A stretch of 64,000 bases of DNA from Candidatus Eiseniibacteriota bacterium (GTDB lineage: Bacteria; Joyebacterota; Joyebacteria; Joyebacterales; Joyebacteraceae): positions 13,650-77,649 of the forward strand of contig JBDRIO010000029.1 in NCBI GenBank assembly GCA_043815815.1. The letters run 5' to 3'. Below are positions 1-64,000 of this stretch, piece by piece (positions within the stretch are counted from its first letter, which is position 1; the number at the start of each line of letters is the position of its first letter). The position numbers and the translations under genes are program-made. The notes beneath the pieces are model-generated. The model saw only the letters and a list, made by a program, of their open reading frames with translations, ran no database searches and had not been told where the DNA came from.

Positions 1-321
1 ACCGAAGATGGCCATCAGGAGAACCGCAATGAACTCTGTCCGGTGCTTGCGGCGGGCGTCTCCGTCAGCGGCGGGTACCAGCAGTTGGCGCCAGACGCTC
101 TCCGTTGAGAGCTTCGCGAACTCGTGGTGCAGGGTCTCGGCGTCACCCATCCGACGGATGGATACAATGAAGGCCTCCTCGACGCTCACGCCACGCCCGG
201 TGAGTTCGTCGATGCTGTCCCGAAGGTGAGACTCCAACTCCTCCACATCCTGAGCTCCGAGCGAGCCGGCTGACTGGACGTGCCGGCGCCACTTCCGGAT
301 CTGTGATTCCAGCTCAAACAT
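1..321 (-). CDS. PadR-associated membrane/sensor-type protein, N-terminal part (gene continues beyond window start)
   Basis: Own translation of minus strand. ATG near 321 overlaps the padR stop (ATGTTTGA) and reads MFELESQIRKWRRHVQSAGSLGAQDVEELESHLRDSIDELTGRGVSVEEAFIVSIRRMGDAETLHHEF... with no stop through position 1. An N-terminus of this type is common in the DUF/permease genes co-transcribed after PadR regulators. It is absent from the ORF track because it is truncated. Confidence 0.45.
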   Translation of the reverse strand, partial: MFELESQIRKWRRHVQSAGSLGAQDVEELESHLRDSIDELTGRGVSVEEAFIVSIRRMGDAETLHHEFAKLSTESVWRQLLVPAADGDARRKHRTEFIAVLLMAIFG

Positions 322-664
322 CCTCCGCTCCCGTCTTTCCGGGTTCCGCAAGGCGCTGAAGGGCACTGTGGACGACATCCCACTGCTCCTTGAGACGCGC
401 AAGCTCAACCTCGCCCTGACGTGTGATGCGGTAGTACTTCCTGCGCCGTCCGCTGTCGGCGGTCTTCCATGTCGATCTCACGAAGCCGGCTGCCTCCAGC
501 CGGTGCAGCACCGGGTAGAGCATGCCGTCGGTCCACGCGATGCGCTCTCCGGAGACCTCCCGCACCCTTCTGATGATGGCGTACCCGTAGCTGTCACCCT
601 GTCGCAGGAGGGACAGCACGATCGGCGTCGCCGACGCCGCCACCAGGTCCTTCTGGATGTCCAC
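314..664 (-). CDS. padR: PadR family transcriptional regulator
   Basis: 116 aa. Winged-HTH PadR signature: YGYAIIRRVREVSGERIAWTDGMLYPVLHRLEAAGFV...RRKYYRITRQGEVELARLKEQW. Confidence 0.9.
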   Translation of the reverse strand: MDIQKDLVAASATPIVLSLLRQGDSYGYAIIRRVREVSGERIAWTDGMLYPVLHRLEAAGFVRSTWKTADSGRRRKYYRITRQGEVELARLKEQWDVVHSALQRLAEPGKTGAEDV

Positions 665-737
665 GGGTGCGCCTCTCCCTGCCTGCGTCCGCCCACTGGG
701 GGACTGCTGTTATCATCACGCTGCTACCATAGCATAT

Positions 738-747
738 CTATGCATAG
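738..747. promoter_or_regulatory. Perfect 10-bp palindrome CTATGCATAG in the AT-rich padR/esterase divergent intergenic region (candidate PadR operator)
   Basis: The sequence ctaccatagcatatCTATGCATAGtagtgc sits in an AT-rich island within a 68% GC background, between divergent genes. Confidence 0.3.
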
Positions 748-788
748 TAGTGCAAGGTATTTCTACATGCCGTCTCCAGCCGACCGGC

Positions 789-818
789 ATTGAACACCAT
801 TCATGCCGTGTTGTAGAA
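789..818 (+). promoter_or_regulatory. Candidate sigma70 promoter for the esterase gene (TTGAAC, 18-nt spacer, TAGAAT)
   Basis: Hexamers lie ~45 nt upstream of the ATG at 865. A GGAGGG Shine-Dalgarno precedes the ATG. Confidence 0.35.
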
Positions 819-864
819 TAGTGAAGATAGCAGGCGTTGAATCCCCCCACGCGGAGGGCCACCC

Positions 865-2397
865 ATGTTTGCGAACCGCGCCCGGCATCGCTGTCTTCCA
901 GTGCCCGCTCTCGCTCTTCTTGCCCTGTGCCCGGTCGGAGCCGGCACGTTCTCGGCCCGAGCATCCGAGTACCAGCGCGACACGGCTCCGGTCACGTTCC
1001 AGGTGACCGCTCCCACCACGACGCCCCCAGGCGATCCGGTCTACATCGCGGGCGACTTCCAGGGCTGGGACCCCGGCGCTCCAGCCTATCAGCTCACCGA
1101 CCTCGGAGGGCTGCTCTACGAGATCACGCTCGACCTGACAGTCGGAGGCACGATTCAGTTCAAGTTTACGCGCGGGACCTGGGGCAAGGTGGAAAAGGGG
1201 CCGAACGGGGAGGAGATCGCCAACCGGACCCACGCGGTCACCGTTGCTGAGACCCTCGAGCTGACGGTGGCGAACTGGGCCGACCTGCCGGTCAGCACGA
1301 TCACAGGTGACGTGACGACTCACACGGTTCCGGGGTTCTTGAGCGGACGCCGCGTGTGGGTCTACCTGCCGCCGGGCTACCACGTGCGGGCGGACCAGCG
1401 CTATCCCGTGCTCTACATGCTCGACGGACAGAACCTCTTCGACCAGGCCACGAGCTACGCCGGCGAGTGGGAGGTAGACGAGACCTGCGAGAGTCTCATT
1501 CCCGCGGGTTTGATGTCCCCGATCATCGTCGTCGGCGTGGACAACGGAGGTCTCAGCCGCATCTACGAGTACACCCCCTGGTACGATCCGGGCTACGGTA
1601 ATGGGGGTGGCGGCGAGGCCCACCTCCAGGAGCTCATCACAGTCCTCATGCCCTGGGTCGACGCGAACTACCGCACGCTCACCGGGCCACGCGCCACGGG
1701 ACTTGCGGGCTCATCGCTCGGCGGCCTCATGTCGCTGTATGCCGCCTACGCTCATCCCGAGGTGTTCGGTCTCCCTGGAGCTCTGTCCCCGTCTATCTGG
1801 TGGAACGACGACGAACTGCTCAGCTACGCCGGAGGACAGCCAAAGCCGGCCTCGACCGTCTACATGGACATGGGGACGATCGAGTCAGGATCGATGGTGG
1901 ACGAGGACGGGAACGGCGTCGACGACTACATCGATGACCTGCGCGCCATGCGCGACATCATGGTCGGGCAGGGGTTCGTCCTTGATGAGGACCTGATGGT
2001 GGTCGAGGACGAGGGCGGCGTGCACAACGAGTGGCACTGGGCGCAGAGGTTCCCGGGGACTCTCCAGTTCCTGTTCCCGCCGCCGCCGGAGACAGGAGTA
2101 CAGACGAACGCGACGCCGGGACTCGCGATGCTCCGCCCCAACGCGCCGAACCCGTTCAGCGACCGGACCACGCTGCGCTTCGACCTGCCGGATCCCGTCG
2201 ACGTGAGGCTCATGGTCTACGACGTGGCCGGCCGACGGGTACGCGAGCTCACCACGGGACGGTTGCCGGCCGGCCCGCATGAGGTGGTCTGGGACGGACG
2301 GGACGAGCGCGGAGTCCGCGTGGCCAGTGGGATCTACCTGTACCGGATCCACGCGGGGGAGCTCGTCGAGCAGCGGCGGATGGTCGTGCTGAAGTAG
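865..2397 (+). CDS. Secreted esterase (putative-esterase / esterase D / enterochelin-esterase fold) with N-terminal starch/glycogen-binding-type CBM and C-terminal T9SS-type sorting domain
   Basis: Signal peptide MFANRARHRCLPVPALALLALCPVGAG. CBM20/25/48-like region VTFQVTAPTTTPPGDPVYIAGDFQGWDPG...FKFTRGTWGKVE. Esterase core WVYLPPGY...YPVLYMLDGQNLF...GSSLGGLMSLYAAYAHPEVFG. CTD NAPNPFSDRTTLRFDLP...VYDVAGRRVREL...SGIYLYRIHAGE...MVVLK. Confidence 0.8.
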   Translation: MFANRARHRCLPVPALALLALCPVGAGTFSARASEYQRDTAPVTFQVTAPTTTPPGDPVYIAGDFQGWDPGAPAYQLTDLGGLLYEITLDLTVGGTIQFKFTRGTWGKVEKGPNGEEIANRTHAVTVAETLELTVANWADLPVSTITGDVTTHTVPGFLSGRRVWVYLPPGYHVRADQRYPVLYMLDGQNLFDQATSYAGEWEVDETCESLIPAGLMSPIIVVGVDNGGLSRIYEYTPWYDPGYGNGGGGEAHLQELITVLMPWVDANYRTLTGPRATGLAGSSLGGLMSLYAAYAHPEVFGLPGALSPSIWWNDDELLSYAGGQPKPASTVYMDMGTIESGSMVDEDGNGVDDYIDDLRAMRDIMVGQGFVLDEDLMVVEDEGGVHNEWHWAQRFPGTLQFLFPPPPETGVQTNATPGLAMLRPNAPNPFSDRTTLRFDLPDPVDVRLMVYDVAGRRVRELTTGRLPAGPHEVVWDGRDERGVRVASGIYLYRIHAGELVEQRRMVVLK

Positions 2398-2423
2398 TCC
2401 AGGGTCCACATCATTGACACACG

Positions 2424-2458
2424 AGAGGCGGGGGAGACGTCCCCCCGCCTCTTCATGT
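2424..2458 (+). terminator. Rho-independent terminator after the esterase gene
   Basis: Hairpin AGAGGCGGGGG-agacgt-CCCCCCGCCTCT followed by a CTTCAT U-rich stretch. Confidence 0.5.
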
Positions 2459-2580
2459 CCGCGCCTGGTCGACGAATCGAATGGCGTCCGTCGCGGGGAG
2501 CCAACATTCGCGAGCCCGGTCCGCTGCGGCCGGACTCGTGCCTGTTTGCGGGGCCTGGAGGGGGCCGTCCACGATTAACC

Positions 2581-2887
2581 TTGACCTGGACGAGACGGGC
2601 GACTATGCTGTCAGCTAGCAGATGCGACCACGTTGGTATGGTGACATATCCGGAATCTCTAAGGAGGGGCCTGGCGCGCGAGCCGGTCCCTTTTTGCGTT
2701 TCAAGTGCGCCATGAGGCGCCAGCGGGTGTGAAGCCATACCGGCGGTCGGTGAGGACGCCACCTGCAGGGGCGGACAGGCCCCGTCATTGAGGATGTCGG
2801 CGGATCGGGCAAACCGGTTCCCGACAAGACGATCGCAGGTGCAGGGGTCCATCCCCACACCGCGAGAACAAGAGAGGTAGTGTCATA
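2581..2887 (+). promoter_or_regulatory. cspA-1 promoter (TTGACC-17-TATGCT) plus ~270-nt conserved 5' leader with attenuator-like hairpin (2666-2696)
   Basis: -35 TTGACC 2581-2586, 17-nt spacer, -10 TATGCT 2604-2609. Conserved block GCGACCACGTTGGTATGGTGACATATCCGGAATCTCTAAGGAGGGGCCTGGCGCGCGAGCCGGTCCCTTTTTG is shared with the two other csp leaders. Hairpin GGGGCC...GGTCCC followed by a T5 tract. Confidence 0.6.
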
Positions 2888-3106
2888 GTGGGTACGACCG
2901 GAACCGTGAAGTGGTTCAACGACAGCAAGGGCTTCGGATTCATCTCGCTCGAGGACGGGTCGAAGGACGTCTTCGTCCATCACTCGGCGATTCAGAGTGC
3001 TGACGAGTACAAGTCGCTTACCGAAGGCGATCACGTGCAGTTCGACGTCGTCGACGGCGAGAAGGGCCCTGCGGCAGAGAACGTGACGAAGGTCACGGCA
3101 GAGTAG
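2888..3106 (+). CDS. cspA: Cold-shock protein (CspA family, S1-like cold-shock domain)
   Basis: 72 aa; [12 protein letters not shown] and [11 protein letters not shown] motifs; GTG start. Confidence 0.95.
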
Positions 3107-3139
3107 CCGACCTTCTTGAGCTGCAAGCTAGCTTAGATC

Positions 3140-3172
3140 GCGGGGCCGCCTCTCGACAGAGGAGCGGCCCCG
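3140..3172 (+). terminator. GC-rich hairpin after cspA-1 lacking a U-tract (partial terminator / RNA stability element)
   Basis: GCGGGGCCGCctctcgacagaggaGCGGCCCCG. The next gene starts 25 nt downstream with an AAGGAG RBS. Confidence 0.35.
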
Positions 3173-3197
3173 TTGCACTAGAGGCCAAGGAGTCCCA

Positions 3198-4703
3198 GTG
3201 AACACCCTTCTGATATACCCCGAGTGTCCGGAAACGTTCTGGAGCCTCACGCACGCGCTCCGGCTCATCAGCAGGAAGGCCGCGGCGCCCCCGCTGGGGC
3301 TGCTGACGGTCGCCGCCATGCTTCCCGGCGATTGGAGGGTCCGTCTGGTCGACCTGAACGTGACCAAGCTCTCCCAGGCCGACCTCGACTGGGGTGACTG
3401 TGCCATGGTAAGCGGCATGATCGTTCAGAGGGAGTCCGCGCGCAAGGTCATCGCTCGCTGCAAGGAGGCAGGCCTCACCGTCATCGCCGGCGGTCCGCTC
3501 TTCTCCACGGAGCACGAGCACTTCGACGGCGTCGATCACTTCGTGCTGGGAGAGGCGGAGGTGACCCTTCGGCCGTTCCTCGCGGATCTCGAGCGGGGGG
3601 AGGCGCGCCGCGTCTATCGTGCGGACGAGTTCGCCGACATGACGACGAGTCCCGTACCTCGCTGGGAGCTCGTGGACCCCAGGCACTACATCTCACGCGG
3701 GATTCAGTTCTCCCGAGGGTGCCCCCGGGACTGCGACTTCTGCGAGGTAACGGAGCTCTTCGGCCATCGCTGGCGAACCAAGACGTCCGCGCAGATCATC
3801 GACGAGCTTGACACCCTCTACCGGCTCGGATGGCGGGGAGTGGTTCCGTTCGTCGACGACAACATCAACGGGAGCCGCAGGCTCCTGCGAGAGACTCTGC
3901 TCCCCGCGCTGATCGAGTGGCGGAAGGGGAAGAGAGGAGTCAGCTTCAGCGCGCAAGCGACGATCGACCTCGCGGATGATCAGGAACTCATGGACATGAT
4001 GGTCCGAGCCGGGTTCGACACGGTGTTCATCGGCATCGAGACGCTTGAGGAAGCGGGCCTGGCGGAGTGCAACAAGCGCCAGAACCGGAACCGCGACCTC
4101 CTGGCCGACGTAAAGAGGATCCAGAGGTCAGGCCTGCAGGTGCAGGGAGGCTTCATCGTAGGGTTCGACAGCGACACTCCTCAGGTCTTCGAGCGGATGG
4201 CGCGCTTCATACAGTCGAGCGGCATCGCGACGGCCATGGTCGGCATGCTTCAGGCTCCCAACGGAACGCCGCTCTACAAGCGACTTGCCCGGGAGGGCAG
4301 GATCCGCCTTCTCGTATCCGGCGACAACTCTGACGGCACGACGAACGTGGTTCCGAGGATGGGCCTCGTGGCGCTCCAGGAGGGCCACAGGAGACTGCTG
4401 CGCGACCTGTACTCCCCGGCGAACTACTATGAGCGTCTGAAGACGTTCCTCCGCGAGTACAGGCCACCACGGACCAGCCCGCGCCTGACCGGTCAGCACG
4501 TTCTCGCGCTCCTGCGGTCCATCTACTCCCTTGCCCTGGCCGGTCGAGAGCACTGGCGCTATCCCGATCTTCTCATGTGGACGCTCTTCCGGAATCCCCG
4601 CGCACTACCCACGGCAGTTGCCCTCGCCATATACGGCTACCACTACCGCCTGCACTACGAACTGGTGACGGGTGCGCCGCTGGTCTCGACGCGCCGCTCC
4701 TAG
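3198..4703 (+). CDS. B12-binding domain-containing radical SAM protein (class B, DUF4070 family)
   Basis: N-terminal cobalamin-binding-like domain; radical SAM CxxxCxxC motif SRGCPRDCDFCEV; C-terminal DUF4070-like region; 501 aa. Confidence 0.85.
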   Translation: MNTLLIYPECPETFWSLTHALRLISRKAAAPPLGLLTVAAMLPGDWRVRLVDLNVTKLSQADLDWGDCAMVSGMIVQRESARKVIARCKEAGLTVIAGGPLFSTEHEHFDGVDHFVLGEAEVTLRPFLADLERGEARRVYRADEFADMTTSPVPRWELVDPRHYISRGIQFSRGCPRDCDFCEVTELFGHRWRTKTSAQIIDELDTLYRLGWRGVVPFVDDNINGSRRLLRETLLPALIEWRKGKRGVSFSAQATIDLADDQELMDMMVRAGFDTVFIGIETLEEAGLAECNKRQNRNRDLLADVKRIQRSGLQVQGGFIVGFDSDTPQVFERMARFIQSSGIATAMVGMLQAPNGTPLYKRLAREGRIRLLVSGDNSDGTTNVVPRMGLVALQEGHRRLLRDLYSPANYYERLKTFLREYRPPRTSPRLTGQHVLALLRSIYSLALAGREHWRYPDLLMWTLFRNPRALPTAVALAIYGYHYRLHYELVTGAPLVSTRRS

Positions 4704-4816
4704 TCGTGTCCCTGGCGACGTCCGGACCCGGTAGTGGATGGTCGCCCGCACGGGCCTCGAGTGCTATAGTGAATTCCAGACACTTGACGCCAGGCGACCC
4801 CCTTGGAGGTGTGTCC

Positions 4817-5545
4817 ATGCCACGCACGCTGCGGCGCTTGATGCGCGTCGCCCTCGCCGCGCTCGCTCCTGTCGTACTGGGCTCACTGGTCTTGGGCTGC
4901 ACACTCGGGATAGACGACTCGGTGCAGGAGTGCTCCGTGACTCCCTCCAGCCTGAGCTTCGGGGCGGTCTCGATAGGGGCCACCGCCGATCAGTCCTTCA
5001 TCCTGGAGAACCTGGGGATAGGCCCGCTGACCGGGTTCATCAGCGAGGACTCCGTCCACTACTCGATCGTCGTAGGCGGAGGGGACTTCAGTCTTCCGTC
5101 CGGTCAGACGACCATCGTAAGCGTGCGTTTCGAGCCGCTGTCCGGCGGCACGAAGACCTGCGAGGTCGACCTGGGGACGGGGCGCTGCTCCGGCGTCACC
5201 TGCACGGGTTCGGGCGGCACCGGGCCGATCTGCGAGATCAATCCGGACAGCCTCGACTTCGGGAGCGTCCCTGTCGGGTCGCACTTCGGCCGGAGCTTCA
5301 GCGTGAGGAACGTGGGCGACGGCACGCTCACTGGAGCCGTGAGCGAGAGCGATCCGCACTTCTCGATCACGGAGGGCGAAGGGACCTACGCCCTGACTCG
5401 GGGGCAGATCCTGCTCGTGGGGGTGCGTTTCGAGCCGACCTCCGAAGGGACGAAGACGGCGGTCATTCAGTTGGGCGGGCAGTGCGCGTCCGTCGCGTGC
5501 GAGGGTGTTGGAGGCCCGCCGCCGGGCGCGTCCGCCAAGCCGTGA
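4817..5545 (+). CDS. Lipoprotein with two tandem ASH / choice-of-anchor-D-like beta-sandwich repeats
   Basis: Lipobox LVLGC after MPRTLRRLMRVALAALAPVVLGS. Two ~105-aa repeats (LSFGAVSIGATADQSFILENLG...VRFEP / LDFGSVPVGSHFGRSFSVRNVG...VRFEP). The ORF track starts earlier at 4577, but the signal peptide supports the ATG at 4817. Confidence 0.6.
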   Translation: MPRTLRRLMRVALAALAPVVLGSLVLGCTLGIDDSVQECSVTPSSLSFGAVSIGATADQSFILENLGIGPLTGFISEDSVHYSIVVGGGDFSLPSGQTTIVSVRFEPLSGGTKTCEVDLGTGRCSGVTCTGSGGTGPICEINPDSLDFGSVPVGSHFGRSFSVRNVGDGTLTGAVSESDPHFSITEGEGTYALTRGQILLVGVRFEPTSEGTKTAVIQLGGQCASVACEGVGGPPPGASAKP

Positions 5546-5703
5546 AGCGTCCTGCGACGGCTCGGGGGCCCTCCCAAGGGACTCCTGCGCGCTCATGTGG
5601 AGGACGTGCTGTCTCAGTAGGGTTCGTGCGGAAGGGACCACCGGAGGGGACGGGCGGATCTCGCAGTCCTGTCCGCCTCCTCACAACCTCGATCGTGGTG
5701 ACA

Positions 5704-7953
5704 CTATTTCACGAGCGTCACCTTGGACGTCCTCGTCTCGCCCGCGGCCTCCAGGCGCACGAAGTACATCCCCGCGCCTAGAGTCAGCCCCTCGCTTCCC
5801 GCGCCGTTCCAGAGCGCTTCGTGCGGCCCACCGGACTTCACACCGTCCTCTATCACCGCCACCTGACGGCCTGCGACGTCGTAGATGCCAAGCCGGACGT
5901 GGGAACGGGCAGGGAGCGAGTAGCGGATGGTCGTCGAGGGTGTGAACGGATTGGGATAGCCCTGCTCGAGGCGCAGACCGGTCTTCGGCGGGTCGCCGCC
6001 GTCGTCCACACCGGTCGAATCCGCGAACTCGTAGATGGCCACCTCGTGCCCCCCGAGGTTCAGGCCCGTGATCTCGTACGCCGGCGTCACCGTGATGTCC
6101 AGGGTGTCGCCGGGGTCGAGCAGGTTCACGAGCGAGTGTTCCCCCGGCTCGAGGTCGGCGGCTGTGCCCGTGACCGCGATGTTGCCCTTGGAGCTGGACG
6201 ACGTGTTGATGAGACACAGCACCGTCTGCGTCTCGTGGCTTCGCACGAACGCCATGACGGCGGAATCCGAGCTCTCGAGCCTGCCGTGCGTGCCCCGCTT
6301 GAGGGCTGGCGACTCGTTCCGCACGTGGATGAGCTTCTTGTACCACTCGAGAAGCGAGCCCTGGTCCTGCTCCTCGTCCTCAACGTTGTAGGTCGTGTAG
6401 TTGCTGTTGACCGAGCGCCAAGGAGAGCCCGTCGTGAACCCTGCGTTCGTTCCGTCGGTCCACTGCATCGGCGTGCGGATGTTGAGGTGGTCGCCGCTCC
6501 CGGTCATGCCGATCTCTTCGCCATAGTAGAGGAACGGAACACCTGGCAGCGTCAGGTAGATGCCCGCGGCCGTCTTCGCCTTCCCCTCGTTCTCGCCCAG
6601 CACCGTGAACGAGCGGTCCTGGTCGTGGTTGGTGAGGAACGTGCAGTACTGGAGATACGGATACAGGTGGTAGACCTCGTTGGCCTTCTGGCTCACCCAG
6701 TCGGCGTAACCATCGTTCGCGGCACCCACCGTCGCGTACGAGAGGTCGAACTCGAAGCAGGTGTCGAGGCGGTCCCCGGTGACGTACTGGAGCACGGTGC
6801 TTGTATTGGTCCATGCCTCGCCGACGGAGAAAGACGTCGGCTTCACGGACTTCACGTGCGCCGTGTAGTCCTCCCAGAACGCGAACGTGGCGGGCACGTT
6901 CTGCAGCTGGCTCCCGTCCTCGTGGACATAGAGGATGGCGTCCAGCCTGAATCCGTCCACACCGATCGTGTCGAGCCAGTACGTCGCGGTCTGGAACATC
7001 GAATCCTTGACGGCCTGCGTCTCGTAGTTCAGGTCCGGCATGCCGCTCGTGAAGAGCCCGTAGTACCAGTCGGAGCCGTCCCGATGCCAGACGTCCTGGC
7101 CCCACGGGCCTGTCTGACCCGGGTTGCTCTCCTCCCACCGGAAGAAGTCGCGATAGAGCGGGTCCGCTTCCGCCGAATCCACGAACCACGGATGCTGGTT
7201 CGAGCAGTGATTCATGACGTAGTCGATGATGACCTTGATGCCGCGGGCGTGCGCCGCCGCGAGGAAGGCCTGGAAGTCCGCCATCGTCCCGTAGTCGGGG
7301 TTGATGGAGCGGTAGTCGACGCCGTCGTAGCCGTGATAGCTGGGGGAGTCGCTGATAGGCATGAGCCAGATCCCGGTGATCCCGAGGTCGTCGTCGGTGG
7401 ACGGGTTCCCGTCGTTCAGGTAGTCGAGCTTCTGCGTCAGCCCCTGGAAGTCGCCGATCCCGTCCCCGTCGCTGTCGTAGAAGCTGCGTACGAAGATCTC
7501 GTAGAAGACCGAGTCGTTCCACCAGTCGAGCTGGCTCGGGTCGTAGCCGCCGCCGGGCTCGAGGTCGTTGTACCAGACGAGGATGGTGTCGTCACTGGCC
7601 GGAACAGTATACACGCGGTTGTTGCCGGCGCCCGGGAACTCCTCGCTCCCGTCCCACTGGCCGTTCTGGCGGAACTTGTACTCGATGTACTCGGAGGTGG
7701 AGAAGCCCGAGAGCGTGACCTCGTAGATCGTGTCTCCGCCGGCGTCGGCGAGAGGCGTGAGGGGGTCGGAGCCCCATCCGTTGAAGGTGCCCGCGAGGTC
7801 GACGAACTCGGTCTGCGGGTCGAAGTTCCCGAGCTCGACCTGGTAGGCCATGCGGACCTGGAACGTGACGTCCACCGCCAGAGCGCTCGAGGCGTTGACG
7901 AGCGCTGTGACGACTACACCGAGCGCGAGCGCTCTCTTGATGCTGCGATTCAT
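5704..7953 (-). CDS. Secreted GH13 alpha-amylase family enzyme with N-terminal starch-binding CBM and C-terminal T9SS-type sorting domain
   Basis: Signal peptide, then CBM region VTFQVRMAYQV...YKFRQNGQWDG. GH13 conserved regions IWLMPI, DYVMNHCS, GFRLDAILYV, VGEAW, FLTNHDQDR. CTD YPNPFTPSTTIRYSLPARSHVRLGIYDVAGRQV...MYFVRLEA...KVTLVK. Confidence 0.9.
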   Translation of the reverse strand: MNRSIKRALALGVVVTALVNASSALAVDVTFQVRMAYQVELGNFDPQTEFVDLAGTFNGWGSDPLTPLADAGGDTIYEVTLSGFSTSEYIEYKFRQNGQWDGSEEFPGAGNNRVYTVPASDDTILVWYNDLEPGGGYDPSQLDWWNDSVFYEIFVRSFYDSDGDGIGDFQGLTQKLDYLNDGNPSTDDDLGITGIWLMPISDSPSYHGYDGVDYRSINPDYGTMADFQAFLAAAHARGIKVIIDYVMNHCSNQHPWFVDSAEADPLYRDFFRWEESNPGQTGPWGQDVWHRDGSDWYYGLFTSGMPDLNYETQAVKDSMFQTATYWLDTIGVDGFRLDAILYVHEDGSQLQNVPATFAFWEDYTAHVKSVKPTSFSVGEAWTNTSTVLQYVTGDRLDTCFEFDLSYATVGAANDGYADWVSQKANEVYHLYPYLQYCTFLTNHDQDRSFTVLGENEGKAKTAAGIYLTLPGVPFLYYGEEIGMTGSGDHLNIRTPMQWTDGTNAGFTTGSPWRSVNSNYTTYNVEDEEQDQGSLLEWYKKLIHVRNESPALKRGTHGRLESSDSAVMAFVRSHETQTVLCLINTSSSSKGNIAVTGTAADLEPGEHSLVNLLDPGDTLDITVTPAYEITGLNLGGHEVAIYEFADSTGVDDGGDPPKTGLRLEQGYPNPFTPSTTIRYSLPARSHVRLGIYDVAGRQVAVIEDGVKSGGPHEALWNGAGSEGLTLGAGMYFVRLEAAGETRTSKVTLVK

Positions 7954-8298
7954 GGCTGACCTTCACCTTCCAGAGGGGGACTCAAGGATGAGTGGCGAAG
8001 CTCCATTCAATTATACCACGTCCTCCCGGTCGACTCCATGACATACCACAGGCGCCCCATGGACAGGCCGCTCTCGAGCGTCTAACTCCGGCCGTTGACC
8101 GGGTAGTCGGCCTCCTGCTACGCTCCCTCCGATTCGGGTCGGCCATCACTCAGTAGCCATCATCGCGCGCCGACGGCAAGGGCTCGTTCATTGGACGCCA
8201 GGGGACGTGGCGTCCCGCGCGTATCCACTCCGGAAACCTGCAGTCCGGCGGGCTCGGATTCGCGGAAACCAGTCCTGCCGAAGCCAGGGGGACCGAAG

Positions 8299-9009
8299 TT
8301 GGAGGAAAGCAGGGTACCCAGGGAACAGGTCGCCCGGTTCTACGAACAGCATCACAGCGGCAAGAGGAAGTACGATCACATCTTCGGTGACGCCGAGCGC
8401 CGGGAGACGCTCGTCCGCCTCGTAGGCCGTGGGGGGCGAGTTCTGGACATCGGCTGTCGCTCGGGCAGCCTTACCAGGTACTACGTCGAAGGCAATGATG
8501 TCGTGGGTGTGGACGTCGACCGCGACGCCGTCAGGCTCCTCCGGGAACGCCTGGGCCTCGAGGCGCACTGGCTTGACGTCGATCACGACCCGCTGCCCTT
8601 CCCCGACGCCTCGTTCGACGTCGTCGCCTGCACCGAGGTCCTGGAGCACCTGCGCTTCCCGGCGCTCGCGCTCGCGGAGATCCGGCGTGTGCTCAAACCG
8701 GACGGACGACTCGTTGGGTCGGTGCCGAACGGGACCAGGCTCCGCAACCGGTGGCGCTTTCTCACCAGGACGCTCAACGAGGACCCGACTCACCTGCGCA
8801 TGTATTCGCCAGACACACTTCGGGATGATCTGGCGGCAGCGTTTCAGTCGGTCGACATAATGCCTGTGTCGGGACATCTCCTCGGAGGTGGCAAGCACGG
8901 GGTCCCCATCTTCCACTGGCTGCCGAGTGGATTCAGGCGCCTGATGTGTGAGAATCTGATGTTCGTCTGCCGGGGTTCGGAGTCATCCGGGATGGCCGGG
9001 TCCGCGTAG
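8299..9009 (+). CDS. Class I SAM-dependent methyltransferase (Methyltransf_11-like)
   Basis: VLDIGCRSGSLTRYY...VVGVDVDRDAV...FDVVACTEVLEHLRFP...LKPDGRLV. The ORF track opens at 8191 (TTG). An RBS-preceded TTG at ~8299 (agggggaccgaagTTG) is the likelier start. Confidence 0.75.
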   Translation: MEESRVPREQVARFYEQHHSGKRKYDHIFGDAERRETLVRLVGRGGRVLDIGCRSGSLTRYYVEGNDVVGVDVDRDAVRLLRERLGLEAHWLDVDHDPLPFPDASFDVVACTEVLEHLRFPALALAEIRRVLKPDGRLVGSVPNGTRLRNRWRFLTRTLNEDPTHLRMYSPDTLRDDLAAAFQSVDIMPVSGHLLGGGKHGVPIFHWLPSGFRRLMCENLMFVCRGSESSGMAGSA

Positions 9010-9077
9010 CGTCCGTCGGGATGGCCGGGTCCGCGCAGCGACCGTTGGGATAGCCGGGGTCCGCGTAGCGTCCGTCC
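8989..9077. repeat. 29-bp tandem repeat x3 straddling the methyltransferase stop codon
   Basis: Units gggatggccgggtccgcgtagcgtccgtc / gggatggccgggtccgcgcagcgaccgtt / gggatagccggggtccgcgtagcgtccgtcc. The TAG stop at 9007-9009 lies in unit 1. Confidence 0.7.
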
Positions 9078-9092
9078 CGGGCCCGCCAAGAG

Positions 9093-9130
9093 AAGGCCCG
9101 GTCCGAGTGGACCGGGCCTTCTCTCTTCTG
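9093..9130. terminator. Bidirectional Rho-independent terminator between the methyltransferase (+) and the OmpA-family gene (-)
   Basis: Perfect hairpin GAAGGCCCGGTCC-gagt-GGACCGGGCCTTC with T-rich tails on both strands (TCTCTTCTG on the plus strand). Confidence 0.7.
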
Positions 9131-9210
9131 ATACTCCCACCGCATCGGGACGCGGAGAGACTCGCTCGCGTCAGGGGTCTCCTCGACGCGTTGCACCGTC
9201 CGTCCCCTCG

Positions 9211-10713
9211 CTAGGGTACCATCGACTCCAGGTCGGGCGTTATGACGACGTCGATGCGCCGGTTGCGGGCGCGTCCCTCTCTGGTTTCGTTGTTCGCGAT
9301 CGGCTGCGTCTCGCCCCGGCCGACGGCCGATACGCGCGCCCTGTCGATGCGCATGTTGGCGATCAGGTACTCGCGCACGGCGTCCGCACGCGACTGCGAG
9401 AGCTCCATGTTCATCTCGTCGGTCCCGTGCGAGTCCGTGTGGCCCTCGACCTGGATGTGAGAACCGGGGAAGAGGTTGATGGCATCCTGGACCTTCGTCA
9501 GGAGCGAGAAGTACTCGGGCTGGATGACGGCCTTGCCGACGTCGAACTGAAGCCCCACGACGCGAACGATGACGTCGTCGTCCTCGCGCATCACGCGTGC
9601 TTCCTCGCGTCCGAACATCTTCTGAATGCTGTCGAACCGCTCCCGGATCTCCGCCTCAGCCTCCAGCCGTCGCTGGAGCGCGACGTGCTCCTCGGACGCC
9701 CCTCCAAGCTCGCCCTCGAGGGCTGCGATCTGCGCTTCAAGCTCGTCCAGGGCGCGGCCTCTGTCTGCCAGGTCCTGAGCCAGCGTCTCGTTCTCCATCT
9801 GGAGCGACTCGATGAACTGGACGATCTGCCGAGCGGTCTCGTCCTGGCCTCTGTCGAACCTCGGGACGAGGTCGACCGCGTCGGCGATCGAAGCGAGCGG
9901 CCGCTCCGATTCCAGTACGAGGTGCTCGATCGTCAGCTCGTCGTCGTTGATCATCCGGGCGAGGTCGGCGATGTAGAACGCGTGGTTGGCCTCGTACTTC
10001 GCCTCTCCCGCCAGCGTGCGAGGAAGGTCGGTGTCGTAGCGGTCTCTCTCGAGCGCGGCCTCGGCCTCCTCGAGCAGCTCCCGCGACCTCTCGAGCGTGT
10101 CAGGGGCGTAGCGGGTGATGAACTTCTTCTTCGCGCTCTTGAGAAGCTCCTGCGTCTCGTCGAAGAAGTTGGTCTTGATGGCCTCGAGTTCCGCCTCGCG
10201 GAAGAGCGCCGTCGCCTCGCCACCCCGGCTGCGTGCCTTGTCGACGTTGCCGTCCTCGAGCGCCCGCGCGGCTTGTCCGAATTTCTCGTCAGCCTGTTTC
10301 CAGAGGCGCGGCGCGTAGCGGGCGGCGTCCGCACCCTCCGCGTCGTCCCTCGCGCTCAGCGGGGAGGCGAGCGCCATGCCGGCCAGCTCCGTGACCTCCA
10401 GTGCCTTCTCGAGATGCTCGATGGCCTTCTCGAGGTCGCGGCGAATGCTCTCGAGACTGCGCTCGTTGTCGAGCTTGGTCTCGGCGCGCTCGTGGAGTCT
10501 CTTCGCCTCCGCGAAGTTCGTGGGAGCGAGGACCTCGGCTCTCGCCTCGGTCGCGGCCGCCATGAGGCGGTCGACCTTCTGGAAGAGGTCGGAGCGGAGC
10601 CCCTGGCCGTGGAGAGGCGCGGCCGAAGCGAGGGTCAGAACTGCAAGTACTGCGAGCATTGCCGGTCTGAGGCCCATGGTGGGCGCGGTCCCGGCGGATC
10701 GGATCGAGAACAT
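9211..10713 (-). CDS. OmpA/MotB-family protein with long N-terminal coiled-coil region
   Basis: C-terminal OmpA domain VVGLQFDVGKAVIQPEYFSLLTKVQDAINLFPGSHIQVEGHTDSHG...SQSRADAVREYL...RRIDVVI. Signal peptide MFSIRSAGTAPTMGLRPAMLAVLAVLTLASA. AGGAGG RBS 9 nt upstream of the internal ATG at ~10713; the ORF track starts at 10806. Confidence 0.8.
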   Translation of the reverse strand: MFSIRSAGTAPTMGLRPAMLAVLAVLTLASAAPLHGQGLRSDLFQKVDRLMAAATEARAEVLAPTNFAEAKRLHERAETKLDNERSLESIRRDLEKAIEHLEKALEVTELAGMALASPLSARDDAEGADAARYAPRLWKQADEKFGQAARALEDGNVDKARSRGGEATALFREAELEAIKTNFFDETQELLKSAKKKFITRYAPDTLERSRELLEEAEAALERDRYDTDLPRTLAGEAKYEANHAFYIADLARMINDDELTIEHLVLESERPLASIADAVDLVPRFDRGQDETARQIVQFIESLQMENETLAQDLADRGRALDELEAQIAALEGELGGASEEHVALQRRLEAEAEIRERFDSIQKMFGREEARVMREDDDVIVRVVGLQFDVGKAVIQPEYFSLLTKVQDAINLFPGSHIQVEGHTDSHGTDEMNMELSQSRADAVREYLIANMRIDRARVSAVGRGETQPIANNETREGRARNRRIDVVITPDLESMVP

Positions 10714-10923
10714 GGTGCTACCTCCTGCGTGAGAGCTGCTGACAGGCTCTGATCGTGCCAGTGCATTCTGGGTGTGGGAGAGCCTCCGCGCAAGGGGAAT
10801 CCGCAAGTGGCTCCCGCACGGAGCGTCGGTCGTTGAGCGATGCGGCCGCGAGTGCTAGATTGGCCTGTGGAGTGTACGTTCTTCCGAGCGATTCACTGTG
10901 GTCCGGGATCCAGAGGGGCCCTG

Positions 10924-12284
10924 ACGTGCGACGATTCCCGACAGCAGTTCTCCTCGCAGCGGTCATGGCGTTGGCGCCCGTGTCGCTCGACGGCTGCGCA
11001 TCGCGGGCTCCCGTCGGCCAGGACAGAGGCGCGTCGGTCGTCGAGCTGACGCCCGACGGGGCGTGGAGCTGGTTCTCGGAACCGCGGGCGTTCTGTGTGG
11101 GGGAGACGCTCGTCGCGGGGTGGGTGACGAGCGCGGGTCGGCTGCAGGCCGGCACGTGCGACCTCGGCACGCACCGCGTCTCGGTCTTCGACGTCGTCCC
11201 GGAGTTCGACGGCGACGACCACTCGCACCCGGTGCTCGTCAGGACGAGCGACGGGCGGTACTCGGCCTTCTACTCGATACACGCCGGGGCAAGCACGTAT
11301 CTCAAGTATCGCGTGACCGCGAGGCCCTTCGACCTGAGCTCGTGGTACGGCGAGCGGGAGATCGCGACGAACACTCCTGGGTTCGGCGGGGCGACGTACC
11401 CGAACCCGGTGCCGCTCTCGGGCGCCGTCGACACGCTGCTCGTCTTCTGGCGCGGGGGCAACTGGAATCCGACGTGCGTGAGGGTCAGCTACGATCCCCT
11501 GTGGACCGACTGGCAGTTCGGCGATGCCGAAGCGCTCGTCCTCCGTCCCTCCGAGAGACCCTACGCGAAGTACGCCGTCGACGGCACCGGCCGGGTCGGC
11601 ATCGCGTTCACCGACGGACACCCGAGGGAGACGAAGAACAACCTGTACTTCATCGCGGCCGATCCGCGTGACGTCTCGGGCACGTCTCTCCGGGGGGCGG
11701 ACGGGCGTAAGCTGGGGTCGCCGGCCGACCTGCCGCTCACGGCGGCCGACGCGGACCTCGTGTTCGACAGGACCAGCGCGACCGAAGAGACGGGCGACAA
11801 CTGCTGGATCTGGGACGTGGCCTTCGACGCGTCGGACAACGCCGTCGTGGCATACTCCACGTTCGTGTCCCGGGGCGAGCACCAGTACCACGTGGCGAGG
11901 CACGACGGCGTTCGATGGGAGGACCAGCTGCTCGTCGGTGCGGCCGGCGGCTCCATCGCCGACACGACGAGGGGGTACCACGAGTACTACTACTCGGGAG
12001 GCATGGCGCTCGACCCGGCGGATCCGGGGACGGTCTACATGTCGCTCCCCAATGCCGCCGGCGGCTGGGACATCGCCCAGTGGAAGACCGCGGACGGAGG
12101 AAGGTCGTGGGCCGCGACCGCGGTCACGAGCGGCGCCACCGAGAAGAACGTGCGCCCCGTCGTCCCTCGCGACCACCCGCCCGGGCTCGACATCGTCCTG
12201 TGGATGAGCGGGCGGTACGAGCACTACACGGACTACGAGACGGCCGTGAGGCTCTGGATGCGGCCCTCCTCAGGGACCCGGTGA
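10924..12284 (+). CDS. BNR-repeat (BNR_4-like) lipoprotein, sialidase/glycosidase-like beta-propeller
   Basis: Lipoprotein signal VRRFPTAVLLAAVMALAPVSLDGCAS, with start GTG at ~10924 (ORF track 10755). Body matches BNR_4-family proteins: YSAFYSIHAGAS...WNPTCVRVSYDP...NNLYFIAADP. Confidence 0.6.
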
Positions 12285-12474
12285 CGGGCGGGGCACCATG
12301 GGCGCCTGCGCCGACGCTGCGGGCTGCGGGCCCTGCTACTCGACCGTGAGCCACACGTCCCGGGGAGCCATCAAAGCCCTGTACAGCAGGCATTTCTGAG
12401 CGGCCGCCCGAGCTGTTCTCGGCCGCCCCGAGCCCTCCGGGAGCTGCGCGGCCGGCCATGCGCTGCGATTAGGT

Positions 12475-12781
12475 TTGACTCAGCGGCACCGGGCGGTTAT
12501 GATATTACCCAGCAGAGGCGACCACGTCGGTATGGTGACATATCCGAAGACTCCTTAAGAGGGACCTGGCGCACACGCCGGGCCCTTTTTGTATGTCTGA
12601 GGGCGCCATGAGGCGCCCGAGAGTGTGAAGCGGTACAGACGATCGGTGGTGGCGTCACCTGTGGGGACCGTTTGTCCCCGTTATTGAGGAAGTCGGCGGT
12701 CCGGATGGTCCGGCCCCGACAGGACCGTCGTCGGAGTGAGGGGTTCGCCCTGTCCGATGACAACACGAGAGGTAGTACACA
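12475..12781 (+). promoter_or_regulatory. cspA-2 promoter (TTGACT-17-TATGAT) plus conserved ~270-nt leader with attenuator-like hairpin (12561-12591)
   Basis: Same architecture and conserved box (GCGACCACGTCGGTATGGTGACATATCCGAAGACTCCTTAAGAGGGACCTGGCGC...CCCTTTTTG) as the cspA-1 and cspA-3 leaders. Confidence 0.6.
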
Positions 12782-12991
12782 GTGAGCACGACCGGAACAG
12801 TGAAGTGGTTCAACGACACCAAGGGCTTCGGATTCATCTCCCTTGAGGACGGGTCGAAGGACGTCTTCGTCCACCATTCGGCGATCCAGAGTGCCGACGA
12901 GTTCAAGACGCTGAACGAAGGCGATCGCGTGCAGTTCGACGTCGTCCAGGGCGAGAAGGGCCCGGCGGCGGAGAACGTCACGAAGATCTAA
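12782..12991 (+). CDS. cspA: Cold-shock protein (CspA family)
   Basis: 69 aa; [62 protein letters not shown]. Confidence 0.95.
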
Positions 12992-13040
12992 CTCGAAAGC
13001 GAGACTGCGGCCGCCAGGCCGCTGATCGACGTAACTCAGA

Positions 13041-13078
13041 AGCGCCGCCCCACACACGTGGGGCGGCGCTTTCTTGTG
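13041..13078 (+). terminator. Rho-independent terminator after cspA-2
   Basis: Perfect 13-bp stem AGCGCCGCCCCAC-acac-GTGGGGCGGCGCT followed by TTCTTGT. Confidence 0.7.
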
Positions 13079-13124
13079 GGGCGTGTCAGTTGTGGAGTCG
13101 CTTAGTTCTGGCTGGTCGGGGATC

Positions 13125-13208
13125 GCGGCCCGCTACCGGCGACTCAGAAGTTGCGGCCGGCAGCCGGTGACTCAGGGGATGTGGCCCGCTACCGGCGACT
13201 CAGAGTAT
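13125..13208. repeat. 28-bp tandem repeat x3 straddling the stop codon of sulfatase-like gene 1
   Basis: Units gcggcccgctaccggcgactcagaagtt / gcggccggcagccggtgactcaggggat / gtggcccgctaccggcgactcagagtat. The minus-strand stop (TCA on plus, 13200-13202) lies in unit 3. Confidence 0.65.
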
Positions 13209-14606
13209 GTAACCCAGGGCCCGCAGCCACTCCTCCATCCGCTCGTCGACCTCGGGGTTCGACTCGTCCCGCTCCGTCACGAGCGGGAGATGTCGCATCA
13301 GGCTCTCCACCGTCTCGGGGGCGGTGGAGGCCACGTCGTTGCTCTGGCCGGGGTCTGCGGCCACGTCGTGCAGGACGACGCTCCCGTCGCTTCCCACCGT
13401 CAGCCTCATGCTGCCCACACGCACGGTCCCGTAGGCCGGCCTCAAGAGACCCAGGTCGAGCGCGGGGTTCAGTCCCGCCATGTACTCGATGAGTGGCGTG
13501 TAGGCGCCCGCGTACTCGGCGATGAGGGGCCGGTCCGCGGGGGCAGCGTCCCCCAGGAGCGAACGGCTGTGTGTGGGCGTCTCTTCGACGGTCGCGTCGG
13601 CAAGCTCCGCCACCGTCGCGAAGAGGTCGGTGAGCATCACGGGATCCTCACGCTCGCCGGGGGACAGGCGACCGGGCGCCCTGATGACGAGCGGCACGGC
13701 CAGGAGCGTCTCGAACACCCCGAACTGGTGGTCGATCAACCCGTGGTCGCCCAGGTTCTCACCGTGGTCGGAGGTGACGATGACCACGGTGTCGTCGGCG
13801 AGTCCTCGTGCGTCGAGCAGCGCCAGGATGCGCCCGAGCAGCTCGTCGGACGTGGCAACGTCCCCGGAGTACAGATAGCTCACGCGTTCCCAGTCGACAT
13901 CGTCACTCGGATGCAGCCTCGCGTTGAACTCGTGCGCCCAGAGCGACGTGATCGCGTCGTCCCGAGGGAGGTCCGACGGATGGGACTCCCGGTACTCGGG
14001 CGGGGGCGCGTACGGGAGATGCGCCTCCAGCAGGTTCACGAACGCGAGGAAGGGTCTCCCGCCGTCCCGCTCCGAGAGCCACCGCGAGAGGTTCTCAACC
14101 GTACCGGGGCCGCCCTGCTCACGCCACGTCAGGATGTCGAGGAGTTCCAGGTCCTGGGGCCCGGAGACGCTCTGGAGTTCGAACCCCCGGAGCATGCCCG
14201 TGACCCAGTCCGTGAGCCACGGGTTGCTGTAGAACGCCGCGGTCTCGTATCCCGCATCCGCCAGGACCTCGGCCATCGTCACGGGGTCCGGGCTGAACTT
14301 GTGGTTCTTGCTCGTGCAGCCGTGCTCGGAGGGGAGGAGACCGGTGAACATCGACACGTGGGACGGCGTGGTCCAGGGCGCGGTGGCCCACGCGTGCGTG
14401 AAGTTCGTTCCCTGTCGCGCGAGTCCGTCGAGGTTCGGCGTGACGCCCGGTCGCTTCGCGCCCGCGCCGGTGTAGTCGTCTCTCACCGTGTCGAGCACGA
14501 CGATGACGATGTTCGGAGGAGGCTTGCGCGAGCAGCCGACGGCCACCGCGAGGACGGCCGCTGCGATGAGCGCCATGAGACACGCGATCCTGAGGTGTCT
14601 GTTCAT
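13200..14606 (-). CDS. Sulfatase-like hydrolase/transferase (alkaline-phosphatase superfamily) lipoprotein
   Basis: Lipobox AVGCS. N-terminal metal-binding block NIVIVVLDTVRDDY; the nucleophile region reads TAPWTTPSHVSMFTG (Thr, not the C/S-x-P-x-R formylglycine motif); SDHGENLGDHG near the C-terminus. Confidence 0.85.
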   Translation of the reverse strand: MNRHLRIACLMALIAAAVLAVAVGCSRKPPPNIVIVVLDTVRDDYTGAGAKRPGVTPNLDGLARQGTNFTHAWATAPWTTPSHVSMFTGLLPSEHGCTSKNHKFSPDPVTMAEVLADAGYETAAFYSNPWLTDWVTGMLRGFELQSVSGPQDLELLDILTWREQGGPGTVENLSRWLSERDGGRPFLAFVNLLEAHLPYAPPPEYRESHPSDLPRDDAITSLWAHEFNARLHPSDDVDWERVSYLYSGDVATSDELLGRILALLDARGLADDTVVIVTSDHGENLGDHGLIDHQFGVFETLLAVPLVIRAPGRLSPGEREDPVMLTDLFATVAELADATVEETPTHSRSLLGDAAPADRPLIAEYAGAYTPLIEYMAGLNPALDLGLLRPAYGTVRVGSMRLTVGSDGSVVLHDVAADPGQSNDVASTAPETVESLMRHLPLVTERDESNPEVDERMEEWLRALGYIL

Positions 14607-14634
14607 GTCGATGAGTATACAGGGGAGGGTCTGT

Positions 14635-14712
14635 TCACGCTACATGACGTACCCGAGCACCCGCGGCCACTCACGCTACATGACGTACCCGAGCGCCCGG
14701 AGCCACTCACGC
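14635..14712. repeat. 36-bp tandem repeat (two full units plus a partial) straddling the stop codon of sulfatase-like gene 2
   Basis: tcacgctacatgacgtacccgagcacccgcggccac / tcacgctacatgacgtacccgagcgcccggagccac / tcacgc... Unit length is a multiple of 3 and each copy carries an in-frame CTA (TAG) stop. Confidence 0.7.
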
Positions 14713-16088
14713 ATGCGCTCGTCGATCTCGGGAGCCTGACCGCTGCGGTTGGAGAGCATGGGGATGTGCTCCAGGAGGGCCTCGACGTCGTCGGGCCTGT
14801 CCGCGGCGACGTTCGTCATCTGCGTCGGGTCCGACGACAGGTCGTGCAGCGCGACGCTTCCATCGCTTCCCACGGTGAGTCTCAGGTTCCCCACGCGCAC
14901 GGTCCCGTACGCGGGCGTGAGCGGCCCTACGTCGAGCGCGGGGTTCAGGCCTGCGAGCGTTTCCAGGAGCGGTTCGTTGGCGCCTCCGTACTCGGCGATG
15001 AGCGGTCTGTCGGCAGGACCGGGTTGCCACAGGAGCGAGCGGCTGTGTTCGGGCGCGCCCTCGAGGTCGACGTGCGCCAGCTCGAGCGTCGTCGCGAAGA
15101 TGTCCGTGAGCATGACGGGGTCGCTGCGCTCGCCCGGCTCGAGCCTCCCCGGCGCCCGCACGACGAGAGGGACGGCGAGGAGCGTCTCGAAGACCCCGAA
15201 CTGGTGGTCGACGAACCCGTGGTCGCCAAGGTTCTCCCCGTGGTCCGACGTCACGATGACGACGGTGTCATCGGTGAACCCCTGCTCCTCCAGGAGTTCG
15301 AGGAGCCAACCGAGGAGCCGGTCGGACGTCGCCACGTCCCCCGCGTACAGGTACTCCACGCGCTCCCAGTCGACCTCTCCGGGCGCGTGCAGGCCCGCGT
15401 TGAACTCCTGCGCCCATCGCGCGGTCACGACGTCGTCCGGCGGGAGTTCGGCCGGATGCGACGCCCGGTAATCGGGTGGCGGGGCGTAAGGCAGATGCGC
15501 CTCCAGCAGGTTCACGAAGAGCAGGAACGGCCGCCCTTCGTCCCTGCGCGACAGCCACTCCGAGACGTTCCGCACCGTCTCCGGCCCGCCCTGAGCGCGC
15601 GTGCTCAGGAGGCCTACCTGTCGCGCATCGTTCGGGCCGGCGATCACCTGTGTCTCGAAGCCGCGCATCATGCCCGTCATCTGGTCTGTGAGCCACGGGT
15701 TGCTGTAGAAGGCGGCGGTCTCGTATCCCACGGACCCGAGTATCTCGGCCGCCGTCGGTATCCCGTCGGCGAACCGTGGGTTCCTGCCGGTGCACCCGTG
15801 CTCCGAGGGCAGGAGCCCGGTGAAGATGGAGACGTGGGAGGGCGGCGTCCACGGGGCCGTGGCCCACGCGTGCGTGAACGTCGTGCCCTTGAGGGCGAGG
15901 GCGTCGAGGTTGGGTGTCACGGAGGCCCCTGTCCCTCGCTCTCCGGCGTAGTCGTCGCGCACCGTGTCGAGGACGACGATCACGACGTTCGGAGGCCGCT
16001 CCGGCGCGCGTGCGCACCCGGCAACGAGGGCCAGCGCCGCGAGGCACGCAAGAACGGTCGACCGTGTGTGATCTCTGAGTCCGCGCAT
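14676..16088 (-). CDS. Sulfatase-like hydrolase/transferase lipoprotein (tandem paralog of 13200-14606)
   Basis: About 60% identical to the neighbour over its full length; same NVVIVVLDTVRDDY / TAPWTPPSHVSIFTG / SDHGENLGDHG blocks; lipobox LVAGCA. Confidence 0.85.
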   Translation of the reverse strand: MRGLRDHTRSTVLACLAALALVAGCARAPERPPNVVIVVLDTVRDDYAGERGTGASVTPNLDALALKGTTFTHAWATAPWTPPSHVSIFTGLLPSEHGCTGRNPRFADGIPTAAEILGSVGYETAAFYSNPWLTDQMTGMMRGFETQVIAGPNDARQVGLLSTRAQGGPETVRNVSEWLSRRDEGRPFLLFVNLLEAHLPYAPPPDYRASHPAELPPDDVVTARWAQEFNAGLHAPGEVDWERVEYLYAGDVATSDRLLGWLLELLEEQGFTDDTVVIVTSDHGENLGDHGFVDHQFGVFETLLAVPLVVRAPGRLEPGERSDPVMLTDIFATTLELAHVDLEGAPEHSRSLLWQPGPADRPLIAEYGGANEPLLETLAGLNPALDVGPLTPAYGTVRVGNLRLTVGSDGSVALHDLSSDPTQMTNVAADRPDDVEALLEHIPMLSNRSGQAPEIDERMREWLRALGYVM

Positions 16089-16208
16089 GGCATGAGTCTA
16101 CATCGCCGCGCGTGGCCGTGGCTACCGGCGCGAGGCAGGGCCGAGCGGAATGCCGTCCTCTCGCGAAACTGAATTGCCGTTCAACGCCAGGCGCGAGTGT
16201 CGCTCGCC

Positions 16209-16305
16209 GAGAACGACGCCTGCCACGAACGACGCTTGACGAGAACGACGATTGACGCGAACGACACTTGTCGCGGACGACGCTTGACGAGGATGGCGCG
16301 AATGG
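16209..16305. repeat. Array of five to six imperfect ~16-bp direct repeats (consensus GaGAACGACGcTTGAC) in the sulfatase/lipoprotein divergent intergenic region
   Basis: gagaacgacgcctgccac / gaacgacgcttgac / gagaacgacgattgac / gcgaacgacacttgtc / gcggacgacgcttgac / gaggatggcgcgaatgg. Confidence 0.6.
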
Positions 16306-16404
16306 TGTGGCCGCAGGGTCGCGCCAGGTGTTACGATGCTCACAATTGGCAATGGTCGCTCAGGGCGCGACGCCCGGCATCGGGGTCGCAACAAGGGGTA
16401 TGCG

Positions 16405-17088
16405 ATGAGGAAGATCATTCTGCTGGCGACGATCATCGTGTTCGCGCTCGTCGTGGCGGGCTGCCCTCAGGCTGAGAAGCCTCCGGAGAAGCCGAAGTCG
16501 GTCATACCCAGGGGCAAGGTCCTCGTGAGCGAGGAACTGCTGAGGTCGTTCTCGGACCAGCCGGGGACGCACATGAAGCTCGCGCGGGACGCCGCCCGCA
16601 GGGGTGACAAGAAGACATCGGCGCAAGAGGCGAGTCTCGCGGCCAGCTTCATGAAGCTCGAACGCATTCGAGCCAAGGGCCCCGGCAAGGCCGCTCTCAA
16701 GGTGGCGATCGATGAGATGATGGCGCTGGCGCGGGACCTCGAGCAGAACACGGCCGCGAGCAACGCAAGTCCGAGTCCCATACTCGCCCGCGCGCACCAC
16801 GCTCTCGCCGTGCATCACTATCACGTGGCCGCAGCGGCGTGGAAGGCCAAGGCCCCGAAGAGGGCCGGCCACGACCTGGCGGCAGCCGCGGGAGATGCCG
16901 AGGCGATCTTCAAGTGGATCAGGCGGGCGGCCACGACCGACGAGAAGGCCGCCGTGGCGGCGGCCAGGGACCTGGCCTCGAAGATAACCGCCGGCACGCC
17001 GCTGGCGGCGGACGAGGCGGCGACGGGGCTCGCCGCTCTCAAGGCCCACATCGACGCCCTTGCCGCCGACGTGGCACCCGCTCCGTAG
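16405..17088 (+). CDS. Hypothetical lipoprotein (Ala/Lys-rich, helical)
   Basis: MRKIILLATIIVFALVVAGC lipoprotein signal. No recognisable domain. The ORF track starts at 16336. Confidence 0.5.
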   Translation: MRKIILLATIIVFALVVAGCPQAEKPPEKPKSVIPRGKVLVSEELLRSFSDQPGTHMKLARDAARRGDKKTSAQEASLAASFMKLERIRAKGPGKAALKVAIDEMMALARDLEQNTAASNASPSPILARAHHALAVHHYHVAAAAWKAKAPKRAGHDLAAAAGDAEAIFKWIRRAATTDEKAAVAAARDLASKITAGTPLAADEAATGLAALKAHIDALAADVAPAP

Positions 17089-17194
17089 GTCGACCGGGCC
17101 CGGCGGCATCGAGTCCGGCCGCGGGTTCGCCCGGCTCAGCAGCATCAGGCGCGCTCCGCAGGTTCACGGCGCGGAGCCGCGTCGAGCGCAGACA

Positions 17195-17245
17195 GAAGAA
17201 GAGGGCGCAGGATGAGCGATGGCTCCCTGCGCCCTCGGTCTTTGG
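17195..17245. terminator. Bidirectional terminator between the convergent lipoprotein and M1 peptidase genes
   Basis: 11-bp perfect stem GAGGGCGCAGG...CCTGCGCCCTC with T-rich flanks on both strands. Confidence 0.55.
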
Positions 17246-17269
17246 CGTTCGCTTCTGTCGGCCGGGTCT

Positions 17270-19318
17270 CTACCTGAGCAGGACGAGCCTGTTCGTGGCC
17301 GCTCCGCGCTCGGACGTGAGCCTCACGAAGTAGACGCCCGATGCGGCGCGCGCTCCGTCCGAACTCACCCCGTCCCAAGTGACGCCGTGAACGCCGGCCG
17401 CGACCCCTCCGTTCACGAGCGTTCGCACGAGTCGTCCGGAGACGTCGTACACCCTGAGATCGACGTGGCCCGCGGCGGGGATCGAGTACGACAGGCGCGC
17501 GTCGGCGCCCGTGGGGTTCGTGGGGACGTGCAGCGCCACGGACGAGGCCTCGCCGTTCACGCCGGTCGACGACTGCGTCAGGTACTTGAGGATCCAGTTG
17601 CCGGGGTCCAGGTTCACGTCCGACGGCGGGTCGTTGACGGCGAAGAAGAAGTCTTGGCTCCACTCGTCGTTCCAGACGGTGATGAGCGTGTCGGCGCCCG
17701 TCGTCTGCACCTCGATGTCTACGGGCATCGTGAAGAGCCCGGCGTTCGTCTGGACCTGCTCGATGTGGAGCATGATCTCATACGGAGGGCCGTCGTAGCT
17801 CGCGATCCACGAGAACTCGTAGTGGGGGCGGTTCGCTCCGTAGACCCACGGCAGGAAGAACCAGTCCATGTCTCCGCCGTAGCTCGCCTCGCAGAACGTC
17901 TGGAACTCCGACGTGAGGGCGGTGTCGTACGCGTTCGCCGCGGAGTACGACGCCAGGACCGCCTGCAGAGCGTCGATGGGATAGTGCGCGACCGTCCCGT
18001 TCCCTAGTTCGAGGACGCGGCGCAGCATGTGGAGCACGAGCGCGCCCTTGTCGTAGACGGTCCGGTTGAACGTGGAGTCCGGGTCGTAGATCGGGCCGTT
18101 GAAGTAGCCGTACGAGTCGTACGCGTCTATGTAGTCGTCGTAGTCCGTCTCACCGCCCAGGCTCTCGAACCACAGCGCCTCGGAGTAGGTCGCGAACCCT
18201 TCGTTCAGCCAGATGTCGTTCCACGTCTCGCACGTTACCCAGTCGCCCCACCACTGGTGAGCCAGCTCGTGAACGAGGATCCAGTCGTAGTAGTGGTCGC
18301 CGCGGATGAGCACACGCCCGTAGCTCGTGCACGTCTGATGCTCCATCGCGCCGCCCCACGGGAAGACGGCGTGGCCGTACCTCTCGTCGATGAACGGATA
18401 CTCGCCGAAATAGCCCGAGAGGACGCCGATGGCCTGAGCCGTGATGTTCAGGTCCTCCTGGGCGTTGGAGAGATGCTCCGGATAGACGTAGTTCTCGATG
18501 GGCATCGAGCCCCTGGCGTAGTTGTAGTAGTCGGTCCAGGTCGAGTAGTCGGAGATGGCGACCGAGACGAGGTAGGTGGTGATGGGATAGGTCTCGAACC
18601 ACTCGTAGGTCTTGGTGGTTCCGTTGTCGACCTCGGAGATGAGCATGCCGTTCGAGACGGCGATGAGCGCGTCGTCGACCGTGAGCGCTACCCTCACGGA
18701 GTCGGCCTTGTCCGCCGGCGTGTCCTTGCACGGCCACCACTGCCTGGCTCCGCTCGGCTCCGAGAGGCTCGAGATGATGGGGCCGCCGGCGCCGTGCGTG
18801 GAGAAGTTCAGGGCGTCGTCGACTGGAGCGCCGTGGTAGGTGACCTTGACCTCGAACGTCCCGCCCGTGTTCACGGTGCTGTTCAGGGTGACGGTGATGA
18901 GGTCGCCGTTGTGCGTGTAGGACGCCGCGCTGCCGCCGTGCTCGACCGCGTCGACCGTCATGTTGCCGTAGAGGTCCATGATGACGGTCGTGAGCCCGTC
19001 GACGTTGCTCGTCGCGCGCATGATCACGTACCCATCGACCGTCTCCGGCCCCTCGTCGACCTCGATGTCGAGGTCGTAGTAGTAGACGTCGTAGTCCGCC
19101 TGCGATGCCCGGACCGCGTCCACCGGCGCCGCAAGCGCGGCCTGGAGCTTCTCGAAGGCTGCCTGCTTGGGCTCCCAGAGAATGCTCCGGGGGTCGGGGA
19201 GTCCCGGGCCCCTGTCATCTATGTAGACGGGCCGGGCGCCGGCCGTGGGGGCGATGAACGCCGCGGTCAGGAGCGCTACGATCGTGAGGCTCAGGGCAAC
19301 GCGTGTGGTCGATGGCAT
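17270..19318 (-). CDS. Secreted M1-family zinc aminopeptidase with C-terminal T9SS-type sorting domain
   Basis: GAMEH (GAMEN-like) motif, HELAHQWWGD...WLNEGFATY zinc-binding HExxH-E motif. CTD NPTGADARLSYSIPAAGHVDLRVYDVSGRLV...VYFVRLTSERG..RLVLLR. Likely start MPSTTRV (ORF track 19351). Confidence 0.85.
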   Translation of the reverse strand: MPSTTRVALSLTIVALLTAAFIAPTAGARPVYIDDRGPGLPDPRSILWEPKQAAFEKLQAALAAPVDAVRASQADYDVYYYDLDIEVDEGPETVDGYVIMRATSNVDGLTTVIMDLYGNMTVDAVEHGGSAASYTHNGDLITVTLNSTVNTGGTFEVKVTYHGAPVDDALNFSTHGAGGPIISSLSEPSGARQWWPCKDTPADKADSVRVALTVDDALIAVSNGMLISEVDNGTTKTYEWFETYPITTYLVSVAISDYSTWTDYYNYARGSMPIENYVYPEHLSNAQEDLNITAQAIGVLSGYFGEYPFIDERYGHAVFPWGGAMEHQTCTSYGRVLIRGDHYYDWILVHELAHQWWGDWVTCETWNDIWLNEGFATYSEALWFESLGGETDYDDYIDAYDSYGYFNGPIYDPDSTFNRTVYDKGALVLHMLRRVLELGNGTVAHYPIDALQAVLASYSAANAYDTALTSEFQTFCEASYGGDMDWFFLPWVYGANRPHYEFSWIASYDGPPYEIMLHIEQVQTNAGLFTMPVDIEVQTTGADTLITVWNDEWSQDFFFAVNDPPSDVNLDPGNWILKYLTQSSTGVNGEASSVALHVPTNPTGADARLSYSIPAAGHVDLRVYDVSGRLVRTLVNGGVAAGVHGVTWDGVSSDGARAASGVYFVRLTSERGAATNRLVLLR

Positions 19319-19465
19319 TCCGTCCTCCCGTGACTCCGGGGGAGGAGCCACCTCGTGGTCGGGGAGCGTTCAGATGCGATATGCTCTCAAACCTCATTAT
19401 ACCGCAACATGCGCGCTCAGTCAAGAACAAGCGCCCCCGGCGAGAGGCCGAGGGCGCAGGAGGTG

Positions 19466-21076
19466 CTACCGACCCGTGAGCGTGAGCCTCCCGTCCGGGG
19501 CCCCGGGGTTCAGGACCCCCTCGTTCCCCGCTATCTCCGCCAGGATCGAGTAGAACGTGGAGTAGGTGTTCTCGAGTTCGGCGCCGTACTGCTTGAACCA
19601 GAAGTAGCCGTCGCCTTCGTGCTTCACGAGGAAGCTGTTGCTCAGGACTCGATACATCCGGTCGGGGTCCAGAGGCTCCCAGCTCCCATCCTCCGCCGCC
19701 ACCTGGACGTCGGTCACCCTGTCACCGGGGACGTCGATCGTCCACGCGCCCGCGTCGTCCTTGCTGACCACCTGCGCCGTTCTCGAGACGTCCACGGTGT
19801 ATCGCAAGCCCGATGCGTGCAGGAGCCCGCCGCCTCCGAGGCTCGCCGCGCTCCGCTCCAGGATCTCCCGTATGTGCTTCCCGTCCAGCGTCATCGAGTA
19901 GGCGTAGTTGCTGAACTCGTCGATCTCCCGGAGCATCTCGTCGGTGACCGGGCCGGGCTGGTACACCTGCTTCCCGCGGAACGCGCCGGCGTTGTTGAGC
20001 ACGATCTCCACGCCGAACTTGCCGCGCATCCGGTCGTTGACGAGGTTCGCCACCGGGGACTCGCCCTGCCTCAGGGACTCCTTCGTCATGTCCCAGGGAA
20101 CGTCGGTCCTGCCGAGGACGATAGCGTCGGGGAACGACCCGCGGTAGGCGGCCAGGCGCTCCTCAACGTCCGGTGCGAGGAGGACGTCGCCCGTCACCGG
20201 GACGAGCGAGAACCTGGCGCTCTCAGCGTCGAGGCGTCCGTCGGGACCCGTCGCGACGTCGAGACGGGCGAGGTAGGGACCCTTCTCGCCTCCGTTCACG
20301 ATGACGGTCTGCCCCACGCGGACGAGCTCGCTCGTGTAGTCGTGCGAGTGACCTCCGAAGATGATGTCGATGCCGGGGACCGAGGCGGCAAGCTCGCTGT
20401 CGCGTTCGAGACCCAGGTGGGTGAGTCCGACGACGAGCTGCGCGCCGCGCTCGCGGAGTTCCGCCACGGCCGAGCCGGCCGTCTCGAGGTTCGTGCCGGA
20501 CAGCTTGACGCCCTTCCCGCTCGTCACGTACGGGAACCCCTCGGTCATGAGGGAGAAGAACCCTACGGTGAGCCCGTCGTAGTCCTTGAGGAGCAGACGA
20601 GAGCACGTTCCGTCCATCGGCGTGCCCTCGACCACGAGGTCCGTGCAGACGCACTCGAACCTGGCGGGCTCGAGCGCGGCCGCGAGAACCTCCGGCCCCT
20701 TGTCGAACTCGTGGTTGCCGAACGCGTAGATCTCGTATCCAGCCGCAGACATGAGTTCGAAGATCGCCTTCCCCTTGAAGGTGTGGAAGTACCTGTTCAT
20801 GAGGTCGTCGCCCACCGAGACAACGGCCACGGCCCCCGGACGCTCGTCCTCGACCTGTCTTATGAGCGTTGCGATGCGGGAGATTCCGCCGGCCTCGATC
20901 TCCTCCTGGACGCCGTCCCCGTCGGCGTCGACCTCCATGACGTAGGGTTCCAGCTGGCCCTGGAGATCGGCCGTCCCCAGTATCGTCAGCTCGTGGCCCC
21001 TGGGCGCGGTCGAGCAGGACGAGAGGAGGACGGCGGCAAGGAGAAGGGCCGCGGCGGGCGCTGATCTCGCGTTCAT
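19466..21076 (-). CDS. Bifunctional metallophosphatase / 5'-nucleotidase (UshA-like) lipoprotein
   Basis: Lipobox LLSSCS. Calcineurin-like metallophosphatase motifs (GNHEFD, GGHSHD) followed by a 5'-nucleotidase C-terminal domain. Likely start MNARSAP (ORF track 21109). Confidence 0.85.
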   Translation of the reverse strand: MNARSAPAAALLLAAVLLSSCSTAPRGHELTILGTADLQGQLEPYVMEVDADGDGVQEEIEAGGISRIATLIRQVEDERPGAVAVVSVGDDLMNRYFHTFKGKAIFELMSAAGYEIYAFGNHEFDKGPEVLAAALEPARFECVCTDLVVEGTPMDGTCSRLLLKDYDGLTVGFFSLMTEGFPYVTSGKGVKLSGTNLETAGSAVAELRERGAQLVVGLTHLGLERDSELAASVPGIDIIFGGHSHDYTSELVRVGQTVIVNGGEKGPYLARLDVATGPDGRLDAESARFSLVPVTGDVLLAPDVEERLAAYRGSFPDAIVLGRTDVPWDMTKESLRQGESPVANLVNDRMRGKFGVEIVLNNAGAFRGKQVYQPGPVTDEMLREIDEFSNYAYSMTLDGKHIREILERSAASLGGGGLLHASGLRYTVDVSRTAQVVSKDDAGAWTIDVPGDRVTDVQVAAEDGSWEPLDPDRMYRVLSNSFLVKHEGDGYFWFKQYGAELENTYSTFYSILAEIAGNEGVLNPGAPDGRLTLTGR

Positions 21077-21159
21077 GAGCAACTCCTTTCGTTGTGGCAA
21101 GTGTCTCACTGCGCTAGACTAGATGGTGTGCGGAGGTCATGCAAGGAGGTCGAACGCCC

Positions 21160-21732
21160 ATGGAACTGACGCTGACTATTCTGATCGGACTGGGACTCGC
21201 GGCCGCGTGCGGCTACCGCGTCTTCGTGCCGTTCCTGGTCCTGAGCATCGCCGCCATGTCCGGCCACGTGACGCTGGCCGAGGGGTTCGCGTGGATAGGG
21301 ACCCCGTACGCGCTCGTGGCGTTCGCGCTCGCGACGCTGCTCGAGGTGCTGGCGTACTACGTCCCCTGGTTCGACAATCTCCTCGACACGATATCGACTC
21401 CGGCGGCAGTCGTGGCCGGCGTCATCGTGACGGCATCCGTCGTCGGCGACATGTCGCCGTTCCTCAAGTGGACGCTTGCCGTTATTGCCGGAGGGGGAAT
21501 GGCCGCGGCGGTTCAGACGGCCACGGTGGCGGTACGCGGGACCTCGACGGTGACGACGGGCGGTACCGCGAACCCTCTGGTGTCGACCGGCGAGCTCGGC
21601 GGCTCGATCGTCACGTCGGTCCTGGCGGTCGTTCTGCCGATCGTCGCGGTGGCGATCGTGATCGTCACGCTCGTAGTGAGCGCGCGGATCGTCGGGAGGT
21701 TCAGGAGGCGGAGGTGCGAAGCGCCTTCCTGA
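21160..21732 (+). CDS. DUF4126-like integral membrane protein
   Basis: MELTLTILIGLGLAAACGYRVFVPFLVLSIAAMSGH...; multiple TM helices with Gly/Ala/Val-rich segments. Confidence 0.55.
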   Translation: MELTLTILIGLGLAAACGYRVFVPFLVLSIAAMSGHVTLAEGFAWIGTPYALVAFALATLLEVLAYYVPWFDNLLDTISTPAAVVAGVIVTASVVGDMSPFLKWTLAVIAGGGMAAAVQTATVAVRGTSTVTTGGTANPLVSTGELGGSIVTSVLAVVLPIVAVAIVIVTLVVSARIVGRFRRRRCEAPS

Positions 21733-22591
21733 GCGCGCGCGTGTGCTCGGGCGTCGTGCCGCAACAGCCGCCTATGACCTCGACCCCGAGGTCCAGGAGC
21801 TCCAGGGCCTTCCGCGCCATGAACTCGGGCGTCTCGTTGTAGGTCACCTGTCCGTCGACGAGCTCCGGGAGGCCCGCGTTCGACTGGATGAGCATCGGTC
21901 CGTTGGTGTGCGCGCGGAACTCCCTCGCTATCTCGACCATCTTCTCGATGCCGTTCCCGCAGTTCGAGCCCACGAGGTCCGCGCCGGCGTCTCTGAGTCC
22001 CTCGGCCGCGCTCGGGACGTCGACACCCATGATCGTGTAGAACCCTCTGGGCGTGGCGTCGAACGTCATCGTCGCCATGATCGGGACGTCGGACGAGACG
22101 CCGCGCGCCGCCTCGATGGCGAGCCGCGCCTCCGCGAGGTCCGTCATGGTCTCCACGCAGAGCACGTCCACGCCCGCCTCGACCAGAGCCACCATCTGCC
22201 GCCGGAAGCTCTCGCGCACGTCGTCGGGTGCCGCGTAACCGTACGGTTCGAGCGTCCGGCCGCACGGCCCGCACGAGCCGGACACGTAGGCGCCGTCGCC
22301 CACGACCTCGCGCACCGCGAGGACGGCGGCGCGGTTGATCCCCTCCGTGCTGCCATCGAGTCCGTACGCCGCGAGCTTGAGCGCCGACCCTCCGAACGTG
22401 TTCGTCTGGACGATCTCCGCGCCCGCCTCGAAGTACCGGCCCGCCACGTCGCGCAGGACCTCGGGCCGCAACAGGTTGAACGACTCGGGGCATGCGCCGG
22501 GCTCGAGCCCGTGCGCCATGAGAAAGCTGCCCATCGCCCCGTCGCCGACGAGGACCGGCCCCTCTCTCACGCGTTCCATGAACGGCTGCAT
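21701..22591 (-). CDS. Homocysteine S-methyltransferase domain protein (MetH N-terminal / BHMT-like, zinc-dependent)
   Basis: Pfam S-methyl_trans hallmarks: VGDGAMGS, VQTNTFG, zinc-ligand Cys in GSCGP and IGGCCGTTPEH. Confidence 0.8.
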   Translation of the reverse strand: MQPFMERVREGPVLVGDGAMGSFLMAHGLEPGACPESFNLLRPEVLRDVAGRYFEAGAEIVQTNTFGGSALKLAAYGLDGSTEGINRAAVLAVREVVGDGAYVSGSCGPCGRTLEPYGYAAPDDVRESFRRQMVALVEAGVDVLCVETMTDLAEARLAIEAARGVSSDVPIMATMTFDATPRGFYTIMGVDVPSAAEGLRDAGADLVGSNCGNGIEKMVEIAREFRAHTNGPMLIQSNAGLPELVDGQVTYNETPEFMARKALELLDLGVEVIGGCCGTTPEHTRALRKALRTSAS

Positions 22592-22593
22592 GG

Positions 22594-23226
22594 CTACTCC
22601 ACGAGCGCCTTGACGCGCTCGACGGCGTTCGCGGCGTCGAACCCGTATCCGTCCGCGCCGATCTCCCTGGCGTACTCCTCGGTCACCGGAGCGCCCCCGA
22701 TGATCGTCCTGACCGAACCGTCGAGTCCGTCCTTCTTGAGCAGCTCGACGACCTTCTTCATCGTGGGCATCGTGGTCGTCAGGAGCGCCGACATGCCGAT
22801 GACGTTCGCGCCCGACTCGCGCGCGGCGTCGACGAACTGCTCGGGCGCGACGTCCTTCCCGAGATCGATGACCTCGAATCCCGCGCCGGCCAGCATGATG
22901 CCGACCAGGTTCTTGCCGATGTCGTGGAGGTCCCCCTGAACGGTACCGATGACGACCTTGCCCCTGCTCCGCACGTCGGCCTCGCCAAGGTGCGGCTCGA
23001 GCACCGCCAGCCCGGCGTTCATCGCCCTCGCTGCCAGGAGAACCTCCGGAAGGAAGATCTCGTGCACGCGGAAGCGGTCGCCCACGACCTGCATCCCCGC
23101 GATGAGACCCTCCTCGAGTATCGTCGCGGCCGCGAGCGACTGGTCGAGCGCCGCCTTCGTGAGGGAACGGACCTCGTCGTCCTCGCCCTGCTGCAACCGC
23201 TTGGCTATCTGTGACAGTATCTCCAT
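22594..23226 (-). CDS. Cobalamin-binding corrinoid protein (B12-binding helical cap plus Rossmann domain)
   Basis: DxHxxG motif in GTVQGDLHDIGKN; SxL (MSALLTT); GG (IIGGAP). 210 aa. Confidence 0.85.
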   Translation of the reverse strand: MEILSQIAKRLQQGEDDEVRSLTKAALDQSLAAATILEEGLIAGMQVVGDRFRVHEIFLPEVLLAARAMNAGLAVLEPHLGEADVRSRGKVVIGTVQGDLHDIGKNLVGIMLAGAGFEVIDLGKDVAPEQFVDAARESGANVIGMSALLTTTMPTMKKVVELLKKDGLDGSVRTIIGGAPVTEEYAREIGADGYGFDAANAVERVKALVE

Positions 23227-23269
23227 CGATTCTCCTTCCGGCTGAAACGTGCCGCTCGCGCCGTCCCGC

Positions 23270-24001
23270 TCAGCAGACCCCGGGTGGGTCGTCTCTCATG
23301 GCGCGGATGCGCGCCCGACAGTCCTTCGTCCGGCAGTCCTCGCAGAAGCCGAAGTCGCTCGGGAAGTCGTGTATCGCGGCCGGCCCCATCACCATGACGC
23401 CGGAGATCGACTTCAGGGGCTCCATGAGACAGCTCGCGTTCAGGGAGATGCCTATCTCGCCCGGCTCGAGCGCCGCGAAGAGCGCGCGCTGGCCCGTGAT
23501 GTTCCACCCGCAGTAGCCGGGGCTGTAGCGGAGCAGGCGGGTCCCGGCGCCGGCGACCCCTTCGCCCCTGGCGTCCTCGAGCGCCGCGCGGTCCAGATAC
23601 ATCCCGGCGAGCTCGGTCGCCTCGGACGCGGCCGCGTCGAGCGCCGCTCCGAGAGCGAGCTGCCCCTCGTCGAAGAGAGCGGGTATCCGCTCGGACACGT
23701 CCGCCCCGACCGTCGCCGCGAAGAGGGCCAGTCGCTCGGCCCCGGGGAATACCGCGCGCAGGGGAGAGGGGACCTCGTTGTCTCCGTCGCCCTCGTAGAC
23801 GCGTGTGAACGCGTCCGCGTCGGTCTCAGCGAACATCCCCACCGGCCTGGCTCTGTCCCGGAACTCGTCGAGCGCGCGCGAGAGCACTTCGAGCACACGC
23901 TCTCCGGGCGCGCGGTCGGCCGGAACGCCCATGGCCCTCAAGAGGGCCGCCTCCGAGGGTTCGATGTCCGACGGGGCTATCTCTATGATCCGCTTCTGCA
24001 T
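23270..24001 (-). CDS. Methionine-synthase activation-domain-like protein (AdoMet-dependent reductive reactivation module)
   Basis: RxxxGY AdoMet-binding motif (RYSPGY) as in the MetH C-terminal activation domain. Likely start MQKRIIEIAPSD (ORF track 24055). Confidence 0.55.
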   Translation of the reverse strand: MQKRIIEIAPSDIEPSEAALLRAMGVPADRAPGERVLEVLSRALDEFRDRARPVGMFAETDADAFTRVYEGDGDNEVPSPLRAVFPGAERLALFAATVGADVSERIPALFDEGQLALGAALDAAASEATELAGMYLDRAALEDARGEGVAGAGTRLLRYSPGYCGWNITGQRALFAALEPGEIGISLNASCLMEPLKSISGVMVMGPAAIHDFPSDFGFCEDCRTKDCRARIRAMRDDPPGVC

Positions 24002-24079
24002 CCCTGGGTCTCCGCGGAGCGAGTGGATCGTCTCGCGTCCCGGGCCGCGTCTCACGCAAGAGCCGAGCGCCCGATTCGC

Positions 24080-25537
24080 CTAATCCCGCTCCGGCAGCCT
24101 GTCCATCCCGTGCTTCCGGGCCTCCGCGCTCATTATGTCGCCGAGCTCCTTCTTCGCGTCGTCCGGCAGGCGGGACGGCTCGTACTCGGAGAGGTGGCGC
24201 TTGACCTCGCTCCGCGCTCTCTCTCCGAGCGTGGAGCGGCCCTCTTCCCTCCAGCGCGAGAGGTTCGCGCGCTCGATGACCGGGCCGGGGAAGTAGTGCT
24301 CGCTCTTCAGGTGCTTGCGCGTGTGCTTCGATATGAGCAGGTGCCCGTCCTCGAGCATCTCCACGAAGTGCGGGAGCGCGGGGAAGTCGTCCCTGGGCTC
24401 GATGCCTCGCGCCATGCGCTGGACGAGTCCCGCGATCTCGTTGTCGACGACGAGCTTCTCGGGGCTTATGCAGCTCTCGAAGTCCAGCATGCCTGGGCCC
24501 GACACGCTGTTGATGCCGGAGAGCGCAGCGAGCGTCGCGCCCATCGAACTCTCGAGCCCGGCCTGCGCGTCCAGCGCCTTCGCGTCGGAGAGCCCGATGT
24601 ACGCCTGCGTCGGGAGCCCCAGGTGCTTCCCGATCTCCGCGTAGGCGCAGTCGATCATCTGCGTCTCCACGGCTCCCATCGGGGTCGTCTCGTACCGGAT
24701 GTCGAACGACGCCGGCGAGCCCCCGTAGAGGACCGGACATCCTGGGTTCGCGAGCTGGCTCAGGACGACGCCCGAGAGCGTCTCGGCGGTGTGCTGCACG
24801 AGGCTTCCGACGAGTGTCACCGGCCCCATGAACCCCGAGAGCGGCATCGAGATGTACTCGACGGGGACCGAGTCGGCGGCGCAGTCGAGCAGATTCTGCG
24901 CGGTGACGTCGCTCCACTTCAGGGGCGCGGTGGGACAGGCGGAGAAGATGGTGAGCGGCTTCTGCTTCAGGGCCTCGGCCGAACCGCGGACCGCGAGCTG
25001 CATGTCGCGCATGGCGCCGTACGACTCGATCGTGAACGCGCCCGTGACGACCGGCTTCTCACCCAAGAGCAGGCACAGGAAGAGGCGGTAGCTGTCCTGC
25101 ACGGGCTCCGGAACGTCCCGGCAGATGAAGGCCGTGCTCTGTGCCTCGATGTACTTCATCCTGCTCGTGAGCTTCGTGAAGTCCACGAAATCGCGCGTAA
25201 CCGGCGTGCGCATCTCTCCGGACTCGGGGTCGAGAACGGTGATGCCCGACGACCCGGGCGTGAAGTGAACGTTGTCGCCGGAGAGGTCGTGCGTCTGCTC
25301 GCCGAGGACGTCGTAGAGCGCGAAGCCGGACGGCGCCTTCTTCACCGCGTCCATCACGAGCGACTCGGGGAGCGTGATGCGCCTCGTCGCCTTGTCGATC
25401 CCGGCGCCGTTGTCGGTGAGGAGCGTGGCGGCGTTCTCGTTCTGGACCTTGAGCCCGAGTGTGGCCAGGAGGTGCAACGCCTCGTGCAGGATGCGCTCTT
25501 TGAGAGCGTCGTCAAGGAACTGCAGTCTTGGTCTCAT
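24080..25537 (-). CDS. MttB-superfamily (trimethylamine methyltransferase family, non-pyrrolysine) substrate:corrinoid methyltransferase
   Basis: Full-length similarity to the MttB/MtgB family (PF06253-like; TIM barrel) from MRPRLQFLDDALKERILHEALHLL... onward. No in-frame amber codon. Start ATG at ~25537 (the ORF track's longer 25828 start is unlikely). Confidence 0.8.
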   Translation of the reverse strand: MRPRLQFLDDALKERILHEALHLLATLGLKVQNENAATLLTDNGAGIDKATRRITLPESLVMDAVKKAPSGFALYDVLGEQTHDLSGDNVHFTPGSSGITVLDPESGEMRTPVTRDFVDFTKLTSRMKYIEAQSTAFICRDVPEPVQDSYRLFLCLLLGEKPVVTGAFTIESYGAMRDMQLAVRGSAEALKQKPLTIFSACPTAPLKWSDVTAQNLLDCAADSVPVEYISMPLSGFMGPVTLVGSLVQHTAETLSGVVLSQLANPGCPVLYGGSPASFDIRYETTPMGAVETQMIDCAYAEIGKHLGLPTQAYIGLSDAKALDAQAGLESSMGATLAALSGINSVSGPGMLDFESCISPEKLVVDNEIAGLVQRMARGIEPRDDFPALPHFVEMLEDGHLLISKHTRKHLKSEHYFPGPVIERANLSRWREEGRSTLGERARSEVKRHLSEYEPSRLPDDAKKELGDIMSAEARKHGMDRLPERD

Positions 25538-25745
25538 TGATGGGCTCCTGAAGGTCGGCTCTTCCGCCCCGTTCCCGGGCGCCGCAGCTGGGTCAGAGAA
25601 TTGTCGCACAGTTCCGGTGGGCAATCCAGAGGCGGCATCCTGCCGCCCGTGGATGACCGGACGCCCGATGTCTGCTAGAATCCCACACGTAACGAGCGCG
25701 CGGCAGGGGAAGCGCGCGCTCCCAACCTCCGCAGGGGAGTCACAC

Positions 25746-26645
25746 GTGTTCCCGCACACACTACACGCCGCCCGCCTCCTAGCAGTTGTGGCGCTCACAC
25801 TCATGCTCTGCCCGCCCGACGCCGCCATGGCCCTTCCGGACTACGCCGTCGAGACAGGGCTCGCCTGCGCCGGCTGTCACGAGGACGGCGCCGACGCCGG
25901 CCCTCTGACAGAGCAGGGCATCGCGTTCCTGGCCGCCGGGCACGTTCTTCCGGAAGAGGTTCAGGGTCCCTCGGAACTCGAACTCTGGGTCCGGGGGCTC
26001 GTCAGGTACCTGCACCTGGTGGCGGGGGTCGTCTGGTTCGGGGCGATCGCCTACATCCACCTCTTCACGAAACCGAAGAGCCTGGTCAAGGGACTCCCGC
26101 GCGCCGAGATGCGCCTCGGCTGGGGCTCCATCATCGTCATGGCGAGCACGGGAACGCTCCTGACGGTCTGGAAGGTCGGTTCGGCCGAGGAGCTGTGGAC
26201 GACGTTCTTCGGCGCCGTGTGGATGGTCAAGGTCGCCACGTTCCTCGCGCTCGTCGTGATCGCGACGGTGGCAACGACGGCGCTGAACCGCAGGATGCGA
26301 AGGGACGCAAGCGAAGAAGGTGGTCCCGGAGCGTGCGGCCACATCAGGTTCGCCTTTGAGGGGACCCTGTACGACGCGACCGACAGCAGGTGGTGGAAGG
26401 AAGGCGTCCACGGCGGGAAGCACCGCGCGGGCACCGACCTCACGGCGGCGATGGCAGACGCGCCCCACGGGCCGGAGGTGCTCGACCGAGTGACCGCCGT
26501 GGGCCGCGTTCCCCACGGGTGCTGCGCCACGGCGCCGAGAGCCGCGCGCGCGTTCATCGTGCTCGCCTACGTGAACCTCGCCCTCATAGCCATCGTTCTC
26601 TTCTGCGTCTCGTTCTGGACGTGGGGGCCGGCGGTCGTGGGATAG
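25746..26645 (+). CDS. Membrane protein with signal peptide, CxxCH haem-c-type motif (CAGCH) and several TM helices
   Basis: VFPHTLHAARLLAVVALTLMLCPPDAAMA signal, then GLACAGCHEDGA, then hydrophobic helices (YLHLVAGVVWFGAIAYIHLF...). No clear family assignment. Confidence 0.4.
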   Translation: MFPHTLHAARLLAVVALTLMLCPPDAAMALPDYAVETGLACAGCHEDGADAGPLTEQGIAFLAAGHVLPEEVQGPSELELWVRGLVRYLHLVAGVVWFGAIAYIHLFTKPKSLVKGLPRAEMRLGWGSIIVMASTGTLLTVWKVGSAEELWTTFFGAVWMVKVATFLALVVIATVATTALNRRMRRDASEEGGPGACGHIRFAFEGTLYDATDSRWWKEGVHGGKHRAGTDLTAAMADAPHGPEVLDRVTAVGRVPHGCCATAPRAARAFIVLAYVNLALIAIVLFCVSFWTWGPAVVG

Positions 26646-26716
26646 TCCAACGGGTCCCGAACTCACCTCCTCGCGCTGCCGGACGTCCCCTCCTGTCCAC
26701 ACGTGCTACATTGTGG

Positions 26717-26722
26717 TATAAT
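26717..26722 (+). promoter_or_regulatory. Extended -10 element TGgTATAAT upstream of the nuclease gene
   Basis: ttgtggTATAATggcag lies 77 nt upstream of ATG 26799. GGAAGGAG RBS at 26782-26789. Confidence 0.4.
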
Positions 26723-26798
26723 GGCAGAACGGACTGCACCCGGTGACGGGAACCGGACGTCAAGCATGCGACCTGCCCTGCGGAAGGAGCTGCCTCCC

Positions 26799-29546
26799 AT
26801 GAGACCTGCCCGAGTTCCCCTGTCGCTCGCCGCGATACTCCTGCTCATCGCCGCGGCGACATGCTCGCACGCCAACGTGCTCATCTCGGAGATGTGCGAC
26901 CCGCACCTGAACTACCTCACGGACAGGTTCATCGAGGTCTACAACGCGGGTGGTGCTGCGGTCGACCTCACGGACTGGACGCTCGTCGCGGTCGGGAACG
27001 GGGGAGACGTCTTCACGTGGAACCTGTCAGGCACCATCGACCCGGGCGAGGCGCTCGTCGCGGGCGACCACACGACGGTGATCCCGTTCCAGGTCGACTT
27101 CCCGGATGAGGCGTGGTCGAACAACAACAGCCTGTGGAACGGGAAGGTGGGCGACGGCGCCAAGCTCGTGAACGCGAGCGCCATCGTCGTCGACTACGCC
27201 GTCGTCGACGGAACGGCCTTCGAGAACGAGGACTACGTACGCAACTACGGGGTCGTGCTGCCGAGCACCACCTACGACCCACTGGAGTGGACCGCAACGC
27301 CGGTGGAGTATCCGACCGACGGGACTCCCGGAAGCCACCTCTCGGCGCCGCCCACTCCCGGCCCGACCGTCTCGAGCATCGTCACCGACCCGGCGGCTCC
27401 TCTCGCGGGTGAGACCGTCGACGTCTACGCGGACGTGACCGACACGGTCGCCGTGTCCTCCGTGTCGCTCTTCTGGGGCACGTCGCAGTTCTCGCTCCCG
27501 AACGAGATCGGCATGTCCCTCTCCGCGGGCGACACGTACGTCACCGACTCGTCGATACCCGCGCAGTCTGCGGGCACCACGATCTACTACGAGATTCACG
27601 CCACGAACAGCCTGCCCGGCACGACCATCACCGACATCGAGAGCTACTCTCTTCCGTTCGTCGCGTCCGTCAGCGACATCCAGGGCGTGGGTGCTGCCTC
27701 TCCGTACGACGGCTACGCTGTCATCACTCACGGCGTCGTGACCGCCAGCTACGGGACGTACTTCACCATCCAGGACGGGACCGGCGCCCGGTCGGGCCTG
27801 TGGGCGAGGGCCCTGGCGGCGCCGTCCGTCGGCGACTCGGTGACCGTCCGCGGCATGGTTGACGAGAACGACAGCGTCGTGAACGCGGGGAACACGCTCA
27901 TCGCCGGCGCAACGGTCGAGAGTTCGCTTCCCGGTGCCGTGGTGCCCGCCGCTGCTGCCGTCTCGACCGCGGTCTCGTCGACCGAAGACTACGAGGGCGT
28001 GCTCGTCACGGTGGAAGACGCCGCGTGCACGAACTCGGAACTCGGCTCGGGGGAGTGGGAGGTGGACGATGGGAGCGGGGCCGGGCGCGTCGACGACCTC
28101 GGATACGTCTTCGAGCCGTCGCTCGGAACGACCTACAACGTCACGGGACCCGTGACGTTCACCTACGGCACCTTCAAGCTCGAGCCGCGGGACGCGGCCG
28201 ACGTCGTCTGGGTGGGGGACGACTCCGCGCCCTCGCTCTATCAGGTCTACGCGCTCTCTGAGACCGAGGTCGTTCTCACGTTCTCCGAGGATGTCGACGA
28301 GACCACCGCGGAGACGGTGGGCAACTACTCGATAGGCGGGCTGGTCGTCTACGTCGCGGCGAGAGACGCTGTGCACTTCGATCAGGTGCTGCTCACGGTG
28401 TCCGCGATGTCTCCCATCGAGTACACACTCGTCGTGGACGGCGTGGAGGACCTCTACTCGAACGCCATGGACAACGTCGTTCAGACCTACGACTACATAG
28501 ACATCACGATCCCGGCCGGCTACTACGACGCCGCGGAGGGCCTCGCGGGCGACGACCTGAGGCTCGCACTCCACAACATCATCGACGATCACACAGCGCA
28601 GACCTACACGTACTCGTGGACGGCGTTCTACACGACCGACGACAAGCCGAACGGGAAGGTCTGGGACATGTACTCCGACGTTCCGGGCGGGACCCCGCCA
28701 TACGAGTACACGTTCGGGGTCGACCAGGGCGGCATCGGCGGCGTCGAGGGCACCGGGTACAACCGGGAGCACGCGTGGCCGTCCAGCTGGTCCGGCGGCG
28801 AACTGCTGCCTAAGTACTCGGACCTCTACACGATCTATCCGACCGACAACTTCGTCAACAACCAGCGCGGCTCCGAGCCGTTCGGCGAGGTGCCGTCGCC
28901 GACGTGGACGTCGCTGAACGGGAGCAAGAGGGGCAACTGCGCGTATCCCGGGTACTCCGGCATCGCGTTCGAGCCGATCGACGAGTACAAGGGCGACTTC
29001 GCGCGCACGTTCTTCTACGTCACCGTCCGGTACTACACGGAGGACGCCGCGTGGTCGACGAGCGCCATGACCGACGGCGCCGACATCCTTCCGTGGGCCG
29101 TGAACATGCTTCTTGAGTGGCACGAGGAAGACCCCGTCGACCGCAAGGAGCTGGAGCGGAACGGCACCGTCTACGTGATCCAGAACAACCGTAATCCGTT
29201 CATCGACAGGCCCGGGTTCGCCGACCTCATGTACCAGGCGGCGGGCGTCGAGGACGAGCCGGAGACGCTCGCGTTCGCGCTCCGTCAGAGTGCTCCCAAT
29301 CCGGCGAGTTCGGGCGCCTCGATACAGTTCGCGCTTCCGGTGAAGTCTGACGTGCGGATCGCCGTCTATGACGTGGCAGGCCGCGTGGTGCGGGTGCTTA
29401 CCGACGCCCCGTGGACGCCCGGCGAGCACGAGGTCGTCTGGGACGGGCTCGACGGCAGTGGCCGCGAGGTCGCGACCGGCGTCTACTTCTATTCCATGAG
29501 GACGGAGCAGTTCGAGGACAGAAGGAAGATGGTGCTCTTGAGGTAG
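26799..29546 (+). CDS. Secreted extracellular nuclease: lamin-tail domain (LTD) plus endonuclease I (EndA/Vvn family) plus T9SS-type C-terminal domain
   Basis: Signal MRPARVPLSLAAILLLIAAATCSHA. LTD NVLISEMCDPHLNYLTDRFIEVYNAGGAAVDLTDWTLV. Endonuclease-I motif YNREHAWPSSW. CTD APNPASSGASIQFALPVKSDVRIAVYDVAGRVV...VYFYSMRTEQFEDRRKMVLLR. Confidence 0.8.
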   Translation: MRPARVPLSLAAILLLIAAATCSHANVLISEMCDPHLNYLTDRFIEVYNAGGAAVDLTDWTLVAVGNGGDVFTWNLSGTIDPGEALVAGDHTTVIPFQVDFPDEAWSNNNSLWNGKVGDGAKLVNASAIVVDYAVVDGTAFENEDYVRNYGVVLPSTTYDPLEWTATPVEYPTDGTPGSHLSAPPTPGPTVSSIVTDPAAPLAGETVDVYADVTDTVAVSSVSLFWGTSQFSLPNEIGMSLSAGDTYVTDSSIPAQSAGTTIYYEIHATNSLPGTTITDIESYSLPFVASVSDIQGVGAASPYDGYAVITHGVVTASYGTYFTIQDGTGARSGLWARALAAPSVGDSVTVRGMVDENDSVVNAGNTLIAGATVESSLPGAVVPAAAAVSTAVSSTEDYEGVLVTVEDAACTNSELGSGEWEVDDGSGAGRVDDLGYVFEPSLGTTYNVTGPVTFTYGTFKLEPRDAADVVWVGDDSAPSLYQVYALSETEVVLTFSEDVDETTAETVGNYSIGGLVVYVAARDAVHFDQVLLTVSAMSPIEYTLVVDGVEDLYSNAMDNVVQTYDYIDITIPAGYYDAAEGLAGDDLRLALHNIIDDHTAQTYTYSWTAFYTTDDKPNGKVWDMYSDVPGGTPPYEYTFGVDQGGIGGVEGTGYNREHAWPSSWSGGELLPKYSDLYTIYPTDNFVNNQRGSEPFGEVPSPTWTSLNGSKRGNCAYPGYSGIAFEPIDEYKGDFARTFFYVTVRYYTEDAAWSTSAMTDGADILPWAVNMLLEWHEEDPVDRKELERNGTVYVIQNNRNPFIDRPGFADLMYQAAGVEDEPETLAFALRQSAPNPASSGASIQFALPVKSDVRIAVYDVAGRVVRVLTDAPWTPGEHEVVWDGLDGSGREVATGVYFYSMRTEQFEDRRKMVLLR

Positions 29547-29571
29547 ACCCCTCCACGAGGTGAGATGATCC

Positions 29572-30537
29572 ATGCGTTCAGAGGCAACGAGAGCGGTCTC
29601 GGCGACGCTCGCGATCGTGGTCGCGCTCTCCGCGGTGCCACTCGCTCCCGCGCCGGCGGCGTCCGAGGAGCCAGGGGGGTTGGTCGCTGAGGCGTCAGGC
29701 GAACCAGGGTCCGACGTTCCGCCCCAGTACATGGTGATCCCCGAGGCGACGGTCGAGGGCACACAGCGACTCGTCGACATCGAGTGGCGCAAGCTCTCGT
29801 CCACGGTCTACGGGAGCGGCGCTCCGACCGTCATACTCCTGAGTGGATTGAACGCCCCACAGGAGTACTGGAACGCCATCGTCCCTGCGCTCGCCGCCGA
29901 GACCACGGTGCTGACGTACGACAGGGCCGGCCACGGTGAGAGCACCCTTGGGACGGAGCCCGTCACCGGGGAGAACGCGGGCCTCGACCTGTACATGCTT
30001 CTGGGCGAGCTGGGGGTCCCCGGCCCGTTCATCGTCGTGGGGCACTCGTACGGCGCGAGCGTCGCACGGCTCTTCGCCTCGCGGTTCCCGGAGGACATAG
30101 GCGGGATCGTGCTCATCGATGGTCAGCACGAGAGCGTGCTCGATGAGCAGCGGAAGCTTCTCACCGGAGACGGCCTGGCGAAGCTCGAGGAGATGGTCGT
30201 GCGGATGAAGGAGATGGCCCCCGTCGGCTCCGAGGCGGCGTCACAGCAGGAGACCGCCGAGCAGCTTCGCAGGAGCGCCCCGCTTCCCGATGTACCGTAT
30301 GTCGTTGTCACCGCCGGAGACAGATCGAAGGCGATGCCGCCGTTGTTCAGCGATGAGGCGCAGGCACGGCTCGCCGAGCTCGGCATCGCGCTCCAGGAGC
30401 GGCTCGTCTCGCTCGTTCCCGGGGGGAAGCATGTCGTCCTCGAGGGCGTAGGGCACAACATCCACGTCGAGCAGCCGGAAGCCATCACCGCGCCGATACT
30501 CGAGATGGTCCAGCAGGTTCGGGCGGGCGGCAGGTAG
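29572..30537 (+). CDS. Secreted alpha/beta-hydrolase fold protein
   Basis: Signal peptide; nucleophile elbow GHSYGAS; catalytic-His region near the C-terminus (GVGHNIHVEQPE). Confidence 0.75.
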   Translation: MRSEATRAVSATLAIVVALSAVPLAPAPAASEEPGGLVAEASGEPGSDVPPQYMVIPEATVEGTQRLVDIEWRKLSSTVYGSGAPTVILLSGLNAPQEYWNAIVPALAAETTVLTYDRAGHGESTLGTEPVTGENAGLDLYMLLGELGVPGPFIVVGHSYGASVARLFASRFPEDIGGIVLIDGQHESVLDEQRKLLTGDGLAKLEEMVVRMKEMAPVGSEAASQQETAEQLRRSAPLPDVPYVVVTAGDRSKAMPPLFSDEAQARLAELGIALQERLVSLVPGGKHVVLEGVGHNIHVEQPEAITAPILEMVQQVRAGGR

Positions 30538-30639
30538 CGCAGCCATCCGCCACGTCTCCGGCCATCTGCGGCGATCCTCCTCTCCGGGAGGACTTCCGCA
30601 GCGACCTGCTTCCTCGCGCGAGACTTCCATACGGATCCG

Positions 30640-30676
30640 TGAAGAAGGGGCCCCGCTCGCGGGGCCCCTCTCTCAT
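30640..30676. terminator. Bidirectional terminator between the convergent hydrolase and Cys-rich protein genes
   Basis: AGGGGCCCCGC-tcgc-GGGGCCCCT hairpin flanked by cttcttcac / ctctcatg. Confidence 0.55.
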
Positions 30677-30703
30677 GCGCTACCTGTCTGCAGCACAACA
30701 ACG

Positions 30704-31729
30704 TCAGCGGTGCATCGCCTTGATCGTTCCCCAGCTCGTCTCCTGAACCGGTACGCCGGACTCCGGGACATGGACGCGGTATCCGTATCCGTCAGGCCTG
30801 TCAGGGAAGTCCCAGGAGCTGTGGCTCGTGCCCGTGTACGGGTCACAGTTGTGGCCCTGAGCGCCCGCGGTCTGGGTCCAGTGTCCCCAGGTCGCGAGGT
30901 TCGGGTTGTCGAACCGGAACCACGTGTAGCCGAACTCCGGCGTGTGGAAGTCCAGGGTCTCGCGCCAGGCGACCCAGTACTCGTCGCCTACCCGGACGAT
31001 CGAGTCGCAGTGCGTCCATCCGTAGGGGTCGACCCAGTTCGTGTAGTTCTCGAAGTCGGGATCGAAGACCTGAACGTGGAAGCCGTGCATGTACTCCGCG
31101 TAGTCGGGGCAGGCCCTGTACCAGTACGTCGGAGGGTGCGTCGGGTTCCCGCTGCCCTGAGGCTCGCATCCGACGTCTGTCTGGATGAAGTAGTTGCAGT
31201 CGCAGTCCTGGTCTCCGGGCGGAGGCGTCATGCCGATCCCGCCGTTCGCCGCGATGCAGTAGTAGTCCGCCGCGAAGTTGCAGTCCGTGACGAGCGTTCC
31301 GTCGATCGGGTTCGGGCTCAGCGTGATGGTCCCGGGGCCGACAACGAAGTACGGCTGAAGCAGGACGACGACGATGCCGCACTCGTTCGGGTAAACGCAC
31401 TCGTTGCCGCTGATCACCCATCCAACGGCCTGATCGTCCGGCCCACCGATCGCCTGCGCGCCCGGGAGATAGTACGTCGGGGCGAGCGGAATGCCGAACC
31501 AGGTCGTCGTCCACGTGAGGGAGACCTGGCGCATTCCTCCGCTCACACTGAAACAGTCGAGGATGAGGTAGCTGTTTAGAATACCGGATGTGAGGGATAC
31601 CTCGTGCACGTACGGCCCGGTGTCGCAGCTCGCATCGAAGCTCACGAACGCCCGGATGTTTGGATTCTGTCCGGCGAGGGCGCCGGCGGCCACCGCGAGC
31701 ACCATCAATACGATCACAAACGTCCTCAT
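30704..31729 (-). CDS. Secreted Cys/Trp/Tyr-rich hypothetical protein
   Basis: Signal MRTFVIVLMVLAVAAGALAG. About 12 Cys (including DCDCNY) and many aromatic residues. No identifiable domain. Confidence 0.45.
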   Translation of the reverse strand: MRTFVIVLMVLAVAAGALAGQNPNIRAFVSFDASCDTGPYVHEVSLTSGILNSYLILDCFSVSGGMRQVSLTWTTTWFGIPLAPTYYLPGAQAIGGPDDQAVGWVISGNECVYPNECGIVVVLLQPYFVVGPGTITLSPNPIDGTLVTDCNFAADYYCIAANGGIGMTPPPGDQDCDCNYFIQTDVGCEPQGSGNPTHPPTYWYRACPDYAEYMHGFHVQVFDPDFENYTNWVDPYGWTHCDSIVRVGDEYWVAWRETLDFHTPEFGYTWFRFDNPNLATWGHWTQTAGAQGHNCDPYTGTSHSSWDFPDRPDGYGYRVHVPESGVPVQETSWGTIKAMHR

Positions 31730-31824
31730 GCATGCCCCCTCTCCTCCCGGGACAAGCGTATCTTGATTACACTACGCCATTATACCACACACGGCACAGG
31801 CGAGCAACGGGGAAGGCGCATTCG

Positions 31825-32427
31825 TCATCTGGCGCGCCTGCCAGGGCGAGCGAGACGCACGAGCGCGGCGGTGAGCGAGAAGGCCTCGGTCACGCCTGCG
31901 TCGTCGCGTTCCGCCATGAACTCGGCCACGTCCTGGAGCATCTTCCTCGCCCTCGCGGCGTCGGCGGGCTTCAGGCGCGACGTCAGCCTCAGCAGCGACA
32001 CGGACTCGGCAGGGGGGACCTTCCTGGTCCGCGCAGGCGCCAGTGCGGCGGCGAGCTCGCGCTCGGCCGTCCGGAGAGCGGCCCGGTTGAGGTCGGCCAC
32101 GGCCTCGACGAACGCCTTCGAGGTTTCCCCCCTGTCCAGCACGATCCTCTCTGCCGTCGGACCGTATACGGCCTCGGTGCGCCGCCCCGCGTCCCGTCTC
32201 CCGAGCTCCTCGATGAGCCCGACTTCCTCAAGCTCGTGGATGTGGTAGTAGAGCGACGCCGGCGCCCGTCCCAGCTCCGCAGCGACGTCCTTTACGGACC
32301 CAGCGCCCAGCCGCTCGAATGCGCCGAGGATCTCCTGTCTGACCGGCGTTCTGAGGGCGCGGACGGTGCGCGCGTCCTTTATGACCAACGTACGCGGCTT
32401 CTTCCCGCGCTTCGCGTGTCGCGCCAT
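31825..32427 (-). CDS. ArsR/winged-HTH family transcriptional regulator
   Basis: N-terminal HTH_20-like segment PVRQEILGAFERLGAGSVKDVAAELGRAPASLYYHIHELEEVGLIEE. Confidence 0.7.
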   Translation of the reverse strand: MARHAKRGKKPRTLVIKDARTVRALRTPVRQEILGAFERLGAGSVKDVAAELGRAPASLYYHIHELEEVGLIEELGRRDAGRRTEAVYGPTAERIVLDRGETSKAFVEAVADLNRAALRTAERELAAALAPARTRKVPPAESVSLLRLTSRLKPADAARARKMLQDVAEFMAERDDAGVTEAFSLTAALVRLARPGRRAR

Positions 32428-32480
32428 CGGTGGCCTCCCGAAGAGACTGTCATTTGTATTTCAACCAATATTCTAAGAGA

Positions 32481-32493
32481 ATGGTCTCACGGG
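32481..32493. promoter_or_regulatory. Inverted repeat ATTCT-aag-AGAAT in the AT-rich ArsR / TPR-protease divergent promoter region (candidate operator)
   Basis: gtcatttgtatttcaaccaatATTCTaagAGAATggtctcac. Confidence 0.3.
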
Positions 32494-32614
32494 TGCAAGC
32501 ACTGATGAGGCTTCGGTGGCCGGACGAACGACTACCGCGCCGCCTGCAGGCGGACCCCGGGCCACCGGCCTGAACGCCAAGTGATGTTCCACCTCGCACA
32601 CGGGGGATGGCAGG

Positions 32615-34006
32615 ATGCGAATCGACGGCATGACGGTACTTATCTGGGCGACCGCGCTGCTGGTCGCGGCCGTCCCGGCTGCCAGAGGGCAGGTGCCGCA
32701 GGGGACGCCGCCGGGGGACGAAGGTCACAGGGGCGACCTCCTTAGCGAGCTCGCACGCGCGGCGGCGGCCTTCGAGGCTGACTCCGGAGACGCGACACGG
32801 TACGAGTACGCGAGCCTGCTCTTCGAGGCCGGGCTGTTCGAGGAGGCGCGGGCGACCGTTGCTCCGCTCGTTGCTGTCGACGAGCCGTCGGCCGAAGTCG
32901 CGCGTTTGGCCGGGCGACTCGCGTACTACCTGGGCGACTACGGCGCGGCGGAGCGGATATTCGCGGGGTCGCTCGAGCGCGATCCCGAGAACGCGCGGGC
33001 CCTCACCGGACTCGTGTTCACCCACTACCAGACGAACAGCTTCTCTCGGTGCTCGGAACTCGCCGGGAAGGGGGGAGACGACGTCCGGCTTCCTCATCTC
33101 GACCTTATGCTCGCGTTCGGCGACGACGCGCCGTACCGAATGGAATGGAGAGGACCGACGTCGACGGAGGTTCCCTTCATCTCTGTTGATCCTCTGCCCG
33201 TCGTCGAGGTGGAGATCGAGGGGCGAAAGATCTCGGCCATCATTGACACCGGCGGCGACCTCTTCATCCTGGACACAGACATAGCCGCGGAGCTCGGGAT
33301 CGAGCCCGTGGCGTCGATGACGGGCATGTTCGCGGGAGGCATGCAGGCGGAGATCGGTTTCGCCAAAGCCTCGTCGCTCAAGCTCGGCGGTGTGACCATG
33401 CGCTCGGTGCCCATCTCGCTCCTGCCCACGAAGCCGTTGTCGTTCGGGGAACTCGAGATCGGCGGCATAATCGGCACGAGCGTGCTCCGGCAGTTCCTCT
33501 CGACGATAGACTACCCTAACGGCCGTCTCGTCCTTCGCGAGCGGACCGAGGGCGCGTCGGACGCGTTCCTCGCGGAGTCGACCGGACACGTCGTCGAAGA
33601 GACTCCCTTCTACCTGCAGGGCACGCACTTCCTGCTGGCTCACGGCAGCCTGAACGGCCACGGAGGGCTTCTGTTCCACGTCGACTCCGGGTTGGCGGGC
33701 CTTCCCGCGTTCGCCACGACCGAGCAGACGCTCGAGTACGTCGGCATCCCGGTTCCCGAGGTGGCCGTGCACGAGGGCGTGATCGGGGGCGGCGGCGGCG
33801 GGTTCGCTGTCGGCGAGTTTCCGATAGCCAGTCTGGGTCTGGGGCGGCTCGAACAGCCGAATCTCGTGGGTTCGTTCGGGGCGCAGCCGCCGGGAAGCTA
33901 CAGGATGCTCGGCTTCATCGTCGACGGACTGATCTCGCACAACTTCCTGCGCCGGTACGCGTGGACGCTCGACTTCGACAGGATGAGGATGGTGTTCGCG
34001 CAGTAG
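32615..34006 (+). CDS. Secreted TPR-repeat protein fused to two retropepsin-like aspartic-protease lobes
   Basis: Signal peptide; TPR-like helical N-terminus; catalytic motifs IIDTGGDLFILD and LFHVDSGLAGL (D-T/S-G). Confidence 0.6.
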   Translation: MRIDGMTVLIWATALLVAAVPAARGQVPQGTPPGDEGHRGDLLSELARAAAAFEADSGDATRYEYASLLFEAGLFEEARATVAPLVAVDEPSAEVARLAGRLAYYLGDYGAAERIFAGSLERDPENARALTGLVFTHYQTNSFSRCSELAGKGGDDVRLPHLDLMLAFGDDAPYRMEWRGPTSTEVPFISVDPLPVVEVEIEGRKISAIIDTGGDLFILDTDIAAELGIEPVASMTGMFAGGMQAEIGFAKASSLKLGGVTMRSVPISLLPTKPLSFGELEIGGIIGTSVLRQFLSTIDYPNGRLVLRERTEGASDAFLAESTGHVVEETPFYLQGTHFLLAHGSLNGHGGLLFHVDSGLAGLPAFATTEQTLEYVGIPVPEVAVHEGVIGGGGGGFAVGEFPIASLGLGRLEQPNLVGSFGAQPPGSYRMLGFIVDGLISHNFLRRYAWTLDFDRMRMVFAQ

Positions 34007-34095
34007 GCGGCGACACGCCCGGAAGGACGGCCGAGCTCGCGTGATCGGGTCCACTCGCGCCCGATGTGGAAGAGGCCACCTGGGGACAGGCCAGC

Positions 34096-35532
34096 CTAGT
34101 CGGGCGTATCGTGGTCGGACCAGCGGTTCTTGCAGCCCCAGACGAGCGGGACAGTTGAGACCACGTGGCGCACCTTGCCGAGGGCGGACCGCGGTATCTC
34201 GTCGACGCGCTCGACCCGCACGCGCGCGTTCGGGCCGAGTCTCCGAGAGAACCAGTCGAGGATGCTGGCACGCTCCGTGTCCGTGATCGGGCCGTCCTTC
34301 AGGATCTTCATGTGAAACTCGTCGGGGCTCTCCTGAACGAGCTGCCACTGCTTCACGCCCGCCGTGTCCTTGATCGCCCAGCTCACCATGGTCGGTGGGA
34401 TCATCCGCCCGTCCGCCTTCACTATCACGTCGCCGATGCGCGACGTGAGCCCCTCCATCATCGGGAGCGAGCGGCCGCAGGAACAGGTCCTCTCCGACAG
34501 AGCCCCCACGTCCCCGCAGGTGTAGCGGATCAACGGCGTGCCCATATTGTGCAGGGTCGTACCGGCGATAAGCCCCGGGACCCCCGGGGGTTGAGGGTTC
34601 CCGTCCTCATCGACGATCTCCGTGATCCCGAACTCCGAGTACAGGTGATGGCCGTCGTGCTCCTCGCACTCGCTCGAGAACGTCACCCTCTCGGCGGTGC
34701 TGTAGGCGTCGAATGCCTTCGTCCGGAAGCGCTCCTCGATGACGCCGCGCTCGGTCGGGAGGAGAGGCTCTCCAGTGGTCGTGAGCCCGTCCAGCGGAAG
34801 GTACTCGTCTCTGTTCTCGAGGTACCTGGCGATGATGAAGGCGCACGACGGGAAGGCCTCGAGCGCGCGCGCACCGAACTCCTTCATCTTATCCACGTAC
34901 AGCCCGATGTTCGCGTCGCTCAGATGTACGGTCGAGAGGATGAGCTGGTTCCACCTCGGGTTGTGGCGCCAGAACGGGGGCCTCGTCTGCCTGTCCGGCA
35001 CGACCAGCCTGCCCTGGATCGTCGCGTACGGCGTCCCGAACGGGAACCCGGCCCACCGCCGAAGGCGCATGTAGCAGGCGTGGTTCATCATCGAGACGGG
35101 TCTGTCGCGATAGACCGGGAGCGGCGTCCCGCTGGTGGCGGACGTGGCCGCCGCCCATAGCGCCGACCGCGGCACCGCCTTCGAGCGAAGTCCGTCTCCG
35201 AGTCTTCGAGCGTCGCTCTTCTGCAGCACGGGGAGCTTGGCGAGGTCGGCCACGCGCGTGATGTCGGAGGGCTTCAACCTGCGCTCGTCCATCACGTCCC
35301 TGTAGTGCGGGACCGTCTCGTACGCGTGAGCGACGATCTCGCGGAGCCTCGCTTCCTGGTACTCCCGGAGTCTCTCCGGATCCCAGCGTTCTGACTCCTC
35401 GAGGAACCGCGCGAGCATCTGCTGCTCGGGTCCGAACCGCTCTCTGTGTATGAGCCGACCGTACAGGGCGACGAAGCCCTTCTGGAGAGGAAGGGGAAGG
35501 TACCTGTAGACCTTTCTCGCGCTGTGCCACAT
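34096..35532 (-). CDS. Phenylacetate-CoA ligase family adenylate-forming enzyme (PaaK / CapK / F390-synthetase-like)
   Basis: ATSGTSGTPL-like P-loop (TSATSGTPLPVY), adenylation-domain core, C-terminal lid with conserved Lys (ALGKVRHV). Start ATG at ~35532 (MWHSARKVY); ORF track 35760. Confidence 0.75.
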   Translation of the reverse strand: MWHSARKVYRYLPLPLQKGFVALYGRLIHRERFGPEQQMLARFLEESERWDPERLREYQEARLREIVAHAYETVPHYRDVMDERRLKPSDITRVADLAKLPVLQKSDARRLGDGLRSKAVPRSALWAAATSATSGTPLPVYRDRPVSMMNHACYMRLRRWAGFPFGTPYATIQGRLVVPDRQTRPPFWRHNPRWNQLILSTVHLSDANIGLYVDKMKEFGARALEAFPSCAFIIARYLENRDEYLPLDGLTTTGEPLLPTERGVIEERFRTKAFDAYSTAERVTFSSECEEHDGHHLYSEFGITEIVDEDGNPQPPGVPGLIAGTTLHNMGTPLIRYTCGDVGALSERTCSCGRSLPMMEGLTSRIGDVIVKADGRMIPPTMVSWAIKDTAGVKQWQLVQESPDEFHMKILKDGPITDTERASILDWFSRRLGPNARVRVERVDEIPRSALGKVRHVVSTVPLVWGCKNRWSDHDTPD

Positions 35533-35811
35533 GGCTCGGTCGAGTCTCCGGCAAGTGACGTCGGGCAACAGTGAGAGACCGTCGCCGGGGGGCCACCGCT
35601 CGTCGGGCCGCGCCGGCACCCGCGCGGCGGCAGCGCCAACGCAACGGTAAGGGATGGCGGACGCGGAAGCAAGAGCGCGGGACGTTCTTCCACGGGGTCC
35701 GCCCGAGGTCTTGTGTCCTCGCTTGCCCCCGGCGTCGAGCGGGGCTACGTTCGTCGACATGCCGCGCAGCTTCTCGGCCAGTCACCAAGCACGAGTCGGA
35801 AGGAGACCAAC

Positions 35812-36378
35812 ATGAAGGTCCTGACGCTAATGGGAAGCCCCAGACACGAGGGGAACACCGCCGCCATCCTCAGGATGTTCGAAGAGAGGATGTCGTCGCA
35901 CGGGCACGACGTTCAGCGGGTGAACCTGTCCGACCTGGACGTGACGGGTTGCCGGGCGTGCTACGCGTGCAGGGGCAACACGGAGGCGCACGGGTGTGTG
36001 CTGCAGGACGACGCGCTCAAGCTGCTCGACAGGCTCATCTCTGCCGACGCGATCGTCTACGCGACGCCGCTCTACATGTGGGGGATCGCCTCTGACCTCC
36101 GCGCACTCATGGAGCGGCACGTGTCCCTCGTCAAGGGTTACATGACGCCGGACTACAAGTCCCTCGTTGACGGGAAGAAGGCGGCGCTTCTCGTCGCCTG
36201 CGCCGGGTCCATAGAGGGCAACGCCGATGTCGTGCAGGACGTCTTCGACCGCTTCTCGACCTACGCCAGGTTCGACGTCACCGGCACGTACGTGCAACCG
36301 GGCTGCACCGAGCCGAACGCCCTCGGGGACGAAGCCGGGGCGCTCGCCGAGCGCATGGCCGACGACATGAACGCATAG
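35812..36378 (+). CDS. Iron-sulfur flavoprotein (Isf-like) / NAD(P)H-dependent FMN reductase, flavodoxin-like fold
   Basis: MKVLTLMGSPRHEGNT flavodoxin-like N-terminus; compact Cys cluster CRACYACRGNTEAHGC (Cx2Cx2Cx7C) as in Isf. AGGAG RBS. Confidence 0.75.
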   Translation: MKVLTLMGSPRHEGNTAAILRMFEERMSSHGHDVQRVNLSDLDVTGCRACYACRGNTEAHGCVLQDDALKLLDRLISADAIVYATPLYMWGIASDLRALMERHVSLVKGYMTPDYKSLVDGKKAALLVACAGSIEGNADVVQDVFDRFSTYARFDVTGTYVQPGCTEPNALGDEAGALAERMADDMNA

Positions 36379-36475
36379 CAGATCACACGGCGGGCGACCA
36401 CGCCCTTCTGCTGCCCCGCCAACAGGGGGGACAGCTTCTTCTACAGCGCCGGCGGGCTCATGTAGGATGGCCGAA

Positions 36476-36510
36476 GGGGCTCAGGGCCCGGGAGTTATGC
36501 CCTCCTGGGC
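36476..36510 (+). terminator. GC-rich hairpin downstream of the Isf gene (terminator-like, no U-tract)
   Basis: GGGCCCGGGAG-ttatgcc-CTCCTGGGCCC. Confidence 0.3.
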
Positions 36511-36529
36511 CCGCCCCTGACAGTTCTGC

Positions 36530-36836
36530 TTGACACACTGGGCGGCACTGGCTACACTTTCACTTGAGCGGAGGCAGCCACGTCGGTATGCGTTATGACC
36601 GAAGACTCTGAGAAGGGACCTGGCGCGCGAGCCGGTCCCTCTTTGTTTGTCCGCCGTCATGGGCAGTACCGGAGCAGAAGGACGCACTGGTGATCGGCAG
36701 TGGCGAGACCCGCAGGGGCGGAGTGCCGTCCCGAGGGAGCAGTAGTCGGAAGGCACGGCAGAACCGGCCTCCGACAGTGGCAGTGCCGGCAAGGGCGGAA
36801 CATCCGCTCACCGGCGGAACGAGAGGGGTTGTAGAA
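36530..36836 (+). promoter_or_regulatory. cspA-3 promoter (TTGACA-17-TACACT) plus conserved ~270-nt leader with attenuator-like hairpin (36613-36648)
   Basis: Conserved box GCAGCCACGTCGGTATGCGTTATGACCGAAGACTCTGAGAAGGGACCTGGCGCGCGAGCCGGTCCCTCTTTGTTTG. Confidence 0.6.
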
Positions 36837-37052
36837 GTGAGCACGACCGGAAGAGTGAAGTGGTTCAACGATGCAAAGGGCTTCGGGTTCATCACGCCCG
36901 ACGACGGCTCGAAGGATGTGTTCGTGCACTTCTCCGCCATCCAGAGCGGTGGCGATTTCAAGACGCTCGCTGAGGGCGACCACGTGCAGTTCGAGGTCGT
37001 TCAGGGCGAGAAGGGTCCGGCCGCGGAGAACGTGACCAAGCTCGACGACTAG
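36837..37052 (+). CDS. cspA: Cold-shock protein (CspA family)
   Basis: [74 protein letters not shown] start with GAGAGGGG RBS. The ORF track's 36690 start lies in the leader. Confidence 0.9.
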
Positions 37053-37089
37053 CGCCGCTTCCACTCGCGATAAGAAGCGATTGCTGTCA

Positions 37090-37129
37090 GGGGCCACCCC
37101 GGGAAACCGGGGTGGCCCCGTTTCTTTGC
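37090..37129 (+). terminator. Rho-independent terminator after cspA-3
   Basis: Perfect 13-bp stem GGGGCCACCCCGG-gaaa-CCGGGGTGGCCCC followed by GTTTCTTTG. Confidence 0.75.
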
Positions 37130-37155
37130 GCGGGAACACGTGCTATAATTGATTC

Positions 37156-38685
37156 ATGGATGCACAGCTCGGCACGATCCCATCGGCCCGCGCGCTCGCT
37201 GTCCTGGTCGCGCTCGTCGCGCTCATCGCCCCGTCGTACGGGGCGAGAGCCGACATCGTCTCCGGTCCGGGTCGCGGCGCTCGTGGCGCGGATCCCGCGG
37301 CTTCGGCTCTCTCCGGGGCGGGTCCGTCCGGGCCCCGCGCTGCCAGGGTCGTGGGGGCCGATCTCTCGTTCGTCCCTGAGCTCCAGTCGCTCGGCGCCGA
37401 GTTCCGCGTGGGAGGGGAGCCGGTCGATCCTCTCGAGGCCTTCCACGACCACGGCCACCGACTCGTGCGGCTCCGCTTGTGGCACACACCCGACGAGCCC
37501 TGGCAGGGGCTCGACGCCACGGTGGCGCACGCTGTCGCCGCGAAGCTCGCCGGCCACGAGATCATGCTCGACATCCACTACTCGGACACGTGGGCCGACC
37601 CGGCGCATCAGACGAAGCCCGCGGCGTGGCAGTCGCTCGCGTTCCCTGCTCTCGTCGACTCGGTCTACGCGTACACGAACGCGGTGATCAGGCGCTTCCG
37701 TGACGAGGGCGTTGTTCCTTCGTACGTCCAGATCGGCAACGAGATCAGCAGCGGACTCCTGTGGAGTGACGGACGAGTGGGCGGCGCGTGGGACACTCCC
37801 GGGCAGTGGGACAAGCTCGGGACGCTTCTGTCGACGGGTGCCGCCGCGGTCCGGGACAGCCTCGACCCGTCGGAACGCCCGCTCATCGTCATCCACGTCG
37901 ACAACGGCGGCAGCAACGGTCTCTGTCGCTGGTTCTTCGACAACGTGGTGGCGGAGGGAGTCGACTTCGACATCATCGCGGTTTCGTTCTACCCGTGGTG
38001 GCACGGGACGCTCCCGGAACTCGAGTACAACCTGCACGACCTCGCGGCGACCTACGGGAAGGGCCTCATGGTCGTCGAGACGGCCTACCCGTGGACGCTC
38101 GACTGGTACGACGGCGTCCACAACTTCGTGGGTTCCGCAGACCAGCTCCACCCGGGCTATCCGGCGTCGCCGGAAGGCCAGCTGGCGTTCCTCGAGGATC
38201 TTCTCGATGTCGTCGAGGGCGTTCCGGGAGATCTCGGATTGGGCGTGATCTACTGGGAGCCCGGTTTCCTCTCGGTGCCTGGAGGCCCCGGCAACCCCTA
38301 CGAGAACCTGACGCTCTTCGACTTCGACGGCGATGCGTTGCCCGGCCTCTCGTACGCGCTGTTCTGGGGCACCGACGTGCCGGGCGGCGACGACGGCCAC
38401 GGCCTGGCGCCTCTGCTCTCTCCCGGCGTTCCGAACCCGTTCGCGTTCTCGACGAGTCTGGCGTTCACTGTCCCGTCGGGCGGAGCCGAAGTGGACGTCG
38501 GAGTGTACGACGTCTCCGGGAGGCAGGTGGCGAGTCTGGCGAGCGGCCATCGTGCAGAGGGAGTGCACCGGCTTGCGTGGTCGGGAAGGGCAGACGGCGG
38601 AAGCGATTTGTCCACCGGGGTCTACTTCTGCAGAGCGGAGGTCGGCGGCCGTTCGGAGATGACGAAACTCGTGCTCATCAGGTAG
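37156..38685 (+). CDS. Secreted GH53 endo-beta-1,4-galactanase (arabinogalactanase) with T9SS-type C-terminal domain
   Basis: Signal peptide; GH53 blocks GADLSFVPELQSLG, YVQIGNEISSG, IYWEPGF. CTD VPNPFAFSTSLAFTVPSGGAEVDVGVYDVSGRQVASL...VYFCRAEVGGRSEMTKLVLIR. Confidence 0.85.
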   Translation: MDAQLGTIPSARALAVLVALVALIAPSYGARADIVSGPGRGARGADPAASALSGAGPSGPRAARVVGADLSFVPELQSLGAEFRVGGEPVDPLEAFHDHGHRLVRLRLWHTPDEPWQGLDATVAHAVAAKLAGHEIMLDIHYSDTWADPAHQTKPAAWQSLAFPALVDSVYAYTNAVIRRFRDEGVVPSYVQIGNEISSGLLWSDGRVGGAWDTPGQWDKLGTLLSTGAAAVRDSLDPSERPLIVIHVDNGGSNGLCRWFFDNVVAEGVDFDIIAVSFYPWWHGTLPELEYNLHDLAATYGKGLMVVETAYPWTLDWYDGVHNFVGSADQLHPGYPASPEGQLAFLEDLLDVVEGVPGDLGLGVIYWEPGFLSVPGGPGNPYENLTLFDFDGDALPGLSYALFWGTDVPGGDDGHGLAPLLSPGVPNPFAFSTSLAFTVPSGGAEVDVGVYDVSGRQVASLASGHRAEGVHRLAWSGRADGGSDLSTGVYFCRAEVGGRSEMTKLVLIR

Positions 38686-38706
38686 CGCGGGGACGCCAAG
38701 GGTGCG

Positions 38707-40096
38707 CTATCGAAGAAGGACCAGCTTGGCGGTGGAGTGGAGCCCGCCCAGCGCGAGTCTCGCGAAGTACACGCCGGACGCCACGCGGCTTCCGGCGTCG
38801 CTGCGTCCGTCCCACGCGAAGAGGGCCGGGCCGGCGGAGAGACGCCCGCTGGCGAGCGCTGCGACCTGGCGACCTCGGGCGTCGTAGACCAGAAGGTCCA
38901 CCTGCGAGCCTCCAGGAGGGACGACGAACGTGAAGGTCGTCCACTCGTGAAGCGGATTCGGCGCGGCACCGAGCGCGAGCGTCCCGGAGTCCTCCGGGAT
39001 CCCGGAAGAGCTTCCGCAGAGACACCCGATGCCCCACGCCCCGATGTCTCCACCGCCCTGGCCGGCTCCAAGGCACGGCGAGCAGTCCTCGAGCGTCAGC
39101 ACGCCCTCGGTCGACGCGCAGAGGAGCGGGTCCTCGAAGATGTTGTCGCTCGCGTTGCCGCACGGCTCGTCGCCGCCCTCGTTCCCGTACACGCAGCAGT
39201 GGTCGATCGTGAAGACGCTCGTACCGGGGCAGTAGAACGCGGTTCCCTCGGTCGAATGCGCGACGATGCAGTTCGTGAAGGTGGGCGTCGCGTCGAAGCC
39301 GTACGCCGCGCCGCCCTGTGATGCCGCGTTGTACGCGAGAGTGCAGTTCCTGAAGACCGGCGACGAGTAGCAGAAGTAGACGCCGCCGCCGTATGTCGGC
39401 GCGGTGTTGCCCGCGAAGGTGCACCGCGTGATCGTGCCGCCGTTGTAGAGGATCCTGAGGCCGCCCCCGCCGTTCGTGGCGACGTTGTCAACGAAGCTGG
39501 TTCCCCTCACGGTCGACACCGAGTTCCTGGCGAACATGCCCGCCCCGTCGTCCGCGGTGTTGTCCCTGAAGAGACAGTCCTGGACGACGACCTGCGACTG
39601 CTCCACGTAGACGGCACCACCCAGCCCGCCGCTCCCGGCGGTGCCGGCCGCGTTCCAGACGAACCGACACTCCGCGAGCTTGGGCGAGGACCCGTAGCAG
39701 TAGACGGCTCCGCCCGACGTGCCGTCGTATCCGTACGCGATCGTGAATCCGCGCACGACGGACGTCGTGTCCTCGCCTGACGTGAAGGAGAACGCGCGTG
39801 CGGCTCCCTGGCAGTCTATCGCGGTCGAGGCGGCGCCGCCCTCCGAGAGCAGCGTCACGCCCTTGCCGGCGAAGTCCAGATTGGTGTTCGGTCCGCCCGA
39901 ATACGTGCCTGCCGCGACGAGGACCGTGTCGCCGGGGGCGGCCGCGGTGAGCGCGGCCTGGATCGACGCGTGATCGCCGGCGGGCCCGACGGTGAGCGTC
40001 GCGGCGTTCAGGGTGGCGCAGGCGAGCGTGAGAGCGGCAGCCGTTGACGGGACGAGCGCGAGCCAGCCCCGCGTGCGCAAGCGGCAGGCCTTCAAT
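38707..40096 (-). CDS. Secreted right-handed parallel beta-helix repeat protein (pectate-lyase-like fold) with T9SS-type C-terminal domain
   Basis: Repeated NxxAxxGGG beta-helix rungs. CTD APNPLHEWTTFTFVVPPGGSQVDLLVYDARGRQVAAL...VYFARLALGGLHSTAKLVLLR. Probable TTG start at ~40096 preceded by GGAGG (signal LKACRLRTRGWLALVPSTAAALTLACA). The ORF track's 40554 start is upstream non-coding. Confidence 0.6.
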
Positions 40097-40389
40097 GCGG
40101 CCTCCTGTCCGTGACGGCGGGAGCGGCCTCCAGGGGGCCGCTTCTCACTCAGGATACCCCCGTTTCTTCGATGCGTCAAGAAGTCACAGAGAGGGGTGTA
40201 CACGCAGTTGGCATTCTGTGAGTTCACGGCGCGTTCTCTGTGCGTCCTCATTACCGGCTGCGCGTTCCGCGTTCCGGGGCATCTTGAAGAGGGCAAGAGA
40301 CTTGCGGTGCTGAGCACATAGCCGGCTAGCGTCTCTGGCACGCCAAATGCATTGGACGGGTCCAGTTGCGCTGTGATCTGGAGGTGGAC

Positions 40390-40966
40390 CGTGAACCGGA
40401 CCGCGATCATAGCGACCTCGGTAGCACTCCTCTTCGCCACCTGTGGACATGCCGCCCGCGAGGGCGGCATAGCGGGGGACCTGAGCCCCGGCGTCCGCGC
40501 CAGCTTCAAGCACAGGATCATAGTCGAACAGGAAACGTGGCCCTCGTCTCTCATGGAGACTCGCGAGGGCCGCGTCGCTTTGGAGCTCGAGGCGCGGGGA
40601 GGGTTCCGTCTTCACGTCCGCGTGCGCGAGAACCCGGGCGACTATGTGGTCTGCATCGTCTACGTCGAGGGCGGAGGGAGGGTCGTGCTCGACGAGGCCT
40701 CGAGCTTCATCTTCCACTACGAAGACCGCTCGGTCGAGAGCACCGAGATCCTGCTGACCGATTCCATCGAAGAGCGGAGCGTGTGGAGCACGAGCGATAG
40801 CGCGGTCGTTCTGAGGGACGACTCCAGCATGTACGCGAAGGTACGAAGCGGCGGTTATCTGACTATTGTTCGTTTTCCCAGGGGCTCGCTTCCGGGAGGC
40901 GGAGGCTGGGTCCCCGGCTCGTTCGAGCTGAGAGGAGGTGAATGCGATGCGTACGCTCAAGGGTAG
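40390..40966 (+). CDS. Hypothetical lipoprotein
   Basis: VNRTAIIATSVALLFATCGHAA lipobox signal. No recognisable domain. ORF track start 40352. Confidence 0.4.
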
Positions 40967-41102
40967 GCTTCTTCTCGTCGTGGGGCTGATCATGACGTCG
41001 CCTGTGGCGGCGCTGGCCGGTGATCCTGACACCCAGGAGACAGCATGGGACTGGCTGGTCCGTTTCCTGAGCTGGGCGGCAGGAGGGTGGCACATCTTCT
41101 AG
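40947..41102 (+). CDS. Small secreted/membrane peptide (51 aa), not in ORF track
   Basis: AGGAGG 9 nt upstream of the ATG. MRTLKGRLLLVVGLIMTSPVAALAGDPDTQETAWDWLVRFLSWAAGGWHIF. Followed by the strong terminator at 41203-41240. Confidence 0.3.
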   Translation: MRTLKGRLLLVVGLIMTSPVAALAGDPDTQETAWDWLVRFLSWAAGGWHIF

Positions 41103-41202
41103 CGGAGGACCGAAAGGAGCCCACAGCTAACGAATCGCCGGGCCGGCAGGCCCCAGGCAGGGCCTGAGAGAGAGCCTGGCAGACAGGCGTACAGCCATAT
41201 GA

Positions 41203-41240
41203 GCACGAGGCCACACCCGACGTGGCCCCGTGCTTTTTTC
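41203..41240 (+). terminator. Rho-independent terminator
   Basis: GCACGAGGCCAC-acccgac-GTGGCCCCGTGC followed by a TTTTTT tract. Confidence 0.7.
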
Positions 41241-41438
41241 ACGCCCGGGACAACTAGTTCTGCAACGTGACTGCCCTCTGGCCCGGGTCTTGCTTTATGC
41301 CTGCCTTCAATAGGCTGGTTGCGCCAGCAGGGGAGGGGGGCCCCGGGATCCATCTGGAGGGGACCGCCTCCTTTGGTCATACACAGGCCGCCCGCGCTGC
41401 GCGACTCGTTCCGACTCGACTCACAAGGGAGGTAGGAC

Positions 41439-42029
41439 ATGCACCGCTTCATCGCGTTCGTTCTCAGTTGTCTCATCATGTTGGGCGTCTTCGCCGCCGC
41501 GGCGCCGGCGGCCACGACTGCTACCTGGGCGCCGAACATGAAGGCGGGTGGGATGCTGGCCCCCCAGTCGTCCGCCGGTCCGAGCGACCTTGCACAGGAG
41601 CAGGGCGTGAGTCGAACGGCGACGCGCGGTCTCGCGTTCCTGAGGTCGTCGGCGTATCCGACCTGGCTCGTGGACGTCATGCGCGAGCTCATCCCGTGGC
41701 GGCTGGGCGGAAGCGCCACGCACTCGGCGGCCGTCGCCGAACGCCCGATCACGTGGGTCTCGAGAGACGGCGGAACCTCGAACCGCGTTGGCGGCTCGGC
41801 CGCGAACACCGACGGTTCGACGTCGGTCGACGACTACTCCGATCTCTGGACGGGTTCGAAGGCGGCGGAACCGCGAGGCGGGGAACTCGAGCTGGCATAC
41901 CCGGCAACAGGTACGGACGACGTGGCCGTCGCGTACGGCGGACGCTTCAGGGAGTACGATCGCGGGGACCTTCCGCTTCAGGAGCCGCACGACGACCGGG
42001 CCGACGACAGGTATCACGACGGCCGCTAG
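41439..42029 (+). CDS. Secreted hypothetical protein
   Basis: AAGGGAGG RBS; signal MHRFIAFVLSCLIMLGVFAAAAPAA. No identifiable domain. Confidence 0.45.
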   Translation: MHRFIAFVLSCLIMLGVFAAAAPAATTATWAPNMKAGGMLAPQSSAGPSDLAQEQGVSRTATRGLAFLRSSAYPTWLVDVMRELIPWRLGGSATHSAAVAERPITWVSRDGGTSNRVGGSAANTDGSTSVDDYSDLWTGSKAAEPRGGELELAYPATGTDDVAVAYGGRFREYDRGDLPLQEPHDDRADDRYHDGR

Positions 42030-42060
42030 CGCCGCGGAGCGGGGCGCGCGACGCGGAATC

Positions 42061-42110
42061 GATGAAAGAGAACCCGGGGCCGGCGGTCGGCCCCGGGTTC
42101 GCCTCGTTGC
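42061..42110. terminator. Bidirectional terminator between convergent genes
   Basis: Perfect 12-bp stem AACCCGGGGCCG-gcggt-CGGCCCCGGGTT; T-rich on the minus-strand side. Confidence 0.55.
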
Positions 42111-42129
42111 AGCGTGATCCCGGGTGCTT

Positions 42130-42891
42130 CTAGACAGCCGCGCGTCCGGTGTCGCCCGTTCTCACGGTCACGCTGCCGATGCCGGCGTCGACGCGTATCC
42201 TGATGTTGACCTCGGCGTCTCCGTACTCGGGGCTGACGTAGCGACCGTTGCGCTTGGTGAGCCCCGGGGCCGTGAACGAGCCCAGCCCCATGTCGGCGTC
42301 GACCTCTACGCCAACGCCTTCCGGAAGCGTCAGGACGATCTCGCCGATGCCTCCGTCTACATTGAGATCGGCGTCCCGTTCGACATCGGAGCCGAGATCG
42401 ATCTCGATGCTGCCGACGCCCTGGTCGACGTCGAGCCTCTCGATCGAGATGCCCTCGAGGTCCATCCGGACATCTCCCACAGCGGAGTCGAGGTAGATGC
42501 TCATGGGGACGCCTGCCGCGAGGCGGACGTCCCACCTGTTCTTCGCGCCGTTGGGGACGTTCTTGGAGTTGAGGTCGGGCTGTCGTATGGTCAGGACGCC
42601 CCTCGTGCCCGATTCCTTGTATTCGACGGTGGGCTTCCACTCCGCGATGTTGTACGTGAAATCGGCCTCCATGAGACCGGAGGCGCCTCCCCGTACTTCG
42701 AAATCTCCTATGCTCGTGTCCAGGAAGACCTCGACCGTCTCGGCCTCTCCGAGCTCAACGGCCCTGCTCTCGGTGACCAGGTCTGTCAGATCGACGCTCC
42801 CTCCCGGCACCATGCAGCCGCTCGAGACTAGCAGTGCCGAGGCGGCCAGAGTGACGAGCGTCCCGTTTGCCAGTGTCCGGTTCAAAGGCAT
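42130..42891 (-). CDS. DUF4097 / toast-rack (LiaG/YvlB-like putative adhesin) lipoprotein
   Basis: Lipobox LVSSGC after MPLNRTLANGTLVTLAASA. Repeated beta-strand units VDxGxGxIxL (VDQGVGSIEI, VDGGIGEIVL, VDAGIGSVTV). The ORF track's 43350 start is in the upstream region. Confidence 0.55.
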   Translation of the reverse strand: MPLNRTLANGTLVTLAASALLVSSGCMVPGGSVDLTDLVTESRAVELGEAETVEVFLDTSIGDFEVRGGASGLMEADFTYNIAEWKPTVEYKESGTRGVLTIRQPDLNSKNVPNGAKNRWDVRLAAGVPMSIYLDSAVGDVRMDLEGISIERLDVDQGVGSIEIDLGSDVERDADLNVDGGIGEIVLTLPEGVGVEVDADMGLGSFTAPGLTKRNGRYVSPEYGDAEVNIRIRVDAGIGSVTVRTGDTGRAAV

Positions 42892-43159
42892 ACCTCCATA
42901 CCAGCGGGTCAGCGGACCTTGTTGTCCTGTGTTCCGTCCTCCTCTGTTGGTCTTAGACACCCGGCGCGGCCCCGGCGTTTCATCGCTGGAACTCGCGCCC
43001 TTTCCTTGACGATTCGTGACCCATTGCTCTACAATCGTCTTGGGGAGTACCGTGGCGCCGGTGGTTGACACCTGTTCAGGTCTGTTTCCGCCGATGCCGC
43101 GAGAGTCCCCGCTTGCTTGCATGGAGCCGTCCTGCCCGCCATCGCGCCGGAGAACCGAC

Positions 43160-43471
43160 ATGGCCGACAAGGTCCGCAGCACTCCCCGAAGCGCCTCGCC
43201 GAAGTATTGGAGGAAGCCGCTCGACGCCGACAAGATCAAGGTGCCGCACGGCGAACTCCACATACTGGTCGAACGCTGCAAGGGGTGCCAGTTCTGTGTC
43301 GAGTACTGCCCGAGGGACGTCCTCGACATGTCAGAGGACTTCAACCACAAGGGTTATCATTACCCCATCGCCGGGAACGAGAACGGCTGCGTGAACTGCC
43401 GGCTGTGCGAAATGCTCTGCCCGGAGTTCGCCATCTTTTGCCTCGAGGTGGAGGAGGAGGGTAGCGGATGA
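43160..43471 (+). CDS. korD: 2-oxoacid:ferredoxin oxidoreductase delta subunit (2x[4Fe-4S] ferredoxin)
   Basis: CKGCQFCVEYCP and CVNCRLCEMLCP motifs. Stop overlaps the alpha-subunit start (ATGA). Confidence 0.8.
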   Translation: MADKVRSTPRSASPKYWRKPLDADKIKVPHGELHILVERCKGCQFCVEYCPRDVLDMSEDFNHKGYHYPIAGNENGCVNCRLCEMLCPEFAIFCLEVEEEGSG

Positions 43472-44628
43472 GGACGGCTGATCCCAGGGGGGTCTTGACG
43501 GGCGAGCACTACCTCGACGGCGACCACGCGGCGGCGGAAGGCGCGCTCGCCGCCGGCTGTCGCTTCTTCGCAGGCTACCCCATCACACCTTCCACTGAAG
43601 TCGCAGAGAGGATCGCGGCCAGGTTCCCCCGAGTAGGGGGACTTTTCGTGCAGATGGAGGACGAGCTGGCTTCGATGGCGGCGATCCTGGGCGGCGCCTG
43701 GGCCGGCGCCAAGTCGATGACGGTGACGTCGGGTCCGGGGTTCTCGCTCATGATGGAGAACCTGGGGCTGGGGATCATGATGGAGGTCCCGACGGTGATC
43801 GTTAACGTGCAGCGCGGCGGTCCGTCGACCGGTCTTCCGACGCTTCCAGGGCAGGCGGACATGATGCAAGCGCGGTGGGGTTCGCACGGCGACTACGAGA
43901 TCATCGCCGTCTCTCCAAGTTCGCCGCAGGAGGCGTTCGACCACACGATCATGGCGTTCAACTTCGCCGAGAAGTACCGCGTTCCCACGCTCGTAATGAT
44001 GGACGAGTGCGTGGGACACATGACCGAGAAGGTCGTCATCCCCGAGGCGGAGGACATCGAGATCGTCCCCCGCAAGTGGTACGAGGGGAAGAAGGGCGAT
44101 TACCTGCCGTACAAGGCCGACGACGACATGATCCCCTGGATGGTGAAGGCCGGGGACGGGCACAGGTTCCACACGACCGGACTCACGCACGACGAGAGGG
44201 GTTATCCGGTCATGACCGCCGAGTGCCAGGAGGAGTGCGTCGGTCGACTCGTCAACAAGATCCGATCGAGGGTCGACGAGATCGTCGTCCTCGAGGAAGA
44301 GGGGATCGACGGCGCCGACGTGGTCGTCGTGTCGTACGGCATCACGGCCCGGGTCTCGATACCCGCGGTCGAGAAGGCCAGGGCGGACGGCGTCAAGGTG
44401 GGGAGCCTCCGGCTCGTGACGGTGTGGCCGTTCCCGGAGAACCGCATCCGCGAGCTCGCCGGGAAGGTGAAGTCCTTCGTGATCCCGGAGATCAACTACG
44501 GCCAGATCTACTACGAGCTCGAGCGCTGCGCCGGCGGGAAGGCAAGGACCATCCTCGTACCGCACGGCGGCGGGTGGGTGCACGACGAGAAAGACATCTA
44601 CGACGCCATCAAGGAGGGGGCGAAATGA
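43468..44628 (+). CDS. korA: 2-oxoacid:ferredoxin oxidoreductase alpha subunit
   Basis: POR/KOR alpha N-terminal domain: GAxxAGCRFFAGYPITPSTEV, MEDELASMAAILGGAWAG, GPGFSLMMENLG. Confidence 0.9.
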   Translation: MRTADPRGVLTGEHYLDGDHAAAEGALAAGCRFFAGYPITPSTEVAERIAARFPRVGGLFVQMEDELASMAAILGGAWAGAKSMTVTSGPGFSLMMENLGLGIMMEVPTVIVNVQRGGPSTGLPTLPGQADMMQARWGSHGDYEIIAVSPSSPQEAFDHTIMAFNFAEKYRVPTLVMMDECVGHMTEKVVIPEAEDIEIVPRKWYEGKKGDYLPYKADDDMIPWMVKAGDGHRFHTTGLTHDERGYPVMTAECQEECVGRLVNKIRSRVDEIVVLEEEGIDGADVVVVSYGITARVSIPAVEKARADGVKVGSLRLVTVWPFPENRIRELAGKVKSFVIPEINYGQIYYELERCAGGKARTILVPHGGGWVHDEKDIYDAIKEGAK

Positions 44629-45503
44629 AAACCAGGACCCCTGTCGCTCCCGGCCCGCCGCACCCGATGGAAGAACTGCTGCGGATGGACCGCATCCCGC
44701 ACATCTGGTGTCCGACCTGCGGGCTGGGCACGGTCGTCACGGCGTTCGCGGCGGCCTTGGAGAAGCTCGAGATGTCGCTCGATGACGTCGTCGTCGTGTC
44801 CGGCATCGGTTGCACCGGCCGCGTCGCGGGGTACGTCAAGATCGATTCATTCCACACGACCCACGGTCGCGCGATACCCTTCGCGACAGGTATTCATCTC
44901 ACCAACCCGAAGCTCAAGGTCGTCGTCATAAGCGGCGACGGGGACCTCATCTCCATCGGAGGGAACCACTTCATTCACGCGGCGCGCAGGAACGTCGACA
45001 TCACCGTCATATGCGTCAACAACTTCATCTACGCGATGACGGGAGGGCAGGTTGCGCCCACGACGCCGCTGACGGCGAACGCCTCCACGATGCCGTACGG
45101 GAACTTCGAGCGTCCCTTCAACATCCCGTATCTCGCTGAGTCATCGGGCGCGGTCTACGTGGCACGGTGGTCGGCCCTTCACGTGCGGCGACTCACGGCC
45201 GCGATGGCCGAGGCCGTGCAGAAGCCCGGCTTCTCTGTCGTCGAGGTGATCAGTCCCTGCTCCACGCTGTACTCCCGGCGCAACAGACTTGGGACAGGCC
45301 TGGACCTCATGAGGTTCTATCACGACAATTGCGTCATCAAGCACGGCGCCGACACGCGCGGCCTGGACATCGGCTTCCAGGAGGAGATCACCGTCGGCAA
45401 GTTCGTTGATATCGAGCGTCCGACGTACGTGGACGCGATGAACACGTGGTACGGAGAGGTCTTCGGGGACGACTACGAACTCTACGAGGGGTCGGCCAAG
45501 TGA
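44625..45503 (+). CDS. korB: 2-oxoacid:ferredoxin oxidoreductase beta subunit (TPP-binding)
   Basis: WCPTCGLGT, SGIGCTGR, GDGDLISIGGNHFIHAARRNVDITVICVNNFIYAMTGGQ TPP-binding fold. Confidence 0.9.
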   Translation: MKTRTPVAPGPPHPMEELLRMDRIPHIWCPTCGLGTVVTAFAAALEKLEMSLDDVVVVSGIGCTGRVAGYVKIDSFHTTHGRAIPFATGIHLTNPKLKVVVISGDGDLISIGGNHFIHAARRNVDITVICVNNFIYAMTGGQVAPTTPLTANASTMPYGNFERPFNIPYLAESSGAVYVARWSALHVRRLTAAMAEAVQKPGFSVVEVISPCSTLYSRRNRLGTGLDLMRFYHDNCVIKHGADTRGLDIGFQEEITVGKFVDIERPTYVDAMNTWYGEVFGDDYELYEGSAK

Positions 45504-46498
45504 ACGAGATAAGGATCTCCGGATTCGGCGGACAGGGCGTGATCAGATGCGGCTACATCGTGGGCAAGACGGCCGCCATCTTCGACAACAAGCACGCTAC
45601 GTTGACGCAGAGCTTCGGCCCCGAGGCCAGAGGCAGCGCGTGCAGCGCGCAGATCATCGTGGACGACGTTCCGATCCGATACCCGTACCTCACGAAGCCG
45701 GACACGGTGGTCGCGATGTCGCAGGAGGCGTTCGACAAGTTCGGTTCCGACATCACCCCGGGCGGAACGCTGATGATCGACGACGACCTCGTCAAGCCCG
45801 AGAGTCCTCCGAAGGGCTGCAAGGTCTACGCGATCCCGGCAACGAGGATAGCCGAGGGTCTGGGCAACAGGATCGCGGCGAACATCGTGATGCTCGGCTT
45901 CTTCACCGCCGTCACCGACATCATCTCCGTGGAGGCCGCGCGGGACGCCCTCCCGAGTTCGGTGCCTTCCCGCTTCATCGAGCTCAACGAGAAGGCCTTC
46001 GAGGAAGGCTACAGGTTCGGCTCCGAGCTTCTGGGCAAGGAACCCGTGCCGCCGCCGGCCGAGCGCTCCTCGAAGGGCGGCGAGTACAGGGCGTCCAAGG
46101 TCACGACGGCCAAGGCCGGCCGTCGGGCCACGACGCTCGCGCGGGTGAACGTGATGGACGGGGACGCGAGGAAGGGCGCCGCCGGGAAGAGCGCCGCGAA
46201 GTCGGCCGCAAAGGAAGCTGCAGGGGCGGCAATCCCTTCGACCGCGAAGAGGGTCGGGAAGAGGGCGTCCTCGGCGAAGCCCGCGAAGAGGGCCGGGAAG
46301 ACCGCGGCGAAGAAGAAGGCCGGAAAGAGGGCGTCCGCGGCAAAGAAGAAGGCCGGAAAGAGGGCGTCCGCGGCAAAGCCCGGGAAGAAGGCGCCCGCGA
46401 AGAAGGCCGGGAAGACCGCGGCCAGGAAGAAGGCCAAGTCCCCGGCGCGCAAACCTGCCAGGAAGACCGGCAAGAAGAAGTCCCCCGCTAGGAAGTGA
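45500..46498 (+). CDS. korC: 2-oxoacid:ferredoxin oxidoreductase gamma subunit with ~140-aa Lys/Ala-rich histone-H1-like C-terminal tail
   Basis: GTG start overlapping korB stop. Gamma-subunit core [24 protein letters not shown]...[11 protein letters not shown]. Tail ...[12 protein letters not shown]...[62 protein letters not shown]. Confidence 0.8.
46309..46374 (+). repeat. Perfect 33-bp tandem duplication inside the korC tail-coding region
   Basis: gaagaaggccggaaagagggcgtccgcggcaaa x2, encoding [11 protein letters not shown] twice. Confidence 0.8.
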
Positions 46499-46519
46499 GC
46501 GCACGTGTCAGGGGGTACG

Positions 46520-49500
46520 GATGGACAGGGGCGTTCTCGTCATCGGAGGCGGCATAGCAGGCATTCAGGCCGCCCTCGATCTGGCGGACGCGCAGTTCAA
46601 GGTCTATCTCGTCGAACGCGAACCGTCGATCGGCGGGAAGATGGCCCAGCTCGACAAGACGTTCCCGAGCATGGACTGCGCCATCTGAATACTCGGTCCC
46701 AAGATGATGGATGTCGGTCGGCATCCGAACATCGAGCTCTGGACCAACAGCGAGGTTGTTAAGGTCAAGGGCAAGGCCGGGGATTTCAAGGTCAGCGTGC
46801 TCCGCAGAGCGCGGTGCGTCGACGTCGACGAGTGCACCGCGTGCGGGGAGTGCGCCAAGTCGTGCCCCATTGCCGTGCCCAACGAGTTCGACCTGGGATT
46901 GGGCACCCGCAAGGCCATCTACCAGCCGTTCCCTCAGGCGGTGCCGTCCGCCTACATCCGCGACATCGAAACCTGTCTTGGGCACTTCCCGCTGGCCTGC
47001 GGAAGGTGCGCCAAGGCCTGCGAGAAGGGGTGCATCGACTACGACGAGCAGGACGTCGTGGAGGACGTAGCCGTGGGGTCGATCGTCGTGACCACGGGCT
47101 TCGATTTCTACGACCCGGGCGAGGCGAGCGAGTACGGCTACAAGCGCTTCCACAACGTCGTGTCGAGCCTCGAACTCGAGAGGCTCCTCTCCGCGAGCGG
47201 ACCCACGAGGGGCTTCCTCACGCGCTTCACGGATGGCGAGTCCCCCAAGAGGATCGCCTTCATCCAGTGCGTCGGCTCCAGGTGCGTGAAGCGTGACATC
47301 CTCTACTGCAGCCGCATCTGCTGCATGAACGCCGTCAAGGACGCCCTCCTGATCGAGGAGCTCTTCCCGGGCGCAGAGCTGCTCATCTTCAACATCGACG
47401 TGCGCGCCTTCGGGAAGGGCTTCGAGGCCTTCTACCGCCGGTCGCAGGGCAACGCTCAGCTCCGCTATGTGAAGGGCAAGCCCTCCAAGGTGTCCGAGGA
47501 CCCGGACACCGGCCATCTCTTGCTTCACTACGAAGACTCGGTGACCGGCACGATCGAGCACTCCGAGGTCGACATGGTCGTGCTCTCGTCCGCGCTCGTG
47601 CCCTCCGAGGGGACCGCCGGGCTCGCCGAGGTGCTGGGAGTGGGCGTCGCTTCCGACGGGTACATAGAGAGTCGCGACGCCTCGGCCTACCCCCTCGACA
47701 CGACGCGCCCGGGCGTGTACGTGGCAGGTTGTGCGGCCGGGCCCAAGGACATCACCGATTCCGTGGCGGAGGCTTCGGGCGCCGCCGCGCTTGCCGCGTC
47801 GCACGTGCTCAAACACAAGCTCGAAGACACGAAAGTGGAGGTCGAGCAGAGAGACGTCAGCGGTCCTCCGCGCGTTGGGGTCTTCGTCTGTCACTGCGGC
47901 ATCAACATCGGGGGAGTGGTCGACGTCTCCAAGCTGTCCGAGTACGCCGGCACGCTGCCCGACGTGGTCTTCGCCGAGCATCTCCTCTTCGCCTGCGCGG
48001 AGAGCACGCAGAGACAGATACAGGAGCGTGTCGCCGAGCACGACCTGAACAGGGTCGTCGTCGCCGCGTGCACGCCGAGGACGCACGAGCCCGTTTTCAG
48101 GCAGGCGGTGGCCGCGGTCGGCCTGAACCCGTATCTCGTTGAGATGGTCAACATCCGCGACCAGTGCTCGTGGGTCCACGCCAAGGAGCCGGTGGCGGCC
48201 ACCGAGAAGTCGCGCGACCTCGTTCGCATGGCCGTGGCCCGTTCGCGACTCCTCACGCCCCTGTCCGAGAAGGAGCTGGACGTCGGTCACGAGGTGCTCG
48301 TCGTCGGAGGCGGCATCGCGGGCATCGAGACCGCCATAGACCTCTCTCGGAGAGGGTTCTCCGTGCACCTCATCGAGCGCGAGGACGCGCTCGGCGGGCG
48401 GGTGGCAGGCCTGGCGGGAACGTATCCGAGCGGGCGGAGCGGCAGGTCGCTGGTCGACGAGAAGGTCGAGGCTCTGACCGCGACCAAGGTCGACGTCAGG
48501 ACGGGCACCGTCCTCAAGAGCGTCACCGGCTTTGTCGGGAACTTCGAGGCGACGCTGGCGCCGGCGGGCGGCGGCCCGACCGAAACACTGTCCGTCGGCG
48601 CCATCGTCCTCGCCATCGGCGCCGACCTCTACGAGCCCGGACCCGACGACTTCGGCGCCGGTGTCGTGCCGGGCGTCATCCCCAACACCGAGGTCGAAGG
48701 TCTCCTCGAGGGGAAGGGCGCTCCCAAGCTCGGAGGCAAGAAGGTCGAGACGGCCGTCTTCATCCAGTGCGTCGGGTCGCGAGGGGAGAAGGGGAATCCG
48801 GAGTGCTCCCGCTACTGCTGCCAGTCCGCCATCCGTCAGGCGATCGAGCTTCGGAAGCGCGGCGTCGACGTCGTCGTTCTGCACCGTGACGTCCGCGTCT
48901 ACGGCCGCGGGGCCGAGGAGATGTACCGGCGCGCCCGGGGGATGGGCGTGACGTTCCTGGGCTACGACCCGGCCGAGCCGCCCGTCGTCGACCGCGACGG
49001 CGACTCGCTGCGCGTGAGCCTCGCCGTGCCGTCGCGCAACATGACGATCGAGATACCCGCCGACGTCGTGGCCCTCTCGCTGGGCATGGTGCCCAGGAAG
49101 CACGACACGACGGCGATGCAGGAGATGCTCAAGGTCCCGATCGGGAGCGACGGCTTTCTCCTCGAGCGGCACCCCAAGTTCGGCCCCGTCGAGACGAACA
49201 CCGAGGGCGTCTTCCTGTGTGGATGCAGCCAGGCGCCCAAGGACATCGGTGACTCGATATCCCAGGCGTCGGCGGTCGCCTCGAAGATCGGCGCGCTCCT
49301 CGCTCGCGACACGATCACGCTGGAACCGATCGTCTCGGTCGTGAGCGACAGGCTCTGCCGCGCATGCTCGGAGTGCGTGATCGTCTGTGAGTTCAACGCG
49401 ATAGAGATAGGCGAGCTTCCGGACGGGCGGCGCGTGGCGATCGTGAACGAGGCGCTCTGCAAGGGGTGCGGGACGTGCGCCGTGGCATGTCCTAGCGGGG

Positions 49501-49622
49501 CCATCTCGATACGGCACTTCACCGACGAGATGATCGAGACGATGATGGAGGCCTACCTGAGGCCGACCGCTGAGCACGGGTCCGAAGCGTGGCCGGAGAC
49601 GGACGTTGGCGAAACGGGCTGA
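46520..49622 (+). CDS. hdrA: HdrA-like flavoprotein, selenocysteine-containing (in-frame TGA near 46685-46687), double-HdrA fusion with C-terminal 2x[4Fe-4S] ferredoxin
   Basis: N-terminus [22 protein letters not shown]...[10 protein letters not shown]-[TGA][13 protein letters not shown] matches the HdrA DCSMC(I/L)LSPK site, where the second Cys is Sec in known selenoprotein HdrAs. Then a Cys-rich FAD domain, an inserted Fe-S domain ([14 protein letters not shown]...[10 protein letters not shown]), a second FAD domain ([17 protein letters not shown]), then [12 protein letters not shown] / [12 protein letters not shown]. The ORF track only shows the portion after the TGA (46704..49622). Confidence 0.75.
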
Positions 49623-50187
49623 CAGCACGGAGACCGGGCGTGCCTCCGCGAAGGGGACGCGTGCCGGGAGCGCCTCGGGCGGCGCCGGGTCCTCGAACTC
49701 CGGGCGCGGCGCGTTCGAGCCGAGGGTCGTCGCCTTCGCGTGCAACTGGTGCAGCTACCCGGCAGCGGACGCCGCAGGCATCAACAAGATGCAGTATCCG
49801 CCGAACGCGCGGATCATACGCGTCATGTGCGCCGGGCGCATCCACCCCGCGTTCGTTCTGAAGGCTCTCGAGCTCGGCGCAGATGGCGTCCTCGTGTCCG
49901 GCTGCCACTTCGCCGACTGCCACTATCTGTTCGGCGCCAAGCGGGCGGCAGAGCAGTTCGAGAAGACGGCGGAGCTTGTCAGGCTGCTCGGCCTTCCGAA
50001 GGAGAGGGTCCGCTTCGAGCAGATATCCGCCGCCGAGGCGCCGGAGTTCGTGCGCGTGATGCACGAGTTCGTCGAGGACCTGAAGCGACTCGGCCCGAGC
50101 CAGCTCGGCGGGCCCGTTGACGGCGGGAGCCGACCGGGCGACCGCGGGATCGACCTGCCCGGAGTTGTGGGAGAGGAGCGCACGTAG
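49606..50187 (+). CDS. mvhD: MvhD-like protein (methyl-viologen-reducing hydrogenase delta subunit family, [2Fe-2S])
   Basis: [67 protein letters not shown]. Confidence 0.8.
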   Translation: MAKRADSTETGRASAKGTRAGSASGGAGSSNSGRGAFEPRVVAFACNWCSYPAADAAGINKMQYPPNARIIRVMCAGRIHPAFVLKALELGADGVLVSGCHFADCHYLFGAKRAAEQFEKTAELVRLLGLPKERVRFEQISAAEAPEFVRVMHEFVEDLKRLGPSQLGGPVDGGSRPGDRGIDLPGVVGEERT

Positions 50188-50189
50188 CC

Positions 50190-51338
50190 ATGAAGGACCT
50201 GACGGAGGCGATCAGGGTCTCACGCGCGCAGTTCTGCTACGAGTGCGGGAAGTGCACGGGCGTCTGCCCGGTCGCGCGGTACGACAGCGGATTCTCACCC
50301 AGGTCGCTGCTCGTGCGCGCTGTGCGCGGGGAGGAAGGGAAGCTCGTTCAGGACGTGAACGTCTGGTCGTGTCTGACGTGCGGGCTGTGCGACACCCGCT
50401 GCCCGGCGGGCATCGACTACGGGGTCCTGACCAAGGCCGTGAGGGCGGTCGTGCGGCGCGAGGGCGGCGAGGGGACCTGCACTCACGGAGGGGCGGTCCA
50501 GTCGCTCACGAAGATAATGACGAGGCCCAAACTCGAGCAGGACAGGCTCGGCTGGGTCGACGGGACGATGAAGACAAAGGCCAGGGGAGACACGGTCTTC
50601 TTCGTCGGGTGCGCGCCGTACTTCGAGGTCCTCTTCGAAGAGACGGGCGCCAGGTCGCTCGAGACCTCGCGGGCGTCGGTCCGTCTCCTGAACGCGGCCG
50701 GCGTCGTGCCCGCGCTCCTTCCGAACGAGCGCTGCTGCGGCCACGACCTCCTCTGGAACGGCGACGTCGAGAACTTCCGGATGCTCGCGAGGCAGAATCT
50801 CAAGATGCTCGAGGAGGCGGGCGCCAAGCGCGTCGTCGTCGCGTGTCCCGAGGGGTACGCCACACTGAGGAACGATTACCCCGCTCACTTCGGCGAGCTT
50901 CCGTTCGAGGTCGTTCACCTCACGGAGTTCCTCGCGGAGTCAATCGAGGACGGAAGGCTCACGTTCGGAAGTAACGGCGAGGAGACCGTCGTCACCTACC
51001 AGGACCCGTGCAGGCTGGGGCGCCACCTCGGCGTCTACGACGCTCCGAGGCGAGTCATCGAGGCGCTGCCTGGCGTCACGCTGGTCGAGATGGCCCACTC
51101 CCGAGAGAGGGCCATATGCTGCGGGGTGGGGGGATTCCAGAACTGCACGTCGTTCAGCAAGATGATTCAGGCCGCCCGCCTCCGCGAGGCGAAGGCGACG
51201 GGCGCCGACACGCTCGTCACGGCCTGCCCCAAGTGTGAGATACATCTCGGATGCGCGCTCAAGGACCCGGTGCTCGAGGACGAGCTCGGGCTGCGCATCG
51301 TGGACGTAGCGGCCCTGGCCGCGTCGCGTCTCGCGTAG
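50190..51338 (+). CDS. HdrD-like fused HdrC/HdrB protein (2x[4Fe-4S] plus two CCG domains)
   Basis: CYECGKCTGVCP and CLTCGLCDTRCP, then CCG motifs NERCCGHD and AICCGVGG...CPKC. Confidence 0.75.
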   Translation: MKDLTEAIRVSRAQFCYECGKCTGVCPVARYDSGFSPRSLLVRAVRGEEGKLVQDVNVWSCLTCGLCDTRCPAGIDYGVLTKAVRAVVRREGGEGTCTHGGAVQSLTKIMTRPKLEQDRLGWVDGTMKTKARGDTVFFVGCAPYFEVLFEETGARSLETSRASVRLLNAAGVVPALLPNERCCGHDLLWNGDVENFRMLARQNLKMLEEAGAKRVVVACPEGYATLRNDYPAHFGELPFEVVHLTEFLAESIEDGRLTFGSNGEETVVTYQDPCRLGRHLGVYDAPRRVIEALPGVTLVEMAHSRERAICCGVGGFQNCTSFSKMIQAARLREAKATGADTLVTACPKCEIHLGCALKDPVLEDELGLRIVDVAALAASRLA

Positions 51339-51392
51339 CGGAGCGTGTCTCGTGCTGTGAGTCGTACCTCGCGTAGTGAACGGAGGAGCGTG

Positions 51393-53831
51393 ATGGCAAC
51401 GAGGGATGACGGTGACGGGAAGCTCCGGGTAGGCGTGTTCGTCTGCCAGTGCGGTCTGAACATCGCCGGAACCGTGGACTGCGCGGCTGTCGCCGAGTTC
51501 GCTGAAGGCTTGGACGACGTCGCCATCGTGTACAACAACAAGTACACGTGTTCCGAGCCCGGACAACTCGAGCTTCAGAAGGCCATCGAAGAGCACGACC
51601 TGAACCGAGTGGTCGTCGCGTCGTGCTCGCCGCGCATGCACGAGCCCACGTTCAGGGCGGCACTCGAGGGGGCGGGGCTGAATCCCTACCTACTGGAGAT
51701 GGCCAACCTCCGCGAGCACTGCAGCTGGGTGCACATGGGGGAGCCCGACGCAGCAACGGAGAAGGCCAAGGATCTCGTGAAGATGGCCGTCGCCAGAGCC
51801 CGCGCGCTCGCGGCTCAGACGGAGATGGTCGTCCCCATCACGCAGACGGCCCTGGTCGTCGGAGGAGGCGTAGCAGGAATCCAGGCTTCGCTCGACCTCG
51901 CCGACGCCGGTTATCAGGTCTACCTGGTCGAGAAGGAACCCTCCATCGGTGGGATCATGGCTCAGATCGACAAGACCTTTCCCACCATGGACTGCTCCAT
52001 ATGAATTCTCGGCCCCAAGATGGCGGATGTCGGTCGGCATCCGAAGATCGAGCTCCTGGCCTACAGCGAAGTTGAGGACGTCAAAGGGTACGTGGGCAAC
52101 TTCACGGTCACGGTCCGCAAGAAGGCGCGGTACGTGGACGCGAGCGAGTGCACGGCGTGCGGTGACTGTAAGGACGTCTGTCCGGTGACCGCCCCGGACG
52201 AGTTCGAGATAGGCCTGGCCACGAGGAAGGCGATCTACCAGCCGTTCCCGCAGGCCGTTCCGTCGGCGTACGTTCTGAACATCGACGAGTGCCTCGGAAA
52301 CAACCCCATCGCGTGCGGGAAGTGCCTCGAGGTCTGCGACAAGAAGTGCATCGACTACGACGATGAGGACGAGCTGGTTCAGATCGAAGTGGGAACGGTC
52401 ATCGTCTGCGTCGGCATGGACGTCTACGACCCGACGATCATGGACGAGTTCGGGTACACGAGGTTCGAGAACGTCATCACGTCGATGGAGTTCGAGCGCC
52501 TCATCAACTCCGGAGGTCCGACCGAAGGCCACCTGGTCAAGCTCACCGACGGAGAGCAGCCTGGTACGGTGGCGTTCATCCAGTGCGTGGGCTCGAGGGA
52601 CGCGACCCGCGGCAACCCGTACTGCAGCAACTTCTGCTGCATGAACACGGTGAAGGATTGCCTCCTCATCAAGGACCACTACCCCGGCGTCGACATCAAG
52701 GTCTTCTACATCGACATCCGCGCCTTCGGCAAGGGGTTCGAGGACCTCTTCCAGAGGAGCAAGGAGGCGGGGACCCAGTACATCCGCGGCATCCCCGGCG
52801 AGATCGAGGAGGACCCCGAGACGAAGGGTTTGAGGCTTTTCGTCGAGAACACGACCGACGGCGGGGTCGAGCGCCACGACGTCGACATGGTCGTGCTCTC
52901 GGTCGGCGCCATTCCCAGGAAAGACAGCGACGTCATCCAGCGGCTCCTGACGCTCCAGCGGAGCCAGGACGGGTTCTTCCTCGAGGCGCACCCGAAGCTC
53001 AAGCCGGTCGACGCGGCCACGCAAGGCGTCTTCTTCGCCGGCTGTGCCGAGAGCCCGAAGGACATCAAGGACTCCGTGACGCAGGCGAGCGCGGCCGTCG
53101 CGCGCGCCAACCGCCTCATGATGCAGGGGAAGGTGAAGGTCGAGGCCATCACGTCGACCGTGATCCCGGAGCTCTGCAAGTCGTGCGGCATATGCGTCAA
53201 GGTCTGTCCGTATCACGCGATCTCGTGTGACACGAAGGCCAAAGCGGCCGCGGTCGTCGTCGAGGCCGCGTGCGCAGGCTGCGGAGCCTGCAGCGCGGAG
53301 TGTCCGTTCGGCGCCATAACGATGAAGCACTTCACCGACGACCAGATCGAGGCGCAGATCGACGCGATGCTCGACACCGATCCACAGGACAAGGTGCTAG
53401 CGTTCGCGTGCAACTGGTGCTCGTACTCGGGCGGGGACCTCGCGGGGACGAACAGGCTCCAGTACCCGGCGAACGTCCGGCTCATCAGGACGATGTGCTC
53501 CGGGCGCGTCGACAAGAAGTTCGTGCAGAGGGCGTTCGCCAGAGGCGCACCGGTCGTGCTCGTGTCCGGTTGCCACTTCGCGGACTGCCACTACATCAAC
53601 GCCGTGCACTGGACGCAGCGGAGGGTCGAGAAGCTCTGGGACGAGCTGGAGAAGAAGGGCGTCCGTCCCGAGCGGCTGCAGCTCGAGTGGATCTCGGCGG
53701 CCGAGGGTCAGAAGTTCGCGACCGTCATGCGCGCCATGGAGGAACTGCGGCAGACGGTCACGCCCGCTGAGATCGAGAAATCCAGGAAGGCATATGCCAG
53801 TGCCCTCGAGCCCACCGAGGTCACCGCCTAG
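51393..53831 (+). CDS. hdrA: HdrA-like flavoprotein, selenocysteine-containing (in-frame TGA 52002-52004), fused C-terminally to an MvhD domain
   Basis: GGAGGAG RBS; N-terminal Fe-S domain [14 protein letters not shown]...[10 protein letters not shown]; FAD domain ...[10 protein letters not shown]-[TGA][13 protein letters not shown]...; ferredoxin [12 protein letters not shown] / [12 protein letters not shown]; C-terminal Mvh[18 protein letters not shown]...GCHFADCHY. The ORF track splits it into 51345..52004 and 52020..53831, consistent with one TGA-interrupted frame. Confidence 0.8.
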
Positions 53832-53844
53832 AGGAGCGCCGCCC

Positions 53845-53979
53845 ATGGCCGACCAGGCCAGGTTCGTCTGTCTGCGCTGCGGAGCCGAGTTCCTCCTGCC
53901 CTACACGCCCGGAGTGACGGAGGAGCGCACGTGCCCCTCCTGTTCCAGCAACAGCGTCAGGCGCAAGAAGGACAGCTAG
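53845..53979 (+). CDS. FmdB-family zinc-ribbon small protein (44 aa)
   Basis: AGAGGAG RBS. MADQARFVCLRCGAEFLLPYTPGVTEERTCPSCSS (CxxC...CxxC). Confidence 0.45.
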   Translation: MADQARFVCLRCGAEFLLPYTPGVTEERTCPSCSSNSVRRKKDS

Positions 53980-54116
53980 CGCCGCCCCTTTGCGCATGAA
54001 GTGAAGAGCGACGGCCGGGAGCCGGCCGGGGTCATCCCGGCGGGCCCAGGTCCACGCGCGCCGCGAGCAGCCACTGCCGGTCGGGCGGCGCGAACGCACG
54101 ACCCGGGGGAGCGAAG

Positions 54117-57100
54117 ATGCGCAAGCCCTTCGTCATTCTCGAAGACGAGGCCAGGACGCTCGCGAACTACCACGTTCGCTACGTCGACGCTGCCCGCCGG
54201 CACCACGAATCCCTCGTGGAGAAGCTCGAAGCCAAGGGTCTGTACGACAGGGCCCACCTCTGGCAGCTCGCGGCCGAGCCGGCGACGGAGTTCCGCATCG
54301 TCGAGCAGGCGGCCGACTCGTTCGAGGAGAAGCTCGCCTTCCTCGGCTGCTACTACTGCCTGCAGCTTCTCCGAATGAACCTCGACGCCGTCGACTCGCT
54401 GCGGCTGAGCCTCATCTCGCCGGTCGACAGGACCGGCACCGAGCGCGACTTCATGCTCGGAATGGGCGCCGGGTTCCGGGCGCTGTCCGGCGCCTACATG
54501 GAGAGACTACTCTCTCTCTTCATCGCCGACCGCGAGACGCCGGCGTACGTCCTGATCGGCGTCGGCACGCGCGCCGACCAGGACGACATCGACGTCGGCG
54601 TGATCGACGACGGCGGCGAGGGCGGGGAGGCGCTCGATACGGCCATAGCGCGCATGAGCGTTCAGATGCTCAAGTACGCCACGAGCCTCCACTTCCACCT
54701 CTCGGAACACGTGGGCGAGCGCAGCTACAGCGCGACCATCCCCGAGTACAGGAGCACGCTCGACAAAGGGGTAAGGGACTTCGTCATCGTCAATGAGCTG
54801 GTCGGAAGCGCGCCCATCCTGGGTGACACGAGGCTCTTCGCGGAGTTTCAGAACGAGGTCGTGTCCCGCTACTACCACCGGCCCGGCGAGGACCCGAAGT
54901 GGCACGTCGGATACCTGCGCGGACTGCTCGGCGAGATCCAGTCTCTCATCGGACGCCCCCTCGGCCGTGACCACATCAATCCCAAGGACGACGGTCTCCG
55001 CATGACGAAGGGGCTCCTCGCGGTCCTCCGGACGATCCACGGGGTCGAGGAGGTCAACGCCTGGAGGATCATCGACTCGCTTCGCAGGGTCTCGCCGGAG
55101 GACGCCGGGCTCTACGACGACCTCGAGCGGTCGCTGAGCTTCCTCGAGGTCTTCCGCTCCGTCTATCAGCTCCTGGTGGCCCAGGACGAGGAGATCTACC
55201 TCGACGACGCGGTGATGCAGGCGAACCTGGCCCGCGTCGGGGAGGTCATGGGCTACAGGACGGTGGGTCTCATCGGTCCCGAGACGCACCTTCTCGTCGA
55301 GTACTACGAGCACGTGGGGCACGTGCGGAGGATCGTGAGCGAACTGACCGAGCGCTGCACGCAGCACTTGAGGGAGACGACCGTCTTCGCCGACATGGTT
55401 CTCCCCGAGTATCGTGGCAACACGGCGGTCGACTTCGCGGAGCGCAGCGCGTTCTTCCGCGGAACGACGTTCTGGCAGGACCTCCTCGAGCTCCTGGAGC
55501 AGGACGACTGCAGGCTCCTCTGCAGATACCTTGATGACCTGAACGAGCTCCCGCCGGGGGCGCGCGCGAAGGTCGTCGACGCCCTGAGCGCGTGCGCCGA
55601 GTACGCTCCCGGCACCGTGATGACGCTCATCGTCATCCTGGCCCGCAACCCGCACTGCGAGGGAGCGCTCGAGCTCTTCGAGGAGCTGGAAGCGGCATTC
55701 AGGTCGAGGCTGACGAGCGTGCCGTACGCCGCGCTCCCCGCCATCGAGCTCTTCTACCGGCGTCCGAGGCTCGTCAACCGCTATCTCATGAGCATCGGTA
55801 CGGCGGCCACGCTCGAGTTCGCCGACCTGCTCCGCCGGGAGCTGTGGGACCCCGACGTCGCGTTCTGGTGCGGCAAACTCGTTCTGCTCGCTGACCTGCA
55901 CGGGCGCGCGAGCAGGTACTTCAGGCAGTACCTGGATCGTGCGGGGGAGAAATATCCGTCGTGCCTGACGCTCCTGGATGACACGGCGTCGCTGCGGGAC
56001 ATGTCGCGCGGCGTCCTGGCGGGCGTCGAGCGCAAGCCGTCCTCACGAGAGAAGATGGAGAGGCTCGGCGACTTCTACGACCTGGAGTTTCTGCGGATAG
56101 GCTTGAAGACGCTGAACGGAGTTCCGGCGGCGCGCACAGACGGCGAGTTCACCGCCGCCGCCGACACCTACATTCAGGATCTCTTCGACCTGTGCAAGCG
56201 CGAGGTCGACGAGGCGGTCCACTTCCGCGTGGCCACGCACGACCTCCTCGCCGTCTACGCCACGGGAGGGCTTGGACGAGAGCAGGCGTACGACGACGAC
56301 TTCGACCTGCTCGTGCTCGTCAACACGAACCACGAGGACGTGCGCGCCTACGCGGACGCGATCGTGGCCAAGATGAACGCGGAGATCATCAAGCGCGGGA
56401 CTCTGCCCCACTACAGGCTCGCCGACCACATCGGGCACTACGTGGCCACCCTGGACGAGTTGCAGAGCGTGCTCTCGACCGAGCGGTCGGACACCTTCGT
56501 CGACCAGTCGCAGGTTCTAGAGGCGCGCATGATCGTGGGGACGAGCCGGTTCGAGAACGAGTTCCGCAGGAAGATCGTGGGGCGCCATGTCTTCGACGAG
56601 CGGTGTCGGTACGTGAGCAGGATGCGTGAGGAGATCGAGTCGCGTCACCGCGATGCTCGGGCCATGGGGCGCGAGCTCTCCAGCGTCAAGGACGGCGTGG
56701 GGAGTCTGCGCGACATCATCATGCTTCTGCTCATGTACAAGGCGGCCTACAGGCTGCATCGTCCGGTGAACGCGCAGCTTCTCACGGACCTGGCGAGGCT
56801 CGAGCCGACTCATCAGCGCGAGTTCCGCTTCCTGAGCGGGGCGCTCGAGTTCTTCAAGAACCTGCGCAACGCCTATCGCATGTCCGTCGGGGCGGAGGAC
56901 AAGCTCAGGCGCGAGTACTTCCACGTCGTGGCGCAGTCGATGGGGCTCTCGCTGGGTGACGACGAGGAGGCCCGGGAACTCCTGATGCGCGCGTATCGCG
57001 GATGCACGGTCCAGGTTGGCGAGGTCGTCGCGGCGCTGGCCCTCGAGCTCGAGCGGAGCTGCCTGGAACTCTCGGTTGAATCTGCGGACGCGTCGCCTCG

Positions 57101-57410
57101 TCCGTTGAGCGCCATGCCGCCCGGGGTCGGCCCCACGTGGCGGGGAGTGCCGAGGCGCGACGTTCCGTGGTACCCCACGATCGACGAAGGCGCATGCGAG
57201 GGCTGCGGAGCGTGTGAGGACCTCTGTTCATTCGGCGTGCTCGAACGGACGCGCGACGCCTCGACGGTTCGCGTTCGCCGCCGCTACGCGTGCGTCGTCG
57301 GATGCGTTCTCTGTTCCTCGGTCTGCCGGAGCAACGCGATCTCGTTCCCGGGGCTGTCTGTGCTGGAAGGGCTTTCGCAGAGCGGCGGGGCGGACGGCGG
57401 CGGTTCGTAG
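54117..57410 (+). CDS. GlnE-like protein with two nucleotidyltransferase (Pol-beta superfamily) modules and a fused C-terminal 2x[4Fe-4S] ferredoxin domain
   Basis: NTase motifs YVLIGVGTRADQDDIDVGVI and AVYATGGLGREQAYDDDFDLLVLV (compare GlnE GKLGGRELNYSSDLDLVFL). Each is followed by a GlnE-type helical domain. C-terminus CEGCGACEDLC...CVVGCVLCSSVC. 1097 aa. Confidence 0.65.
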   Translation: MRKPFVILEDEARTLANYHVRYVDAARRHHESLVEKLEAKGLYDRAHLWQLAAEPATEFRIVEQAADSFEEKLAFLGCYYCLQLLRMNLDAVDSLRLSLISPVDRTGTERDFMLGMGAGFRALSGAYMERLLSLFIADRETPAYVLIGVGTRADQDDIDVGVIDDGGEGGEALDTAIARMSVQMLKYATSLHFHLSEHVGERSYSATIPEYRSTLDKGVRDFVIVNELVGSAPILGDTRLFAEFQNEVVSRYYHRPGEDPKWHVGYLRGLLGEIQSLIGRPLGRDHINPKDDGLRMTKGLLAVLRTIHGVEEVNAWRIIDSLRRVSPEDAGLYDDLERSLSFLEVFRSVYQLLVAQDEEIYLDDAVMQANLARVGEVMGYRTVGLIGPETHLLVEYYEHVGHVRRIVSELTERCTQHLRETTVFADMVLPEYRGNTAVDFAERSAFFRGTTFWQDLLELLEQDDCRLLCRYLDDLNELPPGARAKVVDALSACAEYAPGTVMTLIVILARNPHCEGALELFEELEAAFRSRLTSVPYAALPAIELFYRRPRLVNRYLMSIGTAATLEFADLLRRELWDPDVAFWCGKLVLLADLHGRASRYFRQYLDRAGEKYPSCLTLLDDTASLRDMSRGVLAGVERKPSSREKMERLGDFYDLEFLRIGLKTLNGVPAARTDGEFTAAADTYIQDLFDLCKREVDEAVHFRVATHDLLAVYATGGLGREQAYDDDFDLLVLVNTNHEDVRAYADAIVAKMNAEIIKRGTLPHYRLADHIGHYVATLDELQSVLSTERSDTFVDQSQVLEARMIVGTSRFENEFRRKIVGRHVFDERCRYVSRMREEIESRHRDARAMGRELSSVKDGVGSLRDIIMLLLMYKAAYRLHRPVNAQLLTDLARLEPTHQREFRFLSGALEFFKNLRNAYRMSVGAEDKLRREYFHVVAQSMGLSLGDDEEARELLMRAYRGCTVQVGEVVAALALELERSCLELSVESADASPRPLSAMPPGVGPTWRGVPRRDVPWYPTIDEGACEGCGACEDLCSFGVLERTRDASTVRVRRRYACVVGCVLCSSVCRSNAISFPGLSVLEGLSQSGGADGGGS

Positions 57411-57476
57411 GCGCCTGGCGCGTCGGACCGGCGGCGAGTCACGAAGCGGGAGCGCCGAGGCGGGCCGGGGGCTGTC

Positions 57477-58358
57477 TCAGGACGCGGGAGCACCGAGGCG
57501 GGCGACGATGTCGTCCGCCTTCACCTTGTGCAGGTCGAGTCCCAGCTCCTCACGGGAGAACCCCTGCGCGAGACCGAGCAGTTGGAAGTAGTAGATGATG
57601 GGGATCTCGAACTTCGTCCCCTTCTTCCGCCCGACCGTTATCTGGCCCAGGTCGAACGACGAGAAGCACGTCGGACAGATGAGCCCCATGCAGTCGGCGC
57701 CCGAGTCGGCTATCGACGTGAAGATGCTGTAGACCATCTCGACAGGCATGTCGTCGTCGAGGCATCCCTTCCCGCAACACAGGAGTTCCTCGGGGTGCGA
57801 CACGGGCGTCGCGCCGACGGCCGTCACCAGCTCCTCGAGGATGGACGGGTAGTCCGCGTCATCGACGTGCATGATCTGGGACGGCTTCAGGAGATGGCAT
57901 CCGTAGTGGATGGCCACCTTCACACCATCGAGAGGACGAGTGACCGACTCCCTGACGGCGTCCATCCCGAGTTCGTCGCGGATGAGAACGACCGCGTGTT
58001 CGACCTTCGCGGTCCCCTTGTACGTCTTGCCGACCTTCGCCAGCCTCTTGTTGATCTTCTTGCGGAGGCTCTCGTCCTCGGCGAGCAGGAAGCGCGCCTC
58101 CTTGAGCGTGGCCGTGCATCCGCTGCACAGCGTCACCAGATCGACCCCCGCTTCCTCCGCAAGAGCGAGGTTCCTCGCGGCGATCGTGAGCCATCCCAGC
58201 GCGTCCTTCGCCTTGAAGTAGATGGGGTCGGGACAACACGTGAAGCCGTCGATGTCGACGAGCTCGAACCCGAGCCTGGGCATCGTGAGACGGAAGGCCG
58301 CCTCCATCTGGGGGTACTTGATCGGGATCATGCAGCCGAGGAAAGGCGCGAGCTTCAC
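57477..58358 (-). CDS. hdrB: Heterodisulfide reductase subunit B (two CCG domains)
   Basis: GTG start with GGAGG RBS (VKLAPFLGCMIPIKYP). CCG motifs FTCCPDP...CSGC and LLCCGKGC...CPTC. The ORF track's longer 58928 start overlaps hdrC. Confidence 0.85.
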   Translation of the reverse strand: MKLAPFLGCMIPIKYPQMEAAFRLTMPRLGFELVDIDGFTCCPDPIYFKAKDALGWLTIAARNLALAEEAGVDLVTLCSGCTATLKEARFLLAEDESLRKKINKRLAKVGKTYKGTAKVEHAVVLIRDELGMDAVRESVTRPLDGVKVAIHYGCHLLKPSQIMHVDDADYPSILEELVTAVGATPVSHPEELLCCGKGCLDDDMPVEMVYSIFTSIADSGADCMGLICPTCFSSFDLGQITVGRKKGTKFEIPIIYYFQLLGLAQGFSREELGLDLHKVKADDIVARLGAPAS

Positions 58359-58867
58359 TTGTCGGTCGCCTCCAGGAGTTTTCTCATCTCGTCGACCGGG
58401 ACGTCCTTGAGGGGCTTGAGTCCCAGCCTCTCGCGCGTCTTGTGAACGACGGGCGTCACGACTCCGGCGACGCCCGTCTTCAGGATGTTCTTCGTGAGCA
58501 CGTTGACCGCGTCCGGCGCCACGCCCTTGCGGTCGGCGAGGTTCTTGAGCGCCACGATTACCTCGATAGGGCGAACGTCCTGGGGGCATCGCTCGTAGCA
58601 GCTGTAGCAGTTCGTGCACAGCCAGATGGGCGAATCGGGGGAGAGGAGCGCGTCGCCCCGGCCCAGCAGTACGTCGAGCAGGATGAGTCTGGGGTTGAAA
58701 CGCTCGGAGTAGCGGGCCGCCGGGCACTGCGCGACGCAGGCGCCGCACTGGTAGCAGTAGTTGTGGTGGTCCCCGCCCAGCACCCCGTCGAGTTCGCGTC
58801 GGAGGTCGAAGCTGAGTTCCACGTGGAGGCTCTTGTCGGCCCGGCTCTTGTCGTCTTTGTCCGGCAC
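58355..58867 (-). CDS. hdrC: Heterodisulfide reductase subunit C (2x[4Fe-4S])
   Basis: CYQCGACVAQCP and CTNCYSCYERCP. 4-nt overlap with the hdrB start. Confidence 0.85.
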   Translation of the reverse strand: MPDKDDKSRADKSLHVELSFDLRRELDGVLGGDHHNYCYQCGACVAQCPAARYSERFNPRLILLDVLLGRGDALLSPDSPIWLCTNCYSCYERCPQDVRPIEVIVALKNLADRKGVAPDAVNVLTKNILKTGVAGVVTPVVHKTRERLGLKPLKDVPVDEMRKLLEATDK

Positions 58868-59013
58868 GGTTCCGCGGTCCCCGAAGGATGGGCGGTCCGG
58901 AAGGAATGGCGACTGAACTCACTCGCACGGCGGGGGGCTCACACGCCCCCTGTCACCTCAAGAGTACGGCAGAACCCGCGACGAGTCAAGATGAGGCGAG
59001 GGGAGCGAAGGTC

Positions 59014-59631
59014 TCACGCCTTCCACGGTTCGACCGAGGCCCGTCCGTTCGTGATTCCGGCCAGGGCCTCCGCGAACGCACCGGCGCGCTCGGCGGGCAG
59101 CCTCAGGTGAAACGTCGCGTCGGTGGCGTAGGTCTCGTCCAGCACCTCCGCCTCGAACGCCGGAAGCGCGTTCTTGAGCTGCGTCACCGCGTTGTACGGA
59201 ACCACGGCCCGCATCTCCACCGTCTCTACGAACTCGACGAGCGGCAGCCCTTCGAGGGCCAGCTTGACTCCGCCGCCGTACGCCCGCACGAGACCGCCCT
59301 TCCCGAGCTTCGTCCCTCCGTAGTAGCGCGTCACGACGGCCGCGACGTCTCCCACGCCGCTCCCGAGGAGGACGTTCAGCATGGGTCTCCCGGCGGTGCT
59401 GTGGGGCTCCCCGTCGTCGGTCATGCCGACGCGGCTCGTGTCGCCCGGCGGGCCCACGACGTACGCCCAGCAGTTGTGCGTGGCGTCCCGGAACTCCTCG
59501 GACACGCCGGCGATGAACTCGCGCGCCTCCTCGACGGTCGCGGCTCTCCCCAGCGTGGTGACGAAGCGGCTCCGCTCGCGCGTCTCCTCGACGCGGTGAA
59601 CGGTAGCCGGTGTCGGATAGCGTCCCTTCAC
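59014..59631 (-). CDS. yigZ: YigZ / IMPACT-family protein (UPF0029)
   Basis: GTG start with AGGAGGAG RBS. ...KSRFVTTLGRAATVEEAREFIAGVSEEFRDATHNCWAYVVG.... The ORF track's longer 60402 start is spurious and overlaps znuB. Confidence 0.8.
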   Translation of the reverse strand: MKGRYPTPATVHRVEETRERSRFVTTLGRAATVEEAREFIAGVSEEFRDATHNCWAYVVGPPGDTSRVGMTDDGEPHSTAGRPMLNVLLGSGVGDVAAVVTRYYGGTKLGKGGLVRAYGGGVKLALEGLPLVEFVETVEMRAVVPYNAVTQLKNALPAFEAEVLDETYATDATFHLRLPAERAGAFAEALAGITNGRASVEPWKA

Positions 59632-60482
59632 GCGGTGCTCCTCCTCTGTCTCAGCGTGCGCGAGACGAGAACTGCGAGCACGTAGGCGACGCCCGCCAGC
59701 ATGACGATCGTCGCGCCGGTCGGGGCGTTGACCTGATAGCTCAGGGCGAGTCCCCCCGTCGTCACGGCGGCGCTCGCCGCGATGGCGAGTCCCATCATCT
59801 GGAGGAGCCTGCCCGAGAAGCGTCCGGCGATGGCCGCGGGGATCGTCAGGAGTGCGATGACGAGAACGACACCGACGACGGTCACGAGCAGCACGACCGT
59901 GAGCGCCACCAGAACGAGCAGGGCCATGTGGTAGAACGTCACGTTGACCCCTCTCGCCCTGGCGTAGTCCTCGTCGAACGATATGGCGAGGAACTGGTTG
60001 CGGAACGCGAGCACGACGCCGAGGATGACGGCGTCCATGACCGCGATCATTTGGACGTCGCGTGCCGACACGAGCAGAATGTTGCCGAAGAGGTAGCTCA
60101 TGAGGTCCTGCGCGTAGCCCGGGGTCCGCGCGAGGAAGAGGACTCCGGCGGCCATCCCGATCGCCCACACCGCGCCTATCGCGGTGTCGATCCGCTCCCT
60201 GGCCCTGACGCTCACGACGCCGATCGTGAGAGCAGCGACCAGGGCCGCGACGAGCGCTCCGTGAATGGGGTCTACGAACGTCCAGCCGTGCGCGCGCTCG
60301 AGATAGACGGCCGCCCCGATCCCACCCAGCACGCAGTGCGCGATGCCGCCGGCGATGTAGGTCATTCTGCGGACCACGACGTACGTTCCCATCGCCCCGC
60401 ACGCGACGCTCACGAGGAGGCCGGTCAAGAGGGCGTTCCGAAGGAACGCGTGCTCCAGGAGCGCGCCTGCGAAACCGCTCAC
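59628..60482 (-). CDS. znuB: Metal (Zn/Mn) ABC transporter permease (ABC-3 family)
   Basis: GTG start (VSGFAGALLEHAFLRNALLTGLLVSVACGAMGTYVV...). 4-nt overlaps with both neighbours. Confidence 0.85.
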   Translation of the reverse strand: MSGFAGALLEHAFLRNALLTGLLVSVACGAMGTYVVVRRMTYIAGGIAHCVLGGIGAAVYLERAHGWTFVDPIHGALVAALVAALTIGVVSVRARERIDTAIGAVWAIGMAAGVLFLARTPGYAQDLMSYLFGNILLVSARDVQMIAVMDAVILGVVLAFRNQFLAISFDEDYARARGVNVTFYHMALLVLVALTVVLLVTVVGVVLVIALLTIPAAIAGRFSGRLLQMMGLAIAASAAVTTGGLALSYQVNAPTGATIVMLAGVAYVLAVLVSRTLRQRRSTA

Positions 60483-61237
60483 GTGCGCCCTCCTTCCGTA
60501 TGGTCGTCGTGGTCGTGGATGACAGCGCGCACGTCGTGGCCGTACATTGCGCCTATCATCTCTCCGGTGAGTTCGCCCGTCTCGTGGCACGCCAGCGTCT
60601 GCTTCATGCAGACGACCGTCTTCGTGCGGTCCGACACGAACCCCATGTCGTGCGTCACGAGAAGGATGGTCATCCGTTCGTTAAGTCTTCCGAGCAGGTC
60701 GTAGAGCCCGCGCTCCATGGCGACGTCCAGGTTCGACGTCGGCTCGTCGAGGAGCAAAAGCTCCGGCTCCGATGTCAGGGCGCGCGCGATCAGGACCCTC
60801 TGCTGTTCGCCACCGGAGAGGGCCGAGAACGATCGTAGCGCCTGGTCGGCCAGCGCAACGTCACGCAGGGCCTCGGCGGCCGCCTCCCTGTCTGCCGCGG
60901 AGTAAGCCCCGAACGCGTGCACGCCGGGCAGTCTGCCCGTGAGCACGACGTCGAGCACGCGCGCGGGGAAGTCCCGGTCGACTCCGGATCGTTGGGGGAG
61001 GTAGCCGATGCGTGAGCGCGCCGCCGCGGGCGTGGTCCCGAGAACCCGCACCGTTCCCCGCGTCGGCCGCAGGAGCCCGAGCGCGAGCCTGAGGAACGTC
61101 GTCTTGCCTCCGCCGTTGGGACCGACGATCGACACGAAGTCGCCGCTCTCGATTGCGATGGTGACGTTCCGCAGGACGTCGCGTCCGTCGTAGGAGAGCG
61201 AGACGTTTCTGAAATCGACCGCCGCCGTACCGCTCAT
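60479..61237 (-). CDS. znuC: Metal ABC transporter ATP-binding protein
   Basis: Walker A GPNGGGKTT, signature LSGGEQQR, Walker B LLLDEP. Confidence 0.85.
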   Translation of the reverse strand: MSGTAAVDFRNVSLSYDGRDVLRNVTIAIESGDFVSIVGPNGGGKTTFLRLALGLLRPTRGTVRVLGTTPAAARSRIGYLPQRSGVDRDFPARVLDVVLTGRLPGVHAFGAYSAADREAAAEALRDVALADQALRSFSALSGGEQQRVLIARALTSEPELLLLDEPTSNLDVAMERGLYDLLGRLNERMTILLVTHDMGFVSDRTKTVVCMKQTLACHETGELTGEMIGAMYGHDVRAVIHDHDDHTEGGRT

Positions 61238-61301
61238 GTCGTCCTCACCTCTGCCGTCCCGCGTGCTCACCCGGACCTCGCTTCAGTCGCGCTTCGGTCG
61301 C

Positions 61302-62432
61302 TCACTGCCCGGTGTCATCGTCGTCGCGCTCTGCTCCCTCGCGGCTCAGGGCCCAGGCGATAGCGCGTCCCGTCTCCCTGAGATTGTCCGCGTAGTCATA
61401 GGCGAGAGGATCGAGCGTCACCAGCTCAGCGCCTATCTCGCGGGCCACGGTCTCCGCTATGCCGGAAGGATGCTGGGGCTGGACGAAGATGGTCCGCACT
61501 CCCTCCGCTCGAGCCTTCGACACGACCGCTGCCAGGTCTCGCGCTCCCGGCTCCTTCCCGTCGATCTCGATCGCGACCTGCCTGAGCCCGTACGCCTCGG
61601 CGAAATACCCGAACGCCGGGTGGAAGACGTAGAAGTTCTCGCCCGCGAACGGTCCCAGCAGGGCCTCGAGTTCGCCGTCGAGCCGGTCCAGCTCCTCGAG
61701 GAGGGCGGTCAGGTTCGAGTCGTAGTCGTGGGCTCCCGCCGGGTCGACCGAGACCAGTCCGTCGCGCACGTTCGCGGCGATGACGGCGGCGGCCTTCGGG
61801 GACAGCCACACGTGCGGGTCGGAGGACTCGTCGTGGGAGTGCCCGCCGCCCGGCGGCGATTCGGGCCGCCGGGTGGACTCGACGTGCGCGTCGTATCCGG
61901 ACTCAGCCGAAGCCGGTCCGGCCTGCTCATCACTGCCTGCGGTTTCCTCCGGCCCGCCCGTCCCGTGTCTGTAGACGCCGACGGCCGAGTCGACCACGAT
62001 GAGCCCGGGATTGACCCGCTTGACGTCCCTGAGCACGGTCTCCTCGAACGGCAGCCCGATCGAGAAGCAGACGCGGCTCGAGGCGAGCGCGGCCACGAGG
62101 ACTGGAGTCGGTTCGAACATGTGAGGGGACTGGCCCGCCTTCGTCAGAGAAATCACGGCCACCCTGTCTCCTCCAACGCGGTCGACGAGGAAGGCCTGGG
62201 GCAGAACGCTCACGCAGACGCGCACGGGGAGATCCCCTTCGCGTGCGGCCACCGGCACGAGGGCGGGCGGAGCCACGGCCACCGGCACGAGGGCGAGCGG
62301 AGCCACGGCCACCGGCACAAGGGCGGGCAGAGCCAAGGCCAGCGTCGCGAGGGCGAGCAGCGGCACGACCGGCGGCACGAGGGCGAGCAGCGGGGCAGGC
62401 CGTGCGGCTTCTGCGGGTCCTGGGGATCTCAT
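61302..62432 (-). CDS. znuA: Metal ABC transporter substrate-binding protein (TroA/ZnuA-like) with repetitive hydrophobic N-terminus and His/Asp/Glu-rich loop
   Basis: TroA-like body (HVWLSPKAA...DPHVW). N-terminus carries 10-aa ALVPVAVAP-type repeats. Start ATG at ~62432 (ORF track 62576). Confidence 0.75.
   Translation of the reverse strand: MRSPGPAEAARPAPLLALVPPVVPLLALATLALALPALVPVAVAPLALVPVAVAPPALVPVAAREGDLPVRVCVSVLPQAFLVDRVGGDRVAVISLTKAGQSPHMFEPTPVLVAALASSRVCFSIGLPFEETVLRDVKRVNPGLIVVDSAVGVYRHGTGGPEETAGSDEQAGPASAESGYDAHVESTRRPESPPGGGHSHDESSDPHVWLSPKAAAVIAANVRDGLVSVDPAGAHDYDSNLTALLEELDRLDGELEALLGPFAGENFYVFHPAFGYFAEAYGLRQVAIEIDGKEPGARDLAAVVSKARAEGVRTIFVQPQHPSGIAETVAREIGAELVTLDPLAYDYADNLRETGRAIAWALSREGAERDDDDTGQ
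62247..62400 (-). repeat. 30-bp tandem repeat (about 5 units) in the znuA 5' coding region
   Basis: ggcc accggcacga gggcgggcgg agccac repeated with period 30 (62251, 62281, 62311, 62341, 62371). Encodes (P/L)ALVPVAVAP repeats. Confidence 0.75.
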
Positions 62433-62457
62433 CGTTCCTCCCTCGCGCAACGTCCTC

Positions 62458-62724
62458 TCATTCGCTGGGTCTGCGCGAGCAGACGAGGCGGACCTCGCTG
62501 CAGTCCTCGCACTCCTCGAGCGAGTGGTCGTCGTCGAGTTCCCGCCAGTGCCGCATCTGGTTCGGTGAGAGGACACCTCTTCCGCCGCAGAGCGGGCAGC
62601 TGCTGTCGAGCGCCGACATGATCGCCGCCCGGATGAAGTTCGAGCGGTTCTCGACTCCCTTGAGGGCGGAGAGCAGGCTCTCGTCCGCCTTGAACGTGAT
62701 GATCTCGCTCTTTCTGGCAGGCAC
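62458..62724 (-). CDS. Ribbon-helix-helix (CopG/Arc/MetJ-like) DNA-binding protein with C-terminal Cys4 zinc-ribbon
   Basis: SEIITFKADESLLSALKGVENRSNFIRAAI (RHH) then CPLCGG...CEDC. First gene of the znuACB-yigZ transcription unit (the 26-nt gap to znuA includes a GGGAGG RBS). Confidence 0.55.
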   Translation of the reverse strand: MPARKSEIITFKADESLLSALKGVENRSNFIRAAIMSALDSSCPLCGGRGVLSPNQMRHWRELDDDHSLEECEDCSEVRLVCSRRPSE

Positions 62725-62845
62725 GGGCGACCTCCGTCGAGATGGCAGCTCCTCCGCCTTCCTACGCGATTATTACTATGTACTACTGCTGACTGGAAGT
62801 CAAGCTACCAGCGCGAAACCTTTGCGGGCGAGCCGCATCTATGGT

Positions 62846-62858
62846 AATGAGAATCATT
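62846..62858. promoter_or_regulatory. Fur-family-box-like inverted repeat AATGAG-a-ATCATT in the divergent RHH/znu and fur-rbr promoter region
   Basis: ...tatggtAATGAGAATCATTcccac... lies 20 nt upstream of the Fur-family gene start; AT-rich. Confidence 0.35.
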
Positions 62859-62876
62859 CCCACACATGAGGACACC

Positions 62877-63296
62877 ATGACAGCGCAGGGCGTGAGGATG
62901 ACCGGCAGCAGGCGAGCCATCCTCAGCGAACTCAGGCTGAACGGCTCTCACCCCACGGCCGACGAGCTTCATGAGCGGCTGAGGGAGAGGTTCCCGAGGA
63001 TCAGTCTGGGGACCGTGTACAGGAACCTCGAGTATCTCTCGGGTCACGGGCTCGTGAGGGCCCTGAGGGAGCCGGGTGGAAGGCGAAGGTATGACGCGGC
63101 CCAGGACGAGCACTACCACGTGTGGTGCACGTCGTGTGGCGAGGTGCAGGACGTGCGGCTCGTGCCGACCGCGTGCGTGGAGGGGCTGGTCGAAGATGAC
63201 CAGGGCTACCGGATCGACGGTCACAGCCTGAGCTTCCTCGGCACGTGCCCGGAGTGCGACGGGCGGCGCGACTCACGGAACGAGCAGGGGAGGTAA
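62877..63296 (+). CDS. Fur-family transcriptional regulator (PerR/Zur-like)
   Basis: MTGSRRAILSELRLNGSHPTADELHERLRERFPRISLGTVYRNLEYL (wHTH); HYHVWCTSCGEV...CPEC structural-zinc CxxC pairs. Confidence 0.8.
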   Translation: MTAQGVRMTGSRRAILSELRLNGSHPTADELHERLRERFPRISLGTVYRNLEYLSGHGLVRALREPGGRRRYDAAQDEHYHVWCTSCGEVQDVRLVPTACVEGLVEDDQGYRIDGHSLSFLGTCPECDGRRDSRNEQGR

Positions 63297-63297
63297 C

Positions 63298-63870
63298 ATG
63301 CAGCTCAAGGGTTCGAAGACCGAGAAGAATCTCCTCACGGCGTTCGCCGGGGAGTCACAGGCGAGGAACAGGTACACGTACTTCGCGAGCAAGGCGAAGA
63401 AGGAGGGACTGGTTCAGGTCTCTCTCATCTTCGAGGAGACTGCGAACCAAGAGAAGGAGCACGCCAAGCGGCTGTTCAAGTTCCTCGAGGGCGGCGAGGT
63501 CGAGGTGCAGGCGAGTTTCCCGGCAGGCGTGATAGGCGAGACGACCGACAATCTGAGCGCCGGCGCCGGCGGCGAGCACTACGAGTGGACCGAGATGTAC
63601 CCGTCGTTCGCGAAGGTTGCGCGCGAGGAGGGCTTCGAGGACATCGCGTGCGTCTTCGAGGCTATTGCGGTGGCTGAGAAGCAGCACGAGAAGCGCTACC
63701 TGGGCCTCAAGGCCAACATCGACGGCGGGCGCGTCTTCAAGCGCGAGAAGCCCGTCGTGTGGCGCTGTCTCAACTGCGGCTACCTTCACGAGGGACCCGA
63801 GCCGTCGGAGAAGTGCCCGGCGTGCGCACACCCCAAGGCCTATTTCGAGCTTCTTGGGGAGAACTGGTAG
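63298..63870 (+). CDS. rbr: Rubrerythrin (diiron ferritin-like domain plus C-terminal rubredoxin CxxC...CxxC)
   Basis: EKNLLTAFAGESQARNRYTYFA, EKEHAKRL, CLNCGYLHEG...CPACAHP. Confidence 0.9.
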   Translation: MQLKGSKTEKNLLTAFAGESQARNRYTYFASKAKKEGLVQVSLIFEETANQEKEHAKRLFKFLEGGEVEVQASFPAGVIGETTDNLSAGAGGEHYEWTEMYPSFAKVAREEGFEDIACVFEAIAVAEKQHEKRYLGLKANIDGGRVFKREKPVVWRCLNCGYLHEGPEPSEKCPACAHPKAYFELLGENW

Positions 63871-63906
63871 ACGCGCCTCCGAGGCGCGTCGGCGAGAGGA
63901 GAACAG

Positions 63907-64000
63907 ATGAACGAGCGCAAGGGAGCGGCGACCGCGGGGGGCAACCCGCTGACGCTGCTCGGGAACGAACTCAAGGTCGGCGACAAGGCTCCTGGCTTCG
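63907..64000 (+). CDS. tpx: Thiol peroxidase (Tpx), N-terminal fragment; gene continues beyond window end
   Basis: MNERKGAATAGGNPLTLLGNELKVGDKAPGF matches the Tpx N-terminus. Confidence 0.65.
   Translation, partial: MNERKGAATAGGNPLTLLGNELKVGDKAPGF

Follow-up and report, generated by a model that had tools for sequence, protein, structure and literature searches.

The window, that is, the whole 64 kb stretch of DNA analysed here, encodes on its plus strand two proteins of the HdrA family, gene A and gene B, and both reading frames run through a TGA at the same conserved position. Gene A (46521-49622), identified by translation, phmmer and Pfam, starts with an ATG at 46521-46523, preceded 6-11 nt upstream by the Shine-Dalgarno-like run AGGGGG, and ends with a TGA stop at 49620-49622. 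Its sole in-frame TGA is codon 56 (46686-46688), and 977 codons lie open between this TGA and the stop. Read through the TGA, the product is a single-chain double HdrA of 1033 amino acids with a probable selenocysteine (Sec) at residue 56. A sequence-only reading of the locus had described an open frame through the TGA with about 970 further codons, which translation bears out, and had placed the start near 46520; the ATG lies one base later. It had also remarked that the list of open reading frames misses the 5' part of the gene, and indeed the listed frame begins at 46704, the first ATG past the TGA.

Compared with the solved HdrA structure 5ODC_A, gene A gives a phmmer E-value of 9e-219 in three collinear pieces, and residues 5-379 align without a gap, straight through the TGA, to residues 146-515 of the structure. 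In this alignment U56 of the CxxU motif C53-A-I-U56 falls on Cys197, so that the proposal of a TGA exactly at the conserved Cys/Sec position of HdrA is upheld. The third-position GC content (GC3) is 0.90 upstream of the TGA and 0.78 downstream. With this unbroken alignment and these GC3 values, the TGA-spanning frame is more than chance.

Two HdrA-type FAD domains in one chain had already been recognised from the sequence, and both the alignment with 5ODC_A and Pfam, which recognises two FAD/Pyr_redox regions along with a Fer4 domain at the C-terminus, agree with this. As delimited by the 5ODC_A alignment and a table of cysteines, module 1 (residues 1-440, 46521-47840, plus strand) contains the FAD-binding GxGxxG motif, Sec56, the inserted 2x[4Fe-4S] ferredoxin domain and the cysteine cluster C250/C263/C267/C268, and has neither the N-terminal Fe-S domain nor the C-terminal ferredoxin. 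Module 2 (residues 449-1033, 47865-49619, plus strand) has the cysteines of the HdrA N-terminal Fe-S domain (C457, C459, C492, C517, C549), a FAD domain with C750/C762/C766/C767 and a C-terminal 2x[4Fe-4S] ferredoxin (C946...C990); Ser640 and Ser643 occupy the positions of Cys194 and Cys197, and the inserted ferredoxin is deleted. The module 2 cysteines are invariant in an alignment of 15 sequences. Both four-cysteine clusters align with C386/C399/C403/C404 of 5ODC_A, the Cx12Cx3CC cluster of the HdrA fold. The double HdrA is a known and widespread architecture and not, as had been supposed, an unusual one: the best 80 loci, from bacteria and archaea, all cover both halves, and the type has been described (PMC9012536).

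Gene B (51393-53831, plus strand; translation and NCBIfam) encodes a full-length HdrA fused to MvhD (HdrA2 type) of 812 amino acids. About 5 kb downstream of the gene A TGA it carries a TGA (52002-52004) in the equivalent motif C201-S-I-U204, aligned with Cys197 of 5ODC_A and followed by an equivalent hairpin, which places the probable Sec at residue 204. This second Sec-type HdrA was overlooked by the sequence-only reading. Gene B scores 1194.5 bits against the NCBIfam model NF040770 (cutoff 1100) over model positions 1-777 of 777. The two halves of gene A reach 558 bits (model positions 140-566) and 534 bits, both below the cutoff of 1100; gene A is thus a relative of the NF040770 model and stands outside its membership. 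In the Eisenbacteria locus L081 the orthologue of gene B is annotated as a single 812-residue product through the TGA. A six-frame scan of the window found 52002-52004 to be the only other TGA with recognisable coding sequence on both flanks. The remaining TGA candidates of that scan, lacking recognisable coding sequence, were set aside by inspection as off-frame or antisense readings of high-GC genes.

Abutting gene A upstream are 2-oxoacid:ferredoxin oxidoreductase genes (43468-46498, plus strand; Pfam POR_N/PFOR_II, TPP_enzyme_C and POR gamma), which occur in the same order at L081. Downstream follow, on the plus strand, an MvhD/FlpD-type subunit (49606-50187; Pfam FlpD, E = 1.3e-49), with no in-frame stop and an uncertain start codon, and an HdrD/GlpC-like Fe-S protein with 2x[4Fe-4S] and two CCG domains (50190-51338; Pfam CCG and Fer4_8, translation); both are Cys forms. 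Convergent on the minus strand lie an HdrB-like gene with CCG (about 57477-58350; ORF translation) and an HdrC-like gene (58355-58867; ORF translation, Pfam Fer4_8), both also assigned from synteny with L081, which includes CCG and Fer4_8 genes.

A hairpin begins 20 nt 3' of both TGAs, with the stem GGAUGUC/GGCAUCC of 7-8 bp and the apical loop GGUC. In gene A (46708-46727, plus strand; RNAfold) the stem is formed by 46709-46715 and 46720-46726 around the loop at 46716-46719, with an optional U46708·G46727 pair, and in gene B (52024-52043, plus strand; RNAfold) by 52025-52031 and 52036-52042 around 52032-52035, with the outer pair C52024-G52043. The two hairpins stand in equal register, with 27 nt between UGA and loop, and their 30-nt cores fold with -10.3 kcal/mol in gene A and, with 8 bp, -12.5 kcal/mol in gene B. 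A hairpin had been noted at this place in gene A, as 5 bp closed by an 8-nt loop; its presence is confirmed, and 7 bp with a GGUC tetraloop describe it better. The consensus model for bacterial SECIS elements (bSECIS) of Zhang and Gladyshev 2005, as summarised in PMC13188914, asks for an apical loop of 3-9 nt, an upper stem of 4-16 bp, a G among the first two loop positions in the pattern G[G|U], a UGA-to-apical-loop distance of 16-37 nt and a minimum free energy of at most -7.5 kcal/mol. In loop length (4 nt), stem (7-8 bp), loop G, spacing (27 nt) and the energies given above, both hairpins agree with this model (4 of 4 criteria), as do 35 of 37 Sec sites in comparison to 8 of 81 Cys sites.

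Across 37 aligned bacterial sites the hairpin shows no indels, and 94% of the cells are paired, while shifted registers pair only 25-58%. The sixth stem pair is C-G in 22 sites, U-A in nine and U·G in six, with no mismatch; in the loop neither G varies, and conservation of the U is 90% or higher. Sec-type genes have GAT at +8 (38/38), GGT at +10 (38/39) and CAT at +12 (38/39), at a mean GC3 of 0.78; the window frequencies of these codons are 10%, 10% and 14%, and Cys-type homologues with the same residues at +8, +10 and +12 show mixed codon use. One covarying pair, together with rare codons (GAT, GGT, CAT) fixed only in the TGA forms, strongly suggests that the hairpin is under constraint at the RNA level. 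The earlier suggestion that it could serve as a bacterial SECIS has thus gained ground, since the element fits the published model and its nucleotide sequence is conserved in TGA-type genes only. The hairpin overlaps the conserved residues D-V/A-G-R-H-P, and part of the conservation could be at the protein level. Variation is confined to one stem pair, and sequence relatedness inflates the shuffle statistics. Folding energy by itself does not set the hairpins apart in sequence of 66% GC, where the z-scores are -1.8 and -2.4 at 30 nt (the cores) and -1.5 and +0.2 at 60 nt. Rfam returned no family matching the hairpin, either for the whole window at the gathering threshold or for 46600-46820 at E-values up to 10.

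Among known elements the closest, besides the bSECIS consensus, is the SECIS of E. coli fdhF, whose sequence we verified in over 5400 genomes (100% identity, under fdhF). Like the fdhF element, the hairpins here are stem-loops that follow the UGA closely on its 3' side, inside the coding region, and their apical loop GGUC is identical to that of fdhF. In contrast to fdhF, where the UGA-to-loop distance is 18 nt and the stem carries a bulged U, the distance here is 27 nt and the stem is perfect.

The site is TGA in 20 of 20 scored bacterial relatives, which belong to Calditrichota, Planctomycetota, Acidobacteriota, Gemmatimonadota, Ignavibacteria, Desulfobacterium and Eisenbacteria, and these usually have a TGA in both genes, 5-6 kb apart, as in the window. 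In archaeal and some bacterial homologues the site is TGT or TGC, and the archaeal double HdrAs that were retrieved have Cys there. The Cys/Sec exchange expected from the sequence is therefore found, with all close bacterial orthologues on the TGA side. The best database homologue is 84% identical, and the best named match, 81% identical and with equal gene order, makes Candidatus Eisenbacteria the probable lineage of the window; in a scan of genome contigs the closest match had 57% identity, and L081 offered the closest gene context. Among the 120 closest database proteins, 109 have their start placed exactly at the first Met that follows the TGA and are therefore truncated, and two full-length entries have Cys at the site.

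We conclude, with a probability of roughly 0.9, that the TGA of gene A (46686) and that of gene B (52002) each encode selenocysteine. HdrA as a selenoprotein family is textbook knowledge, and the CxxU motif listed for it (PMC13188914) is matched by genes A and B. Pfam scans of about 39 window ORFs revealed no selA, selB or selD in the 64 kb window, and ARAGORN found neither tRNA-Sec nor a tRNA of any other kind there. In 22 related loci ARAGORN likewise detected no tRNA-Sec, and its sole call was a 100-nt tRNA-Phe on the minus strand of locus L012.

A UGA recoded through the hairpin could also be read as cysteine, by a tRNASec-like tRNACys(UCA) together with a SelB paralogue (selC*/SelB*). Loci with selC* tRNACys, selB* and cysS* exist, an opal-suppressing Cys-tRNA was shown to be functional (PMC5389517), and ARAGORN identified no tRNA in the window that would read the codon. 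However, the genomes with selC* also had a complete Sec apparatus (PMC5389517), and such recoding is reported in a few deltaproteobacterial and Nitrospirae-like lineages and not in the lineage of the window. Moreover, HdrA is an established Sec family with the identical CxxU position, and the GGUC loop matches the canonical SECIS bound by SelB. We therefore regard insertion of cysteine as very improbable, though it is the least improbable of the alternatives to selenocysteine.

Termination at the TGA is slightly less credible still, be it in a pseudogene, through an assembly or sequencing error, or in a gene split into a 55-residue peptide and a 972-residue protein re-initiated at ATG-ATG. Gene callers predict exactly this split, and an ATG does lie 15 nt past the TGA. 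However, the TGA recurs in two paralogues of the window and in at least 20 independent genomes, so that neither an error nor a recent pseudogene can account for it. The GxGxxG motif for FAD binding lies within the first 55 residues, so a downstream fragment would be devoid of it; the internal ATG is not preceded by a Shine-Dalgarno-like run, and in many orthologues the TGA is followed by K-A-I-D-A-G, which offers no Met at which translation could restart. A TGA used as a sense codon, either in a variant code (Trp or Gly) or by read-through with a near-cognate tRNA, would in principle also produce an open frame, and nothing specific speaks for it. TGA is the ordinary stop of 14 of the 35 Pfam-supported genes of the window, gene A included, and is thus not reassigned there. 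Within recognisable coding sequence TGA occurs just twice, each time at the Cys-equivalent position, where homologues show only Cys. The window, at 66% GC, is also unlike the lineages with a reassigned TGA, which to our knowledge are low in GC. A sense reading is accordingly the most far-fetched of the three.

If the two TGAs are selenocysteine codons, then by the established bacterial mechanism the 7-8 bp GGUC hairpin 3' of each UGA would be bound by SelB·GTP·Sec-tRNASec, and SelB would bring Sec to the A site, displacing release factor 2. SelB binding and incorporation of selenium at both UGAs would yield the 1033-residue single-chain double HdrA from gene A and the 812-residue HdrA-MvhD fusion from gene B.

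Genes A and B extend an already known selenoprotein family, one that gene callers routinely truncate, by a further example and do not constitute a new kind of system. With the Sec-HdrA of Methanococcales and of Deltaproteobacteria/Clostridia they share the protein family, the Sec position at the Cys197 equivalent, the CxxU motif and the clustering with MvhD/FrhD-type and HdrB/C/D-type genes, and gene B passes the NF040770 model over its full length. Gene A differs from them as a rearranged fusion of two modules that stays below the cutoff of this model. In Syntrophobacter FrhD and GlpC are Sec families, whereas the MvhD and HdrD/GlpC-like genes of the window are Cys forms. A Sec-containing HdrA, possibly its fused HdrA, has been listed for Moorella thermoacetica (Zhang et al. 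2006). Our literature search found no mention of Moth_1194 and no paper that treats Eisenbacteria and selenocysteine together. Fused or tandem 'heterodimeric' HdrAs are described as ANME HdrA3/4, as tandem HdrA5/6 and 12/13 and as the HdrA of the MetFV-HdrABC-MvhD complex of M. thermoacetica (Chadwick et al. 2022, PMC9012536). As in gene A, where Sec56 takes the place of Cys197, one module of these fused proteins has Cys197 and no N-terminal Fe-S domain, the other module shows the reverse, and just one of the two (module 2 in gene A) carries a C-terminal ferredoxin. In contrast to ANME HdrA3/4, the module order is reversed in gene A, with the Cys197/Sec-bearing module first, and the bridging residue is Sec instead of Cys.

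In the solved methanogen complex, Cys197 of HdrA extends from the FAD domain of its own protomer into the partner, where it completes the [4Fe-4S] cluster of the N-terminal domain. In gene A both partners are fused into one chain: Sec and the inserted ferredoxin are retained in module 1, the N-terminal cluster domain and the C-terminal ferredoxin in module 2. Because the two modules are complementary and residue 56 is homologous to Cys197, Sec56 would bind an Fe-S cluster located between them. We propose that it could act as a selenolate ligand of this inter-module cluster, on the ferredoxin side of an Hdr-type complex that bifurcates electrons by means of flavin. Support for the ligand role comes from homology to a single solved enzyme. 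From gene order we infer as likely partners the neighbouring MvhD, HdrD-like and HdrCB-like proteins, beside the 2-oxoacid:ferredoxin oxidoreductase; the physiological substrates of the Hdr-type complex would likewise be a matter of inference.

For the wider family we hold it to be an evenly balanced question whether, throughout a large and mostly uncultivated bacterial group (including Eisenbacteria, Calditrichota, Planctomycetota, Acidobacteriota, Gemmatimonadota and Ignavibacteria), the double HdrA selenolate serves as the single inter-module [4Fe-4S] ligand in the low-potential branch of an electron-bifurcating complex, a feature that public annotation hides by nearly always calling the double HdrA without its N-terminal part. 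Since truncated entries of the gene A type lack both the motif for FAD binding and Sec, metabolic reconstructions of many candidate phyla are distorted. The highly conserved SECIS GGAUGYC-GGUC-GRCAUCC, 20 nt past the UGA, could be used to find and repair such truncated genes. Whether a selenium ligand tunes the bridging Fe-S cluster is a sensible question for biochemistry, but not a long-standing one. Our findings mark the lineage of the window, probably Eisenbacteria, as a likely selenium user and, if the reading of the double HdrA selenolate is true, the core anaerobic redox metabolism of the bacteria that carry it would depend on selenium.

Gene A, which encodes a single-chain double HdrA on the forward strand (46521-49622), runs for 1033 codons from an ATG at 46521-46523, with AGGGGG lying 6-11 nt 5' of it, to a TGA stop at 49620-49622, and its frame is interrupted solely by a TGA at codon 56 (46686-46688). 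As the sequence-only reading had pointed out, the mechanical ORF list misses the 5' part of the gene and opens it only at 46704, the first ATG past the internal TGA. In a phmmer search of PDB sequences, residues 5-379 matched residues 146-515 of the Methanothermococcus thermolithotrophicus HdrA 5ODC_A ungapped over the TGA (whole-protein E = 9e-219). Residue 56 aligns with Cys197, the second Cys of DCSIC in 5ODC_A, which is where the earlier reading had placed the TGA within the HdrA motif. We conclude that this TGA is very probably a selenocysteine codon; the proposal of a Sec-type HdrA is borne out by the alignment with Cys197, by the pairing of Sec and Cys among homologues and by a conserved hairpin. 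We scanned all six frames of the window for in-frame TGAs with high GC3 to either side; among the many candidates, only two, 46686-46688 and 52002-52004, had recognisable coding sequence on both flanks. The remaining candidates were judged by inspection to be off-frame or antisense readings.

The second of these TGAs belongs to gene B (51393-53831, forward strand), which is absent from the sequence-only reading and gives strong independent support for the Sec interpretation. The ORFs 51345-52004 and 52020-53831 share one frame split by the TGA, and read-through from the ATG at 51393 yields an 812-aa HdrA-MvhD fusion; the nucleotides GGATGTCGGTCGGCATCC stand at the same offset as in gene A. The heterodisulfide reductase alpha subunit is a listed selenoprotein family with the motif CxxU and the model NF040770 (2026 review, PMC13188914). 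Against the curated cutoff of 1100 bits, gene B scores 1194.5 bits over the full model, while the two halves of gene A fall below it with 558 and 534 bits.

Sec/Cys pairing at one alignment column is the standard criterion for selenoprotein genes. The 120 best homologues of gene A in the database include 109 that start at the first Met past the TGA, with M(M)D[VAT]GRH, nine shorter fragments and two full-length proteins with Cys (DCSIC and DCSMC). We read the motif codon directly in the best 80 loci of a genome collection, each matched by the two halves of gene A. All 20 scored bacterial relatives carry TGA at the site; they comprise Calditrichota, Planctomycetota, Acidobacteriota, Gemmatimonadota, Ignavibacteria, one Desulfobacterium, the locus L004 and the Eisenbacteria locus L081, and usually have both HdrA genes with TGA, 5-6 kb apart, like the window. 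TGT or TGC is found in archaeal double HdrAs (Bathyarchaeia, Methanomassiliicoccales, Asgard) and in several bacterial ones. In the closest context, L081 (GCA_014728245.1; 81% identical, same gene order), gene A is called as two products of 55 and 976 aa and gene B as a single 812-aa product across the TGA. In a Desulfobacterium sp. scaffold (L074), TGAs at 6154 and 9305 lie inside one extended match of ~4.6 kb, suggesting a larger HdrL-like protein that contains two Sec residues or else a pair of neighbouring Sec-HdrA genes.

The hairpin that had been suggested as a possible bacterial SECIS holds up as a predicted element. With RNAfold, both sites fold into a GGAUGUC/GGCAUCC stem that is capped by a GGUC loop and has one outer pair (-10.3 kcal/mol in gene A, -12.5 in gene B); 20 nt separate the UGA from the stem and 27 nt separate it from the loop. 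The published bacterial SECIS model (PMC13188914) asks for an apical loop of 3-9 nt (here 4), an upper stem of 4-16 bp (7-8), a G in the first two loop positions (GGUC), a UGA-to-loop distance of 16-37 nt (27) and an MFE of at most -7.5 kcal/mol, and both hairpins lie within all of these limits, as do 35 of 37 Sec sites versus 8 of 81 Cys sites. GGUC is also the loop of the E. coli fdhF SECIS, whose sequence was matched at 100% identity under fdhF in >5400 genomes. The G and U of the fdhF loop contact SelB. Folding energy by itself is not convincing in 66% GC DNA (z-scores against shuffles between +0.2 and -2.4), and weight was placed on comparison. The 37 bacterial Sec sites align with zero indels, and stem pairing is present in 94% of cells in register versus 25-58% in shifted registers. 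The single variable stem pair is C-G in 22 sites, U-A in 9 and U·G in 6, with no mismatches; because variation is confined to this pair among related sequences, shuffle statistics are not to be read as probabilities. Within the hairpin, Sec-type genes use GAT for Asp (38/38), GGT for Gly (38/39) and CAT for His (38/39), even though their mean GC3 is 0.78; where Cys-type homologues have identical residues their codons are mixed, and the window uses GAT, GGT and CAT at 10%, 10% and 14%. Taken together, these comparisons indicate selection at the nucleotide level that is confined to the TGA forms.

Many orthologues in which K-A follows ILGP have a further small hairpin, GGCC-NNNN-GGCC, that lies 3' of the UGA and 5' of the SECIS stem (columns 10-22 of the Sec-site nucleotide alignment A2; for example L008, L012, L014). 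Both window genes lack it, so the element does not universally include it. In seven Asgard loci (L024, L035, L044, L046, L052, L060, L067), the Cys-type double HdrA is preceded by a different HdrA paralogue in which TGA occupies the same site (DDC[AS]I-TGA-ICGPKML), ~150-220 nt from the locus start. Asgard Sec sites, for which 3'-UTR elements are used, show no hairpin, and its absence 3' of the TGA in the seven loci is consistent with archaeal 3'-UTR SECIS elements.

Insertion of Cys at the UGA by a selC*/SelB* system is improbable: such a system has been described, but in few lineages only, which also had the full Sec machinery (PMC5389517). Slightly less probable still is a true stop, a sequencing error or a pseudogene, as the TGA is conserved across many genomes, the truncated product would lose the FAD-binding motif and many orthologues have no Met nearby. 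A variant genetic code with TGA as sense is hardly credible, since TGA is the ordinary stop of 14 of 35 Pfam-supported window genes and the codon is therefore not reassigned. A search for selA, selB, selD and tRNA-Sec in the 64-kb window found none. A selenocysteine codon stays the favoured reading.

Aligning the two halves of gene A with gene B and 5ODC_A, and tabulating their cysteines, confirmed that two HdrA modules share one chain. Module 1 (aa 1-440) lacks the N-terminal Fe-S domain, which is present in module 2 (aa 449-1033; C457, C459, C492, C517, C549) and in gene B. Cys194/Cys197 correspond to C53/U56 in module 1, S640/S643 in module 2 and C201/U204 in gene B. The inserted ferredoxin with eight Cys is present in module 1 and gene B and deleted in module 2; the FAD-proximal cluster (C386, C399, C403, C404) is found in module 1 (C250, C263, C267, C268), module 2 (C750, C762, C766, C767) and gene B. 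The C-terminal ferredoxin, again with eight Cys, is absent from module 1 and present in module 2 and gene B, and only gene B has an MvhD domain. The fused architecture, which had been called unusual, is already known: the tandem or fused HdrAs of ANME and of the Moorella MetFV-Hdr complex are built-in heterodimers with complementary loss of Cys197 and the N-domain, where Cys197 sits in the thioredoxin-reductase domain of one HdrA and is a ligand of the N-terminal cluster in the other (Chadwick et al., PMC9012536). Gene A shows the same complementary loss, but its modules come in the opposite order to those of ANME HdrA3/4, and it has Sec instead of Cys. By analogy, Sec56 would be a ligand of the N-terminal-domain cluster of module 2.

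Genes for 2-oxoacid:ferredoxin oxidoreductase (43468-46498) lie directly upstream of gene A. Downstream of it come, in this order, genes for MvhD (49606-50187) and for an HdrD/GlpC-like protein (50190-51338), then gene B, the gene for a 1097-aa protein (54117-57410, forward strand) and, last, HdrC- and HdrB-like genes in convergent orientation. The order of this hdr cluster is conserved in L081, and the cluster appears to be a ferredoxin-linked, flavin-based electron-bifurcating Hdr-type module. The 1097-aa protein has a GlnD-type nucleotidyltransferase/UTase-like region at ~aa 680-990, whose match lies far under the family cutoffs, and at its C-terminus a 2x[4Fe-4S] ferredoxin motif; a counterpart stands beside the hdr cluster in L081 (13197-16478). 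The POR gamma-subunit gene (45446-46498, forward strand), directly 5' of gene A, encodes a Lys/Ala/Pro-rich C-terminal tail of ~150 aa that resembles histone H1 and includes KKKSPARK; no gene is called at this position in L081.

Elsewhere in the window, the 35 Pfam-supported genes end in TAG (21) or TGA (14) and never in TAA (L081: TAG 6, TGA 5, TAA 1), which looks TAG-rich for a 66% GC genome, where TGA is expected as the dominant stop. Six hydrolases or binding proteins that are predicted to be secreted (esterase, alpha-amylase, M1 peptidase, endonuclease I, GH53 and beta-helix), encoded at 841-2397, 5704-7962, 17270-19369, 26646-29546, 37153-38685 and 38707-40611, all end in an FlgD_ig-type domain, which suggests a common sorting or attachment domain. 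Together with the best named hit and the gene order shared with L081, the many secreted proteins that carry FlgD_ig at the C-terminus make Candidatus Eisenbacteria the probable lineage. On the reverse strand (22594-25840), a gene for an MttB-family methyltransferase comes first, then a small ORF that matches the methionine-synthase activation domain only marginally, then a gene for a B12-binding corrinoid protein.

Sec-HdrA is known from Methanococcales, Methanopyrus, many Deltaproteobacteria and Clostridia, and hdrA-hdrA fusions have been reported in bacteria (PMC1794560). The double HdrA described here adds a new member to a selenoprotein family that is already known, in a fused architecture that is likewise known, and its main worth lies in annotation and in the inference of selenium use in an uncultivated lineage.

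Follow-up and report, generated by a model that had tools for sequence, protein, structure and literature searches.

Here we report that a gene on the forward strand of the window (the whole 64-kb stretch of DNA analysed), at positions 51393..53831, most probably encodes a selenocysteine (Sec)-containing HdrA2-type flavoprotein, in which UGA codon 204 is read as Sec with the aid of a bacterial-type SECIS hairpin a short distance downstream; we put the probability of this reading at about 92%. As selenoprotein genes go, this one is genuine but unremarkable. HdrA is already known as a selenoprotein, whose canonical Sec lies near position 200 (PMC1794560, PMC4989117, PMC13188914), and earlier publications cover Sec-HdrA, its presence in several copies within one genome, and fusions of both the hdrA-hdrA and the HdrA-MvhD kind. 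The evidence comes from the family assignment of the read-through product, the distribution of the TGA among homologues, and the conservation and codon usage of the hairpin.

Reading frame, family and domains

An earlier, sequence-only reading of this DNA had proposed a Sec-type HdrA with an in-frame TGA at 52002-52004, and the family searches bear this out. The gene has 812 codons plus a stop, with the TGA in frame as codon 204, after which the frame is open to a TAG at 53829-53831; read-through gives an 812-aa protein with 608 codons following the UGA. A Shine-Dalgarno GGAGG, read from the sequence, lies on the same strand at 51382..51386, 6 nt upstream of the ATG at 51393. Against the NCBIfam model NF040770 (HdrA2), which has a curated cutoff of 1100 bits and which a 2026 review gives as the model for the Sec-HdrA family (PMC13188914), the product scores 1194.5 bits, with aa 12-795 covering model positions 1-777 of 777. 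The HdrA chain of 5ODC (5odc_A) matches aa 12-660 (phmmer E 1e-243) in a single alignment that crosses the TGA on both sides and sets UGA204 (52002..52004, forward strand) on Cys197 of the solved enzyme, an offset of 7. The peptide that had been quoted around the TGA was reproduced on re-translation.

The protein is predicted to begin with a [4Fe-4S] domain. Next would come a FAD/thioredoxin-reductase-like domain, into which a ferredoxin domain is inserted, and, on the C-terminal side, another ferredoxin domain joined to a [2Fe-2S] domain of the MvhD type. Of these, the C-terminal ferredoxin domain of the HdrA part, with 2x[4Fe-4S], is encoded at 53151..53336 on the forward strand (aa 587-648; Pfam Fer4/Fer4_7 at aa 589-645), and a Cys-type MvhD/FlpD domain at 53394..53744 on the same strand (aa 668-784; PF02662, E 7e-45), where the PDB MvhD chain 5odc_D aligns to aa 665-794 (E 5e-38). 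The MvhD fusion had also been recognized from the sequence, and that part of the claim stands. Its description as typical of bacterial HdrA does not: the fusion marks the HdrA2 subclass, which occurs in both domains and has Methanosarcina acetivorans HdrA2B2C2 as its biochemical archetype (PMC5296606, NF040770).

The TGA site across homologues

Each of the 119 full-length homologues carries a Cys where the HdrA2 gene has codon 204, and a stop occupies the same position in 127 tblastn alignments; the UGA stands opposite a conserved Cys with homology on both sides, the pattern of a Sec/Cys pair. The motif DC.I-TGA-ILGPKM is present in at least 120 GTDB species genomes, and many of the retrieved loci are full-length HdrA2-MvhD genes, 65-71% identical, with the TGA at the same site. 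The closest relative, represented by loci L001 and L002 from two independent JGI metagenomes, shows 91% amino acid identity, has the same operon and keeps both TGAs. Published Sec-HdrA proteins from Desulfobacterota/Deltaproteobacteria, Clostridia and Methanococcales have the same CxxU motif (DCSIU) and the same Sec site. In the host genome TGA is a normal stop that ends 13 of the window's 37 confident genes, so the genetic code is standard, and the only internal stops among those 37 genes are the two HdrA TGAs.

The second of these belongs to HdrA-1 (46521..49622, forward strand), whose 1033 aa comprise two HdrA units fused in tandem. Its TGA is at 46686-46688, 5.3 kb from that of the HdrA2 gene, and the same hairpin follows at 46709-46726. 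One half of HdrA-1 bears the Sec and lacks the N-terminal domain; the other half has the N-terminal domain and no Sec. The earlier argument that a TGA at the homologous site of both paralogues speaks against a sequencing error or a pseudogene was correct, and the same site in at least 120 genomes strengthens it. A second in-frame TGA was observed in the HdrA-1 gene of L001, at codon 152, the position of a ferredoxin-motif Cys; it is confined to L001, being absent from the window and from every other locus examined.

The downstream hairpin

The bacterial-type SECIS hairpin lies on the forward strand at 52025..52042, with arms GGAUGUC (52025-52031) and GGCAUCC (52036-52042) enclosing a GGUC loop (52032-52035). 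It starts 20 nt after the TGA, within the coding region, where it encodes (A)DVGRHP. RNAfold pairs CGGAUGUC with GGCAUCCG (52024-52031 with 52036-52043) around this tetraloop; seven base pairs are conserved, and the HdrA2 copy has eight through an extra C24-G43 pair. The folding energy of 52024-52043 is -11.2 kcal/mol, and that of the HdrA-1 copy -10.3 kcal/mol. A SECIS-like hairpin had been noticed here before and does exist, but not with the 6 bp and 8-nt loop then assigned to it, since RNAfold gives a 7-bp stem and the GGUC tetraloop. The outermost C-G pair, counted among those 6 bp, is not conserved; only 14 of 111 sequences can form it, and we do not count it as belonging to the conserved element.

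In the bSECIS consensus model (PMC13188914) an apical loop of 3-9 nt tops an upper stem of 4-16 bp, the loop has a G in position 1 or 2 followed by G or U, the UGA-to-loop distance is 16-37 nt, and the minimum free energy is at most -7.5 kcal/mol. The hairpin at 52025-52042 falls within all four ranges, with a 4-nt loop on 7-8 bp, the loop sequence GGUC, a distance of 27 nt (52005-52031) that is identical in 113 of 113 sequences, and -11.2 kcal/mol. When positions 46000-54500 were scanned against Rfam, with E values up to 10 admitted, chance matches only and no SECIS family were returned, with nothing at 52000-52060 or 46686-46740, and folds of 69-101 nt around the TGA had unremarkable shuffle z-scores (+0.6 to -1.5). 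What carries the signal is a hairpin that is short and local, and we therefore relied on comparative evidence.

The comparison set consisted of 113 unique bacterial Sec-type HdrA sequences from many phyla, in which GGAUG(U/C)C-GGUC-G(G/A)CAUCC is nearly invariant: all seven pairs form in 103 sequences and at least six in 112, and the loop begins with GGU in 111. Covariation is possible at one stem pair only, since codon positions 1 and 2 fix the remaining six. At this one, pair 29-36, C-G occurs 48 times, U-A 44 times, U-G 18 times and C-A never, so that the replacement of Val by Ala, or the reverse, covaries with a synonymous third base of Arg (Fisher p 2.5e-16, a value that overstates the independence of the sequences because they are phylogenetically related).

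Like the SECIS element of E. coli fdhF, the window hairpin lies in the coding region right 3' of the UGA and has G and U in a small apical loop. The fdhF loop, too, is GGUC. Differences are found in the stem and the spacing: the E. coli element is a minimal 17-nt stem-loop 11 nt from the UGA, with a bulged U17 and loop nucleotides G23/U24 (PMC8659212), whereas the window hairpin has a perfect 7-bp stem, no bulged U and a spacer of 20 nt, which carries the loop G/U to +32/+33 instead of +23/+24. With this spacer and no bulge it falls outside the fdhF-type minimal definition; it would work like the fdhF SECIS but is a different sub-type.

On the E. coli model, UGA204 would be decoded as Sec during translation, with the hairpin recruiting SelB carrying Sec-tRNASec to the ribosome, and read-through would accordingly be expected to depend on SelB. 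The decoding machinery is assumed, because no selA, selB or selD turned up in Pfam scans of ~45 ORFs of the 64-kb window, and ARAGORN found in it neither selC nor any other tRNA, tRNA-Sec included.

Alternative explanations

If translation really ended at the TGA, the locus would amount to a pseudogene or a gene in two pieces, yielding a 203-aa N-terminal fragment and perhaps a 603-aa C-terminal protein re-initiated at ATG 52020, which is in frame and five codons past the TGA. Automatic gene callers do split the orthologue at this point, giving a 606-aa protein (P0002) that starts with MADVGRHP beside a 202-aa upstream ORF, and for the closest relative the public gene calls break both Sec-HdrA genes into fragments. 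However, ATG 52020 has no Shine-Dalgarno sequence before it and is the conserved Met of PKM, found in Cys-type homologues as well; termination would also cut the FAD domain in two and leave a conserved, covarying hairpin without purpose. With the stop falling exactly on the Cys197 codon in at least 120 species and in both paralogues, we consider genuine termination very improbable. A sequencing or assembly error that hides a TGC or TGT codon deserves less credence still. The window does come from a metagenome-assembled genome, and every full-length homologue in the databases has Cys at this position, but the TGA recurs in the paralogue 5.3 kb away, in L001, in L002 and in at least 120 other genomes, and each time it is accompanied by the SECIS hairpin that Cys-type genes lack.

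The hairpin might instead be a by-product of the peptide DVGRHP, with the UGA read by near-cognate suppression, a reassigned code or a similar process. Cys-type homologues also encode MDVGRHP, six of the seven pairs use codon positions 1 and 2, which the protein fixes, and the 69-101 nt folds are unremarkable. A codon-level comparison of RNA and protein constraint, suggested by the sequence-only reading and carried out here, nevertheless cleanly favours an RNA element. Sec-type codons at the hairpin are frozen (GAT in 111/112, GGT in 111/112, CAT in 112/112, and for Val/Ala only GTC or GCC), whereas those of the ten Cys-type genes encoding D[VA]GRHP are scattered: seven Val/Ala codons are used, a C-ending one appears in 2/10 against 112/112, and GGT appears in 1/10 (p 8e-12 for GGT between the two types). 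In this operon GAT, CAT and GGT each make up ~9-10% of their own codon family, from which the chance of meeting the observed codons together is 8.6e-5 for each copy, and in both window copies these rare A/T-ending codons sit exactly at the hairpin. All seven pairs form in only 2 of 114 Cys-type sequences, compared with 103 of the 113 bacterial Sec-type ones, and in none of 12 Asgard Sec-type sequences, whose genes use 3'-UTR SECIS elements (PMC4989117). The lack of any C-A combination at the covarying pair likewise speaks for the RNA, and termination of 13 of 37 genes by TGA against a reassigned code. We give this explanation as little weight as genuine termination, and hold to Sec insertion at UGA204 aided by the hairpin.

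Gene neighbourhood and related systems

The HdrA2 gene closes a co-directional cluster on the forward strand that runs from a 2-oxoacid:ferredoxin oxidoreductase through the fused Sec-HdrA-HdrA, MvhD and an HdrBC-like CCG protein. The oxidoreductase has four subunits (delta, alpha, beta, gamma; 43016..46498; Pfam POR_N, PFOR_II, TPP_enzyme_C, POR and Fer4) and lies directly upstream of HdrA-1, an order also found in L001. The free-standing MvhD (FlpD) gene is at 49606..50187 (PF02662, E 1e-49), followed at 50190..51338 by an HdrC/HdrB-like fusion of 2x[4Fe-4S] and two CCG domains (PF02754 CCG, E 2.5e-30; Fer4_8). The latter is likely a disulfide-reductase module; its NCBIfam matches, to TfrB, LdhH, GlpC and HdrC, are partial and below every HdrB/HdrC cutoff. 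A separate pair of hdrC-like and hdrB-like genes is encoded by the other strand (57477-58867), and no MvhAG hydrogenase genes occur within the 64-kb window. The cluster points to the probable physiological partners of the HdrA2 complex, and would fit a cytoplasmic flavin-based electron-bifurcating or -confurcating complex acting on ferredoxin, a disulfide and a third redox partner.

Syntrophobacter fumaroxidans, for example, has been described as having several copies of Sec-HdrA as well as hdrA-hdrA fusions (PMC1794560). The classical Sec-HdrA operon differs from the present cluster in having frhD-frhG-frhA hydrogenase genes where 2-oxoacid:ferredoxin oxidoreductase genes are found here. The MvhD and GlpC-like partners in the window are of the Cys type rather than the Sec type. 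M. acetivorans HdrA2 has the same fusion architecture and length as the window protein, but is archaeal, with Cys at the site, whereas the window protein is bacterial, with UGA; the archaeal protein has HdrB2 and HdrC2 as separate partner proteins, where the window has an adjacent fused HdrC/B-like CCG protein. The archaeal HdrA2B2C2 carries out F420H2/ferredoxin-dependent bifurcation with reduction of CoM-S-S-CoB (PMC5296606). The substrates of the window HdrA2 are likely to differ from this CoM-S-S-CoB/F420 system, since the host is a non-methanogenic bacterium in which use of CoM-S-S-CoB is not expected. With the HdrABC-MvhAGD complex (5ODC) the HdrA part aligns end to end, and all its domains are present in the window protein; in 5ODC, however, MvhD is a separate subunit and residue 197 is Cys, whereas here MvhD is fused and Sec204 takes that place.

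A possible role for Sec204

In the solved HdrA, Cys197 of one protomer serves as a ligand to the other protomer's N-terminal [4Fe-4S] cluster, which sits on the low-potential branch towards ferredoxin (PMC9012536). Because Sec204 is homologous to Cys197, its selenolate would most likely ligate and tune the partner's [4Fe-4S] cluster and not form a catalytic selenenylsulfide, although the 5ODC template is an archaeal Cys enzyme, and a 2016 paper that preceded the structure classed the Sec position of HdrA as a non-ligand (PMC4989117). We tentatively suggest, at slightly less than even odds, that the Sec of Sec-HdrA is a non-catalytic cross-dimer selenolate ligand of a [4Fe-4S] cluster, and that the fused HdrA-1 forms an asymmetric pair with one Se-ligated cluster. 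If so, bacterial Sec-HdrAs would offer a natural system for the tuning of a low-potential bifurcation branch by exchange of Se for S as ligand, and the second TGA of L001, at its ferredoxin-motif Cys, would extend the idea.

Implications for annotation

The gene at 51393-53831 leaves knowledge of Sec decoding and of Hdr enzymes unchanged. The literature searched had not linked Candidatus Eisenbacteria, to which the host belongs, to selenoproteins; this group can now be added to those whose energy metabolism appears to involve selenocysteine. The gene and HdrA-1 should each be called as one selenoprotein gene. The nearly invariant 18-nt element GGATGYCGGTCGRCATCC, 20 nt past the TGA, offers a simple yet specific way of finding Sec-HdrA genes in bacterial metagenomes and joining them correctly.

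The interrupted reading frame

HdrA-2 starts at an ATG (51393, +) that has GGAGG upstream of it (51382-51386), and closes with a TAG at 53829-53831; its frame is interrupted only by a TGA at 52002-52004 (codon 204), and with Cys substituted there the product is 812 aa long. The translation returns the peptide around this TGA as the sequence-only reading had quoted it, and the TGA claimed to be shared is present in both paralogues, lying at 46686-46688 in HdrA-1. Among the 37 confident genes of the window, only HdrA-1 and HdrA-2 have internal stops. The genome uses the standard code, because TGA terminates 13 of these 37 genes.

Profile and structure matches were computed on the product with Cys in place of codon 204. 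The NCBIfam model NF040770 (CoB-CoM heterodisulfide reductase HdrA2) scores 1194.5 bits against a cutoff of 1100, all 777 of its positions being spanned by aa 12-795. In Pfam, the FAD/Rossmann region begins near aa 154, ferredoxin-type clusters fall at roughly aa 246-316 and 589-645, and FlpD/MvhD (PF02662, E 7e-45) occupies aa 668-784. HdrA of the solved HdrABC-MvhAGD structure (PDB 5ODC) matches aa 12-660 in a single alignment, ungapped through the Sec site (E 1e-243), and its MvhD (5odc_D) matches aa 665-794 (E 5e-38), which bears out the proposed C-terminal MvhD domain. Codon 204 corresponds to Cys197 of 5ODC HdrA, since P217 of the query pairs with P210 of the chain; this site identity and the homology flanking the TGA to either side are direct observations. 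Cys occupies the position in 119/119 full-length database homologues, most of which keep MDVGRHP after it. The single close homologue (P0002, 91% identity), a 606-aa fragment starting MADVGRHP, comes from a gene call cut short by that same TGA.

HdrA belongs to the classical selenoprotein families of prokaryotes, its canonical Sec lying close to residue 200 (PMC4989117). A 2006 study described hdrA-hdrA fusions and bacterial genomes carrying as many as seven copies of Sec-HdrA (PMC1794560), and a 2026 review gives CxxU as the motif of the Sec-HdrA family, which it lists as NF040770 (PMC13188914). The HdrA2 subclass, an HdrA-MvhD fusion, is found in Archaea, its archetype among them, as well as in Bacteria (PMC5296606), so that its earlier description as typical of bacterial homologues is only partly right: bacteria have the fusion, but archaea do too. 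Many full-length Sec-type (TGA-bearing) HdrA2-MvhD loci among the matches listed are 65-71% identical to HdrA-2. Our literature search found no paper linking the host phylum, Candidatus Eisenbacteria, to selenoproteins; the novelty is modest and lies in that phylum, in an operon headed by a 2-oxoacid:ferredoxin oxidoreductase and in a quantified description of the HdrA SECIS.

The hairpin downstream of the TGA

In HdrA-2, RNAfold gives a stem of CGGAUGUC (52024-52031) and GGCAUCCG (52036-52043) closed by a GGUC tetraloop (52032-52035) at -11.2 kcal/mol, and the same 7-bp stem lies at 46709-46726 in HdrA-1 (-10.3 kcal/mol). The hairpin described after the TGA is therefore present, but the 6-bp stem and 8-nt loop drawn for it were an under-call, because RNAfold pairs a longer stem (7-8 bp) around GGUC. 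The consensus model for bacterial SECIS elements (bSECIS) specifies a loop of 3-9 nt and a stem of 4-16 bp, a G as the first or second loop base with G or U as the next base, a UGA-to-loop distance of 16-37 nt, and an MFE of -7.5 kcal/mol or lower (PMC13188914). The HdrA-2 hairpin agrees with all four published criteria, having a 4-nt GGUC loop, a 7-8 bp stem, a UGA-to-loop distance of 27 nt and an MFE within the limit. In the minimal SECIS of Escherichia coli fdhF the spacer is 11 nt long, U17 is bulged and the loop contains G23/U24 (PMC8659212), whereas the HdrA-2 element has a 20-nt spacer and no bulge. A search of Rfam families with the hairpin gave zero matches.

Constraint on RNA or on protein

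The codon-level comparison proposed in the sequence-only reading shows a constraint on the hairpin region that acts at the RNA level and is limited to TGA-bearing bacterial genes. One genome per GTDB species was scanned for GAYTGYNNNATHTGAATHYTNGGNCCNAARATG (DC.I-TGA-ILGPKM), a pattern that ends before the hairpin, yielding at least 120 Sec-type loci. Those listed come from Desulfobacterota, Chloroflexota, Planctomycetota, KSB1, Zixibacteria, Calditrichota, Acidobacteriota, Gemmatimonadota, Krumholzibacteriota and other phyla, and include 12 Asgard archaea. Across the 113 unique bacterial sequences among the matches listed, the 18-nt element GGATG[T/C]CGGTCG[G/A]CATCC stands at a constant distance from the TGA, with all 7 pairs formed in 103/113, at least 6 in 112/113, and a loop starting GGU in 111/113.

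A formal covariation count on 111 distinct rows from the matches listed found six stem pairs essentially invariant (93-100% paired) and pair 29-36 divided among C-G (48), U-A (44), U-G (18) and other (1). The combination C-A never occurs there among the matches listed (Fisher p 2.5e-16, a value that overstates independence because phylogeny is ignored). The observed covariation score was never reached in 500 column shuffles, and sliding the partner columns by 1 to 3 lowers pairing from 88% to 25-50%. At this pair, the change of the 5' base replaces Val (GUC) by Ala (GCC), and the base opposite is the synonymous third position of Arg (CGA/CGG); here the protein sequence follows the RNA, and not the reverse.

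The codons themselves are frozen: in 112 Sec-type D[VA]GRHP sequences among the matches listed, GAT is used in 111/112, GGT in 111/112 and CAT in 112/112, and the Val/Ala codon is only ever GTC or GCC. By contrast, in a Cys-type control from a metagenome scan (the same motif with TGY replacing TGA), 10 unique genes encoding the same peptide use seven Val/Ala codons and GGT in only 1/10 (p 8e-12 for GGT, 5e-11 for a C-ending Val/Ala codon), and all seven pairs form in 2/114 Cys-type sequences. Within the operon, GAT, CAT and GGT have codon-family shares of 9%, 10% and 9%; GAT-GTC-GGT-CGG-CAT, with a probability of 8.6e-5 under operon codon usage, is present in both paralogues, and the synonymous sites flanking the hairpin have diverged between them.

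None of the 12 Asgard Sec-type genes among the matches listed (0/12) has the all-seven-pair hairpin, which fits the location of archaeal SECIS elements in the 3'-UTR (PMC4989117). The archaeal and Cys-type contrasts, like the covariation, are directly observed.

The Asgard genes (L012, L029, L031, L076, L080, L087, L089, L097, L100, L109, L118 and L122) all have no hairpin in the coding region, and show extra in-frame stops aligned to HdrA-2 Cys20 (12/12), Cys676 (6 loci) and Cys727 (7 loci), a pattern that fits the multi-Sec HdrA/VhuD genes with 3'-UTR SECIS reported for Lokiarchaeota. A Cys-type (TGT) HdrA on metagenome contig Ga0101944_10008857 (L132) carries GATGCCGGTCGGCATC, a SECIS stem with GGUC loop that looks like a remnant of a recent Sec-to-Cys conversion. 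Among the matches listed, a single bacterial Sec-type sequence has another element, and it is from a Phycisphaerales MAG (L006, 2321-2377, -): the second of the two HdrA copies in its operon has an alternative hairpin, GGAGGCG-UGG-CGCCAUCC, at the same place, coding for MEAWRHP.

Proposed decoding and probable role of Sec204

By the established bacterial pathway, SelB with Sec-tRNASec would bind the GGUC-loop hairpin and deliver Sec at UGA204. No Sec machinery genes or tRNA-Sec were found within the 64-kb window.

In the HdrABC-MvhAGD structure, Cys197 lies in the thioredoxin-reductase-like domain and, from one HdrA protomer, ligates the N-terminal [4Fe-4S] cluster of its partner, a cluster on the branch toward ferredoxin (PMC9012536). 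Judged by this homology, the most likely role of Sec204 is to ligate the cluster, not to act as a catalytic selenol. Having both the N-terminal domain and the Sec, HdrA-2 fits a homodimer like the solved enzyme. A further reading, to which we give slightly less than even odds (about 0.45), is that Sec acts as an inter-subunit Fe-S cluster ligand and that HdrA-1 would be a built-in asymmetric pair. The interpretation in the sequence-only reading is otherwise supported, with corrections to the hairpin geometry, the fusion's taxonomic scope and the residue's likely role.

HdrA-1 (1033 aa) consists of two HdrA units fused in tandem, and its halves complement each other: the first has Sec at codon 56 and lacks the N-terminal FeS domain, and the second (from about aa 445) has that domain, with its DCxxU/C motif replaced by other residues. 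Fused HdrAs of ANME and Moorella show the same complementarity of Cys197 and N-terminal domain, but the halves are reversed in HdrA-1 (PMC9012536). In one contig only (L001, from a JGI metagenome, the closest relative among the matches listed), HdrA-1 has another in-frame TGA at 4961-4963, codon 152 (window 46974-46976); the window has TGT there, coding for the first Cys of a ferredoxin-type cluster motif. The hairpin that follows this extra TGA has a loop against the bSECIS rule, and the TGA may represent either a second Sec or an error.

The gene cluster

HdrA-2 belongs to a tight co-directional cluster (+) headed by 2-oxoacid:ferredoxin oxidoreductase delta, alpha, beta and gamma subunits (43016-46498), followed by HdrA-1 (46521-49622), MvhD (49606-50187), an HdrC/HdrB-like fused Fer4+CCG protein (50190-51338), HdrA-2 (51393-53831), a 44-aa zinc ribbon (53845-53979) and a 1097-aa GlnD_UR_UTase-like protein whose C-terminal domain is a 2x[4Fe-4S] ferredoxin (54117-57410). 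The same operon is present on two contigs from JGI metagenomes (L001, L002), with HdrA-2 91% identical and both TGAs kept. A putative cytoplasmic flavin-based bifurcating or confurcating complex is suggested by the combination of ferredoxin from the upstream oxidoreductase, a pair of HdrA flavoproteins, MvhD modules and a disulfide-reductase module with CCG domains. The substrates of the Methanosarcina archetype, CoM-S-S-CoB and F420 (PMC5296606), are unlikely ones in the host bacterium.

The GlnD_UR_UTase-like part of this protein is a nucleotidyltransferase region, and the gene lies directly downstream of the hdr cluster in L001 and L002 too; the protein may be a redox-sensing regulator. Just past it, on the opposite strand, lie an hdrB-like gene with two CCG domains (57477 to about 58350, -) and an hdrC-like gene (Fer4, 58355-58867, -), possible HdrB2C2-type partners for HdrA-2. 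The gamma subunit (46060-46498, +) has a C-terminal tail of about 150 aa, Lys/Ala/Gly-rich with near-perfect repeats, resembling histone H1. Genes for an MttB-superfamily methyltransferase, a corrinoid (B12-binding) protein, and homocysteine S-methyltransferase-like and MetH activation-domain-like proteins cluster at 21701-25828 (-); because these genes are also near the hdr operon in L001 and L002, a tie between methyl-group metabolism and the hdr locus is suggested.

Other features of the window

The window has a GC content of 66% (GC3 about 0.9). Besides OmpA, it encodes numerous secreted enzymes whose C-terminal domains are of the FlgD_ig/T9SS type. At 865-40554, at least seven secreted hydrolases end in such a sorting domain, and proteins with these tails include an esterase, an amylase, an M1 peptidase, endonuclease I, a GH53 and a beta-helix protein; secreted hydrolases of this kind are typical of Eisenbacteria and the FCB group. 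The alpha-amylase (5704-7953, -) is 100% identical to an NCBI protein of a Candidatus Eisenbacteria MAG.

Follow-up and report, generated by a model that had tools for sequence, protein, structure and literature searches.

A family of tandem GlnE-fold nucleotidyltransferases encoded beside kor and hdr genes, with a predicted ferredoxin tail in an Eisenbacteria member

To our knowledge, all characterised enzymes of the GlnE fold (GlnE, GlnD and DrrA) work as covalent switches by nucleotidylylating a tyrosine of a protein, and we know of no covalent nucleotidylylation switch for the 2-oxoacid:ferredoxin oxidoreductases (OFORs) or the Hdr-type electron-bifurcating complexes, which govern how anaerobes manage ferredoxin and 2-oxoglutarate. 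The protein described here is encoded in a 64-kb window, the whole stretch of Candidatus Eiseniibacteriota DNA that was analysed. It shares its two-module architecture and size with GlnE, the glutamine synthetase adenylyltransferase/adenylyl-removing enzyme of E. coli (PDB 1V4A and 3K7D), but is only about 16% identical to the GlnE structures; PF03710 gave no match at E<=1, and no GlnE model was among the best NCBIfam matches. Unlike GlnE, its family sits in kor/hdr operons, with no glutamine synthetase (GS) or PII gene found in the window or the inspected loci, and some members bear Fe-S tails. The closest sequence match of the C-terminal module was instead GlnD, the PII uridylyltransferase/uridylyl-removing enzyme, with which it shares a similar GG..RE....D.D motif and the combination of an NTase with a PF08335 helical domain. 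GlnD has an HD (uridylyl-removing) domain and two C-terminal ACT domains, whereas a Pfam scan of the window protein gave neither HD nor ACT matches, and a second NTase module stands where GlnD has HD. The AMPylation domain of the Legionella protein DrrA/SidM (PDB 6YX5 and 3NKU) differs from our family in being one module only, joined to GEF and P4M domains in a secreted effector, and has no sequence-level relationship to it. DUF294-type NTases (CBS/cNMP-binding, NTase and DUF294_C domains) belong to the same clan, likewise pairing an NTase with a helical substrate-binding domain; in them an uncharacterised NTase is joined to signal-input domains, and JGI named one member of our family (P0120) as DUF294-type. 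However, these proteins have a single NTase module each where the window protein has two, and DUF294, CBS and cNMP profiles gave no match to it in the Pfam scan.

Table 1. Features of the nucleotidyltransferase gene and its neighbours in the window
Feature	Position	Strand	Basis or remark
Complete gene, 1097-aa tandem GlnE-fold nucleotidyltransferase with C-terminal ferredoxin domain	54117..57410	+	single ORF
N-terminal NTase and HEPN-like helical module, aa 46-419	54252..55373	+	
NTase motif 1, GVGTRADQDDIDVG, aa 148-161 (G150, D157, D159)	54558..54599	+	invariant in A1
Central all-helical linker region, aa 420-623	55374..55985	+	AF2 secondary structure, pLDDT about 85-93
C-terminal NTase and GlnD_UR_UTase helical module, aa 624-983	55986..57065	+	PF08335, GlnD models, GlnE 1v4a
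NTase motif 2, GGLGREQAYDDDFD, aa 717-730 (G717, G718, R721, D728, D730)	56265..56306	+	invariant in A1
Linker, aa 984-1019, low-confidence, probably flexible	57066..57173	+	pLDDT 29-37
Ferredoxin tail, 8 Cys	57174..57356	+	Cx2Cx2Cx3C, aa 1027-1037; Cx3Cx2Cx3C, aa 1059-1070
korD-korA-korB-korG, 2-oxoacid:ferredoxin oxidoreductase	43157..46498	+	closest to 2-oxoglutarate type; gamma is the 'type 1' paralogue
Large hdrA paralogue, in-frame TGA at 46687-46689	46522..49622	+	
mvhD	49606..50187	+	PF02662, E 1e-49
Fused HdrC/HdrB-like protein (Fer4 and 2x CCG)	50190..51338	+	
hdrA-mvhD fusion gene, in-frame TGA at 52002-52004 (probable selenocysteine)	51345..53831	+	
44-aa CxxC...CxxC zinc-ribbon gene, conserved cluster member	53845..53979	+	PF09723, E 4e-5
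hdrB, convergent with the NTase gene	57477..58358	-	TIGR03288, 301 bits
hdrC	58355..58867	-	TIGR03290, 104 bits

The gene was confirmed as real, its product being 100% identical to a 'hypothetical protein' of a Candidatus Eisenbacteria MAG (P0001). A preliminary description had placed it within a Kor/Hdr/Mvh cluster, and the kor, hdr and mvhD genes around it were indeed identified by profile (Table 1); homologues of the small zinc-ribbon gene come after hdrA-mvhD in many loci. Rfam gave no RNA element in the window. An MNT/HEPN or anti-phage defence NTase was considered and rejected, given that PADLOC returned no match to MNT/HEPN toxin-antitoxin or anti-phage defence models and that the context is a conserved metabolic operon.

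The protein carries two tandem Pol-beta NTase and helical modules in one polypeptide, and both active sites look intact, which bears out the GlnE-like architecture read from the sequence earlier. Profile searches upheld that reading in part: PF08335 (aa 836-974, E 1.7e-13, Pfam scan of the full protein) and the N-terminal region of GlnD matched, whereas GlnE-specific profiles did not. The NCBIfam GlnD N-terminal models covered aa 680-988 with E about 1e-16, a segment that corresponds to region 23-302 of TIGR01693, and the GlnD model scored 59 bits against a cut-off of 519, far under the family threshold. A profile search against PDB sequences gave a weak match to the helical domain of GlnE (1v4a, E 6.5e-4); a TyrRS match in the same search was discarded as spurious. 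The N-terminal half matched nothing in the Pfam/NCBIfam scan of the full protein and was identified by hhalign together with structure prediction, and the two modules proved to be an internal duplication (hhalign E 9.4e-23); for aa 420-623 the search for a family match was negative. Because no GlnE-specific profile matches and the sequence-level matches are PF08335, the GlnD N-terminal region and, weakly, the GlnE helical domain, we regard the protein, on sequence grounds, as a member of a separate family of ~985 aa and not as a GlnE orthologue.

At least 191 species-level genomes carry this family; all are MAGs, they span more than 10 phyla, mostly uncultured, and the hosts include the candidate phyla Zixibacteria, KSB1 and WOR-3, and also Acidobacteriota. 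We found no description of the family in the searchable literature, nor a characterised precedent for a GlnE-ferredoxin fusion, in agreement with the earlier remark that none was known. The features of the GlnE/GlnD/DrrA subgroup of the Pol-beta superfamily are all present, namely an NTase sheet with a Gly-rich motif, a DxD pair and a third acidic residue, and, C-terminal to it, a HEPN-like helical domain. Motif 1 is kept in 172 of the 173 full-length members and its third acidic residue, E197, in 169/173; motif 2 is kept in 171-172/173, and the GlnE/GlnD-type K858..G862.R865-D866 motif is conserved too. The DxD pairs of both modules, the third acidic residue and the Gly motif persist in 162-172/173 members, at identities as low as about 23%, and both NTase sites appear catalytically competent.

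The C-terminal tail is a genuine one, as first described: it has the two Cys motifs of a 2x[4Fe-4S] bacterial-type ferredoxin domain and matches Pfam Fer4 (21.6 bits, cut-off 21.1), the dicluster models staying under their cut-offs, and it is predicted to bind two clusters. Cys 1027/1030/1033/1037 are canonical (CxxCxxCxxxC(P) type), while Cys 1059/1063/1066/1070 follow a Cx3Cx2Cx3C spacing with no Pro after them in the window protein; relatives have the Pro. The tail is ~50% identical to a separate downstream 175-aa ferredoxin gene product at three loci (L003, L008 and L013) and to P0263, and the linker (aa 984-1019) represents the deleted stop codon, the spacer and the N-terminal domain of the separate ferredoxin gene in L008 and L013. 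Judged by these sequences, the fusion is a derived trait of one narrow Eisenbacteria subclade, whose sister genomes keep a separate downstream ferredoxin gene. In another clade HdrC was fused independently, the tails of P0074, P0090 and P0094 being 32-43% identical to the window HdrC (E 1e-17 to 1e-27). About 95% of the family has no ferredoxin fusion or Fe-S domain, and a redox input is therefore not intrinsic to the family. The AF2 model gave no confident docking of the ferredoxin domain on an NTase site, an arrangement the preliminary description had raised, with pLDDT 30-60 for linker and tail. A role of the tail as a substitute for a missing Kor delta subunit was rejected, since korD is present at 43157-43471.

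Synteny was sampled at 81 non-redundant loci, with gamma adjacency scored in 66 and Kor and Hdr/MvhD in 30. A gamma-subunit gene lies upstream, on the same strand and within 1 kb, in 52/66 loci; at 29/30 loci Kor is no more than 8-10 kb away, and Hdr/MvhD is present at 22/30. Whereas hdrA/mvhD is frequent but dispensable, the kor operon is the partner that stays conserved from phylum to phylum. Of all neighbours korDABG is the most constant, and within it above all a separate 'type 2' gamma-subunit paralogue directly upstream. The gamma subunits encoded next to the NTase gene group as a paralogue clade of their own, also where they stand alone beside a different korDABG operon, and type-2 gamma persists next to the NTase gene even without type-2 korAB. 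Two distant relatives (23-25% identity) adjoin neither kor nor hdr, and the synteny therefore holds for the main clade only. Neighbouring genes commonly lie 6-20 nt apart or overlap; tight operon coupling of this kind, overlapping genes included, would also fit a stoichiometric subunit rather than a regulator. Some tyrosines are specific to type-2 gamma, such as Tyr42 in SQSYGPEARGG (Phe in type 1), and are a lead only; we left them out of the evidence, since an exchange of Tyr and Phe at position 42 may be frequent.

We favour, with a probability of roughly 45%, a reading in which the protein is a two-site protein nucleotidylyl-transferase/removase whose target is the Kor/Hdr machinery and whose Fe-S module serves as a tether or redox input. 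By analogy with the characterised enzymes of the fold, we infer that one module would modify a side chain of a protein, probably a tyrosine, with an NMP (AMP or UMP), and that the other would remove the nucleotide, as in GlnE, so dividing forward and reverse reactions between the modules. Because the family is linked by gene order to kor, hdr and mvhD genes in more than 10 phyla, the substrate or sensor is most likely a component of the Kor/HdrABC/MvhD machinery; the best target candidate would be the OFOR gamma subunit or the solo 'type 2' paralogue, although the window itself has no gene for the favoured candidate, type-2 gamma. In the window lineage a once-separate 2x[4Fe-4S] ferredoxin has been joined to the C-terminus through a probably flexible linker, and the tail would most likely tether the enzyme to the Hdr/Kor Fe-S chain or report its redox state. 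The redox-gated nucleotidylylation suggested at the outset would be a reasonable idea; glutamine synthetase, the other target then named, finds no support here.

An unlikely alternative, but the strongest, is that a Kor-Hdr supercomplex contains the protein as a stoichiometric subunit with no regulatory role, its NTase pockets merely binding a nucleotide (or CoA/acyl-CoA via a gamma-like partner) as an allosteric or structural ligand and its tail being a true electron-transfer module. The large size of the protein, its conserved central all-helical region, its tight coupling to korG through such short gaps or overlaps, and its fusions to HdrC and ferredoxin, both electron-wire modules, would all suit such a subunit. 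However, in the 173 sequences the full catalytic triads and Gly motifs of both modules are conserved almost without exception, which is difficult to account for in a protein that does no catalysis, and the great majority of members have no Fe-S domain to carry electrons. A shade less probable is a small-molecule or cofactor nucleotidyltransferase, acting for example on a CoA-like thiol or on a bacterial Hdr heterodisulfide substrate, with the solo gamma-like protein providing the CoA-binding site. The gamma subunit (domain III) is the CoA-binding domain in OFORs, which suits the conserved partnership with its paralogue, kept even where type-2 korAB is missing. Less probable again is a functional equivalent of GlnE that adenylylates and deadenylylates a GS encoded elsewhere and lies beside Kor since 2-oxoglutarate, which signals carbon status in nitrogen control, is a product or substrate of Kor. 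The two-module architecture and the size are those of GlnE, Kor here is closest to the 2-oxoglutarate type, and in some known organisms glnE lies apart from glnA; but the low identity to GlnE structures and the missing GlnE-specific profile match speak against it, glnA, glnB and amtB were not found in the 64-kb window or the inspected loci, and the fusion partners are Hdr-type Fe-S modules rather than nitrogen-sensing domains. Finally, an artefact of assembly chimerism or of a missed frameshift joining two genes is effectively refuted already: ferredoxin is a separate gene in sister genomes and GC3 is somewhat lower in the tail (0.80 vs 0.90), but the same in-frame fusion, at 76-83% identity, recurs in at least 6 assemblies that are independent of one another and differ in source, and the other two frames at the junction are closed or nonsensical.

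Returning to the two-site nucleotidylylation reading, kor/hdr adjacency across many uncultured phyla hints at a covalent on/off switch on anaerobic energy metabolism. With intact sites, kor/hdr wiring in at least 191 genomes and two Fe-S fusions, the family is therefore a concrete, testable candidate for such regulation. More speculatively, and with more doubt than belief, it may represent a new post-translational layer in which a two-site AMPylase/de-AMPylase (or UMPylase) switches an OFOR/HdrABC-MvhD electron-bifurcating supercomplex, the gamma paralogue being the target or a CoA-sensing adaptor (compare PII for GlnE) and the fused Fe-S module of some lineages allowing direct redox gating. 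If true, ferredoxin-dependent central metabolism would here be seen for the first time under covalent control by nucleotidylylation. Specific candidate interaction partners are suggested by the solo gamma paralogue and by the Fe-S fusions, and the family gives a starting point for working out what bacterial HdrABC-MvhD clusters without hydrogenase do.

The nucleotidyltransferase (NTase) gene of the window is a single uninterrupted ORF with an ATG start just after a Shine-Dalgarno-like GGGGGAG, and its GC3 of 0.90 is ordinary for genes of the window (66% GC). Its product is 100% identical to P0001, an entry annotated as 'hypothetical protein' from a Candidatus Eisenbacteria MAG. Both NTase motifs quoted in the preliminary description were found in the product, and the order of genes given there was confirmed, the cluster running from korDABG to the convergent hdrB/hdrC. 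An IMPACT/YigZ-family gene (UPF0029 and DUF1949) comes after hdrCB, a position conserved in Eisenbacteria-like loci (L003, L008, L013, L006, L014).

Features of the window
Feature	Position	Strand	Remark
Predicted secreted hydrolases with PF13860	865-40554		
MttB/corrinoid/methyltransferase cluster	21701-25828		
korD-korA-korB-korG	43157-46498		
korG ORF	45446-46498		
Repetitive tail of korG	~46040-46495		~150 aa
Large hdrA	46522-49622		in-frame TGA 46687-46689
mvhD	49606-50187		
Fused hdrC/B-like gene	50190-51338		
hdrA-mvhD	51345-53831		in-frame TGA 52002-52004
Zinc ribbon	53845-53979		44 aa
NTase gene	54117-57410	+	1097 aa
hdrB	57477-58358		convergent with NTase gene
hdrC	58355-58867		convergent with NTase gene
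IMPACT/YigZ-family gene	59014-59631	-	

Pfam detected only the GlnD_UR_UTase helical domain (PF08335, aa 836–974, E 1.7e-13) and a weak Fer4 in the tail, with no match in aa 1–680, and NCBIfam placed aa 680–988 on the NTase region at the N-terminus of GlnD models (E ~1e-16) at scores far under the cut-offs. In a profile–profile comparison of the two halves, built on a 43-sequence family alignment, aa 46–419 aligned with aa 624–983 (99.5% probability, E 9.4e-23) and DQDDIDVG superposed on YDDDFDLL; judged by their profiles, the two halves are homologous. The AlphaFold2 model was confident over aa 1–990 (mean pLDDT 84, pTM 0.72), and its only significant Foldseek matches in the PDB were the GlnE adenylylation domain (3K7D), the GlnE N-terminal domain (1V4A) and the Legionella AMPylase DrrA. 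Together, the internal homology and the structural matches identify a GlnE-type module in each half and bear out the GlnE-like architecture proposed earlier.

Conservation was counted over 173 full-length relatives with identities down to ~23%. The DxD pair was kept in 172 sequences in module 1 (D157, D159) and in 171–172 in module 2 (D728, D730), the third acidic residue in 169 (E197) and 162 (D/E770), and the glycine motifs in 168–172, while the GlnE/GlnD-type K..GG.RD motif of module 2 was essentially invariant. Because these residues are kept across the relatives, both sites look catalytic. A GlnE fold with two intact NTase sites is thus established, and the conserved active-site residues make it unlikely that the protein is a non-catalytic structural subunit.

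To survey the context, we searched the cluster proteins of the window by tblastn against 81 non-redundant loci carrying the NTase gene. A same-strand gamma-subunit (PF01558) gene lay within 1 kb upstream at 52 of the 66 loci with enough upstream sequence; where at least 8 kb was available on each side, Kor genes were present at 29/30 loci and Hdr/MvhD genes at 22/30, and hdrB/hdrC followed within 2.5 kb downstream at 15/56. Most frequently korD-A-B-G directly precedes the NTase gene, with korG-to-NTase gaps of just 6–20 nt or an overlap (e.g. L001, L016–L018, L067). The earlier proposal of a constant co-occurrence of the fusions with hdrA/mvhD must therefore be revised, the constant partner of the family being Kor with its gamma subunit and Hdr a frequent second one. 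Operon-level coupling of the NTase gene to 2-oxoacid:ferredoxin oxidoreductase (OFOR) gamma/Kor and Hdr is established, and since two very distant relatives (23–25% identity) lie in unrelated contexts, the association is limited to the main clade. A WOR-3 locus (L023, 9252–9983) carries an additional 243-aa ORF between korG and the NTase gene, which has no NCBIfam match but contains GALPLLIRGY…WDIDLLF, a motif reminiscent of a minimal nucleotidyltransferase; similar gaps of ~770 nt occur in Stahlbacteria and WOR-3 loci.

The gamma-subunit tree comprises two paralogue types, ~37–43% identical to each other, and the NTase-adjacent gamma is always type 2 (48–70% identity across phyla), either as the last gene of the kor operon or solo. 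In Zixibacteria and some Eisenbacteria the solo type-2 gamma (gamma') adjoins a type-1 korDABG operon; it stands directly upstream of the NTase gene at L005/L027 (9379–9930), L008 (~9338–9900) and many Zixibacteria loci. The SQSYGPEARGG loop has Tyr in type 2 and Phe in type 1. The subclade of the window has lost type-2 gamma from this position: only the zinc ribbon lies upstream in the window and L010, and type-1 korDABG is directly upstream in L006. For both Kor types the nearest OFORs are those of the 2-oxoglutarate type, with just the generic 2-oxoacid alpha model passing its cut-off. The korG of the window ends in a Lys/Ala/Gly-rich, histone-H1-like tail, shorter in L006, which could be read-through of a GC-rich spacer. 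The NTase might act on a small molecule or cofactor with gamma' as CoA-binding partner, a reading we consider rather improbable.

C-terminal extensions occur in only 7 of the 267 collected proteins and are of two unrelated kinds: a 2x[4Fe-4S] module in the window protein (Cys 1027/1030/1033/1037 and 1059/1063/1066/1070) and P0002–P0004, and an HdrC domain in P0074, P0090 and P0094, 32–43% identical to the HdrC of the window (E 1e-17 to 1e-27). The suspicion of a missed frameshift proved unfounded, the same in-frame fusion recurring at 76–83% identity in P0002–P0004 and in L006, L010 and L014, all from independent assemblies, and an assembly artefact is scarcely conceivable. In sister genomes (L003/L008/L013/L015/L052) the NTase core is 61–63% identical, the gene stops at ~aa 988, and a separate 175-aa gene follows ~70 nt later, its C-terminal half 50% identical to the window tail; fusion therefore deleted everything from the stop codon through the spacer to the end of that gene's N-terminal domain. 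The fusion of the ferredoxin tail is recent and specific to the lineage. The separate ferredoxin gene (L003 11038–11565, also L008 and L013) bears an extra ~90-aa N-terminal domain absent from the fused form of the window, and in P0260 this ferredoxin module is duplicated in tandem. That the NTase was fused twice, independently, to Fe-S modules of one cluster is established and constitutes classical 'Rosetta stone' evidence that the enzyme operates in physical contact with Hdr-type Fe-S machinery. Docking of the ferredoxin on an NTase active site, raised previously, permits no claim at pLDDT 30–60 for the linker (aa 990–1020) and tail. A tail substituting for Kor delta was rejected, as korD is present.

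In both hdrA paralogues of the window an in-frame TGA falls at a conserved HdrA motif and the frame runs on unchanged, which suggests that both contain selenocysteine. Homologues in other phyla (L001–L005) are split by gene callers at the same place, and no Rfam RNA element was matched. Elsewhere in the window, besides the MttB cluster, a FlgD Ig-like domain (PF13860) forms the C-terminus of many hydrolases predicted to be secreted and is probably a tag particular to the lineage, for sorting or anchoring; carriers include an esterase, an alpha-amylase, an M1 peptidase, endonuclease I, a GH53 enzyme and a beta-helix protein.

An exhaustive HMMER search recovered 129 clusters (50% identity) at E<=1e-30, nearly all full-length matches being 960–1010 aa long and colinear across both modules. 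When one genome was scanned for each GTDB species, 191 genomes proved to carry the family; the best 80 are MAGs without exception, from Eisenbacteria, Acidobacteriota, KSB1, WOR-3, Stahlbacteria, Zixibacteria, Gemmatimonadota, TA06, Krumholzibacteriota, Cloacimonadota, Calditrichota and others. The protein matches no GlnE-specific profile, identity to GlnE structures is ~16%, and a profile search of PDB sequences retrieves only the GlnE helical domain (E 6.5e-4); the family is separate and distinct from GlnE. A true glutamine synthetase (GS) adenylyltransferase is quite improbable, given the missing GlnE profile match, the absence of nitrogen genes nearby and fusion partners of the wrong kind. 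A defence or toxin–antitoxin role, prompted by the MNT/HEPN-like fold, was ruled out by context and a negative PADLOC scan. Source annotations read 'hypothetical protein' or give the generic name 'PII-uridylyltransferase/GS adenylyltransferase domain-containing protein', and no paper on the family or its kor/hdr link was found in the searchable literature. The fold and class of chemistry are already known; neither the family nor its operon context nor the Fe-S fusions appear to have been described.

GlnE acts on GS, GlnD on PII and DrrA on Rab1, in each case by nucleotidylylation of a protein tyrosine, and to our knowledge every characterised enzyme of this fold does so; in GlnE one module performs the forward and the other the reverse reaction. 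Structures of these types rank top among the matches of the NTase protein. The most economical model, to which we assign a probability of roughly 0.45, is by analogy a reversible switch, in which the protein would add AMP/UMP to, and remove it from, some Kor/Hdr component, with the Fe-S tail as tether or redox input. Type-2 gamma may be the target or, alternatively, an adaptor sensing CoA or acyl-CoA, as PII is for GlnE. The family is widespread among poorly understood anaerobes, the suggested regulation would be without precedent for OFOR or Hdr enzymes, and the family may shed light on the role of bacterial Hdr/Mvh clusters without hydrogenase.
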